Positions 1 to 64,000 of a stretch of DNA of 64,000 nt are shown here, one piece after another. The stretch's first letter is position 1. Every line of letters begins with the position of its first letter. The notes beneath the pieces were generated by a model. It searched no databases, had not been told where the DNA came from, and saw only the letters and a program-made list of their open reading frames with translations. This DNA comes from Blasia pusilla (lineage: Eukaryota). The position numbers and the translations under genes are program-made. The stretch is taken from the NCBI GenBank assembly GCA_050084515.1, contig CM114271.1, positions 14,942,001-15,006,000 of the forward strand, in the 5' to 3' direction.

Positions 1-682
1 CATGCCCGAGTCAGCGAGATGCGATTAGAGCTCGATGGCAGGGAGAGAGTGATGAGGATTTGGTGCGAGGATGGCACGCGTCAGCATATTTGGGCTTCTT
101 GGCTATGGAGAGCCATATTGCTGAGACTTCGATGGCGAGGTCTGATGAAGAGTCCTTAGATCTAGAGGCCAGTGAAGAGACGACAGGTGGCCGAGATATT
201 CACGACAATGGAGAAGTCTTCGAGTACGTGCGTAGTGGCAGCGTCGCAAGCACAATGGGTGCTAGAGAGCGGGATCGGATCCTACAGCAAGCTAGACGGT
301 TACGGTGGGTGGGGACATATGTATAGCGAGTGTGGGAGGATGATAGAGTGCTTGTAGTGCCTCATCCTTCATAGAGAGCACGTTTGGTGCGTCATGCCCA
401 CGAGGAGTTGGGTCATTTTGGAGTGAAGCGGATGTACAACTTGCTCCAGGTTCATTATCGGTGGCGAGGCATACATACTGATGTTCAACAGTTTGTTTCC
501 AGATGCATAGTGTGTGATCGAGTCCGGGCATCGTGCAATGCTCCGACTCCACAGTTGCATCCATTTCTGATAATGGGTTTAGGTTATATGTGGAGTTTGG
601 ATTTTGCATGACCTTTATCTTTGACGGAGCGTCATAGTTGTTATATGTTGGTGATGGTTGAGCACTATTCAAAGTGGATAGA
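1..682 (+). mobile_element. Ty3/Gypsy pol fragment (RNaseH-IN linker, integrase Zn finger and start of core), second copy of the family at 17378-21460; pseudogenised
   Basis: Colinear with 19828-20510 (HAHEELGHFGVKR...CIVCDR...WSLDFA). Cut off at 682 by a TGTCGCA LTR. Contains in-frame stops. Confidence 0.9.
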
Positions 683-1687
683 TGTCGCATTCCTACTCTC
701 CTTGAACGTCAATCTTTATCGTTGCGGAAGCGTATGTTCAGTAGGACACGATCTCATCGCCGGTCTGGATCCAAACACACACTCTCGTTAATCGGGTCTG
801 GATCAACCAGCGTTCCAACCCACCGAGTTCTCAACTTGGCGTCTCATCAAGATCAACCTTCCTTACTTTCTAGTTTCCAAAACATGGCAAGTTCTTCAAG
901 ACTTGGAACAAACTTCTTGATTAGTCCAGGAACCTACAACGGCACTTGCGCGCCTAGCGATCCCAACTGTTCAACCGACCTCGTGTGAGTTCCAAACTGA
1001 GACCCAAGTAATTGAGTCGCGGGGTGAAATCCAAGAGGGATGTCTAAAATCGCCTCCATAGACTTGGTTCAGATTTTCCAACCCAACCCCAAACTCTCGA
1101 TCCGTTCCATGCCCTTGACCCGCCCCATGGCGCCCAAAGTGGGGTTCAAGTTCCAAGAACTCTCAGAGACCTTCCCCCTTACAAGTACTTGTGGGGTTCT
1201 CCAATAATCCCCCCACCTTTTGGAAAAGGAGGGTCGGGCCCTTCGTTCTGGCCCTCAACCCGACTCTACTTACAGCAATTTCCAAGTTGTTTCTCAGCTG
1301 CTGCTTATGTGTTTGCAGATATCTTTAGTGGGTTTGAACCGTCTTTCCATAAGTCTTCCAACACATCCTTGTTCAATCCAAACACATCTTGGCGCTAAAA
1401 GTTATAGCCATAAATACGGTCAAAAACTCTCAAACGCAAGTGGCGTTCCAAATCCGGATTCTTCCTTTGGCAACCCACTTCCTAGACTCAACTCCTTTCA
1501 AGTCTTGTTCCGCGTTTGGTCCAGGTTTCTCAATCGCGACCATAACATCTAGAACACGACGCCTTGCTTGCGTTTCGTCTCTTGTCTCTTCTTCGAGACC
1601 ACTCCAACGCGCAAACCATCTTAGCGTGAGCCCGCTAATGTTTCAATGTTCCGCTTTTGCACTCGTTTGGTCATGAGGGTTGCGACA
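683..1687 (-). mobile_element. 3' LTR (~1 kb) of a chromovirus-type Ty3/Gypsy element
   Basis: Termini TGTCGCA...TGCGACA form a 7-bp inverted repeat. Minus-strand polypurine tract AAAGAGGGATGAG lies at 1688-1700. Near-complete second copy at 36698-37698. Confidence 0.9.
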
Positions 1688-2412
1688 CTCATCCCTCTTT
1701 AGAGGTTGATGCCCTCATCAATGCAAACCTTTGTTATGTCAAGTCTCTTGGGCAGCCTACCCCTTGAAATTGAATTACGTTCTGGTGGCTAATCCGCAAT
1801 TCCTCTTAGTCTACAGTTGTCGCTTTGCACCACTTAGAATTATTAGCCTCTCCTCTTTGATAAGCATGGACTCGTTCCAAAGAACTAACCTATCAAATAA
1901 GCTAACTAAGTGTGCAACCTTAGACTCTTCTGGCTCATTCTTGTAAACATCACACCTGTTTACTTGGTCTACAAATCGTACTATTATTGGGTCGCTCTCG
2001 CATTCGACTTAGGCGCGTCACTAAGTTTACTTATGTAGCCATAAGTAAGATCATCACAAGCCCCAAGACAGATTCATCTGCCCCGCCGACGCTAGGGCGA
2101 GCCCGAGTGTAATCCAACACAAGGTCGTGTTCTAGGTGTTTATCCACATACGAGCTCTTACCTCAAATACTCCTTGTCTGTCCTCTTGACTTACATCCTA
2201 AGCCTATGATGAATGACTCATAGCCATGCACTACCACATAAAAATTGCTATCAACTCTGGCATCAAATCTCCAAATCCATGCACTCCTTTATTGCAACAT
2301 TAGCATATTCTAGTTACAACGGCCATCAGCCCAAGATTCCAATGGGTATAAGTCATGTCTCTAGCTTCTCCACGTACTAACATATGTGATTTGCTTGCGT
2401 TTGCTTGAAGTC

Positions 2413-2760
2413 TCACAACAACCCTTGCGCGTGTTCCAAATCCGCCTCCGTAATCCAAGTCGCCTCCTTCACATGGAAGCCCTTCCATTTAACCAAGTAT
2501 TCGTACTTGTTGGCCCGACGCCTCGAACGTAAGATGGTCTCCACCTCAAATTCCGGCTCTTCATTTATGATTATCGGGTGCGGTCTCACCACCTGTCTCC
2601 GCTCGAAACATCCATTATCTTGAAGATATTTCTTCAACAATGACACATGAAATATCGGGTGAATCTTGAACTCGTCCGGCAGCCCCAATGTATACACATC
2701 CTTAAACGGGTTTGCCACAATCACATACGGTCCAGCATACTTGGCAAACAGCTTTGCATT
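2413..2760 (-). mobile_element. Chromovirus integrase C-terminus (GPY/F module plus chromodomain); element truncated upstream
   Basis: AKYAGPY...YTLGLPDEFKIHPIFHVSLLK...EFEVETILRSRRRANKYEYLVKWKGFHVKEATW, a typical GPY/F plus chromodomain, upstream of the PPT and LTR on the minus strand. Confidence 0.9.
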
Positions 2761-4900
2761 TGATAATCATGCTGCATATTTTCGACTCACGCCCATGAAA
2801 AATTGATTGAAATTCCATCTTGTTGGAGCTAGTGGATGTCATGCATTCCTACAAATTGACTAGATATTTGTTGTTGTGTTTGAGTTTTTCAACCATTTAT
2901 GAGATAGGGCATTTATCGATTGATATGTCTATGCCACATATGCCACTCATGGGTTCATGTTAACATTTGATAGACCCTTTGATTCAATTGTGACCATATC
3001 ATGATGCTCAAAGTTACAACACGCCACCTGATCGTAATATTGTGCCACTCATGTCATCTAATTGTAATGTCGTCTTCCTATCATCATATCACAATAAACA
3101 CATAGAGAGAGGATTGCGTGACCTAGGGCATATAGAGGATATATAGAGCCATTGAAATTGAGGCCTATGAAAGGACTTTGAGGATGGGTCTCAATATGAC
3201 CTTGGATGACCATGAGGAATTGGCATGAAAACTTTACAAGATAGGGAAGAGGCAAGCACATCGACATCCCATATGAATCCTAGGAGGAACCTTTGTTAAC
3301 CACGATGTTGGAGGGCAGTTGCAACCATCTATAGTGATTTATATCTAGCATTGAAAATTCACCAAGATGAATAATATTGGACAAAAAAGTTTATACTTTT
3401 CTCTTGGTCGATGTAGGAGGAAGTGTTGATACTTTCTCTATTGACTCATACGAATTTAATTTTTCTTATAAATAATGGATAACCATGCATGTTTATTTTG
3501 TACTTAAAGACATTAACACAAATCCTTCTCATGTTCATGTTAACTCCTAATCTTGAGCATGTGGGCAAGTAGAGGGAGAGAGACAAAGCTTGGTTGTTAT
3601 AGTTCACCCTTTGAAATTTAGATAGTTTCTCACCTTCGAAGTATCAACTTTGTGCCACTACTTGTGGCCCTTCATCTAACTAAACATCATGACTATCGAC
3701 TTTGGGGTTTGCTTCTTGGGACATATCCTCAAGGTTATTTAGGGTACTCTAATGGATAATGACACCTTATATGTCTTCACTTCCTGAATTCATTATATTC
3801 TCGAACCTCATATTTTTTGCATGCTATTTCCAAATGCATGTCTCATGGTTGGTCTTGTCGTAATTCATGCTTTGGAAATAATTTTATGGTGATACCGATC
3901 ATTTTGATGAATCCTTCCTTCACCTCCTAGTTGGTCCTTTTCTTAGGAAATGGAATCAAGGCTTGCTCATGCATCTCATCTTGTTCATTAGTTCTCACAA
4001 ATGGTTCAAGACTTCGCTCATGTACAAGTCTCAAACCCTCTTAGTCCTATCACATAGTTTATTGGTCGAGTTGTATTGTAGTTGTTTCAAGGGTTCTCAC
4101 CCATCTTAACATACCCCAAAACCTTGTGAACCGCTCCATCCTTCTTCACTAGGCAAAATTTCCCGTATGACTCTTACATCCATCTTGAATATGCTTATGT
4201 CTCATGGCTTGTATTGCTTGGACTCCATGTTGTTTCCATAGTCTTGCAATCGACTTTATGATGGAAAAAGTTAAGTAAGATGATTCGTGGTCACGATTAT
4301 CAACGTAAGGCCCCGCCATCATACAAATCTAATCCTTAGCTTTTTGCGATGTGAGAGCAATAATAGGCTTGTGATTAATCAAAGTATTGTCAAGTTGAAG
4401 GAAGGATTGGCTTGATTCAACAAGAAACTAATCGATTTGGAGAATGTGGATCTCGATTGAATTATTATGTAGGCTCAATGAAACCTTAATTAAGGAAAAT
4501 AGTGTCAATATGTCCATGCGCCAAACTACTAATAGTTTATGTGACACAATTTCCATTTGTTGAAATTTATATGTTTGGTGAAAAAAAGGGGGAAAATTTT
4601 CAACTTTCACGTGAAATGTGATCAAGTAGTGGGAGTGAATTTGTGAAGAAACAAACTAGTGTTCATTTTTCTAATTGGAAAATCTTTAAAACTAGAAGAA
4701 TTTAAGCTGAAAATATCTTCACTCGATAGGCACGCGTACAACATTTCATGACCAACATTTTCACATGAAGGTGTGGAATTTTCTTCTAACACCACAAAAT
4801 AAATAAATAATGTAACGCAATAAACTATTTTGAAATTCTCTCACAAATCATAAAAAAGCGAAGTTATAAGAAATGACTATAAGAACCTTCATATAAGCTA

Positions 4901-5117
4901 CTAACAAGATGCTCGTGCGATGCACGAAAAATAGAAAAGTGTTTGAAGAGTTCTTGTTAGTGTATAGTCCGTGAAGGGAAGGAACTAATGATGTTACACA
5001 AAAATTCAAACTTTTTTCTGCCCGTGACATGAATTTTTTTTTTTTTACTACCCAATTGCTACCTGTCAAACAAAGATGTTTGCAAATCAAAAAAGCACTC
5101 TTACTTAATAATATAGA
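4901..5117 (-). mobile_element. Non-autonomous Helitron (~217 bp)
   Basis: On the minus strand: 5' TCTATATTATT, 3' hairpin CGTGCATCGCACG then TTAG (CTAG variant), inserted between A and T. Colinear with 14511-14712. Confidence 0.75.
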
Positions 5118-6023
5118 TTTTCATGACAAAATTCATATTATAATGAAAGAAATAAAAAAAAATCATTCCTAGGTAGTGGCGTTGGTGGTGTCCTTGGGAT
5201 CCCAATCGTATGAGGTGGGTAGTTGGATAAAAAATTAATTAAAAATTTTTAAAATGGGAAGTAGGAAATAATAAAAGTGATATTTCGGTGGATGGTCAAA
5301 GTCATGCGGTTAGCGGCAAAAACTCGTATCGTACTACCACTATGTGCTGTATCGCGTGGTGGACGGACGGCCGGATTTGATTGGCGTAGGTGCCACAACA
5401 GCGTGCGATGCGTGGTGGCTGTTGGATATTCACATCTACGGTCGTCCACAGAAGCGTGGCTGTATTTCTGTATTGTCATGAAAACAATTGTTTCACACCT
5501 TACGGCTCTGCTTAAATGGAAAATCGACAGCTTTTATATTAAGCTGTTCGATTGCATCTGGTTCTTGCGTGGACTCAAAAAATGGCCACAACTCTTTGTT
5601 CTTCGGATATTTCTACAATTTTCTCGGTGGTTTCAGTGCTTTTGGCGTCGCCCAGTTTATTTAAGTGGGAATTGTTTTCTTGACCTAGTGAGGGAAAGGG
5701 TGGGCTGTGCAAATATGCCAAGCAGAAATTATGCTAAAACATAGGGTATTTTAGTCACAATTGCGTGCTCGGCGCCGGTATTTTTGGCTTCCATTTTTAA
5801 TAAATATAATTAATTTCCATTAAGGTAATGATGAACGCCTTACTCTTCCATTTCCTAAGGAGTACCAAATAGCTCTTTACTACCATTTTCCATCTCCTTT
5901 GAAATTCAAACATGATCTTTCCTCCTCCCTCAAATTTTAGTCATCCATCATGATTTTAGGAACATTTCAAAAGAAAATTAAGAAAAGTGTTTGCATTTTT
6001 TCATGTTGAGCATATTGTGATAA

Positions 6024-6174
6024 TCCATATTATAATTTGAGGAGTGCTTATTACATGGCGATGACATATGTCATTCTTAATCTAACACATATTTCAGGAG
6101 AGGGGCGTATATGCACGTATACATTTCATGACACGGGGATGTGTATGCACAAGACCCTCGCGGGCACTAACTAG
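6024..6174 (+). mobile_element. Putative small non-autonomous Helitron
   Basis: A|TCCATATTATAAT start; short degenerate GC hairpin (CCCTCGCGGG) before CTAG|T. Confidence 0.45.
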
Positions 6175-8040
6175 TATAGACTATTGGAGGTTGATTATGT
6201 CTTCACATCCCACTCTCTTTTGCTTACTCTCATGATTGAAAAAAAAAAGAGGCCCTTTTATTTCAGCGATGTATTTGTCTATAAGTACATTAATTTTCTT
6301 TTAGTGTATATAAACCCCTTTTTCATCAAGAGATGTAAGGGTATGAAAGATGGTGATGGATTTTAAATGCAAAGATATGAAACGCCAAATATTTTATCAT
6401 GCATGTAAGCTTGCGGCCTATGTCTAATAATCTTGGTGACCAGCTTGTAACAATTCATGAGACTCTTTGCCAAATTAATCTTATCTCGTAAATAATTTTC
6501 GCAGGATAATTTGGTCTCATGGCATATTCTAAGAAATTGTGGCGTTGACGTATTGGTTTCCTTCGCTGTCTCTTTTATATATATAAATTCCATAAAATGA
6601 GGGAATTTTATTCAGTCTCCGTGTTTTCATTCGCTTTTATGTTTTTTTTCCCCTTCTTCTCTTCTAAAAAAAAGTAAAATAATTTCTCTATATGTGTTCA
6701 CGTCCATAAACTGCAGATGACTGCGTACGGAATGCTCATCCATGGAATCGCAACTTTAACACGTGTTAGCTAATCTTCGGCTTACATGTGACATGCATGC
6801 ATATGCATGTGATGATGCCACATGCTCAAATTGTTCCCTAACTGACCGCATTTTGCATATCACATGGACTTTTGAGAAGCCACATGTTTAGGGTCCGTTT
6901 AAACATCTCTCTCCTTAAATATAGTCATTTTTGGGGTTATGATGGATTTAGTACAGTTCGTAAACGTATGCTCCTCAACACGTGGCTCCATGCAGTTGGT
7001 GACATGCTTGCAATACCTTCTTCTACTTGTTGAATTTTCTTTTTTCTTTCTCATTGAAACACCCATTTTCATACGACTTTTCGTCTTGGACGGAATACAT
7101 GGGCTGGGATAAGGGAAATCATTGAAGACCTCATTTTGCTATTTGGGCTGGTGGGGAATGGTCCCCCTAATTGATGCGTCCAAATCCTCATCAAAAACCC
7201 ATTACCAAAGGGATGAACTCCTTTTGTATGCTCGTTTTAAGAAAAAGTTGCCAAGAGAGACCAAATTTGAGGGCATGTTTGAGTAATGTGTTGTAGTTGA
7301 ACGAATAATCTTGGTTACATTGTTCAAAAACTAGTGGGAGTCTAAAATTGATATAAGTACCAATTAAAAAATTTACCTTCATTTCCAAGTTACATGTAAA
7401 AGAAAAGGTTGAATACCATTTAACTCCTTTAGAAGTAAGAGTTTCATGGACTTATCAAAATGAAGAAAGCTTCTTTCTTCAGGTAATGGCACACTTACCA
7501 TTCCCGCGGAGAAGGCTCCTGCTTTCATAACATAGCCGTAGAGGAATTAAACCCAAAAACACTATTTTGGTCAAGCAAAATCGCAATACCCTTCCATTCT
7601 GATGTCAAGTTTTTTCAAGCAGTGCTGAGGGAATGTAACACTCACCTTGATTGCACTATTTCATACAACAAATGAGTCCAAGTGACACATACATAGGAGT
7701 ACCTGATGCATTTTCTCTTCCAAAAGAATGAGATGTACAAGTTTATCAACTGAGTTCAATTACTCACTTCAAGTGAATTGGAACTGAGTACTCGAGGAAA
7801 ACCGTTGGCGATTCCATCCGGAAAACATCTGAGAGACATTAAGGAGCTCACATGTCACTCCACTTGAGGTACCTTCACATGAAGGTCTTGCTTGTGCAGG
7901 CAGGGCTATGTCCCAATCAAATCAGGACCTCAGACACGAGCTATGATCATCTACCGTTCTGAAATTGAGAGTGATAGCTTTACAGTCCTCGTACGTTACA
8001 TTTCCTTTGCCTCTATTACCAAGGTATAGACTATAAATCT

Positions 8041-13485
<5,445 letters not shown>

Positions 13486-14510
13486 CTCCGCCTCCGGAAT
13501 TCGCCAACCGCGACTCGCAGACCCGATTATCCCCTGCTCCCAACTCCCCTCCCCTCCCCTCCAAACGCGGATCGAGCAACCTCGCTCTATCACCGACTAC
13601 CCATCTCTCGCCTCCAATACCCGCGCACCTTATCAGACACTCTATCCATACAGACGCTCATCTCAATCACAATCGAAATCTCTCTCTCTCCTTCCCTCCA
13701 ACACCTTCTTCCTGAGTTCTTTCTCTCTGTGCGGAGCAGGAGGAAGAAGAGCAGCTGCTGCTGCAGAGGGCTGGTGGTTCACAGGGGTTTGGGACGGGGT
13801 TGGGGTCCTCATCCGAGGGACTTCACTGGGCGACCGCCGCGTCGGCGGGGAGCGGGGCCACGTGGACGGGTGGACGTCGCCACGTGTGAGACGGAGAGGA
13901 AGGCGAACATTAGCCATGCAACTTGTTAGGCCCGCTGGCTGGCATTTGGCGAGAGGCTTCCGGTGTTTAATCGGGAAATTTTGTAATAAAGTTCTACGGT
14001 TTTATTTCTTAGATAAGTAATTAGAAAATACTATTTACCAGTTTCTTTTTTTAATTAAATTTTTTTTAGGACCTCTTGAGATTCCGCTCTTCATCATTCC
14101 AACACCACTTAATTAACAATGCCTAGCATGGGTATACTCACCAGGTATACTTGCCCATAGTTGAGTTAATTTCACCAAGTGTTTCCAACTCCTAGATAGA
14201 TGAAAATATCAATAATAATTTTATAGACGCGGAGTGCATTATAACCTATTGCAACATGTCCCTCCTCGGAACGCTTGCAACCAAACGCTTAGTTTGGTTT
14301 GCAAGCGTCCTTACTTCATGAATGCATGACCTCCACTTCTTAAGAAGACTGTTGTATAAACCATGCTTTATGGAGGACGGATGATCATATTGTCAAAAGT
14401 TTGAAGAAGCTTTTTTCTGCTTATGCTACGAAAGTACGTTCTAATCGTCGCAATGCTATATCCACGACAAAGAGGCATTTGCAAATCAAGAAGTTATCCT
14501 CCCTTAATAA

Positions 14511-14712
14511 TCTATATTATTATTATTAGAGAGTGCCTTCTTGATTTGCAAACACCTTTGTATTTGACATGTGGCAATTGGGCAACGAGAAAATGTTTCA
14601 CATACTATGGGAAGCAAGAAAAATTAAATTTGTGTGCCGCATCATTAGTCCCTTCACGAGCTATTTAAACCCTCTTGTTTTTTTTCCGTGCATAGCACGC
14701 TCACCTTACTAG
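14511..14712 (+). mobile_element. Non-autonomous Helitron (~202 bp) upstream of glutathione reductase
   Basis: A|TCTATATTATT ... CGTGCATAGCACG hairpin ... CTAG|T. Same family as 4901-5117. Confidence 0.8.
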
Positions 14713-15082
14713 TATAGATAGATAGATGAATAGATATGAGGAATTATGCCCAACATAATATCTTTATTACGAAGAAATTTTTCCTATTTTCCTTACTAAT
14801 CTTTTGGTTAGATCTTGTCTTCAGAAATCCCCTCGATCCGTTTTGTGTCCCTTGTTCAAAAAAACACCTCTTCTTATTGTATTTTACCGAAATCAGGCTT
14901 GATGAATATTTTCAAGAGCAATCACTACCAATTAGAAAATGTGTGATAAGTATTTACTTGAGGGAGGAATTCCATTTTGGACTTTGGGAGAAATCTAGAT
15001 GTTATCTATCAACTCAAAGTTAATTACCAACGATCTGCCTTTATTAACACCTAGCAAGCCACCACCACCTAGTCACACAATA

Positions 15083-15172
15083 ACGTGCGCCTACTCTCGT
15101 TGAACGATAATCTTTGTTGTTGCGGAAGCGTGGGTTTAGTAGGTCAGGCTCTCAACGCTGATCTGTACCCCA
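15083..15172 (-). mobile_element. ~90-bp fragment of an LTR end related to the 683/36698 LTR family
   Basis: CCTACTCTCGTTGAACG...GTTGCGGAAGCGT...AGTAGG aligns with the first ~90 nt of the LTRs at 683 and 36698. Confidence 0.65.
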
Positions 15173-15174
15173 GC

Positions 15175-16554
15175 CTCACGTCCGGCGTCTCCCTCGGCGC
15201 GTCTAGGTGGTGGTACTCTACCTCCTCCACGGGCAGCTGCACCACCCTGTCGGGAAACTCCAGCTCCTCATCCCCCAACGGGACCACCTAGTGCACAATC
15301 TCTAGGCCCACTCGGACCTGCTACTCGCTCTGGTGCCCTCTCTAGCCCTCGGTCCGGACGTAACTCAGGATGTAGACTGAAACACTAGGCGCGTGTTTGA
15401 CCATACCTTTGACAATATTCACACTGATAACCTACTGGTGCAGCACCATCTCCTCCTCCATGTTGAGGCACACGTCCATGACCCTGACGAGTGCAATCGC
15501 GCTGATGACGGGCTCCACCACATAACCAACAAGTAATAGTACGTGACTGCTGGTGAGCGGCATATGAAGGCGCAGGTCTCTGTGGCACGGCCTCTCGGTA
15601 TCCTCCTGAGGCGAGAGCGTGGGGCTGGGGGAAGCGATCCACGATTGTGTGCACCTATCTTGGACTCCAAGATGTTCGGTGGTGCCACAACCGACCTATC
15701 TTGAGTCCATGTTCTTTCGCACACAATCGTGGATCGCTCGCCAGAACCCATGGTGGCTACGCTCTCCTCTGCCATGTTGCGCTCAATGTTCTCATCGGTC
15801 CTAAAAACATCTCTCAATGTAGGTGAGGTGTTCATAAGAAGCACCCACTCCCGCACCTGTGTCCGCAGGGTCCGATCCAGCATCACGTACCATGACTGGA
15901 TAGCCTGAGCCTCTGTCACCCCTGAGTGACGTTGATCAACCGACGCAAGCGAGTATAAGCCTCACGTAAACTCTCACCCAGGCGCCTCTGGAAGTTGTGG
16001 GGGCTCCACAACTTTTCCGTTTGTACCCCCTGGTAGCTCGCCCTCAACTCAGCAAAGAACTCAACCACAGGGTTCAACCTCAGACGAACCCGACTAGACG
16101 GTGCAACTGCTCCCGTGCGAGTCACCCCTCCTAAAACGTCACTAGTGGAAGAGGAAGTAGCCTCTCCTGACTCCTCCTCCTCATCTAGGAACGGCTTCGT
16201 CCATGACACATAATGTGGGTCATAGTAGAGCCTCCACGCCTCGATCTCACGTGCATATCTCTGAGAGAACTCATGGTAATCGTCCATGGGCGCCCCCTCT
16301 AAATGCTGGAACATACCGTTCCATGCTGTAAATGGGTTAAACTCTCTAGAGTTCCTGGCCCGCTGGGAGTCGCACCAACTCCTAAACTCTGGTATGAAAT
16401 CGTGCAACTCAATCGTGCCTACTGGACCTGAAAACCTACGCGGTCCTCTACCCCGATCGTCCATCTCGTACGCCCAATTGGTAGGACCACTCACAATGTG
16501 TGGCGATGTGCTCACAAACTCCTCTACACCCTCCCCCTCGTCTGACAATGACAC
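15175..16554 (-). mobile_element. Ty3/Gypsy gag remnant (capsid-like region plus Zn knuckles), frameshifted
   Basis: ORFs 16554-15916 and 15919-15419 (FQRRLGESLREAYTRLRRL gag-like motif) followed by CCHC-like CWLCGGARHQRDC and degenerate CEYCQRYG. Confidence 0.75.
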
Positions 16555-17377
16555 AGAAGGAGGTCGACGTGGTCACTCACGTGCAGACCCTCGGAACGCC
16601 ACTCCGCGTAAAACCTCTAGAGCTACTCTCGGGTTCACCACCTTGCCTCTCAAAGTCCCGAACGGACTCCGTGATGACCCTCGTGCCCCTCTCACTCGAT
16701 CACTCTGAACCTCGTGAGTAATCCCTCAATCACTCATCCTAAACATGCGGCACTCGATCTACACTCTCCCTCCCCAAGACGTGTAACATGCGGCAATAGG
16801 CGGCGTGGTGCGGTAAATCGAAAAGACTATCATCTCATCGACAACCTACCCTCAACTCCGGACATCCCACACAGGTGTATGTTCCCTAAACCACATACGT
16901 AACTAATGCTCTCAGCATCCACACACCCAATATCCCCAAATAAACTACCAAAATCCCAGAATTCCTCACACGTGTAGGGTAAAGGACCAGAATGGGTAAC
17001 CTGAACACATGTCGATGTCGCTCCTCAGCAATTGTAAATCTTGACCCCAACTCGGTTGTGAAGCCAAACTCCTCAAACCAGAAAAACATAATCTGCTCCA
17101 CAATGACGGTGCGGCTCCGCGATCGAGACGGTGTGGTGCGACATTGAGCGGCACGGTGTGGAAATCGGTGGCGCGTTGCGGCTACGGGCGTCACGTCACG
17201 GTCCTCAATCTTCGTGGAGCAGCTTCCAACTCAAAACATAGTAACGCGGCTAGAAAACTCGAACCCCATAAATCATTGGGTCACACGTCGTCCAGAAAAG
17301 TACTCCAATCGGTCGACGACAGCTTGACGGGTAATGGGCCAGCTGACGGGTGAAAGGGCCTCGCGAAGGGTTGACGG

Positions 17378-18130
17378 CCTGACTTATTGTCTGCGTCCAC
17401 GGTACAGGGGTACCAGAGTTCCCTACCGAGGGATATTTCCTTGTTGGGGGCGCAAGACTTAGAGCGGGTAGGGACCATTGATTTGGTCATTTCCAGTTGG
17501 TCATGTTAGGGCCAATTGAGTGCTGGACGAGGTAGCGGGTTGGTTGACACTTGGTCCAGATTATTTTGGGAGATGTTGAGGGTCTTACGGCACTTGCAAG
17601 AGCACTAGTCTCGTCTCCACGCTACATTCTGGAGAATGTGCCGATCTTAGGAGACTCCATGTCACGGGTGGTGACGAGTGCTCATCAGGTACGTGCCTGG
17701 ATCAGCCCAGCAGTGTTCTTGGATGCGGCGAGTGTAGGTTCTAGAGCCCATCGCACGCGTCTATGGTGGACCAACTTGTTGCCCCATGTGGTGTTACGGA
17801 GGGCGTATGCGAGAGTGGAGCGCTCCTCCCAGTTGTTAGTGGATTCCATTCTAGATCCATGTCGTCAATCACAAGCAGAGAGGCACGATGATCAACCAAC
17901 CCTCACTTTGGTCAACAGGGTAGGCAGGCCGCGGGTAGCCTTTCCCACGTTTGTGAGTTTTCCCGCTGCCTATGCATACAAGGAGGCCCTTCTTGGCTTG
18001 GTTTGGGATGACCAGGTTCAGAGGTTGGTGGAGCCCAACGTCGATAAGAGAGAGCGGGCGACAGAAGCATCACGACGCCATGTCTTGGGTCAGGCAATGG
18101 ACCTGAACTGCTTGACATGGATCTTCAGCT
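17378..18130 (+). pseudogene. DNMT3-like cytosine-5 DNA methyltransferase domain embedded in a retrotransposon pol (disrupted; motif I absent)
   Basis: Translation across stops and a frameshift: DISLLGAQDLERVGTIDLVISSWSC*GQLSAGRGSGLVDTWSRLFWEMLRVL (motifs IV/V), YILENV (motif VI, ENV at 17632-17640), DAASVGSRAHRTRLWWTNL (VII/VIII), RRHVLGQAMD (X). Confidence 0.88.
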
Positions 18131-18474
18131 TGGGGGTGGCTGAGCAGCGTCGGATGAGATCGCCACAGATCACAGTAGTTGCGTTGGTGAGCCCCATGCC
18201 TACTGAGACGGTGGAGGCAGTGGCTGGGGGCGAGACCCGAGCAGATCGACACACCAGGGGAGATCGGGAGAGACACCCTTGGACTTCTTGGGATGTTTTG
18301 CAGGTACACCAAGAGATGATAGCCACAACATCGAGCGTGGTTCCGAGCACTGCATGTGGAGGAGATCATAGTTTGCAGTTGGCTGCAGAAGAGCAGTCGA
18401 GCGTTGTTGTTTGAGACGGGGTTGCACCATAGCAACCACCGATACCCACACCAGAGCGTCCTACCGTAGTCACG

Positions 18475-21460
18475 ATGGAGACTTGGAAGCCAGATATGGG
18501 CCCTAAGTTGACAGGAGGAGAGCGGCACCGGATACATCAGTTCCTCACGAGTGATAGGAGTTGCTTTGCATTTAGCATGGAGGATTTGGGTACGCTGAAG
18601 GGACCGGGGATCCGCATTGAGGTGTCGAGTGATACGCCGATCTTCCAACGATCCTATAGGTATAGTGATATTGAGAGGGCTCTGATTCAGAGTAGGAGCC
18701 AGGACTTGGTCAGAGAAGGACAAGTGGAGATGTCCCATGGGGAGTATGCATCTGCCATTGTCATGCCCGCCAAGAAGGATGTGCATGACAACTGGACGGA
18801 TAGGCGGATGTGTGGGGATTACCGACCTATCAATCGATAGACGAAGTCCGATAAGTATGCCATGCCCACCCCTGAGGAGATCTTTGATGCGATTTGTCAC
18901 GCAAAGGTCTTCAGTTCATTGGATTTGCAAGCTGGATACCATCAACTGCCTATCAAATTGGAGGTCAGGCAGAAGACGGCATTTTGGGGCATCGATCCTC
19001 ACGGGAAGGATTGTTTGTACCAGTGGCGGTTCTTACCTTTTGGGTTAAAGAACCCCCCGGCTGAGTTTCAAAGGGTCGTGGATAGGATCTTGGCTGGTCT
19101 CGATTTTGCTAGGTGTTATATTGATGACATCATAGTCTTTAGCGCCACGGTTGAGGAGCATGAGTGACATCTAGAGGACGTGTTTCAACGATTGCAATTA
19201 CATGGGCTGAAGCTACATCCAGGCAAGTGCAAGTTCTTCTACGACCAGATTGAGTACTTGGGTCATACGATATACCCAGGGGGCCTTGGTGTTCAGCATA
19301 CAAAGGTAGAGGCTATCTCACGCATTCCACGCCCTACAGATGTGAGCCGTGTTCGTGCATTCATGGGATTGGCGAACTTCTATCGGCGGTACGTCAAGGG
19401 ATTCAGTTCGATTGTGAAGCCTCTGACCTTGCTGACAAAGATGGATCATGAGTGGCACTGGGGGGATGAGCAAGAGCGAGCATTTGAGTTGCTCAAGGAC
19501 AAATTGACGTCTGCGCCCATCTTGAGGAGACCAATCCGGGGGCGTCCTTTCCAGTAGCACACAGATTGGAGCATGTTGGGGCTTGGAGCGGTGCTCACCC
19601 AACATGATGATGAGGGTAGAGAGTTTGTGGTTGCTTATGCTAGCCGCTCAAACAACGCTGTAGAGGCGAAGTACAGCTCGTATGAGGGTGAGTGCTTGGC
19701 TGCGGTGTGGACTGTCGCGCATTTCAGGTGCAACAATAGAGGGCTCTATTGTTGCAGGAATATGATTTTCAGGTGGTTCATAGATCTGGGACGCTCAACC
19801 ATGATGCAAATGGGTTGAGTCGTAACCCATGTCCGAGTCAGCAAGATGCGACTGGAGCTCGATGGCATGGAGAGAGTGATGAGGAGTCAGTGCCAAGATG
19901 GCACGCGTCAGCCTATTTAGGCATGTTGGCTATGGAGAGTCAGAGTGTGGAGACTTCGATGGCAAGGTCTGGTGGAGAGTCCTGGGATTCCGAGGCCAGT
20001 GAGGAGACGACAAGTGGCAGAGATATTCATGATGATGGAGTAGTCTTGGAGTACCTTCGTACTAGCAGCGTTGCCAGCACTATGGGTGCTAGAGAGCGAG
20101 ATCGGATCCTACAGCGGGCCAGACGGTTCCGTTGGGAGGGGACACATGTTTTGAGGGTTTGGGAGGATGGCAGAGTATGCGTAGTGCCACATCCTTTGCT
20201 GAGAGCATGACTAGTGCAGCATGCCCACGAGGAGTTGGGTCACTTTGGGGTGAAGCGGACGTACAGCTTGCTCCAGATTTTGTATTGGTGGCGAGGCATG
20301 CAAACTGACGTTCAGCAGTTTGTTGCCAAGTGCATGGTGTGTGATCGGGTCCGAGCATCGTTCAATGCTCCGACTCCACAATTGCATCCATTACCGATCA
20401 TGGGCTTAGGGTATAGATGGAGTTTGGATTTTGCAGGACCTTTGTCTTTGACGGAGCGTCACAGTCGTTATGTGTTGGTGATGGTCGAGCACTTCTCGAA
20501 ATGAATCGAGTTGGTTGCATTGCCTCATAAAGCGAGTGAGGGAGTAGCTTATGCCTTCCTTGATAGAGTGTTGAGTCATTATGGCACACCGGCTGAGATG
20601 TTGATAGACCAGGGTACTGAGTTTCCCGGTGAGTTCCAGGCCTTGGGCGCTCATCGACCATCGTACGACTTTGCGAGATCATCCCAAGGCAGATGGATTA
20701 GCGGAGAGAGTTTTGCAGACTGTGAAGAGGGGTTTATGCAAGTATGGCTTGCAAACAGGTCACCTAGGAGACTGGGACCTCCAATTGCGCTGGTTGGAAA
20801 TGGGATACAGATTCAGGAGGCAGGCATCCTTAACGTCTTTTTCATCGTACTTGCTACTTTATGGCCGAGAGTCAGTTTACCTACGGCCATTCGTCGAGAT
20901 GCTGGTGAGGTGCTGGATCTAGATGACCAAGATGTATGGATGTCAGCATGTTCTCAGAGGGCTGAGTTATTTCGGAGAGTGATGCCCATGGCGTTCGAGA
21001 ACTTGGCGATTGCACATCGACGAGATACGTTGAGGTATGTGAATATTCGGGGTGGTGGTTATCGACCAACTATCTTGAGGTTTCATCAGGGAGATTATGT
21101 CTACTTGTAGCAGACGACATCGAAAACGTTGGATGTGACTGCAGGGTGCACTATCTTGAGAGTGCATTATGTCTTGTCATCCGGTGTTCTCTTGCTGGAG
21201 GGACGCGATGGTATGGTATGGTATGGAAGGACCATGTGCGTAATTGTGCACCATGTCACCTTCCTAACATTGATGGTACAGTGGATCCGAGCTTAGCAGT
21301 AGTTCCTACAGGCTTACGTTGTATGTTGTGTGGTTCTGCCCGTGATGCGGCCACGATGCTAGTTTGTGATAGTTGTTCGAGAGATTGGCATATGGCATGT
21401 CTGACGCCACCTCTCACTAGGGTTCCTCGGGGACGATGGATGTGTCCCAGATGTACATAG
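18475..21460 (+). mobile_element. Ty3/Gypsy pol: reverse transcriptase - RNase H - integrase - PHD finger (pseudogenised)
   Basis: RT: RMCGDYRPIN, LDLQAGYHQ, LPFGLKN, YIDDI. RNase [51 protein letters not shown]. Terminal C4HC3 PHD at 21320-21454. Many stops, frameshifts and a deletion in RNase H. Confidence 0.93.
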
Positions 21461-21647
21461 AGGAGATACTGGGTAGGTTTCGATCCCGACTTTTTCTCTG
21501 ACATGGATGATAGGAAGACGACTAACGATGGGGCCACATGAGCACCCGGCCTTCTTGCTCTTAACGTCCGAGAGATGTATGTCATGGTAGGTAGGGATAG
21601 ATGGCTATCTGGAGTTAGAGGGACCTAACCATCAGCTAGGGGGGCGA

Positions 21648-21773
21648 TTGGAGATTTTTGGGTACTTCTTGTCTTGTTGTTTGGATGCCGTGAGTTAGCA
21701 TGGGATCGTGCGTGTTTGTGTGTGTGTTTGGTGACAGCGATGTATGTTGTGTACGATATGTATGCGCACGACA
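21648..21773 (+). mobile_element. Truncated LTR (3' end only) directly after a polypurine tract
   Basis: PPT-like AGGGGGGCGA at 21638-21647. Segment is a direct repeat of 22282-22412 and ends in GCACGACA. Confidence 0.7.
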
Positions 21774-21775
21774 AC

Positions 21776-22412
21776 TGTCACGTCCTTTAGGATAGATCGG
21801 TGAGATCTAGTAGAGCGTCTTCAAGAGTAGTGGAGGACATGCCTAGGAGGTCGAGGATGACCTACTGAGGCCCCGAGAAACCTGAGAGAGCAGGTTTCTG
21901 TTTCGTTTTGGCTCATTTGGAGCCATATTGAGGAACTTCCTATTTTAGGTAAGTACCATTTTGAGTATATGATCGACTTTATATTTTTGGTAAGTGACCC
22001 TTGACCTCCTACATCAGGTTAGGAGCCAAGGAGGTGACTTGGGAGAATAGGTTACCATGGAGAGAGCTTGGGAGAGGGGAAGGGTATAAATCCCAAGGAG
22101 AGAGAGCTTGAGAGCTCATTCTCTCTTTGTTGAACCTCTTGGCATGCGGCAACGGAGTTATGATCCCTTGCCTTGTGAGTGTAACCCAAGCCTCTCATTA
22201 GGAGAGTGGGTTTGGTTTGACATTGGAGAGAGTGCACACCTTTGAGAGTTATGGTGTAGAGAGAGATTGGATCTTACTTTATTGGAGATATTTTGGTACT
22301 TCTTGTCTCGTTGTTTGGATGCCATGAGTTAGCATTGGATCGTGCGTGTTTGTGTGTGTGTGTGTTCGGTGACAACGATGTATATTGTGTTGCGATGGGT
22401 ATGCGCACGACA
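21776..22412 (+). mobile_element. Complete LTR (~637 bp)
   Basis: TGTC...GACA termini; TATAAAT at 22085. Homologous inverted copy at ~35160-35630. Confidence 0.8.
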
Positions 22413-22559
22413 GTCTCCTCCCCCCTCTCTATACGTACTTTTAGGGGTCTCCAAGCAAAGGGAACCCCAATTTTCCCATTATCCACCTTGGGCCCTTCAT
22501 TTTGGCATACAATCCAAACATGGTTCACGACTCGCAGACGTGCGCTTGACTAGTACCCC

Positions 22560-23060
22560 CCAAGATGGCTTGGTGGAGTCTTCCTAAAGATTTTGCAACT
22601 CCCAACTACTCAAATGCATGTTAGAGCTTGGACCCACATTTTGTGAATCTCATGACAAATGTTTATCTCAAATCCTGCCATTTTTTATCTTATGGTTATC
22701 TTACCGTCTTTTGTGTTTCATGACTAGTCTTATGGCGTCAAGCCCTTCTTGACTACACTCATGCTCCTTGTTACTTGCCCACGACTTGGAGCTTGGCTTA
22801 AGGATCACACTTTGCTTTCCTGGCCCTTATCTTGGCAAATAACTACACCCTTTCTGACCTAAGGCTAGTCTCAAGGCACGTGTCTGTCGTGACTAGCATC
22901 AATAATATGGTCGGTTCCTCCGCCCTTCCTAGTTCCACGAAAAAGTGGTGTAGGTTTCAACTTTGGTAGGCTACACCAATGTCTCTCCTTCTTGAACTGG
23001 AATCATGACTCGCTTCTTGGGTTCTTGCCAGCCTAGATGCCATAATCTTGGATATTCGCG
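22560..23060. repeat. Dispersed repeat, probably an LTR fragment; copy at ~43480-43980
   Basis: Shared blocks such as TGACTAGTC..TGGCGTC, CCTAAGGCTAGTC and ATCATGACT.GCTTC occur in the same order in both copies. Boundaries approximate. Confidence 0.65.
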
Positions 23061-26000
23061 ATGATATGCCTTGTAGAGGCGATAAACCTTGGTTCTAAGG
23101 TTGGAAAGGCTATGCACACAGACCATTCGCAAGAGTAGATTACAACGATGGAATTGAGGTTTCTTGATGTTGGATTAGTCAAAATATCTTGTATAAAGCA
23201 TGTAGGGATAGAGAAGATCTTGGATGAATGTGTGAGGCTATATAAATAGAGGCAGCTACGATGATTATAAGGTATTGTGTAATGTGAGTGAAGAGATGGT
23301 TTTCTTGCATTACAATAAAAGGTAGTTAAAGAGGAGGTGAATGACTTGACCTTGGAGCCTATGCTCGTATTGCCCACTTTTGGTTCATGGCAAGCTACAC
23401 TTGCAAAATCGGAGGAGATGTACGCCAAACGCGCCATAGAGTTTGCCATGATTTCTCCAAGAGTTGTAATGTTGGATAACCAAGGAAAGATTTTATGCTT
23501 GGTTAATTTAGAAGATAGAGGGTATTGTTCGCGATGTATCTTGTTGGATTTAGAAGTGCATCCCTTGATGTTAGGGAAGGGGTCATGCACATATTTCGGT
23601 TTGACTTGGGCTCGCATTCAGCAATGTCCATTCAAGATTTAGACATCAATTGATGGGGCCAATTAATCAGTCCACATGAGATGGTAGGTGGGATCAAGCT
23701 AGAGCATGTGGCTGTTGCTCTAGCTTGGTGGGTGGTATGGGGGTTTAAGAGAGATGGAATGATCCTCCATTGTAAGAAGAGAAGTTGCAAAGCTCAAGAA
23801 GATCCTTACCTCTCTAGAGGAATGGAGGCACGTGGGCCCTCTCTCGAGGGCTAGAGGGTCCCTTGGGCCCAATGTATAGCATGAGCACAAAAGTAATAGT
23901 ATAATCTATTATCGTAGACTTTATTCTAACAAGATGCTTTTTTTTTACAAAAGGAATACCTGGTACAATTTCACTCCTTGTCAAAATTCTTGTGTGTGCA
24001 CAACAATACATAACAAACATCATCATCACATACACACATGTTCATTAATCTCCCCGATGTAGCGTAAGTATATATACACTATCATACCAAGAGGCCATAC
24101 AATCTATAACATTCAAGGAAAGACCTTTTGTTGACATTGACCACTACTCATTATGACCCTTGCGTGTACTCCCAATATTGTTTTTACTCACCATCTAGCC
24201 TATCCACTTGTACTTCACACGAGTTGAATAACGGATTCCTCCCCCCTCCCTCCCTCTCAAAGGGAGGAACGGGGGAGAATATCCTCCATTATCTTACGCA
24301 CAAGTGTGCTTCTCCCAAACAAATCATGTTTGGTGGGTCTTTCATTCATCTTTTATCTTCTTTCCTTACGTTAATGATCTATCCATTACGTTAATGAAAT
24401 AAAATCTATCCATACGTCAATGATAGATTTTTTTTCTCAACTAGTTTCTCATCCCTTATCATGCATCTTCTATTTTGTATATTCCACCAGAGAGATTTTC
24501 TCTAGAACTTAGTTAGGGTCCAAATGTATCTCTCCCTTTGATCCTTGTCCAAGTGTCCATTACTCTAGTGCCATAGATCTCCCTAAGGCACACATGGAGG
24601 AGGGTCAATTCATTCCTCCTCCCTACCTCATGTTTCCTTGACATTTTGAAAATGTACTTAACATATTCCAATTTCTCTCTTTGAGTTCTGTGTATACTCT
24701 TACTTTGTTGAAATCATCCATTTCTTTCCTTATATGCTATATTACATTCTTTCCTCCTATGCTATATTAACAATAAATTTCCTATCATTACACACTTTCA
24801 CATGCACTAAAGATTTAACACAACCCCAAAAAAAATCACATATATACACCATCTCATGAAAGTCTTTGATTGAAAATTCATCACTTCATAGCCCACAAGT
24901 TTACTGTAACTTTACCTCCCCTGGCTAAATTCCAATCCACAAGCTTTCCAGTTTTGGTAGTGCTAGTGATTAGGTTATTGACATGCATATGTTGCAAGGA
25001 CTGCAAGGATATCGTTTTTAATGGGGCGACTGTAGTATGATGGTTTCTCGTCCTAGGACATGAATAAATTCTCCTGCGGTTCTTTGAGATTCAAAATACA
25101 AAGAACATATTTTCAGCATTTCTTAAGTGTTCGTGTCTGCTTGACATTTGAAATCTAAATAGTTCATGTTCAGATCGGACGTATCTGACTTACATGCCCT
25201 CTTCGCCTTTTTCCTCTCCTGCTTAGAACCCCTGCCTTCCCTTGGGCATGATTAGCCTTTAGATATTTCTTTTTCTGCTGCCCAAGGATTCCCCCCACAC
25301 GGTCATCCACCTGGAATACTGTGATTGTCAAGACTTCGGCATTACTGCTCCTGTGAATGAATTAGTGAGGTCTGCAGTTGGTGTGTTCCAGCGCAGGTTC
25401 ATTGTCCATTGCAGGTTGGTCTACAACCTTTCAAGGTATGACCCTGAGATAGATTTAACTTCAGAACAGTGCACAAGAACAGTTGATTCTAGTAACTCCC
25501 ACATATTCGGAACCACCCACCACACATTATGCTGCTTCACCCACTAGGCGATCTATGATGAACTCAAAGATCTGATGAGGTTCCACGGGCAGTGAACAAA
25601 CCCACTTGGTGATTTGGCTTCAGAGTGCGCGCTCCATGCAGATGTAATTTAATAAGAGCATTCCTCAAGGATGATGGGGCAGGAAAGAAAGTTGTCAGGC
25701 AAACTCCCAGGAAGACGGAAGCAATTCACACCCCATCCTTTCTCCCATTATCCAAATCACTGTGAGGATCGATATCCAAGCGATGGAAAACACTTGAGTC
25801 GCAGGCCACCCATTGGTCTCCCCATGACTTTCATTGCAACCATCTCTCTCGGTTTCAGAAAAATCACATGGTCTGCACAAAAGGGTGACCCTTTTGGCAT
25901 TGTGGGGATGCACATCTTTGTGCTGTGCGTTTCTAACTACTGTAAGCACCATTTCCAGAATGCCCTGATAGAAATGTGGAACAAAAGATTGACTTTGACA

Positions 26001-26142
26001 AAAAAAGAATGTGGACTTAAACCTGGTGGTTCGGGTGTGGGTGGAGAATTTGGAAGGGATCTACCTTCATTGCTCACTCAAACGGGAGAAAAAATGACCA
26101 CTTCACTGGTTAGCTAAGGGAATGAATGGCAGTGCATTGATT

Positions 26143-29100
26143 TTACTGCTCTTGTAAAGCATTAAGTAGTGACTCACACTTCTCCTCACATTGTTTAAGG
26201 CTGTCATACACTTCTGGGTATGTTAAGTAAAGTTGGTCTATATTGCATCTTCCTTTCATGGTCTGTAGCACTTCTCGAATCTCTTGCTCCCTCCCCCGAC
26301 CCTGAAGAGTGGAGTAGATTTCATCATTGGGAGCCTTGGATCTGGGATTTTCTCTGAAGTCACAATGTTGAAAGCATAATCTTCCAGTATACAGAAAACG
26401 AGAAGGAAAGAAGAATGAGAAAAACTAAGACGACGTCACAATTACCATTCAAAATATTCTTCCAATCCTGAAGCACGAAATTAGAAAGAATGAAGAGAGG
26501 ATGGTTAAGTTTAAATGCAGTTTGGCCTACCATGATCATCAGTGTCTCTGCAAGTTCGGCATATGCGTAAGGCCACCCTGGAGCTATCTGCTGAGGACAA
26601 AGTATCTACACAGTTAGAGAGGCAAAATGTCCAGATTGACTGCAGATTGGTGGGCAGTGCTCCACAACTTAACTTGAAGAACGAGCCTATTTAGTAATTC
26701 AGCTTAAAACACGACTGGTTCAACTCGCCACAATCTTGGAGGATTCGAAGGACGGAAATCCTACTTGACAACTCTCTGATGCACAAGCGCTCAAATGTGG
26801 GGATGATTGGATGCTGTAATTAGTTGTCAATCAATTCCATAAGTTGTAAGCTTTAATCCTATACTAATGTGCCAGCCCATCCATCCACATTTAAAGGAAG
26901 ACTCTCTAGTGCAGGGAAACAGAGAAAGTAGAGAAAGATGTTAATTTTAGCACACAAGGAGAAACTCATGAACATGAGCTCCATGGCAAGTTTCATACCT
27001 CTATGGCCAGAGTAAGGAAACGTTCACCATCCTCCAGTATAGACTTCCTTCCTGCACGGCCACTAATTTGGCCACATGGGGCACTCAAAATACTGCACCG
27101 CCCAGCCTGCACGTCAAAAAAATTACCTTGGTCAAACAAGTGGACATTTCAAGTCAGTCAATGATAACTAAAGGTATAGTTCCCTACAAAGTCTTAATTT
27201 CAGCCAGAAAATCACCTTGGTCAAACAAGCAACCATTTCATGTCTGTCTATGATAGCTGAAGACTTACTGGCCTACAAAGTCTTCATTTTCAGCCATGAC
27301 GGGCAATTGATATGAAATGAGAACACAAATAATAAACTTTCCTCAACAAGAGAATAGGTTTCTTTGGATATCCCGAGAAGCAAAGAAACCTGATTCTCTC
27401 CACGGGAGTTGTGACTCTTCCTACATTTGACCGGCTAATCAACTGATGAAACCCTAGCAGGCACTAGAAGTTGAGGATCAGCACCAACATTGAAAACCAC
27501 CCAGTATGATTTGGGGCGCAACCCTGCTAGCTGACGTAGCATCACCGCTGCCTCTTCCCACATTTCTTCTGTTCCATTCCGATAAATAAACTTCAAACGC
27601 CCACCTACAATGAACTGGCTGAAACTAAACAGAGAAAAAAATTGAACTAGACATGGCAGAGTAGGCAGAGCTAATCCATGAATTGAGTTTTGAGGTCAAA
27701 TCTTTCTTTTCATTCCATAACTCAAAAGTGACTGAACTAAACAAAACAAATGTAGAGACCATAAATGAATATATATTGAAGGACCATAAATGGAAATCGA
27801 TCTGGAGACTCTAGAGGAAGTTACATACTATGATATTTACTAAAGGGAAGAGGTTATTGCTTCAAGGAAAATCCAACTTAATGTATATCCTAACAATACT
27901 CTCCCTCAAAAGTCATGTCTTCAATAATTCCTGAACTCTTTCTCATAGTCTCATGAAGTGGATGTGACGTTGAGCATGTGTTAGCTTGACTATGCACTAA
28001 GGATGGATACCATTGGAAAATCATCATTGTTGTGAGGACGCCTATGCAGGGACTACATTTTGAAACATACCCTGCATATACTTGATGGCAGATGATCGTA
28101 TTTGCCATGAAAGCCGATCTCGAGGAGTCACGTGGGTGCATGCGAATGGCAACTCTGGTAAATTTGTTAAAAGTGATGCAGCTGCCCAACCTCCCTCAAT
28201 TGCCTTAGCTTCTTCCTCCATGAGTGCGACTTTCTGGAACTGAAAGGATGCAAGGCCCCTTCTGACGTGACTAGCCAAAGCAGTCCAACCATGCCACATG
28301 TGCTCCACTTTCCTGCCACTACAAACACAAATGTATTTTTGAGGCCATTCCAAGTTACAAAGAAGAGAGTGCCCAGAAAGCTTATAATTGGACTGATAGC
28401 AAAATTTGCCAATTCTACCTTAGTCCATCTTGTGGGAAATCAGTATATAAATTGAAGAAGATAAATTTTGTGGTAGAGTTGAAACGGTTTGGTGCCAATG
28501 ACCAGGCTATGAGTGGGTGTAGAATTACAGCATCGCCACAACCAAGCTCCAACTGCAAAACGAAGCAAACACCAACCCATGGGCCAACTCTCGCTGAGGA
28601 TATGGTCTCTCAGGTATCTCATAGCAAGCAAACGTTTTGTAAATAAAAATTAATAAGAATAGTTATCTGCCCAGAGAATGGATTGGTACTCCTGACCGAG
28701 GACCACTTACTGGCTGGGATGGGGGAGGAGACTGATTGCAGATCAGGTGGCTCATGCACAAATTGAAAAAAAATCATGCACCTCATGAGCGGTGGCCGCT
28801 GGAACATCAGGAGGTTGAGGCAAAGTTGGTCCGATCACACCTTCAGCACGAGCCCATAGCCAGTCTGCAATCAACCAATGGCTTCTTGGAAAAACAACAA
28901 AGCCCCCACCACAATTTCTCGCAGTCCCATCTGTCACAACCAAAATGGAAGTCATTAGCAATTCCAGAAGAAATCAATTCCATCCTGGACCACCGCCATA
29001 ACATGATTCTCAACAAAGAGAAATTGTGACTTGGTCGCGGCTTACTTGAGCATGCAAGGACGAGAGTGGCAGTTTCAGAAGCACCATCAAGCCTTGGCAC

Positions 29101-29972
29101 CTCCTTCTCAACCTAGATTTGTGCAAGGAAAAAACCAACCAAGGACTTCCTTAATGCTCCTCATTGAACCTGCACTTTCCAAGCATATCTCATTCGCCAA
29201 GATGGTGGGAACTCTTCTCATGAAGAACTTGATGGTAGTACTGGAGGGAGAATCCCTCTGATGAAACTACAAGTCCATCTAAGAGTACCTCCCATCGAAT
29301 CTTTTATCTTTTTCAGACAATAAAGGATAAAACAGAATGAACTATACCTCCCAATTTTCGTTCCACCATGGCTCTGGAGACGTTGCACCATCAGTGCACT
29401 TGAAGCCCGGCCCCTGAATCCGTTCCATGCTGAAGTCGACTTTCATCCTCTCTCCAATTAGACTGTGTAGTAGTGCCTGGTAGTGATTTTGTTCCAGGAC
29501 CTCAGGAGTAATGCTTGGGAGCTCATCTTCTTTGACAAATCCTCGAAGTATTATGAAGCCGTCTTCGTAGATTGAACTCTGCACCCGAAACTTTACTTCT
29601 GAATTTTTGGTCGGCAATCCTGACAGAAGTGCAAACGGCAGACCTATAAGAGTCTATCACGTTCTCCTTTGGGTGCTTTACACAATGGACGGAAGCAGAG
29701 ATCTGATAACGCACAGAGTAATGAGGTCGCATAGGCTGAGCAATCAATGGAGTGAGAGAAGCCCACATCTGGCAGATCGAGTATGCTACGGATGATCATT
29801 GGACCTCCTGACGAGAGCAAATTTCAAAAAACGAAGTAGACCAACCTCGAAATTTCTTTCTACATGTCTGCGAAGAAATGGAGAGGCTAGTGCGACAGCT
29901 TTGCCGAACCACTTTCGTTCCAGGAGCAAGGGCGGAAAACAGAGGGAACCCCGCGACACGGACACCAGCCAT
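26143..29972 (-). CDS. Putative organelle-targeted protein: PhyH/2OG-Fe(II) oxygenase-like fold without metal ligands plus C-terminal TPR-like repeats (10 exons, ~446 aa)
   Basis: Exons 29972-29846, 29643-29348, 29112-29046, 28930-28782, 28552-28419, 28318-28191, 27604-27489, 27106-26999, 26587-26531, 26301-26143; all GT-AG, phases match, 1341 nt with no internal stop. Motifs YEDGFIILRGF, NCGGGFVVFPRSH, LELGCGDAVILHPLIAWSLAPN; TPR-like WEEAAVMLRQLAGLRPKSYWVVFNAG and FLTLAIEIAPGWPYAYAELAETLMIMGR. Confidence 0.75.
27119..27297. repeat. Diverged tandem duplication, 2 x ~89 bp, in intron 7 of the PhyH-TPR gene
   Basis: Units start AAAAT(T/C)ACCTTGGTCAAACAAG at 27119 and 27208; both end CCTACAAAGTCTT..TTTCAGCCA. 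Confidence 0.8.
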
Positions 29973-32269
29973 GCTGGCTCGCAACTGTTTTGAGGTCTAA
30001 GCCATGTCTGCTTCCAAACCCCAAGCCACAACCCATAAGTAGCTCATTGTCGCAAGTGTCGGACGGAAACAGCAGTGTAACGTATTGGTTTCACACTGCA
30101 CATCGCGACGGCATCACTGCGAAACGAAACCGTGGTGAGTTCTCCAAAGAAAGAAGGAATTCACGGACATCCTGGAAAAAAAGTGACACTAGACAAGTGG
30201 ATCCGTGTCAAGTGCATCGAGAGAAGGACCGGCCTCAAAAAGTGCCTCGTCTGCTTCCCTGTGAGAGAATAGAATCTACCAAACTTGGGTAATATCCTCA
30301 TATTCCACAAATTGCCAAACCCTAGCTACGAGCGGAACAAAGTGACATTCTAGTGTACGTTTTCCTTTCTGATTCCGAGACAAATTTGATTCACTGGCAA
30401 GTGTGACCGTCAGAAGAAGGACCTCTCCACCGTGAGAAAGGTCCGAAGCGAAGCCTGGAGAATGACTTCCATGGCCTTGAATACGTAACATCAGAACAGA
30501 GAGAAATCTGACTAGCTGATGGACTCACCATCAATAAAACAGCTAATAAAAACTAAACAGAACAATTCAACTTTCCACCATAAGAAGGCTTTCGTTCCTT
30601 CCGCCCTTCACTCGCCTCGTTAAGATTATGGCCACAACACACATAGAAAGAACCAATCTCTACAAAACTCCACAGCCCGAACACCAATCCGCACACGAAA
30701 CCGGAAAACCGAATGGCGAGCAGTTCCTCCCCCCGGCCCTGGCCGAACAGCAAGCCAACGCATCACAAATAAAATTTTCTCACTCACCGGATAGCAGAGA
30801 CCACCGCGTCAAAGAAAGGCCCCACCGCCCTCTCCCTTCCATCAAGAATCGGGGCCGCGCTTTACGGTTAAGCGTGCGCAACGTCTCGACCCGCCCTCAC
30901 TCCCCGCGCAGCAACTGTCGAAGGCTCCATCCGCAGACGCACCGCACTCGCGCGGCCGTGCTCTCCCTCCCTCTCTCTCTCCCACTTCTCGGCCCCCGCA
31001 TCGCGTCCAAAGGAGTCTGTCCGGAAGCCATTACAGCAGAGCACAAGGCATCCGCGACCGACTTCCGTTCCGTTCCACTGTCCAATCTCCGCCCGTACAG
31101 GCAACTTCCACCCCTACGGGATTCCCGGATCACGATTTATGGGAATCTGGACTCGCCGGAGAGAGGGTCGGAGAAAGGAGAGAACCTTCCAGAGCGCCCC
31201 TTCAAACGCGTGTGGAGGAAACGATCATTAGACGAAGAGAAAAAAAATTTAAGGGTTGTAAAGGAAGCCTAAACGGGGGAATTTGAGAGTTTGTTATTAG
31301 GGGGTGTCATAATACCCCTTATCCGAGATTTTAGGGGTCCCCGGATAGAGAGATCCGGGGGACTCGCGGGATCGCAAACGGGTAGCTCTCAAGCTACCCG
31401 TTTTGGCGCTCCTCGGAATAGTCTTTCCTGCCCGTTTTCATTTCTTCCCATGTAGCCCTATGGAATTAGGGCTCGTAGGTGATATTCATCGATTGCACGG
31501 GCCAGGGCAGGTGACATGTTCTATGCTCGCTTATGCAAGGGGTTCGAATGTGCATTCCAATGGGCTTTGATGGGCACGGGTTCACATGCCTTACATGCAC
31601 GGGGCTTGTTAAGGAGTGGCAGGGCGATTTTGAAAGGGGAAGAGCTTTCTTAGCAAGGAGTTTTAAAGCATTGGTGTCCTAGATAAGACCAATATGCATT
31701 GCTCAATCTCAAATGCCTTTCTGGTGTGTGGCTGGAAAAATCTACTGTGGAGAGAGGGATGTAGCAGAGATAGGGAGTGTCAAATATTGTCCCTCCCTCT
31801 CATCTGATTTGGTTTTGAGATAACAAGTTGGGAGCCTTATGAGGGGTGCACATGGCTCGCTTTAGGTGAGACCTTCTTATTGAATGAGGCCTGATTTTTA
31901 AATGTGAGTATGAGTCAAACCCGGATATGGCTTCATTTTCAGGTATGTCGAAGCTCGTAATTTAAACCTCTCAATGAGGGTGTGTTGATTCTTCCAATTC
32001 TGTTGGGGAATTTTTTTTTAGGTCTGTTGAAGCTCAGTATTTCAACCTGTAAATGAGGCACTTGAAGGTTCAAATTCTAGTGGGGCATAACTGAAGGTTA
32101 GGGTGAAGTATTCAATGGTTTTTGATTCCCACACACAAAGTTCTCCAAAACTGACAATCATGCAAAGAGTCTCTGAGAGATAACTGTTGTTGAGAGAACT
32201 TCGACATGTTGTTGACCTCCATATTTTATTGGAGGATTCCACTTCAGAGTGAGACTTCCTCTCTTGAGG

Positions 32270-33590
32270 ATGACGATATGCTCAGCGATCGTGAAAGCAC
32301 TTCCTCATATTTTAGCTTAGACGAGGAAGATGAGTCTTACGTTGATGAAGATATGTTGCAACTATACGAAATGGTGCAGGGAAGTAGATTTTTAGGGGAT
32401 TGAAATTTGGTGCCTAAATCCAAAGACTTTGTGGATAATATCTTCCTTGCGTTACTCCCACATTCATTCAAGCAAGTAACCAGAATGCGGCGCGTGACTT
32501 TCTGAGGATTGTTGAGCCTCATTGAAGACCATCCTATCTTCTACTCGAATTCTTTCCATACCCAAATCTCTGTAAAAGTCCAATTGGTTGTGGCACTTGG
32601 CAAGTTGGGGCATAATGGAAACAGTGCATGCTTAGCGCGCACTCTATTCTTATGGGGCACATCCCATGGTTAAGTTGTGAACTACACTCGTAGAGTTGTC
32701 GTTGCTTTGGTTGATAGACTGTCACAAGAGTTGCAACAGCCCAACTCTCAAGAACGCCAAAGGATCTAGTATGAATTTGGAAAACATGGATTCACAGGAT
32801 GGGTTGGACTGATTAATGGGATGTTATTCCCCCTCAATCAAAGACCACATGACTCTAGTGAGACATACTTTGATAGGAAATCTATTTATTCTTTCAATAG
32901 GGAAGTTGTCTGTGATGAGCGAAGGAGGATCATTTTCCTCTTCATTGGTATGTATGTTATTGATGCATTCATATTCTGCAACATGATATTTCTCTTCTAT
33001 TAATTATTTGTATAATCTGCTCAACCACATCTGAAATTTGTGTTTAATACTGCATGTATATCTAGATCTTGCCATGATTTCCCTTCTTTCAAGCGATCAA
33101 ACCTGTGGGGAAACATGTTCAGCCTCCTAACATTTGCATAAAATCACCTCCTGCTTGGGGACAATGGGTACTCTCCACTCCCACATTTTGTGCCCTCCTA
33201 TCGCCAAGCATCTACAATTTCCAACGTCCAAGATTTCAGCAAATGCACCACCCACACGAGAGTCATGAACGAGCATTGTATATGTGTCTTGAAATCTCAA
33301 TGGCAATCTCTTCGAGAAATACGGATTCCATTGAATAATGTGAGATGTAATTATAGATTGGTGAAATGGATAACATGTTGTGCAATTTTGCCCAACTTTG
33401 TGATTAATCGGAATGACCTTTGGACCAGTGATGATCATGAAATAGAATTGGAAGGAGATGCGGATTTCAACAATTATCCATTGCATGGACTTGCAAGGGT
33501 GAGAGAGCCCGGCATTCAGAAGCGATGAGAAGTTCAACAGGCTTGTCTGGCATTCAACCAGCAATTTGGGGGGTTCCTTGCCTAAGACAT
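32270..33590 (+). pseudogene. Harbinger (HARBI1-like) DDE transposase, disrupted
   Basis: FKQVTRM, VQLVVALGKLG, GWVGLINGMLFPL (GxIDG-type), YFDRKSIYSFN..VCD, RVMNEHCICVLKSQW, CCAILPNF; stops and frameshifts. Confidence 0.85.
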
Positions 33591-35159
33591 CCCTATGTCT
33601 AATTGAACAATTAATCAATCAAATCCATCTAAGAGAAGTGGCCAAGTAGTAGTAGTAGTCAAGATATTTCAGTTCTGAGTTAGTAGTCAGACTGACATTT
33701 CAGGGATGATTCATATGTTTGCCACCCCTCACATCTTCATAAAGAAAGTATGTCATTGTACACATTCTGGTTTAGTCCATTGTACACATTCTTACCATGT
33801 GTGAGATTTAAATTTTCTTATCAGTCTGCTCAGAGTTAGGGTCTTCAGAGCCTCATGATCATAAGGTGCTTAAATTCTTGTGAATCATTATGAGCAACCA
33901 TCAATGAAATGAGGAGGATTGGTTTGTGCATGTTTGGTTAGTTCAACTTGATACTATGAGTTTATAGGTAGGACTTATGGGCTCATGATTCATCTTTCAC
34001 TTCCTGCTGTTGGAGTCCATGATTACACGTTGTGTTCAACAACTATCTTTGCCATCTAATTTTTTGCAATGATGCCCCTCAATAACCATCCTCTCAGTCA
34101 CATTATGGATTGTTGGACAATATGCACTGCAAAGCACATCCATTCCATCGTAGCAAAAGGATGCATACCTGCAACTCATGTTTGAAGCAAATAGAGTTAT
34201 TGTGTGAAGCTGGATACAAACTCCAAGTCAGCGCATGTTTGGTTGTGTTGGTGGAATGAGTGGGAAGGTTATTTAAATTATCCTCTGCATTCCTTAAGGA
34301 AGATTTTCTGTACATGGCCTAACCATGAACTTGACCAGAGCAGCATAGAGATATGTCACTAGGATCTCCACTCTTACAAATTCATTTCTGTATCTAGCAG
34401 CTTTCATGTGAATTAGTTTGAGTGTAATGCATGAACTCAAGGTATCATAGTGCCTCATGATGTATTATGCACTGAGCCTAACAATGCTTTATCGCTACTT
34501 TCACCTTGTGATGGACTCAGTAGCTCACATTGAGTGAGTCTGACACCAGAGGCCCTATGATGTTGTCTTCTCTTCTAGTCTGGTGTTGATCCAAAAAAGA
34601 AAGCAAATGCTGCTATGTTGGGATTTGCCTTTATAAAATGCAGGGTAAGACTACCTTAAGCTAAATAATTCAAACCTAAAGAAAATATTGATCAAGAAGA
34701 AGACCATGACTGTGGAATGAAATTGGTCATTTGTAAATATCATAGATATGGAGGATTTAAGCAAGGATTTCAGATAGAAGGTATGTCGTCTACTATAATA
34801 GTAGATTATAACTTTGTGCATATATTTCATTTAATGTCATTCACCACCCCTTCAATTATTTCATTGCAAGGCTAAGACAAGCAGTTTGTGTTTTACCTGT
34901 TTAACAAATCTCACAAGCGAATATGGACAATTAAGCTGGTAATACTAGAACTGTTCCAACACGTTTAGTTGCCGAGAAACACTTCTCGAACCTGGTGGCC
35001 CTGATTGTAATGTGTATTGGAGATCCCAATTAGGTAGGGTGCATAGTATTCAAAAGATATCCATATATGTTTGTTACTTGGAAGCTCTTCACCAACACAC
35101 TGGATTGTCGACACTTTAGCACACTATGCAAGTGTCGCCCTCTTCATATATATGTCAAG

Positions 35160-35630
35160 CTCTCCATGGTGTGCATTCTCTCTCATTTCAAACCAAACCC
35201 ACTTTCCTAATGAGAGGCTAGGGTTACACAAACAAGGCAAGGAGGACCATAGCTTCGCTGCCTCATGCCAAGAGATTCAATAAAGAGAGAATGAGCTCTC
35301 AAACTCTCTCTCTTGGAGGTATACCCTCTTCCCTCTCCCAAGCCCTCTCCATCGTAACCTATGCTTGTAGGTCACCTTCTTGGCTCTTGACCTGTTCTAG
35401 CGGGTTAAGAGCCACTTCCCGAAGTGGAAAGTTAGCTATACTACAAACTGTAACTTATCGGAAATAGTAATTTCCTCAATATGGCTCCAAATGAGTTGAA
35501 ACGAAGGGGAAACCTGCCTCTAAGGTTACCCGTAGCCTTATCACGTCATCCTTGACCTCCTAAGGCTATCCTCCAACATCTCCAAAGGCGATCTACTAGA
35601 TCTCGCCAAACTATCGTAAAAGACGTGACA
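35160..35630 (-). mobile_element. LTR fragment homologous to 21776-22412, nested in the Harbinger element
   Basis: Reverse-complement match (CAAACCAAACCCAC..CCTAATGAGAGGC, GAGAGAATGAGCTCTCAA, CTACTAGATCTC); ends ACGTGACA at 35630. Left boundary uncertain. Confidence 0.75.
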
Positions 35631-36697
35631 AGATGCACGAAGACAACAAAAGCATCCAAGAGTTAATCAACCAACCTCATGTGACAAAATTGTGGAAGAA
35701 GAGAGCAGCAAAAGAAGGCATATCAAAAAACTTGGTCAAACTTATTCTCTAGGTTAAACTTTTCGACAAGTACACATTCAAGGAGCAGAGCAGTATTCAT
35801 AACACCCAAACATGCCTAGGGAAAAGGAAGGGCAGAAAACAAAAAATGTACAGAAACCCAAACAACGACAAGTACAAACACAAAGATAAATCATACTAAA
35901 AATAGTTTGACACAGAATGATATATCATCATCATCAACACATTCTTCTTTAGCTCCTAGTTTCAACACTAGCAATGAATATAGGTCCTGATTTAACAACC
36001 ATGTTCAGCAGATATCCAAGTTTTTTATGAAACAAAACAATAACCACCTCCACTATTGATTTACTCGAACCTGGGCAAAAAAAAAAAACATCAACTATAA
36101 AAATACCATCAAGTATCTTCTCTTGAGATTGATTGTGCCTTTTTTTATAATGCTATTGACATGGGGGTTCACGGAGACCATGGAACTGTGCAGCCACTAT
36201 TAGTTGGGGGTGACTTGCCATTTCTTACTGTTTGTAGGGGGTTCACATAGTTCACAAAACTTCCCACATAAACCCAAACCCTCCTCTTCAGCTTGACAAT
36301 GCCCTTTTTCATCACCATAAAATACCTCTTCATTTTCATCATAAGCTTCTTCTTGGGTATAGATATAAACTATGTCCTCCGTTATTTGTGCATGACCATT
36401 GGCATTACCATTTTCCGTCACCTGCAAATTCAATCCAACACAGAATTTATGATAAAATCTATGGGAGGTTTCCAAGAAACAGGCCCTCCATGGATCAGAA
36501 TGGTCTCTTCATCATGACTAAAATTCACTTTGTACAAGCAAAGGCTATTAGGCCTCAATGTCAACCTCAACTTCACCCAGCCCAACTTCATCCTGGGAGC
36601 ATAAGTGGTATCTGATCTGCTTTAACCCAATGGTTGTGCCCTTAACTCCTCCACTTCTAATGCTGCAAGATCCCAATCACTACATAGAGTCAATCAT

Positions 36698-37698
36698 TGT
36701 CGCGCCCCTACTCTCCTTGAACGTCAGTCTTTATTGTTGCGGAAACGTACGTTCAGTAGGACACGATCTCATCGCCGATCTGCACCCAAACACGCACTCT
36801 CGTTAGTCGGGTCTGGGCCAACCAGCGTTCTAACCCACCGAGATCTCAACTCGGCGTCTCATCAAGCTCAGCCTTCTTTACTTCCTAGTTTCCAAAACAT
36901 GGCAAGTCCTTCAAGACTTGGAACAGACTTCCTGATTAGTCCAGGAACCTAAAATGGCACTTGCGCGCCTAGCGATCCCAACTATTCAACGGACCTCGTG
37001 TGAGTTCCAAATAGAGACCCAAGTAATTGAATCGCGGGATGAAATCCAAGAGGGATGTCTAAAATCGCCTCCATAGACTTGGTTTAGGTTTTCCAACCCA
37101 ACCCCAAACTCTCGATCCGTTCCATGCCCTTGAGCCGCCCCGTGGCGCCCAAAGTGGGGTTCGAGTTCCAAACACTCTCGGAGACCTTCCCCCTTACTAA
37201 TACTACTGGGGTTCTCCAATAACCCCCTTTGGAAAAGGAGGGTCGGGCCCTTCGTTGTGGCCCTCAACCTGACTCTACTTACAATTGTTTCTAGGTTGTT
37301 TCTCAGCCGTTGCTTATATGTTTGCAGAGATCTTTAGTGCATTTGAACCGTCTTTCCATAAGTCTTCCAACGCACCCTTGCTCAATCCAAACGCATCTTG
37401 GAGCTAAAAGTTATGGCCATAAATACAGTGGCAGAAACTCTCAAACGCTAGTAGCGTTCCAAATCTGGATTCTTCCTTTGGCAACCCACTTCCTAGACTC
37501 AACTCCTTTCAAGTCTTATTCCGCGTTTGGTCCAGGTTTCTCAGTCACGACCATAACATCTGAAACACGAAGCCTCACTTGCGTCTCGTCTCTTGTCTCT
37601 CCTTCGAGATCACTCCAACGCGCAAACCATCTTAGCGTGAACCCGCTAATGTTCCGATGTTCCGCTTTGGCACTCGTTTGGTCATGAGGGTCGCGAAA
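36698..37698 (-). mobile_element. Solo LTR of the chromovirus family at 683-1687
   Basis: TGTCGCG...TCGCGAAA (terminal ACA mutated), flanked by 5-bp target-site duplication ATCAT (36693-36697 and 37699-37703). Colinear with 683-1687. Confidence 0.92.
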
Positions 37699-38339
37699 AT
37701 CATCTTCTCAGTGGTATGAGATCAATCATTTGTCCCAAATCCTGCACAAGGATGAAAATCATGATTAATTTATACTGCAATGATGTCGATCAAAATGAGA
37801 AGAGTATTGCATCTGCTTCTTGTAAATTGCACTTGACAACCACTAACTCTGCTCAAAGGTTCTCACTCATTTTTTAGCAGTTAATCAGGAGATTGGTTAG
37901 CTTGTGCAAGGATGAGTACATAACAACTGAAGAGGGCATTAAAGATCCTCTGCATTTGTTGTGGTCTCATTCTCCTTCATGGTTTTTTGACCCAATGGTA
38001 TGGGCAGAGTTCCAACTTAGAGCATCATGACAGTTGGTAGTTTCCTCTTACTAAGGCAACCAATAAATAACCACTCTCTTAAGAATGAATAGTACCTACT
38101 TCCAATCCAACAACTTCCGAAACTTCACTTGGAAGGTAAGTTCTCGTATTGAAGGCTACCTCAATTATACGATTTCTGGAGATATGGACAAACCTCAAGA
38201 TTTAACCACATGCTGAACCTGTTCATGCGTGTCATTATATGTTGGTGATCCATTTTAGCACCTAAGCACAAGAGCAAAAGAGACTACCGCAAAAAAACTT
38301 TAATTATAAGCTTAGTTCTCTTTATCAGGTACTGAATTA

Positions 38340-39800
38340 TGATAAATCTGAGCATACCTCACCACCTAATCCAAGATTGGGACATGGTTTTGTCTCCGCG
38401 CAATTTAATTGATGAATCCACCGCAACAGAGCATGAATTCACATTCCATTCTTCAACATTGGCACACGAAATGCATACCAACTCAATGCTCAGGAAGAAA
38501 AATGGACTTCTTTTAAAATTGGAAGCATTCACAACTACGGGAGCAAGAGCTCTGTCCAAAAAAATTTGACCTCTTCAAAAGGAAGCCAATACTACCAAAA
38601 TTTCCTCTAGGTCACAACATAAATTTAGTCTACATGGTTGCTCTGGCTTTCTCTTCAGTTGCGTCAAGCAAATCTAAAATACTCTTCAACTCATATGTAG
38701 TTTTTCACATCGAGTCATCTGAAGCACAACTTGTGTTGTCCTTTCTAGCTTGGCGGCTGCTTTTTTTCTCCCTAAATGTCACTCTCTTCCACTTGTCTCT
38801 ACCCTCTAGTGATCGATTACGGTATTCTACTTTGAGACTCATGGTCTCTTGGTAAACTGATACAAGAGTTGGCTTCGATGCTGCATTTTGAGAAACGATC
38901 TTTCATGCACGAATGTTTGATTGTGGCAGAGGAGCACGATTTGCAGGAGATGTGGTAGTTTGTTATGTTTGGGTTTGGAAGGCGTTTGATGAGCGACTTG
39001 CTTGTTGATGATTTTGCATTTTTGGAGTTTGAGGCCGCTCTTCATGGTGCAATTTTGTAGTTGGGCTCGAATTTTTATTAGCTTCATTCAAAAAAAAATC
39101 ATAGTGCTCTGTTGGAACTGGCAGATTCAGCAGCTGAATGTAATTTTGGCTATCCACCACATGAGAATACATTACAGATGGAGATAGAGTAGGGACAGTA
39201 ACCTCATCAATATCTTCTTCATCATCAACAGGTTCAAAAAATCTTGCATCGGAAAATCCAATGTCAGCTTCCATGTCGTGCTCACCTCCTTTCGGGATTG
39301 CTACCTACATCCATTGTTTGTAGGATGGTATCCCAAACCCAACATTCATAGTGGGTGGAGGTTAGATGTTTGGACGCTCACCAAATAAAGCATGCATACG
39401 GAAGAAGAAGGGGCACGCTTTCTCTAGTTTTTCTTCAAAATTCACATATGTTTGGAGATTTGGTGCACTCAATCCTACATCTACGCTCTACATCATCATG
39501 AAGGCACCTTTGTACGCATCTAGATATGTGTCAATTTCCTTTTGCAAAATGGAACCTGATACTAAGGGAAACCCCGCCCCATGCAAGTGTGCTGCCATGA
39601 TACCGAAATGCTACGACCTTCGATTGATGCTTGGCTCTAATTTTGGTCTTCCTACCGCACCCAAAGAGCATATTGGAATTTACATGCTCTTCGAGGTTAG
39701 CAAAAATCTTCTCATAATGCACTCTCTTCATTCAAAATCCTCCTCCCTTCTTCACTACTCTAGAGGGTTAAGTAGGAGTATCAGCCATCAAAATTGCACT
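38340..39800 (-). pseudogene. Harbinger ORF1 (Myb/SANT-like accessory protein) remnant
   Basis: ...FEEKLEKACPFFFRMHALFGERPNI*PP resembles the Harbinger ORF1 motif, followed by acidic and low-complexity segments; convergent with the transposase. Confidence 0.65.
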
Positions 39801-42800
39801 CAACAATCCGAGAGTATTACTTAAGTTATAAATTTTACTTTGGGGCTCGAATTACACGTCCTTTTCTGTTTCTCCATGACCCTCCTCCACGACTTCAATG
39901 AATTTTGCAGTAATGGTGAATGGCGGCGCTTGATGGCTTGGTGCAAATCCCCGATCATAGTGGTGTGCTAGGCGAGACTCAAATTCGCTACTCCGATTTG
40001 TGATTTTGAAACGAGGAGATTCAAACTTCAGAGCGAGACTTCAAAATTTGCAGCGGGATTTGAAACTGAGGCAGGTTTTTGCAAGGCCCCGCACGCCTTT
40101 TTTTTCCCCAGAGCTAGGTCTATAGGATTTTGTAAAACTTCCACCTCCTCCTCTTCCGGGAGTAGCTCGGATGGCTTTTCCGGGTGGCCCCCCAAACCTG
40201 GACGATTCCGGATGGCCAGTAAAATAACACCCCTTATCATATTCGTGTGAAGGATAGGTGGATAGGTTAGATAGTGAGAAAAAAACACAGAGATTGTATG
40301 TAGAGGCCGCTTAAAAAAAAAAAAGGTGATGGGGGAACCCATGGGAAGTATAAGAGAGTGAGACTAGAGGAGATGGAGTGTGTGAATGCCATGACCGGCA
40401 GGGAGAATTTGAAGGGGCACTTCCTCTGGCTAAATTCATCATGAGGAGAGATAATATGAGTTACCCTTAGAGACATGACTACCACTAAGAGGGCATCTAG
40501 CATTGGCATGTGCCAAAGTATAAGCTTGGGCAACGCTGTAAAATAACGTAGGCATGTTATCTACGATACAAATTTGAAGTAGCTAATGACAACCCATTTT
40601 CGGAGAAAAACGATATGTCACTTGCCATGAGTTGGATGAATTCTATTTTTATACCATATACTAAGTAGAAGAGTAGAATGACAGGAAAGTTTTACACGTT
40701 AAATTCTTTTTTATCTTAAAATTTAATGATAATTATTTATAAATTATAATAAATTCCAAAAAAATCTTTGTAAAATCTTCCAAAGTCTCCCTCATGTTTC
40801 TTTTCTCTTTTTTTTAATAAAATTTATTTAAAATTCCAGAAAACTTATTACAAGAAAAAGTTTCAAGTTTAGTTTGGAGGGAAAACTAACTCTTATTTTG
40901 GGAAAAAAAGGAAAAAAAGAAAAGGTTTCAATGAGTCGTGATAAACTCCAAGAAAAAAATTGATTGATGGATTATTGGTATTAAAAAATATGAATATTTA
41001 AAAATATATAAATTAATTTGTTCCTATTGTTAAGTGGAGGAGGTCTTTTCTCTAAGCCTTCTATATTTATTTCTCTAAAATTCTATCGAGAAGCAATGAA
41101 GTTCAACAATTAAATATAATTTAATCATACAAGTGGGGCTCCTCTTGAGATCCCCACTTTCTCTCATATGACTGTGACAAGTACAATTGAATAGAATTGG
41201 AAACAAACCACTCCTTCATTTATTATGATTGTTCTATGTGAAGATATGGTTGATTTGTATCCAACACTACTAGTTGGTGTCCATGCCATGCATAGATTAA
41301 GGAGGAATCCTCTTGGCACCCTTTCTAACTTAGTTAGATGGAATGAATTTATTAGAGGCAACAAATGTAACAACAAGAGGTTGCCTCGACAGATATGTGG
41401 TAAGTAGGGAGAAAAGAAAATAGAAGAATGAAATAAAAGTAGAATCTCTTTGTTTGACATATGTCACTTGAAAAGCAAAAACAATTACTATCTCAACAAG
41501 TAAACGTAGATTGGTTTACATCGAGTTATTTAGGGAGTGTGATTTTTTAATGTGCATAGAATTTGTTTTTTTTTAATATATTTTCCTTTAGAGATTTTTT
41601 ACTTGTCAAAAAATAATAACTATTGCATCTTGTAGAGATTTTTACATCCTTTAATTTTCATATTTTCATATATTAGTAGAAATATGGGATAAAAATTTGA
41701 TAATATTTACAAATTAAAGGCCATAGATATGGATTCTTTCCTGAAAAAATTAAAATCTTCTTCTTCTTCGGTATCAAAGCCTCAAGAGGATTATGAATTA
41801 TTTCTATATTCATATTTTTTGCAATTTAAATATACTTGTGATAATGATGATCAAAGTTTCTCTAATGAGGCATGAATAGATTTGAGTAGTTCATACTCTA
41901 TAATATGTGGCACAAATCCCATCCGACTTGTTAGCCTTATTTCACTCGTAATGTATATGTGTGTATGTCATATTTTACCCACCATCCTAAAAGCTAGCAT
42001 TATTATCGGGGTAAACTTTTCTTTCTTCTATTGTTCTAGTTTTAATCTTCTTAAGTATGAAATCCATCATACATTTCAAGTGTAAATTGCATAAGCATCT
42101 TTCATATTAAACTAAAAAATGAAACATTTGGAAGGCTTTAGTTCCTAATTTGGTGAGCTTGTTGGAAATATCCATCTATAATTGTTTTCATGCTAATTTA
42201 TGTTATAAAAAATTATCCAATCATGAAAATTTTCATATCAAAATTCTCTTGTCAGGAATTGCTTTTTAAGTATGCTTGATCAAAAAAATTCATGTAGAAA
42301 AAAATCCAAATTAGAAATCCATCAATCGAAATCTATTGTTGAGAATAGCCAATTGGATGAAATTTTAAAGAATATTTTCTTTCTTAAAGAGACTTCTTTT
42401 GGATATATATTTCCAAAAATAGGCAACCAAAAATTTTAGATAAAATTTCCGTGGCTAAAACTATTCCATTGAAGTATCTTACCAACCATAGATTTTCGTT
42501 GGAAACATCCCAAAAAATGTCTATTAGAAAAAATAAGTTGGTTGAATTTACTTTTTCTATTTTTACTAATTTTTTTCATTGTGCATCCCTTTTTCCAATT
42601 ACATCATATAGGCACTAAATTAATAATATATTACAACATGGTAGATAACTAAATGTGGAAGTTGGAAAGTAGTGAAGCCAAAATTATAAAACGAACATTT
42701 TTTTCTCACATAGCTTCGTGATTTGCAAGAGCCTTGTTGCTATACAAATGATATAGAAAGTCATAGGATACTTGCATAACATGGGTAGCAAGAACAAATT

Positions 42801-44979
42801 GTTTTTTTTATCAATCTTAGTATTAGCTTTATGTCTAGCAATGGCATTACACTAGTGTATAATTTGAAGACAAAAGAGAGTAAAACAATTTATAACCATT
42901 TAACATGTTGATAATTAACAAAGGTTTGAGAGGGATGAAGGGATATTTTTCTATTTCTTTTAATGAAGGAATGACATTGTAAAGTTCGTCCTTTATTTCA
43001 CGTAGCTTCACACTGAAGGTCTTAAGCTTGAGCTTTGCAAGAGGAAGACTTAGATTAAGTCCCAAAGACTCAACGAATTGTACATTCCATAGATAGTCTA
43101 AAAGCCACCGAGGGCTAATAGATCGAGTCTCCCTAGCAAGCCTTTTCACCAAACCTTAACCAATCTCCTTGAATCTCTTCTCTCCCTGGGAAGCCTCTTC
43201 CCCAAGCCTTGACAAATCTCCCAAATTTGCTCACTTAAACATGAGTGTGTCAATAAATTTTGCAAGGTGCACCCCTTAGCTCAAACCTCAAACACGACCA
43301 AACATGCATTGCAGTTACTTCTTGGTTCAAGGACTTGAGCAGGTAGAGAGGGAGGATGTCCCCCCCTATGGGTATTTTTGGGGTTCTTCGGAGGAATCCC
43401 ACCTTCCCCGTTTTTCTCCTTAGGCCTGTGATCTTGGCTCTCAACCCAAATGTGGTTTGCTATTCGTGGAACGACATTTAACTAGTTATCCATCAAGATA
43501 GTTTGGCAGAGGCTTCTTGCAACTTATACAACTCTCGGCTCTCCAAAATATTCTTGGAAATTGGACCCACATCTTATGTATCTCATGGCTAGTGCCCATT
43601 TGGACTCCTCGTTTGGAGTCTCATAGTTGCCTTGACGCCCTTTTCGTTTTGTGACTAGTCTCGTGGCGTCTCGCCCTTTTGGACTACTCCATGTTATTTT
43701 CTTTTTACCCTTGACTTGGCACTTGGCTTCAAGGTTTCAAACCCGCCTTGTTTTTACTTTTTCCCCACGAGTAGCTATGCCCCTTTCTCACCTAAGGCTA
43801 GTCACAAGATACATATGCGTCTTGCCTAGCGTTTGTCCCATCGCCATTCCTAATCTCGCGACTAGCTAGTTTAGGTTTCGGCTTCAATGGATGACAACGA
43901 CTTTCCTCCTTAGACCCATGATCATGACTTGCTTCTCATGTCCTCGCTAGCGTGGGCATCATAGACTTAGCTATTCATGATGAATGGGGGATTGGAGTAG
44001 GGTAAGATAAAGAATCTCTAAAATAAGGAAATAGACAGGGTTTTTTAAATCACACATAAAAGCATTTATGCATTAGAACTTCCTCCTTTAGAAGGGATTC
44101 AAGGGAGGAAGTTGAATAAGGGACTTGAAGGGATTTGGGGTTTTTTGGAAATAAGGTTTTGTTTTCTCCTAAATAAAGTGGTAGGAGTGGGAGTGGAGCA
44201 TATGATTGATTAGAAAACTAGTTGTCATACATAGAGCAAGGAGTGGACTTAGTGTGACACATTACACAAATAATGGTAGATAGAGTAAGGAGATCTCTAA
44301 ATCCATCAGCACTATTAATCAAGAGGTAAGAAAATTCTATAATTACACAACAATATTGAAAGAATTTGGTAGGGCACCACTAAGTGTGCGATATTCCATT
44401 GTATGTAGAACATTGACAGATTTTTTAGTTCTTAGGGAGAACGACTCTAGGGCCACTCACAATCTCCTTACTTTCTCCACTTGGAGAAGTAATTCCTTAT
44501 AATATGTTACAAACACTGATACCCAAACCGCGTATAGCAAGAATAGTTTGGTCTAGGATGGAGAACCTCTTCCAAATAGAAGTGTATGGCTAGAGGATCC
44601 CGCGCTTGGAAAACGGGTCAACTTCTTTTTGATACAGGTTGGGTTCTAATGGATGGACGTAGTTTTTATAGACCCACTTTATGACAGACATTAGTGACCC
44701 GAGAGTTGCAAGTTTTAGAGTATATGGTAGAATGAATTTTAGGTGAGCCTCTCCAAACTCTATAGCTTCAATCTTATGTATCTTTCTTATTCGTATTGTA
44801 GTTAATTTCGCATGAACAAGAGGGCACAAGCTTCAATTATTTATAATTATTTGGGTATATAGTTATGATTAGGAGATAAGAAAATCGTATTTTATGTTTT
44901 TACTTATATTTCCAATTCAACAATACATTTTTCATTTTACATTCTTATTTTTTCTGCAAAGGTGCAAGAATCTTCAAAT

Positions 44980-45990
44980 ATCAAGGCAACATGGCTCTTA
45001 AAAAGCCACAAGGTGGAATATCGTATGATCCACAAGCACCAATGAAAAAATATCAAGATCAAGAAGCCTGCTTCTAGTAAGTTTTTTGTTGTTTAATTGT
45101 TTATAAAATTTATCATTTCTTCAATGTTGTTTGATGAGTGTTGAGTGCATGATTTGGATTAGCATGATAAAAATTTCAGGTCCTCCTATTCTTAAAAAAC
45201 AAAAATATGTGTGGAATAAAGAGACTGAAAGACTTTTCATAGATTTGTATTTCCATCATTGTAAGCAATGCAGTATAAGCCAAGATCAATGGTGCTTGCT
45301 TGATGTTCACATGAAAAAAAAGCAAGGTGAACTTACCATATAAACTACAATTATTGAGGAAAAAATTGATGGCTGGATTAAAAAATATAAGAGTGAGAAG
45401 CTTAATCAAGGTGAGATTGGTGTTGAGCCAAGTGAGTACGAGTATTATGCTCAAATGCACATAATTAGTGGAATTCCATCAGCAAAGGAAATAGGAATAC
45501 CATATGCATGTGGTGGTCGTCATGGCCTTTTTTGAATCCAATCTTGCTTTCAAATTTATTTTTTATTTGAATGCAAAAGAATTCATCGATTTTGTTACAT
45601 AACCATCACTTGTTCGACTTGTTTCCGAAGAGAGTGAGAGAGTTATAGGTGCACCAAGTGATCCACCAATAGTTATATTACTACATCCCTCGATAGCCAC
45701 AACCTTACCCAATGTATTAACTGAAAGATAGTCCAAAAACCAAAGAACTCAAACAAATATAGTAGGATAATTGAATAAGAAAAGAAAGTCAAGGGGCATA
45801 GGTGAGAATTTTATGCAATCAATGAATGCATTTCATCAAGTTTTGAAGGAGACTAACGAGAAGAGAGCTCAACAAGAAGATAGGAAGTTGGAGCTTACGT
45901 TTGAACTTTAATGCATGGAGTTTGAGTCGTAGAGGAGAGAGAGAAGCTAAGTGGAAGATGGTTATGAACCTCCAATCATGAAAACTAAGT
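44980..45990 (+). pseudogene. Highly decayed Myb/SANT-like DNA-transposon ORF
   Basis: KYVWNKETERLFIDLY motif and a charged coiled-coil tail; many stops. Confidence 0.35.
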
Positions 45991-47094
45991 GAGTATATTG
46001 TATTTCTCTATCTCTAATAATTCAAATAAGCATGTGATTAAAAAAAATTGTTTAAATAATGATGGTTGCATATTCACCTTTGATAGTTCTTCTCTTTTTA
46101 CTTATAGATCCTATAAGTGGTTAGAGGATCGAGCCATTTAACCTCTCATCCACTAAATTGATATCAAGTGATAAGGGCTCTCCATGCAGGATGACAAAAT
46201 TATGCAAGTGTAACTTTTGAAATCATTTCAAGATTCATTGGACAATCTCATAAAAGACTCCACCCACCTTTCAAGCACGGAAATAATTCTTAATGGTCAC
46301 TCTAGCCTTCGATGTTTTGCATTGGATCTCCTTGGCGTAAGTGTTAATGGGATCGCTTCAGTAACCACGGCTGAAGTGGATAAGTTGTATCCCCAAGCAC
46401 TATAGGTGGTATAACTTAATTTTTCCATGTTTTCCCACGAATGTTTATTGTTTATTATAGTTAGAATAAGTTATTCCCCGTGTAGTGCTTGAAGTGTTAC
46501 TCCGTTTCTGTTTTTTGATTATGGAATGTTTTTCCATCTATTTCTTCTCAATATATTTTGAATAAAAAAATCCAAAACAATACGCCGTAGGATGAATGCC
46601 ATCTTGTGTGACGGCCCATGGGTTTTTTACCGTAAAAGAACCCATGGGCGCGGCCTACCGTCCGACCGTATGGCCAGACTCTGAGACGCCCTATTAATCC
46701 GAGCGGGCTCCCGTGGGGTTACGGAGCTCCGTCCACGGACATGAGAAGCCCTTCCGAAGCCCCGGGGCACCGTCAATGATTGTCGGCACCGTGAATCCAT
46801 TCGCTGAGGATTCCGGTGGTGTTGGGCTGGGAGATGTCCGTAGCGACGGATCTCGCAGTGCGAATAGTGGGGAGATCGTCAGCGCTCGCTCGCTCGCGAG
46901 TTTCATTCATTCATGCCGCTGTGATCCCGAGCGCGCGGCCAATTCTTGCTGCTGGGGTTGCGAGGACGCGCCGGCGATTTGCGGGATCGCGAGTGGAAAC
47001 ATCGCGCGTCGCCTGCATCAGACTGTGGAGGAAAGCATTTGCAGAGCTGGCAATCCCGTCGATCTCTTACACTGGAGGAAGACAGCACGCTACG

Positions 47095-49107
47095 ATGAAT
47101 ACTCGTCGGTTCGTTCTCTTTCTCTCTCTTTCTTCGCCTCTCTGTTTCTCTGTCTCCGTCTCTCTCTGTTTCTCTGTTATTTCTTCTCTCTCTCTCTCTC
47201 TCTCTCTCTGTGAGTCGGAATTAGCGTCTGGATTGGCAGATCGAAGAAGGGGGAAGGGGGCTGTGGTGCATTCGGAGTCCGGGATGCGGACTTGCGACGC
47301 CGGTGAACGGAGGAAGGGTGGAGTGAGAGGAAGTGCTAGGAATTCTGTGAGAAAGGGAACTCCGTCTGGGTAGGTTTTGTCAGGTTGGGCAATCGGAACT
47401 AGGGACGGGGATTGTAGGTGATGGGATGATTTCTTCCTCACATGACGCAGAGGGATCTGATGGCATGGCGGTTTGAGTGTGCACGCCGCGGTGGATGTTA
47501 CGCTTGCTTTGAGGGCTGTAGAATTTTGTTGGGAGTCCGAAGTTCTGTACATTTGACGACCTGCTATCAGAAACGAGGCTCACGAACTTGGCTCGCTTGC
47601 AAGAAACCGAAGAGGTCCATGGTCCGTGACTCCTATCGTGGGTAATAAAGAGCTGGATGTGAGGCTCTCCGTCGTGTCTTGCGTAATCCTTCATGTCCCT
47701 TGCTCTCCTCTGCAGTCCTCTACGTTGCGCGCACTTCTTTCATCCGGCAGGGGACTAACTTCGGGCTCTGTGAGTTTTTGGGCTAGTTTCTTTACGCTTT
47801 CCTGGTTTTCTAATTTCGAGCCCCATTCCCCTCTTGGATCCCGATGGACAGGAGAATTCATCGGTTGGACGAGAAATTCACCCGTTCTCTTGCTCATGTC
47901 TGGGAGTAGAGGGCTGGGGCGAAAAATTATTACTCTTGAAAACACGAGGCTGGATAGTCATTGTGCTTTGGTCACTATGATCAAATGGGGATCAGTTCTA
48001 ATTCGATAGATGTGATGGGGTGTGGCCGCGTTTGCAGAGACTATCGCCGCAGTTCACTCTTCGATAGTTTGGAGGAAGGTGGCATGCGGCCAGCTCCATC
48101 GTATTCAACAAGTGAAATCGCGGAGCAGGAAAATGAGCGGGGAATTGATGGTCTGCAGGACAGAGTGAGCGTGCTTAAGAGGGTGGGTGACAAATCTCGT
48201 TCATTTGACATCAGGATATGCCAAACATGGAATATTGGCGTTCAAGTGCTGCATTTCTTCACCTCCTTGCTGTTCCCGTCAAAGTATGCAGAGTCGGATT
48301 TTGTCGAAGCACCTTTGCCAGAGAAGGCTGATGAGATGAATCAGGTTGACTTCTATCTCGAAACAGGGATTGGAATTTTGACCCAGCTACCGTTTCACTA
48401 ATGGTGCATCGCTCGTCGGATTTTTGGTGCAGTTGACATCAGACATACACGATGAAGTGGACACTCATAATCGATTGCTAGAGAGAATGGTACATGTTTC
48501 TACAGAATTCTTCCTTCGATTCAGTTACTACCAGATGTCTTAGGGCATGATATATCCTTGAGGATTGCGCAGGTATGAATGGGTTAGGAAGAACTTAAAT
48601 TAAGTTGTTAGTCGCCCATAGAGTGGCCTTTGTTCTAGGCATTTGTACATCAACAGTTACAGTGGTTGCTTCTTTGCATTTAGGACTACTGGTCTTCAGG
48701 AGAGGGAATCTGATGTATTTTGGATTTTCAGGGTAAATGGATTTCAGTGAAGTGCACAACTGCAGAAAGCCTACTCTGGATCATGCGCTCATGCATGTGG
48801 ACTATGTGCGCATGGTTTCTTGCAGGAACAAGATATGGACGCATCTAGAGGAATGCTCTCAGGAACAATGGATCGGTTTACACGGGTGAGTTGAGTGCGA
48901 CTTTACTCAACAATATCTGCTCTAGGGTTCAGTCGGTGTGTTGGAAGGGGATCTCATTTACGTCTTGTGGCGAGGAACAGTGCATCTGACCACATCATTT
49001 TGCCTGTTTTGAGGCAGGTTTTTGAAACAAAATCTGGAAGGAGCATTATGACTATCGTTGGATCTATGGTGATAGTCTTTCTTCTTGTGTACTACCTGAC
49101 AAAGTGA
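47095..49107 (+). CDS. BET1: Bet1-like Qc-SNARE (Golgi, BET11/BS14 type), 5 exons
   Basis: Exons 47095-47108, 48038-48182, 48433-48489, 48826-48885, 49018-49107 give MNTRRDYRRSSLFDSLEEGG...LQDRVSVLKRLTSDIHDEVDTHNRLLERM...SGTMDRF..VFE plus C-terminal TM helix ending YYLTK. Confidence 0.93.
47113..47210 (+). repeat. CT-rich microsatellite in BET1 intron 1
   Basis: Interrupted (CT)n/(CTCTGT)n run directly after the first donor site. Confidence 0.8.
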
Positions 49108-50654
49108 GGAGCACGTTGCAATGGGTTGTGTTTGTATAACAGGTATCTTAATCAACACTTCAAATTACAGTGGAATAACGTATGAAGATTGAATGATGGT
49201 AGTAACGACATATACCCTGATATCATCCAGGATCTGGGTGAGGTGGCAATATTTCTCCCTCCAGTAAGGCATGAAGTGTAGACTTGTGAAAGAGTTTCTT
49301 TATTCCATACTTCTTTCACCTCTAGGTATGGGCAGTTGGATATTAGTCACACATACTGGGTGATAAGATAATGCACACTTGTGCTTTATCTAATGTGGTA
49401 TTGTGGCTCATTGCAATTTGCAGGTGGGTGACATATTGGTTTATTTACCGGTCTCCTATTCGTACTTTTGAACATGGATTTGCCGAGAGATGATTGCTTG
49501 TATCAAGGTGGCAGAATTTGCTGTCATAGAATAGAGACTCTTGAGCTTAAAGAAGGATCCTTTTAGGTATCTGAATCTGCCTTGCAGGAAAGGAAAGGGT
49601 CTGTCTGGTTGTAGGGTAGATGGGGAGACTAGTTTACTATTTGTAGGCATGTTCAAATTGGGGTCGTGAACTGATCGCTGAGATTTTGTAATTAAGAAGA
49701 TCACGTGAGAGAAGAAAAGTCTAGACCTTGAATTGTTTTGGAATTCTGTTGTATCAATATCTACATTTGTATTCATGTGGATTTAAAGATATACCAGGAA
49801 TGGAAGGTTTTATACCATTGTCTCCAATTTGAAGGATATCTTGTGTTACATTGAAATGGCATGGGGAAGAAAAGTGTATTTCCATCATTTTATTCGTCCA
49901 CGTGATCTTCGAGCCTTGAATGGGAAAATGAGTTGTTTCACATGACGGTCGATGTGCTGTGCTGAAGCCTTTAAGTAGATTGTCTCATGGTTGACTCCTA
50001 GAGAATTTGTAAAGCAAGTTGTAGTCCTTGTCAGTCATTAGTCTCGGCTTTGTGATTTCATCAGACACTAGTTCAAAAGACCTTGGTTTGCCTCTAGGAA
50101 TTAGTTTTCGAGCAGACCAATGGAGGATTATCTTTCAATCATGCATGTAGACTTTGAAGAACCTGGAACCTTTGAACAAGTTCCTTCTTGTAAAAAAATT
50201 GTGGACGACTCAGAAACGTGGTAGGGGCAATTTTCCGGCCAATGTCTTTCCATAATGTGTTAAGTGACACAGTAGGTGGGTTGGCTGCAAGCTCTCAAAG
50301 TGTGTTGTTCAGAAGTAGAAATGGCTCAATGACAATGCAACTATGTCGAGGTGGGAAATGCACATGTTTAAGAATTGGATTGGAGAGGTGGTTCATGATT
50401 AATGTGCAAAACATACAACAATTTGTTAGAATGGGACATAATTTTTTCAGGGTTTGAATTTTTGAAAACCTTCCCTTTTGAAGTTCAAGATTACATTTCC
50501 CTCCACATAATAAGGTGAGGTATCCTTCATAAAATTGGAGGACTAGATTTGCAATTTTAGGAAGCTTCTCGATGTGGAAATGGGTAGGCCTTATGGAAAA
50601 CCTTTGAATGTGTCATGTCATTTGATTTTCTCAATCTCCCTACATGAAGCATAA

Positions 50655-50900
50655 GATGATTAAGTGGTGTGTCTTAATTCTTTTGAGATCTTCTCGAAGA
50701 GGTCACCACTTCAAGGTAAAATAGTGTCTTTTTGCAGATGGCTAAGTGGTGTATCTTAATTCTTTTGAGATCTTCTCAAAGAGGTCACCACTTCGAGGTA
50801 AAGTAGTGTCTTTTTGCAGATGACTAAGTGGTGTATCTTAATTCTTTTGAGATCTTCTCAAAGAGGTCACCACTTCAAGGTAAAGTAGTGTCTTTTTGCA
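50655..50900. repeat. Tandem repeat, 3 x 82 bp, each unit internally palindromic
   Basis: Units start at 50655, 50737 and 50819; each has AAGTGGTG...TTTGAGATCTTCTC(A/G)AAGA...CACCACTT. Confidence 0.9.
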
Positions 50901-52734
50901 AAGTGGTTTTTTTAAAAACTCCATTTAAAAAAAAATTGTACTCATTTTTGGGTCCTTAAAACAATTCTTCAAGGAGGATTGGACTCCTTCCAATTCTTTC
51001 CTAGGGAGGGCTTTCCTCATTTTTTGTTTTCCCCTTCTCCATTTCTTACAGTTTAGAATCAATAATTTTGCGAGAGAACAAACAATATTATGAATTTCCC
51101 TCACCTATATGTCCTTCAACATCCCATAAAAATCTGAAGATTTAGTTCCACCATAGAAAGAAAGTAGTTGCAAAATGAGGAGAAGATTACTAGAAAGTTA
51201 GGAGGAAAAGCAAAAGTGGAGCGGTTTAGAGACAAAAGGGAATTTATGGGCAAGGTTTTGATTCCAAACTTTGAGTATTTGCGAGTTCCAGAACTTGCAA
51301 ATGAATTGCAAGTTGACCCTATGTTGAGACTCCAATGTGAGCCCGCAGAGTCATAATTTGTGAGTCCAAGAGGCCGCATTCTTTGAGTGCCTCGTGAGTC
51401 GCCTTAAGTGCAACAACGGAACAATTTTCTGGACTTGCAAAGCTGAGTGGATTTGTAATAGACTTACATACATGAAGTGGACTCGCAAATTGACAATCGC
51501 AACGAACTCGCAAAGTATCAACTTTTGGAAAAAATGGACTTGCAATGGAGCCGTATTGATTCCTCAATCCCTACTAGTGTTCAAGTTATATGTTTCATTC
51601 TCATAAATATTCAAAGCAAAATGGATCTATACAATTATTTACGTTAACTTTCTTGCTTATAAAACTAAAAAAATTGTGACGTTTTTACATTTCCAAGTGC
51701 CTCAGATAGTAGTTATCCATTTATTGGGCTTGCTATAAATATTGAAAAAAATTTCAAGTAAAGATTCTATCTAGATTTTTTCTCATTCTTGAATTTCATA
51801 TTAAAAGTTCTCTTACAAAAATGACCAACTTTTTTTTGCTATAGTTAAAAGGTACGATTTATTTTAGTCTTAATTTTAATTATAACTTGGCTAGGGATCG
51901 GTAAATGAAAAAAATCGTAATCAAAGGCTTCAACATTACAATGAGGTTTTTGTTTTCTTCTTAACTATAGATTCAAACTACGGGATACTAGTACTACAAT
52001 TCCGGCCAGTGGCTTGAATGCCATGAAACATTTACTTGTTTAGAGGGATTTATCTCTTTTAGCAAGTGTGAACTTATGGTCTTAATAAACCCTCCTTTTA
52101 CTTCTTTAATACACTAATTATCTATTCATGATTTAGGTTGTTACATTAGGAATGTTATGGTGCATCGCACCATTGCTCTAGGCGTCAACGAGGGTTAGGT
52201 CTCGTCAATTATTTCCCCTATTGAAAAATTTCTCCCTCATGTGGTTTTAAAACAATAAGAAAAAAATATGAACATCACTTGTAAAGTATGACGAAATAGT
52301 ACACTTCTACTATTTTGATTTTGAAGTGCTCCTCGGGCTCGACACTGTGGTGGGTGTAAAATTTTGGGGAGGAAAGGAGGTCATATTTGATTCTTGGGAG
52401 AGATAGGAGATGATGAAAAAAGGGACAAAAAGATTTGGTACTCCGGAAGAAATGGAGGAGTGAGGAATGAGATGTTTATTAAAGGGGCTACTACTTGTGC
52501 TTTAAGCAAAGAAAAGGAGATTGTTCCATTATTATTTAGAATAGAAAAGTTGGGTATTTGTTAATTTTTTCAACCCTTTTGAAACAAAGGTTTTTCCAAG
52601 ATATAAGGAATATGAAGAAAGTATTTTTAACACGGGCATAATAACAATAATCTTTTTGACGCTCCCATTTATTTTTTTCTCCAGACATGTCCGCAAGTAT
52701 TACACACATGTGTAATAATTGCTTACTCTCCATC

Positions 52735-52981
52735 CCTCTCAAAGGGCCAGACACTAGTTCATATAGTAAGAACCCGTAAGGTATCCCATCCCTGTTTAGT
52801 CTATATTATTAAAAGAGGATGGGGTTGAGAACCCCTTCCTCATGCGTTGACACATGTACATTTTTGCTTCATCCGGTGTTGACACGTGTAGTGTTTAACA
52901 TGTTACTTAACGGGGTTAGACTTAGCAAGAGATGTGCCCTTTCACGCAGTACACCAGTAATGTCAAAGTGAACCCCACTAG
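52735..52981 (+). mobile_element. Helitron-like ends: 3' hairpin plus CTAG|T at 52754-52757, then a TCTATATTATT...CTAG|T unit at 52800-52981
   Basis: CCCTCTCAAAGGG hairpin 7 nt before CTAGT; second unit has the same 5' motif as the 14511 element but a weak 3' hairpin. Confidence 0.4.
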
Positions 52982-53865
52982 TAAGGGACCGGGTCCTCTA
53001 CATGACCCATTTAAGATTGACAAAAATGTTTCTTAAGACTGTATTAACACGTGTCACACGTTCAATGTGTGTATGTCACCCCATTAAGGCTGACAAAAAT
53101 ATTTTTAGGAACCTAGAGCAGCAAGAAGATTGCATCCTCCCATCAGTATGTAGATTTAAATTTAACGTCACACTTGAGGACATGTAATGACACGCGTCGA
53201 CTGGAAGAGCAGCTACGCGATCGGGTTATAATTGTAGCCTGTCAGAATAAAAAAAGGTTTTTCGTACCATTTAAAATCGAAGAAAAACCGGTTCGAAGTT
53301 CGGTTTTACCGTCCCGGTTATGGAATACCGGCCATGGAACGGTTCCCGTGAAGAGGAACTCCCCGGAGCCTTGAGTGGTTTCTAATACCATAAACGCCGT
53401 GTCCCCCACACGAAGACGACACGTCCTCGCCCGGAACCATCGGCGCGCGTGTGGTGCGGAGGGGTGATCCGAGGAGGAACACATGTGAGCAGCAGTAGCA
53501 GCGGTGACAAGTAAGTGAGTGCTCATGCGACGGACGGTAACGGTGAACGGATTTAGGAGGCGCGGCGAATTAGGAACGCACCGTCGCGCGCTAATTAGCG
53601 TTCGCGATGAAGCGTCCGATCATCGCGGGCCGCGTATCGCCGAATTAGCGCACGTATGGTGCGGAGGAAAGGGTGACTAGTGACATAATTAACGGAAGGA
53701 GAGGCGATAGCGAAGTTCGCAGCGGAGGCTTCGCAGACGTCGTTGGGATGCGAGCGAGAGCGAGAGCGAGGGAGGGGAGGGGAGGAGAGGAGAGAGGAGA
53801 CGAGAGGCGCAGAGGAGGCAAGGAAGGAAGGGAAGGGAGGAGAGAGGAGGAAGAGGAGGAGGATA

Positions 53866-56800
53866 ATGGCAGCTTGTTGCGTCGCTTTGAGGACGCACCT
53901 GCTCTCAAACGCACTCTGGGAGGCTCCATGGCAGCACGGCAGCGGCGGGATCTCTGCGAAGCGCGAATGGGCGAGTCGAATTATGCGAGTGCGGAGTAGT
54001 GGCGACAGGGAAGGAGGAGGGGGAGGGGGAGGAGGAGGAGGAGAATCGAATGGGGAGCCGCCGAGGAAGAAGAAGGGGGGAGGTGATAAGGGAAGGCGTC
54101 GGTTTGATGCCGGGTTTTCGTTTGCTGACGGGGATGGGAGTGGAGTGGAATGCGTTGTGCCTCGAGAGCAGCAGCCTGTGAATGAGTACCAGGCTTTAAC
54201 GCAGTCAATTTTGTTTCCGTGGGCTACCGATGACATTTGGAATTATGTGCTTAGGTTGGCTGCGATTGGGGGGTTGAGCACTCTGGTCATAGGCTGGCCT
54301 GTGTCTGCGGTGAGTATCAACGCGCAGCAAGAGCCTCTCAAATGCGCTGTCGGAGCGTTGTGTGGAGGGCTGGGAGCTTCCACACTGGCCGTCGTGAGGC
54401 TCTATTTGGGATGGGCGTACGTGGGAAATCGCTTATTCAGTGCCACCGTCGAATGTACATTTACCTTTCCTGTCCTGTGAATTGAGCGCTTGTGTGGAAG
54501 CTCTCGGATGTAATGGTGATTCGGTTGTGTAACCGAACTGAATTGGCTTTGTTCTGTGGATGTTCGGAAATGCGAAACCCAGTGCGAGCAAACTTTGCTG
54601 CGTGAATTCCCGATTGGAGACCATAATAGTCGATATCCATGCAGTGTAGCGATCTAGATTTGGTTCGTGGCATCTCACACGGAAGCCCTGTCCGCAGTGT
54701 AACTTTGACTGCTGTGAGGTTGGGATATTCGTCGTGCAGTACCCCAAATTGTCCGTCCCTTCCCAAGGTAGTTTGATGGTGAATGGCAGTCGCCAATTTT
54801 TTCACCTAGAAGTCGTGTTTTCTCCTTAGTTAACAAGTCAAACGGAGGAGCTCTGCCGACTTATCATCCGTAAGTTCTACTACAAAATCCTCCGCTAGAT
54901 TGATATCATCGAAGAACCCTTCAGAAGCTCTGTCACATAGCTGGAGCGTCAGTTTTCCACTGACTCGGTGTTGCTGTTTTTCCGCAGATGAGGAGACAGG
55001 GTGGTACGACGGTGAGGTACGCTCTCTTGCAGGCTCTGTGCTCTATTAGACAGAGAATGTGTGAAGCCAAAAAGTAACGACCCGCTGCGAAGAAGTCTGT
55101 GCCCGTGTGAAGAAAGTCAGGACGTCACCTGAACAGCTTGTGGCAATTGCCTGGTGAGATAGAGATAAATAATACACTTAGTCTACAAACAACAGAATGC
55201 CCCTAATTAAATGGATGATATAATTCAAGTCAGTTTTATCGTTCATAAGAATTGTGCACTCAATAATTCATGCTTAGTTTGGACTTCCTGGAGCAGTCAG
55301 TGACCCTCCGACTGGTGAGTATGCATTTAGAGGACCAAAGCAAGGGGCTATGGTTGTGGGGGGCAGAATCGTACTGTAAAGATGATGTAGGTTCTTATAC
55401 CTTCAATTCCAAATTATGTGAAACCAGGTCTTATGATTTGAGTAGTCTCCATGATCAAACTTCACAGGAACTCTGGAACAAGAACTACTGTCGGCGTGGT
55501 CATGACCACATATCAGCCACTGGAAGAAAGAAATGTAAGGGAGATAAGAAAAGGTTGGCAGGAAGGAATTTCCAGTCGCTAAATGTAGCTGCTGTAGTCC
55601 TTCATTTCTTTGTCTGCATGATGTAGACGAGGATAGTTTTAGTGTAGTAACAAAGTGCAACAATCCACGGTTGGATGGTTTATTTCCAGAAGACCTGCAA
55701 TAGACGCAATGAACTTAAGTACACAACTGTAAACAAACTCTTTCACTCTACGTTGCAACTGAACCCAGGATTATGGGTGGGTATTAGTCTTTAGGACCAG
55801 CGCACCCACAGATTTGATCACATTTTGGGGACAGCAGTGCGTTGCAATGTTGCTCAAGCATGTTCGACCAAGACCAAATTGGACTTGAAGCTGAAAAAAC
55901 TTTCTCATAGTTGTTGCTGGCATGAGTAGGACCTCATTCAGACTGCAAAAATTGTCTGCAGTCCTGACATCATGTGTTGGTCGCCCTCGTGAAGCCTGGG
56001 TGCCGGACATTGAGAGATGTCACAGATCGGAAGGAGTGTCTGCCAGACGCCTGTACATAAAAAGCACTTACAAATAGAATTGGATAAAAGCAGGTTCAAT
56101 GTTAACCTGCACCAGGGTCCAAGGCATAGGCAATGGAAGGACAGGAGCGCACAACAGTTGAACCCTACCAATGTCCAACCCCACACGCAAGGCACTAGTA
56201 AAGTAGAGCTAGTCTCTGTAACCAGTCAGCCATTAAAACTTGATCATTTTCTTGAAGGTATCTCTGAATTTACAAATTTATTATTAACACTGCCTTGGCA
56301 GTTCTGATCTGTATAACTGAGACCTCTGTGAAAAAGGTGGATATCCTTGAAGAGATGAGTAAAGTTCTCTATTCTGGTAGGACAGTGAGCAGGGGTAAAC
56401 CAATGGATTTTCATTCTCTATCACCTTTGTATCGGGTTTATCCGGGTAATAGTGGGAGATCCTCGTATTATTTGCTCCAGATACTGTAGAAGGACCATAT
56501 ATCTACATATGATCTACAGTTCTTGCAAAGACTCCACAACAAATTTCAAAATTCATGTCAAAGGTGAATACCTTTACAACAGACTAAGGTGACTGTGTGA
56601 GCGCAGTCCGCGGTACCCTAGACTTCCATGATTCTCATCATCTTGTTTACCAGGTCTTGCAGGCGTTTGACAGCATTATTCCATTCTGGTGCTGGCAGTG
56701 GCATTGATTGGATTTTGATCTTGGTTTGGAGATAGTGATCTTACATCCTAGTTGCTATCGTCCCTATTTTCCGTGCGCTCTGTGTCCCTAACACTTTCAC

Positions 56801-59800
56801 GATTTCACTCTTATTCTTCCTGTTTTTTGATTCTTGTCATTTCCATCTCCCTTCCTTTCTGTTTGTTTCTCCTCCTTTTGCGCTGGGACAAACTTGAAGC
56901 ACTGCAGCTGAAAGCTTCAGGGTATGATGTTGGATTCCTGTTGAACTGCGAAGGTTGGTGTGAGATCTGAATTTGGAGTGGAGTCTCTGAATGATAGATG
57001 TGACATTGCCGAGTTGAAGTGGCGGTGGCAGGTGGAGGTCATGGATCTCCATCCCTACCTAGAAGTGATTATGGGAACCACTTGGACCCAAAGAGTCCGG
57101 TGGAGCAGGTCAAATCCTGGATGAAATAGATCCAAGAGATTGTAAGTGCAACAATGCTGCCTACAGGAACTAAACTGTGGGAGCAAGAAGAGAAGTTCTT
57201 TGTGGATACTGTAACTAAAGTAGTGGGAGTGCATTCACACCAATATAGCATCAATGGCAGTCTGATGATGGACGATTCATATCTTTACCAGGACAGATCA
57301 CTGGTAGTGTGGCTGAGTGGCAACCAGGAGAGGTGGCAAAAATTTCAGCACTCAGTAGTGCCATCACCTGGCCGGGAGATTCGATAAGGGATATGGTCAT
57401 ACAGGTGACATGCCTGTAGCCATCGAGCAAGGCACCAAAATGTCAAGCCTTTCCCTCTTGAATCTGTATCCTGAATTTGTAGATCTGATAAGCTTTTTCG
57501 GGGGGACCCCTTTTATGGGAACCTGGCTAATATCTTGGTTGAGGAATGGGGTGTTCTGATTGGACCGCCAAATTCCAGGATGGGGACTTCACCAAAGTTC
57601 TGCATCTTTGGTGACGGTGAGGTTGAAATCCCCAGTCACTACTTGTTCCCCTGTGAGATAATCAGGACAGGAGGCAGTGCCAGCCTATGCTGAAACTACC
57701 CAGCTGTTACCACTGGAGATATTCATCACGGTCATTAGCCTAGGTTTGCCGCTGAAAGCTGCTGGGCTGGTTTGTAATGCGTATTAGGGATCCCAGTCAA
57801 ATAAGGTAGATAGTGTGGTGAAATTTTCTGGGTTGATATCTGGAAGCTCCTTCTCGGTGCCCACCGTACAAGACAATCTGCTCTTCACATATAATTTATC
57901 ACTTCTTCCAAATTGTCCCTGAATTGATGATTCTATTCCTCAAATTATTAGCACAATGCAGGGCTGGCCTTTTTAAGGATAGACTTCAGGCATTTTCAAC
58001 CTCCCTGTCTCCTTCATCTGAAGGTTGGACTAGTTGTTCTTCTATTGAAAACTCAGACTGAAATAGTGCTATCAGGTGTTCCATGTAAATTGTTATTTCT
58101 CATTTCTGATGTGAGCTTTGGAGAGAGAGAGAAAAGCAGTACGACCTTTACTTGTCTGAGAAAGTCTGTAATATGGGGACTGCTTGGTTAACCGAGGCTG
58201 ATTACTTCACCAAGATGGGCAATCATACCCATGTTTTTCCCCCAGCTTAGAAAAGGTTAGTGTATGGAGAAATTTTCAGGTTTAAGGATTTGTAATGTAA
58301 AAATACTGAACCCTCTTGTTCTCATTTTCGATCGGAGAACTGCAGTGAATAAGAAGATAGTCCTGCAGTCAGATCGTCTTGAGCTTAGGTGTACAATGTG
58401 TGTCTTACCTTATCAATCTGCTCCTGGATCTAAACTACTAGGTTTCCTCCTGAAGTGGATCATGAAAATTTTGAATTGGAACCCGAGTGTACAGTGTTTA
58501 TAATTCCCTGCAACGTGCTCCTGAATCTCAATTCTTCAGGTTACAAACCTACCAAGATCATGAGGAAGTTCAATTAAGGCTGTGAGGACAGCTGTCTGAA
58601 GACATCACCATGAGTGGTCACTGAAATGAGACATTCAAGCGCATAAATATAGGGGAAAAGCGTGACATTTTTGTGCCACGTTGACAGTAGGTATAGGGGG
58701 TAGTTGTGTTTGGACAGGTTCCCTCATGTGCCCATCTTCAGGTCCAAGGTCTCATGATGAAATCTTGATCATGAGACCACATGAGACCACATTGCTCTAT
58801 GATGTGGTCCAAGGTCTTCCCGCTGCTGTCAACTTTATATCAACATAAAAGTTAAGATTGTTTGGTAGAGGGAATAATTTTTCGGAAAGTGTTGATTTGT
58901 GCCCCTTGCTCTTCCATGGATTTGTCAACTGGACATTGACATACTTGAAAAGCAACGTTCTGCAGTAGATGGGAGTAATATACGGGACCTGCTGATTACT
59001 GTCCTGAGGAACACGGATTGTCCAGCTGATTTGAATGTAGTGTACTGACAACAGATATGGGTCAAACCACCAGAGGTGCTCGCTCGAGATCGGCTGCTTG
59101 CCTACTACAAGGTAAATCTTATTTGCACAAAGTGACTTGTTTGTCATGAGATACTGCGCAGAAGTTTCATGCTGGCATGATCATGAAATTCAAAAGGCAT
59201 AATTTACACGACCAGGAGCGCAAGATCTGTGTCATGTGGAAGACGTTGAGCACTTGTTTCCTTGGTCAATCCCGTGTAAGATCTTACCACAGACGTCGTT
59301 TTGATATCACCCTCCTCTTGTGAAGAGAGAAAGATTGATGCAAAGTTTAGGGTGCCCAAACTCTGCATACTTTTGCCAAAGTCGTGGTGAGCCTGGAGGT
59401 GGGCTTTAAAAGATTTCCTGTCATTGCCTTCCAAAATGTATCAACACAGATCACCACCACGACCTTTGAGAGCACGACGTTCACTGACGAAGTCTTCAAC
59501 CAAGCCTCAGGGGACGTGGTGTTGACAATGGTTTCAATGACGCGTGATCTTGGAATTTCAAATGCCAACATATATAGTGGGGTCTAAGAAAAATTCTAGG
59601 GGCTTGCTTATATTGCATGTATGCGATCAGAGCTGTTCGATTGCATTGCTGTTTCACGATTAGTCGTTTATAGACCTTACTAAAGCAGTCACTGCGACTG
59701 AATAATTGGATGTAGCTACGTGTGTAAGTGGACAAATCTTGTTCAGAATATCACATCAGGTTACTCCACCACAAAAAGTGGCGGGGAGGACTTCGAAGAT

Positions 59801-60145
59801 ATTCATAAACAGAAGATACTCACCAAAGTGAGTTTGGTGAGTGTCTGCGCGCAGGTGAAACCAGCGTTGAGGCGATTGAAGTTTACTCTCGTTAGTCTGG
59901 CCGTCTCTCTTGCGACTTGCTCTGTCCTTCTGTTCACTCTTCATGCCCCAGAGCGGGTTCGACCATTTCCAACCGGCATGGAAGAAGATTCTCCAGGTCC
60001 CTCGGTTGTCAGAGGTGTTTATAGCGACGCAGCTGCAAGAGGATTCGAACCAGAAGCTTTCACGGATGACGCAAATGACGATGTAGCTGAGCAATTTTTG
60101 GACAATTGTAGAGTTGCAGGGCCTATTGTCAACGTACAAATTTAG
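53866..60145 (+). CDS. DUF1230 / Ycf36-like (CGLD27-type) plastid membrane protein, 4 exons
   Basis: Exons 53866-54454, 54988-55016, 59055-59111, 59855-60145. Signatures CVVPREQQPVNEY, RLYLGWAYVGNRLFSATVEYEETGWYDGEIWVKPPEVLARDRL...VKP, SDAAARGFEPEAF. Confidence 0.92.
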
Positions 60146-60680
60146 CATGTATTTTCATATCTCGCTCGCATCTCGGTATGCCAGCAGCTGGGCACGCACT
60201 GTAAGTGAAATGTAGCTCAGAGTGCACCTCATTGGAAGGACCAACATGAGTCTCTCTTTCCGGGCTCCATCAGCATGTCGCGGGCTGTGTACAATATCCT
60301 ACAGCTCTAAGGAAATAATGTGTAAAATAGCCGATTTCCATCAGAATTTAACCGTACTTGGATGTTTTCCAACGGTGATTGTACCTTACCTGCTCTGGGC
60401 CAAGTTCTTCAGACCTCTGTGCATCGTCTCCTGCTACCCTTGTGCCTTTCTTCTACAGGCTGCTCCAATCACCTGCTTCCCATGAGTACCAGCAGATCAG
60501 ATTCTCCGTGTCGTGGCCTCCATCCTTGCAGCCTAGCGGATAGATCGAATCGAGTGGGCCTACGAAACCTAAGCCTGCCGATGAATGTGAACCCTGGTGG
60601 AGGAAAGGAGCGTCGGAAGACGCCGGATGCATCTTCGTGAGTCGGCACCTTCTGAGGATACTTTCTCATACGCGGCTCCA

Positions 60681-60803
60681 ATCACACGATCCTCCCGAGC
60701 AGCTGCAGTTTAGATTCTTCCCGAAAAGAATCCAAGCGAGGCTCCCATCACACAATCCCCCCGAGCAGCCGCAGTTTAGATTCTTTCCGAAAAGGATCCG
60801 AGC
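60681..60803. repeat. Tandem duplication with 66-bp period
   Basis: ATCACAC(G/A)ATCC.CCCGAGCAGC.GCAGTTTAGATTCTT.CCGAAAAG.ATCC.AGC at 60681 and 60747. Confidence 0.85.
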
Positions 60804-62264
60804 CTCGCTCGCGAAGTGGTGCTCCGATTCCCCACCCTCAGGGGCCAATAATGCCCCACGACCTCCGTCGAAGCGAGGTTCGGAAATGTACCGAACGCTG
60901 CGCAGGAGAGTCGGGCACACCGATGAGAACGGCGGTCGGTGATCGGCGAGCATGAGCCCGCGGACCCACAGCACCTACATCTATCCAGGACATCAACGAG
61001 CGGTCGAACCATGTGTCGGTGTGGCTCGCGAAGCAGCCGCAGCGGGTACATTGAGCGCACGTTGTGCCCGTGGGAGAAAGGGCGTCCAATAATACCAAAC
61101 GCTCGAAGGCGCAGGTGCAGTGCGCGCGGGGGAAGGGCGAGCGCTGGAGCTCTAGAGTAGCGGAGCACTCGAGATCCGGGCAGCAGCGTCAGTGCACCGA
61201 TTGGTTCGGACAGAAAGGTCGCGGGGGGGGCCGAAACAGCAGTCCTTTCCGCTTTGCGACAGCAGAAGCTTGTGAACCACAAGTGCGGATTCAAACTGCG
61301 TATATCTTGCTCTCCACGCAGCGCAGCGGTGCTTGCCCTTCGTTCGTCGATGCGAAAGGCGAGATCACTCCCTTGCTATAATTGCGGAGCAGTGCCGACC
61401 ATGGGCAAGCTTTCTCGTCCCACCGTTCTCCGCTCCCCTCATCCGATCCTGGCTCTGCTCGCGGTGAAGTAGGCAGCAGCGTAGGTCTGCGCAGGCTTGG
61501 ATCGCAGCGAGGACCGCGTCAAATCTCCTCGAGGTCTGGTGAAGAGCCGAGGCAGCTGCCGCATGTATGGCGCCATGTCTATCGCTCGCCATCTGTCTTC
61601 CCGACCGCTCTTAGCTCCCAGGCAGCGAGGCAGTCGGGGTATTTGTTTGCTACTTCCTTTCCTCCTCCCGGTCTCCACCATTACCGAAACCTTCTGCCTG
61701 GCCGTGGCGGAGCAGCAGCAGCAGCAGTGTTTGGAGCGGGGCTTCCAAGGCCCGCAAGCGCCGTGTCGGATCAGGAACATGCCCTATCTGTGCGTCGAGT
61801 CCTCGATCGTCAAGCGAATTGGATCCGTTGTGTAATCCATCGTCGCCGGTGCTTTCTAGACGAGTATAAGTAAAACCGTAGGCGAGTTCCGAAAGATTTC
61901 AAGGATTGTTGGATAGCAGACTGTCGATGCGCGCCAGGAAGCCGCATTTCGCGCTTTCTGTGCGCGGCTCGATTCCGTCTCCGGTCCTCTCCATCCTATG
62001 GTACCACCAACACCCCCACCGGCAGAACGCGCAACTGAAACTGGCGCACCGAAGCGCCGCAGTGCAGAGTAGAAGAATTGTGTAGAGGCGATCGGGGAGG
62101 CTCGAAGGCTTCGTAAAACCTTCTGGAGAGGTGCTCCTGAATCTTCTCATCAGCTCAATGTTGCCCACATCCGCTGAGAATTTGGCTTAGGATATCATCC
62201 ATGATTTGTCAAGACACGCGGGAGTGCCAATTATGGAACAACTTTCACAATTTTACTTAACCTC

Positions 62265-63777
62265 ATGGTGCTGACATATTCTCTCCCCATGGGTACTGCG
62301 TCTGCCGGGTTGCTCTCGTGGCAGAATTGTGCCGTGGGTGGTCTTCAAGGAACGAAAGATGAGCACGAAGTGACCATTCGGAGTAGGGGGAATTTCTCAA
62401 GACGGAACTATGGAAGGAGTCTACACAAGCTTTCATCCTCGGGAATGGCCGTACGACGAGCTTGTATGGCAAAATGGTATTGCGGAAACCGAGACAGGTC
62501 GAGGGATACACGTACTGAGGGTGTTAAACATGGGACCAGACAATCCAAGTCTTCCGACTCGCTAGGTTTTTCGAAGTCTTCGAATGGTGCGGGATTCAAA
62601 CCGTTGTTTCAACGCAGATTACAGATTTCTCCAACTGTTTGCAACGCGGACAATGGAGCTTTGCATGCTTCCACAGATTCTGAAAGTAACGGATCGTACG
62701 ATAGACGTCTAGACATACTAGCAAACGGCCCCGATTCTCAAGATGAGGGTAGTGGATTGCATGGATCACCAGCTGAATCTAAAGGACTCTTCAAGCGTTT
62801 TGTCGCATTTTTTAGGGCATTTCGTTCGATTCTGCCTTACGGTAGCTGGTGGAATGTTGGCGAGAGGGTCGAGAATGAGAAGCCTGCAATCACTTTCGTG
62901 AACGCGATGTGCCGACTGTGGGAGTTGATTTCCCCGGATAGATTAGTCATTGCCACGGCATTTTTCGCTCTGGTAGTCGCAGCTGTAAGTACTTCAAACG
63001 CTCCACTGAAGTGATTTATTGTTGTTCCATCTAAGAGCAAATGGAATTGCAGTGAATTCTCAAATTCACTATCCTAGTCTTTAGTGTCTCGTGGCTTTGG
63101 GGTGTGACTACCTATTCTAATTAAATCACGCGTTATCCACTTCTATCAGTTATCGGAGATCACCATCCCTCACTTTGTGGCGGCCACCATATTTTCGGCC
63201 CAAAGTGGCCTAACTGATAAATTCTACCGCAATGCCAAATTGTTAGCTCTCATGAGCTGCACCTACGGCCTATTCAGGTAAGTGACTGCCAATTGTTTTG
63301 GTTGATGAGTATTCATTCTGTACAGGTAATCAACTATTCGCTCGTGTTTGTAAATGTACTGGCTGTTATTCTGATCCGATGTTATCTTTGGAAGTATTCG
63401 TTTCTATGAGTCGTAGTGTGTCGTGTGCCAATGTAACCACGCCGAATTGTAAGAACATTGCATTTTGGTAGATACTAGTTCGTCACACACTCTGAAACGT
63501 AATTCTGCTTGATGGTTCAGTGGCCTACGAGGTGGATGTTTTGGAGTTGCTAACCAAATTCTGGTGAGCATGTAGTCCCTTAGATGAGCAGTAGTTGCCA
63601 TGCGGACTTGTTCTATTGTTGTCAAAAGATGTATTATGTAGTACTTTTGCAACTGGGATTGGTAGTATTGGAAGGCAGCAATACTAAACCCTACATAACT
63701 ATTCCATCTACCTGCTCACCTTTTCCTTTCAGGTGAGGAGAATGCGTGAAAAATTGTTTACGAACCTACTCAATCAG
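62265..63777 (+). CDS. ABCB26: ABC transporter B-family half transporter, ABCB26/TAP1-like; 5' part only, continues past the window
   Basis: Exons 62265-62984, 63150-63277, 63521-63563, 63733-63777: ILPYGSWW...LWELISPDRLVIATAFFALVVAALSEITIPHF.AATIFSAQ...SGLRGGCFGVANQILVRRMREKLF..LLNQ, after a long transit-like N-terminus. Confidence 0.88.
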
Positions 63778-64000
63778 GTACCTCTACTGGAAGCTCAAAT
63801 CGATTTTGGGCTCTCTCCTTGCTCCATCTCCTAACATATCTCCTAAAATCATGCCAAGTGTACTTCGCTAAAGTTTGGACCCTAGATCCTGAGATGTGCT
63901 AGTCCACTCTGCTATCCTTTCCAAGTTCTACACAATAATTTTGACCCCAAGTTAGAAGAGGCGCACCTAGTTTGTTCATTCCGCTTCAACCTGAAAAGTC

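Follow-up and report, generated by a model that had tools for sequence, protein, structure and literature searches.

Cytosine methylation is the main weapon of hosts against transposons, and because of this it runs against intuition for a transposon itself to encode a de novo methyltransferase. Retrotransposon-borne DNA methyltransferases (DNMTs) have been described in Symbiodinium and Klebsormidium (de Mendoza et al., 2018, PMC5890265); an earlier reading of the present locus, made from its letters alone (the sequence-only reading), had named this paper, which indeed covers both. As described there, SymbioDIRS-Dnmt3 of Symbiodinium combines a DNMT3-type domain with repeats in the layout A-coding-B-A-B, as in the family reported here, and its domains carried out de novo CG methylation in yeast; it differs in having a tyrosine recombinase, not a DDE integrase, and belongs to an unrelated retrotransposon class with dinoflagellate hosts (PMC5890265). 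KnitGypsy-Dnmt3 of Klebsormidium nitens is described as having an intronless DNMT3-type domain in a Gypsy polyprotein, non-permuted motifs, conserved catalytic residues and DIRS-like repeats together with Gypsy-type domains, all of which are shared by the present family (A-coding-B-A-B in the window and in loci L010 and L021), a likeness drawn by description from the text of the paper and the legend of its Fig. 4. In yeast this element gave no methylation, a result that its authors deem inconclusive (PMC5890265). The main text of the paper contains no PHD finger (0 occurrences), leaky stop or domain order, and no Klebsormidium-named protein stood among the matches listed in three of our searches (18, 12 and 93). 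KnitGypsy-Dnmt3 is the sole streptophyte case in print, and it comes from an alga that does not lend itself easily to experiments.

Here we analyze a stretch of 64,000 nucleotides from Blasia pusilla (contig CM114271.1, positions 14,942,001 to 15,006,000, forward strand), the whole of which is called the window. Positions 17370–22412 (+) are a 5'-truncated, heavily decayed Ty3/gypsy-type retrotransposon remnant. In contrast to KnitGypsy-Dnmt3, its family has land plants (Marchantia, Calypogeia, Sphagnum) and Closterium as hosts, and it extends to land plants a kind of element whose descriptions to date come from an alga alone. Taken as a whole, we consider it highly probable that the locus is the decayed remnant of an element with both a methyltransferase and a PHD finger, drawn from a multi-copy, transcribed family to which the working model developed below would apply.

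Organization and decay of the window copy

Between 17378 and 21460 on the plus strand, motifs IV–X of a C5-cytosine methyltransferase (MTase) are followed by reverse transcriptase (RT), RNase H (RH), integrase (IN) and a PHD finger. This order, on one strand and free of introns, is the one that the sequence-only reading had given, and it recurs in relatives including locus L037. That reading had also called the copy dead, which it is: with 10 in-frame stops and at least five frameshifts, the window copy itself does nothing. The features of the family in the window are as follows.

1–695, +: second, separate integrase-region fragment of the family; 83.6% DNA identity to 19828–20509; matched by tblastn with P0038, P0041 and P0045
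15277–16467, −: Gag fragment with CCHC knuckles, inverted, from the same family; family HMM positions 3–382
16468–17152, −: 5' untranslated family sequence upstream of the inverted gag; contains no terminal repeat
17153–17369, no strand: single-copy junction of two inverted fragments; DNA word depth 5.0
17378–17617, +: methyltransferase motifs IV–V region, frame 2; family HMM positions 931–1010, E 4e-34
17614–18336, +: methyltransferase motifs VI–X, frame 1; ENV at 17629–17637, RAHRTRLWWTNL, LGQAMD
18337–18474, +: end of the first ORF and junction to pol; stops TGA 18412–18414 and TAG 18430–18432
18475–19731, +: reverse transcriptase and RNase H, both in frame 1, which is interrupted by stops at 18838, 19165 and 19555
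19743–21221, +: integrase, frame 3 with a frame 1 detour at 20647–20877; stops at 20208, 20502 and 21108
21215–21460, +: integrase C-terminal tail with intact C4HC3 PHD finger (21320–21454); stop TAG 21458–21460
21461–21646, +: 3' untranslated stretch, ending in the purine run AGGGGGG directly before repeat B
21647–21775, +: repeat B, first copy; 88% identical to 22281–22412
21776–22280, +: repeat A, LTR-like, 3' copy; in the alignment it begins where the 3' repeat A begins in L001, L010 and L021
22281–22412, +: repeat B, second copy, 88% identical to the first; probable 3' end of the element
23307–23666, +: protease fragment standing alone, from the family or a relative; family HMM positions 559–676, E 6e-21
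35160–35630, −: repeat A, inverted and without flanking B (solo, or the 5' repeat of another copy); 80% identity to 21776–22248

When codons and frames are read out, each motif string quoted in the sequence-only reading is found in its place. Motif IV in frame 2 reads IDLVISSWSC-stop-GQLSAGRGSGLVDTWSRLFWEM, where the catalytic Cys codon TGT (17504–17506) is followed by TAG (17507–17509), with a further stop at 17606; the family consensus GWPCQG stands against SWSC-stop-G in the window (Pro to Ser, Gln codon to stop). Near 17613 lies a frameshift, and frame 1 holds YILENVP, SRAHRTRLWWTNL and RRHVLGQAM. Family HMM positions 997–1255 match 17575–18336 at E 8e-99, the alignment being broken around motif IX by a gap of 13 residues, and the part with motifs VI–X is 52–59% identical to Marchantia proteins. 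The proposed motif set holds for IV–X, which are present though broken, but motifs I–III are missing from the window copy (family HMM positions about 870–930 are unmatched).

Downstream, Pfam recognizes RVT_1 (E 7e-16), RT_RNaseH_2 (E 1.7e-16) and the zinc-binding Integrase_H2C2 (20214–20357, E 8.6e-17), while the DDE core is decayed and rve is weak (E 0.047). The RT/RH part is 66.6% identical to Marchantia P0012 and 62.7% to P0045, and the integrase region is also matched by tblastn with P0038, P0041 and P0045. The Pfam search that had been proposed as a check thus returned RVT_1 and PHD, but rve only weakly and PF00145 below its cut-off. Past the last stop, 21519–21780 aligns with the sequence that precedes the 3' repeat in L001, L010 and L021.

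The gag-family fragment adjoining the window copy is inverted (17152–15277, −). It matches the family HMM at E 1e-66, 1e-17 and 2e-18, is truncated at its 3' end, contains a pair of frameshifts as well as stops at 15918 and 15387, and is 50–56% identical to Marchantia P0003/P0004. The untranslated stretch 16468–17152 is repeated in the DNA run, is covered by RNA reads in gag-sense orientation and has no detectable similarity to 21461–23300. Neither the inverted gag nor the protease fragment apart at 23307–23666 figured in the sequence-only reading; the latter has DLE in place of the family DSG motif and gave no Pfam match. A CGLD27-like gene, a green-lineage marker, was seen as well.

Such rearrangement, with gag inverted, protease elsewhere and a single-copy junction (17153–17369) just upstream, is what would be seen if a host DNMT3 pseudogene had come by chance to lie beside an unrelated pol fragment. 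At this junction the DNA word depth is 5.0, versus a range of 4,372–183,202 across the remaining 29 bins, and the RNA depth is about 3–5. Against such an accident stand the repetition and transcription of the methyltransferase stretch, both of which match those of the RT stretch, as well as the evidence from relatives given below, and we regard it as extremely improbable.

Terminal repeats, copy number and transcription

The repeat layout of the family is A-coding-B-A-B, as in DIRS elements. Repeat A stands at both ends of the body in L001, L010 and L021 (91–94% identity), a second repeat, B, lies on both sides of the 3' copy of A but not of the other copy, and the B-A-B layout of the window is also present in L021 and L010. 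Intact relatives consist of repeat A, a leader of about 1.2 kb that separates it from gag, ORF1, an in-frame stop, ORF2 and then repeats B, A and B. No terminal-repeat pair was found around the window copy, which has the 3' set only.

RNA reads switch strand exactly where the inverted fragments join, as judged from three stranded runs of one study and presuming a dUTP-type library. About 97% of the placed RNA reads are less than 95% alike to the window, so the RNA derives from other copies. The family is multi-copy and is transcribed in the source species, via those copies.

Relatives and domain order

Judged by sequence comparison, the window copy belongs to a real element family that occurs in green algae as well as in liverworts and a moss. 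The methyltransferase also lies upstream of RT in named relatives from Marchantia, Calypogeia, Sphagnum and Closterium, with the order MTase-RT-RH in Marchantia P0012 and MTase-RVT-RH-rve in Closterium P0192. Two ENA proteins, P0168 and P0337, hold CCHC-protease-MTase-RT-RH-IN within a single unbroken ORF, and the 2188-aa uninterrupted ORF places the methyltransferase between protease and RT; the Pfam domains of P0168 (zf-CCHC, Asp_protease, RVT_1, RNaseH, H2C2, rve) follow the Ty3/gypsy pol order, and the domain scan gave no PHD match in either protein. In the intact metagenome element L037, Gag, protease and methyltransferase are followed by a single in-frame TAG and then by RT, RNase H, integrase and PHD: ORF1 (1369 aa) carries Asp_protease and DNA_methylase, and ORF2 (1047 aa, in the frame of ORF1) RVT_1, RNaseH, H2C2, rve and PHD (40.6 bits).

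The sequence-only reading had made itself depend on the presence of the methyltransferase segment in other family copies, and there it is. The full MT-RT-RH-IN-PHD order is seen in 23 of 80 metagenome loci and 79 are compatible with the methyltransferase before RT, one having RT-RH-MT instead. This recurrence between protease and RT in named proteins of Marchantia and Closterium, in the 2188-aa ORF and in 79 of the 80 loci speaks against a chance juxtaposition, as does the agreement of the methyltransferase and RT trees on nearest neighbours.

The relatives have gene models in Marchantia, which might suggest a domesticated gene that derives from a retrotransposon and now serves the host. Yet the window copy is riddled with stops and frameshifts, the DNA run contains its sequence in high repeat number, and decay has affected most of the 80 loci (ORFs of at least 700 aa in L037 and L055 only), which leaves domestication with next to no likelihood.

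The family falls in a putative superfamily of 341 clusters (50% identity, E<=1e-30). The larger sister group of the family, type A, whose named members are a Haematococcus lacustris protein and the Scenedesmus sp. PABB004 pol, has the methyltransferase between RNase H and integrase (RT-RH-methyltransferase-integrase-PHD), as opposed to its place between protease and RT in the bryophyte-type group, type B. We found no published description of algal RT-RH-MTase-IN-PHD elements in the literature. The methyltransferases of the two groups are related (P0017 matches the family HMM at E 1.5e-77), RT identity is 43% and integrase-PHD identity 35%, and the PHD finger follows integrase in both.

All 20 type B methyltransferase domains fall in one clade (support 0.87), with P0089, P0276, P0286, P0096, P0113, P0131 and P0278 as nearest neighbours, and in the RT-RH tree type B is joined by P0278 and P0089 and then by P0286, P0096, P0131, P0137 and P0276; both trees are midpoint-rooted, without an outgroup and without host DNMT3. 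Because the two trees share their nearest neighbours, they suggest that the methyltransferase domain was relocated within the polyprotein between type A and type B. A capture of the bryophyte-type methyltransferase independent of the algal elements, in place of a single capture followed by relocation, would fit the difference in domain position, the midpoint rooting of the trees and the recurrent captures documented by de Mendoza et al. (2018, PMC5890265). It agrees poorly with the single type B clade, with near-identical neighbours in both trees and with a PHD finger after integrase in both groups, and we consider it improbable.

Identity of the methyltransferase domain

As a Pfam domain, PF00145 stays below the cut-off in the decayed window pieces but holds in the family. 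The 44-aa and 288-aa window ORFs gave no Pfam match, and a read-through translation with X at stops reached only 13.8 bits (E 0.039; gathering cut-off 22), while P0003 (34.9 bits), P0004 (35.6), P0168 (46.1) and ORF1 of L037 (51.1) pass. The 288-aa ORF matched 0 PDB chains at E<=10; it matched 18 proteins (E 1e-71 to 1e-5), 13 of them with a precomputed PF00145 assignment, and these matches, together with the family HMM alignment, put the window motifs far above chance.

At the family level (consensus and 190 domains), motifs I, IV (PCQ), VI (ENV), VIII (RxR), IX and X occur in canonical order. In a PDB search with the family profile the 29 best of 46 matches were all DNMT3A/B/C chains (E 1e-12 to 8e-8, DNMT3A at 1e-12), compared with 1.5e-4 for DRM and 1.5e-4 to 4e-3 for DNMT2-type chains, and no DNMT1 or CMT chain appeared at E<=0.01; the PDB alignment shows a non-permuted motif order. 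An AlphaFold2 model of P0134 (pLDDT 94.5) retrieved with Foldseek, among the matches listed to rank 48, DNMT3 chains only (best E 9e-20, TM about 0.8). By profile and predicted fold, the family methyltransferase is closest to DNMT3 rather than to DNMT1/CMT, DRM, DNMT2 or bacterial enzymes, which bears out the earlier assignment as DNMT3-like, unlike MET1/CMT and with unpermuted motifs.

The catalytic domain of the animal host enzymes DNMT3A/B/C is the best match by both sequence and fold. The family domain differs from host DNMT3 in being embedded in a multi-copy Gag-protease polyprotein, with no PWWP, ADD or DUF3444 in the scanned proteins P0002–P0004, P0012, P0168, P0337 and L037 ORF1; plant DNMT3 carries DUF3444 (Yaari 2019). 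A plant host enzyme of this family is MpDNMT3b (Mp5g09290).

Among 190 full domains, the catalytic Cys is kept in 189, the Glu-Asn of ENV in 190, each Arg of RxR in 189 and the motif I Gly in 190; the 20 type B domains have Cys in 19 and ENV in all. Such retention is unexpected for a non-catalytic partner of the DNMT3L kind, and the weaker DNMT2-type matches speak against an RNA methyltransferase like DNMT2. These and a decoy for host factors are the ways in which the domain could be other than an in vivo writer of DNA 5-methylcytosine; the presence of Glu where PCQ has Pro, in 73 of the 190 domains, and the negative, though by its authors' account inconclusive, yeast result for KnitGypsy-Dnmt3 (PMC5890265) lend this some weight, and on balance we think it unlikely. 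We propose tentatively, at less than even odds, that the putative activity acts on cytosines of the element's new DNA or of the insertion site.

A putative leaky stop before pol

Gag-pol of gammaretroviruses is made by read-through, and the family resembles such systems in having one in-frame stop before pol. In the window the junction TAG (18430) lies in the context TAG-CAA-CCA, in frame with the downstream RT, and an extra stop, TGA 18412, lies 18 nt upstream. The end of the methyltransferase and the start of RT share a frame in 44 of 59 loci. One in-frame TAG or TAA at the same site, followed by CAA-CCC and not by a YYA context, is found in 24 close loci, which come from a few related metagenomes and represent about one lineage; L037/L047 have TAG-CAG-TTA, and 11 more distant loci as well as P0168 lack any stop at the junction. 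Eight gene models (Marchantia, Calypogeia, metagenome) stop within 4 residues of the family HMM end, that is, at the junction.

The published tobamovirus-type consensus for leaky stops is UAG-CAR-YYA (PMC3542737), and the window and L037/L047 fit CAR-YYA. What sets the family apart from known leaky-stop pol expression is that protease and methyltransferase precede the putative leaky stop. Pol would probably be expressed by read-through of this UAG in its CAR-YYA-like context, so that the methyltransferase would be made with Gag and protease, far above RT and integrase.

A PHD finger at the integrase C-terminus

Chromoviruses are Ty3/gypsy elements whose integrase ends in a chromodomain. The present family is alike in carrying a chromatin-reader module there and differs in that the module is a PHD finger; no chromodomain was found in any scanned protein. 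In the window this finger (21320–21454) matches Pfam PHD at E 2.9e-11 and 43.6 bits. PF00628 is present in 11 of 12 homologues of the window integrase tail, rve together with PHD in nine, and where loci have room downstream the PHD finger was seen in 22 of 24 and was absent in two.

The best PDB match of the window finger is CHD4 PHD2 (2.4e-19), and the other best solved matches are PHF12, KDM5B PHD1, PHF21A, KAT6A/DPF3, AIRE and UHRF1. Most of these fingers bind the unmodified H3 tail. There is an even chance that the PHD finger tethers the integration complex to nucleosomes according to the state of the H3 tail, probably unmodified H3K4, a role that would equal that of the chromodomain in chromoviruses.

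Implications for plant retrotransposons

Joined together, these parts point, still tentatively and with more doubt than the read-through or tethering steps, to a green-lineage superfamily of gypsy elements with both a writer and a reader of chromatin. In Closterium and bryophytes its methyltransferase would have left the linker between RNase H and integrase for a place in the Gag-protease ORF, ahead of a leaky UAG, would be made there in Gag-like amounts and would bring about active de novo methylation in land plants.

The two domain orders with congruent trees bear on the exchange of methyltransferases between hosts and transposons in plant evolution. Concrete experiments are suggested by the position of the methyltransferase before the putative leaky stop, where product would be abundant, the integrase PHD finger, the DIRS-like repeats and the two domain orders. 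Since Marchantia polymorpha has annotated relatives, and knock-downs, methylomes and chromatin maps are already to hand in this species, the question of methylation by the element can be tested; if the proposal is true, land plants would be a place where de novo cytosine methylation encoded by retrotransposons is going on and can be put to the test.

A methyltransferase-bearing Ty3/gypsy copy

The window holds the remnant of a Ty3/gypsy element that carried its own DNMT3-like methyltransferase (MT); the observation is real and this reading of the sequence holds. The sequence-only reading had placed MT motifs just upstream of the reverse transcriptase (RT), and they are present as quoted, with homologues and a family HMM in agreement. 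Frame 2 of the forward strand reads IDLVISSWSC-stop-GQLSAGRGSGLVDTWSRLFWEMLRVL, in which the Cys codon (17504-17506) is followed by TAG at 17507-17509, and frame 1, past a frameshift near 17613, gives YILENVP, SRAHRTRLWWTNL and RRHVLGQAMD. The Pfam search that it proposed (PF00145) succeeded in relatives and failed in the window itself: separate ORF pieces of the window MT had no match and a read-through with X at stops scored 13.8 bits (cut-off 22), whereas precomputed PF00145 is found in 13 of the 18 proteins homologous to the 288-aa MT ORF (E 1e-71 to 1e-5; named species Calypogeia fissa, Marchantia polymorpha and Sphagnum fallax). A PDB sequence search with this ORF alone returned 0 chains. 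The MT part of the family HMM, built from ten related proteins, aligns with window positions 17378-17617 (E 4e-34) and 17575-18336 (E 8e-99). Despite the Pfam failure on pieces, the MT assignment is settled by homology, that is, by the 18 proteins and the family HMM. The downstream domains follow as the earlier reading had them:

Downstream of the MT, forward strand: reverse transcriptase (RVT_1, Pfam E 7e-16)
Downstream of the MT, forward strand: RNase H (RT_RNaseH_2, Pfam E 1.7e-16)
Downstream of the MT, forward strand: integrase zinc-binding domain (Integrase_H2C2, Pfam E 8.6e-17)
Downstream of the MT, forward strand: integrase core (rve), weak (Pfam E 0.047)
21320-21454, forward strand: PHD finger (Pfam E 2.9e-11), with a stop TAG after it at 21458-21460

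Decay and rearrangement

This copy is dead, as had been claimed. The forward-strand fragment contains 10 in-frame stops and shifts frame five times or more (near 17613, 19735, 20646, 20878 and 21215); in its MT, the family motif GWPCQG has become SWSC-stop-G, 13 residues are deleted in the motif IX region, and motifs I-III are absent. The string LNLRGAAS near 17204 (frame 2), with a slight likeness to LDLFGGIS, was considered as motif I and rejected: residues 1-58 of the translated window sequence (P0001) are left unaligned by the family HMM, and the stretch is single-copy. The stops are TAG in six cases and TGA in four, those at 17507 and 18838 being TAG where relatives have Gln (PCQ; DYRTINRQ in Marchantia P0012), and the Marchantia model P0006 terminates at the same RT residue as the window stop at 18838. 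Such a pattern fits decay by C-to-T changes where CAG or CG is methylated.

Other parts of the family are displaced in the window:

16467-15277, reverse strand: inverted Gag of the family (family HMM positions 3-382)
23307-23666, forward strand: isolated protease fragment (family HMM)
1-695: second integrase fragment, 83.6% identical to 19828-20509

DNA word depth falls to 5 in the bin 17153-17369, with values of 4,372-183,202 for the remaining 29 bins, and therefore two truncated, inverted fragments abut a single-copy junction. The surroundings include further features, and no Rfam family was found in the entire window:

8457-13596, reverse strand: split host pyridine-nucleotide disulphide oxidoreductase gene with long introns (Pyr_redox_dim, E 2e-21, at 8457-8927; N-terminal GxGxxG exon at 13081-13596), its end some 1.7 kb away from the inverted gag
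53689-54480, forward strand: exon of a CGLD27-like domain ('conserved in the green lineage and diatoms 27'), E 1.6e-29
663-1693 and 36678-37704: long copies (88-92% identical) of another repeat, also at 15071-15170
50654-50900: 82-83-nt unit in three tandem copies, 93-95% identical

The oxidoreductase looks by eye like a glutathione reductase. The CGLD27-like exon is the one direct sign within the window of a green-lineage host. The 663-1693 repeat starts where the integrase fragment at 1-695 breaks off, and probably represents the insertion of another transposon at that point.

Repeats

In the metagenome loci L001, L010 and L021, the body of the element is flanked by an LTR-like repeat A of about 340 nt (91-94% identity), and the 3' A copy alone lies between two copies of another repeat, B (about 110 nt; 93% in L021, 95% in L010). 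The window has the same layout as L010 and L021:

21647-21775: repeat B
21776-22280: repeat A
22281-22412: repeat B (B copies 88% identical)

No terminal-repeat pair was found around this copy, and the comparison of minus-strand 17400-16440 with 21461-23300 scored 23, no better than shuffles (maximum 27). The order A-coding-B-A-B is the layout of DIRS elements and is said to be common to KnitGypsy-Dnmt3, a Klebsormidium Gypsy-type element with a DNMT3 domain, according to the text of de Mendoza 2018 (PMC5890265); the window, L010 and L021 resemble both in this respect.

Domain order in intact relatives

The order MTase-RT-RH-IN-PHD (RH, RNase H; IN, integrase) proposed from the decayed copy does belong to a family, and other copies keep the MT segment:

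Marchantia P0012: MT, RT, RNase H
Closterium sp. NIES-54 P0192: MT, RVT_1, RNase H, rve
ENA proteins P0168 and P0337, each one ORF (2188 and 2327 aa): zf-CCHC, Asp_protease, DNA_methylase (46-48 bits), RVT_1, RNase H, Integrase_H2C2, rve
Metagenome locus L037, ORF1 (976-5085, 1369 aa): Asp_protease and DNA_methylase (51 bits), TAG at its end
L037, ORF2 (5086-8229, 1047 aa, same frame as ORF1): RVT_1, RNase H, H2C2, rve and PHD (40.6 bits)

A domain scan gave no PHD match in P0168 and P0337. L037 is an intact locus and shows the complete order. A metagenome scan with the family alignment yielded 330 relatives, and in the 80 loci kept, read by tblastn with domain probes, 79 are consistent with MT before RT and one has RT-RH-MT; the complete order is seen in 23 of the 80, and of the 24 loci that extend 4.6 kb or more past the MT, 22 have a PHD downstream. 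The PHD-bearing tail has 12 homologues, including Calypogeia, Sphagnum and Marchantia proteins (PF00628 in 11, rve with PHD in nine), and the Marchantia models P0042 and P0043 combine MT pieces with a PHD.

A DNMT3-like catalytic domain and a predicted chromatin reader

In the ten-protein family consensus, the C5-MT motifs are all present and in canonical order (LFGGISTG, GWPCQG, ILENVP, RAHRARLWWTNL, ERERAMGF and LGQAMD). Its likeness to DNMT3 rather than MET1/CMT is borne out by sequence and structure alike. The family profile matches 46 PDB chains at E≤0.01, of which the 29 best are DNMT3A, DNMT3B or DNMT3C (1.1e-12 to 7.6e-8), followed at about 1.5e-4 by HaeIII, a DRM (4onj) and DNMT2-type chains; no DNMT1 or CMT chain is among the 46. 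An AlphaFold2 model was made for P0134, a 325-aa MT-only protein adjoining the window's clade, from an alignment of 28 sequences (mean pLDDT 94.5, pTM 0.91). Foldseek with this model gave DNMT3A, B or C chains throughout the matches listed to rank 48, with 6w89_A at the top (E 8.9e-20, target TM 0.78).

Conservation was assessed in the 190 of 257 matches that have one complete domain, the 67 partial ones being left out. The motif I Gly and the Glu-Asn of ENV are kept in all 190, and the catalytic Cys and each Arg of RxR in 189; among the 20 domains with MT before RT (type B), 19 retain Cys and all 20 retain ENV. The residue before the catalytic Cys is Pro in 106 domains and Glu in 73. The Pro of PCQ is, to our knowledge, nearly universal in C5 methyltransferases. 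Glu stands in its place in 61 of 152 domains of type A, the algal arrangement with MT between RNase H and integrase, and in 4 of 20 of type B.

The C4HC3 pattern of the window PHD is intact. Its 114 PDB matches are led by CHD4 PHD2 (2.4e-19), with PHF12, KMT2C/D, KDM5B PHD1, KAT6A, PHF21A, DPF3, ATXR5, AIRE and UHRF1 among the other top matches. Most of these named proteins bind the H3 tail with unmodified K4. Chromoviruses carry a chromodomain as reader at the integrase C-terminus, whereas in this family the predicted reader at the same place is a PHD.

A candidate leaky stop between MT and RT

Between METHYLTRANSFERASE and the RT lies a stop site, and eight gene models (Marchantia, Calypogeia, metagenomes) terminate within four residues of the family HMM end. 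The MT end and RT start share one frame in 44 of the 59 loci having both. Exactly one in-frame stop, at the same place and followed by CAA-CCC, occurs in 24 close loci (TAG in 17, TAA in 7), which are near relatives from few related samples and whose context has C rather than A at its end. L037 and L047, a distant pair, read TAG-CAG-TTA, and the window TAG-CAA-CCA at 18430 in the RT frame, with a further TGA 18 nt upstream. In plant viruses, the published consensus for efficient read-through is UAG-CAR-YYA (PMC3542737). No stop separates MT and RT in 11 more distant loci and P0168, and therefore the mode of pol expression differs within the group. The loci L055-L072 and P0168 form a more distant type B branch, with about 31% identity to Marchantia and one continuous ORF. 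If read-through holds, Gag, protease and MT would be made in excess over RT and integrase.

Wider superfamily and a proposed relocation of the MT

Searching 1.84 billion representatives with a profile yielded 8,770 matches at E≤1e-3, of which 1,515 reach E≤1e-10 and 341 reach E≤1e-30. The best 150 comprise 99 type A, 6 type B, 36 MT only and 9 integrase and/or PHD only, a ranking biased to the algal type by the 509-position profile, which included part of the integrase-PHD of the related protein P0019. Named type A proteins come from Scenedesmus sp. PABB004 (pol) and Haematococcus lacustris.

Two arrangements could reflect two captures of an MT or one capture followed by relocation. In a midpoint-rooted FastTree of 190 MT domains, built without an outgroup, a single clade (support 0.87), nested five nodes deep within type A, contains all 20 of the type B tips along with two MT-only tips; it is nearest to P0134 and P0089, then to P0276, P0286, P0096, P0113, P0131 and P0278. 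In a tree of RT-RNase H from 109 proteins, P0192, P0168 and P0045 make up the type B clade (support 1.0), which adjoins P0278 and P0089, with P0286, P0096, P0131, P0137 and P0276 next. These nearest neighbours are metagenome proteins, and both trees were built without the window's decayed copy. That the two trees give the same neighbours argues that the MT travelled with the element and would have been relocated within it rather than captured twice.

Transcription

RNA reads were matched at ≥85% likeness in three stranded runs of one study, whose species label is that of the best-matching DNA run. The runs gave 4,341, 4,351 and 4,639 reads, but only 129, 161 and 187 at ≥95%, and therefore nearly all come from other copies. 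First mates lie on the forward strand at 15200-17152 (depth 12-53, against 0-10 on the reverse) and on the reverse strand at 17370-21700 (28-257, against 0.4-18 on the forward), a switch that coincides exactly with the inversion of the fragments. If the library is of the dUTP type, gag and pol are both transcribed in the sense direction. At four of the five frame-change sites, between a third and three quarters of the reads have a length other than that of the window, and the breaks at those four sites are therefore confined to this copy or a subset of copies.

A joint from 18596 to 19668 (14, 25 and 11 reads in the three runs) skips 1071 nt of RT; its ends, GA..GC, are not intron-like, which points to transcription of a family derivative with an internal deletion. 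Words of the element also occur, in small shares, in four 'air metagenome' runs from a single study, as judged by word content only.

Relation to known elements

A retrotransposon-borne DNMT3 in a streptophyte is already known from KnitGypsy-Dnmt3, whose activity in yeast was inconclusive (de Mendoza 2018, PMC5890265). The comparison draws on the text and legends of that paper, and the Klebsormidium domain order and a PHD may be in its figure or supplements. In the portions of later papers covered, it is the sole work cited for the streptophyte case, and those of the Marchantia papers concern host methyltransferases only. The retrotransposon DNMT3 as such is thus known; in the literature searched, with most subscription journals outside the search, no description was found of an MT-bearing retrotransposon in a land plant, a natural PHD-integrase, a leaky stop of this kind or the two domain orders. 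The main interest of these elements is that the question becomes testable in Marchantia.
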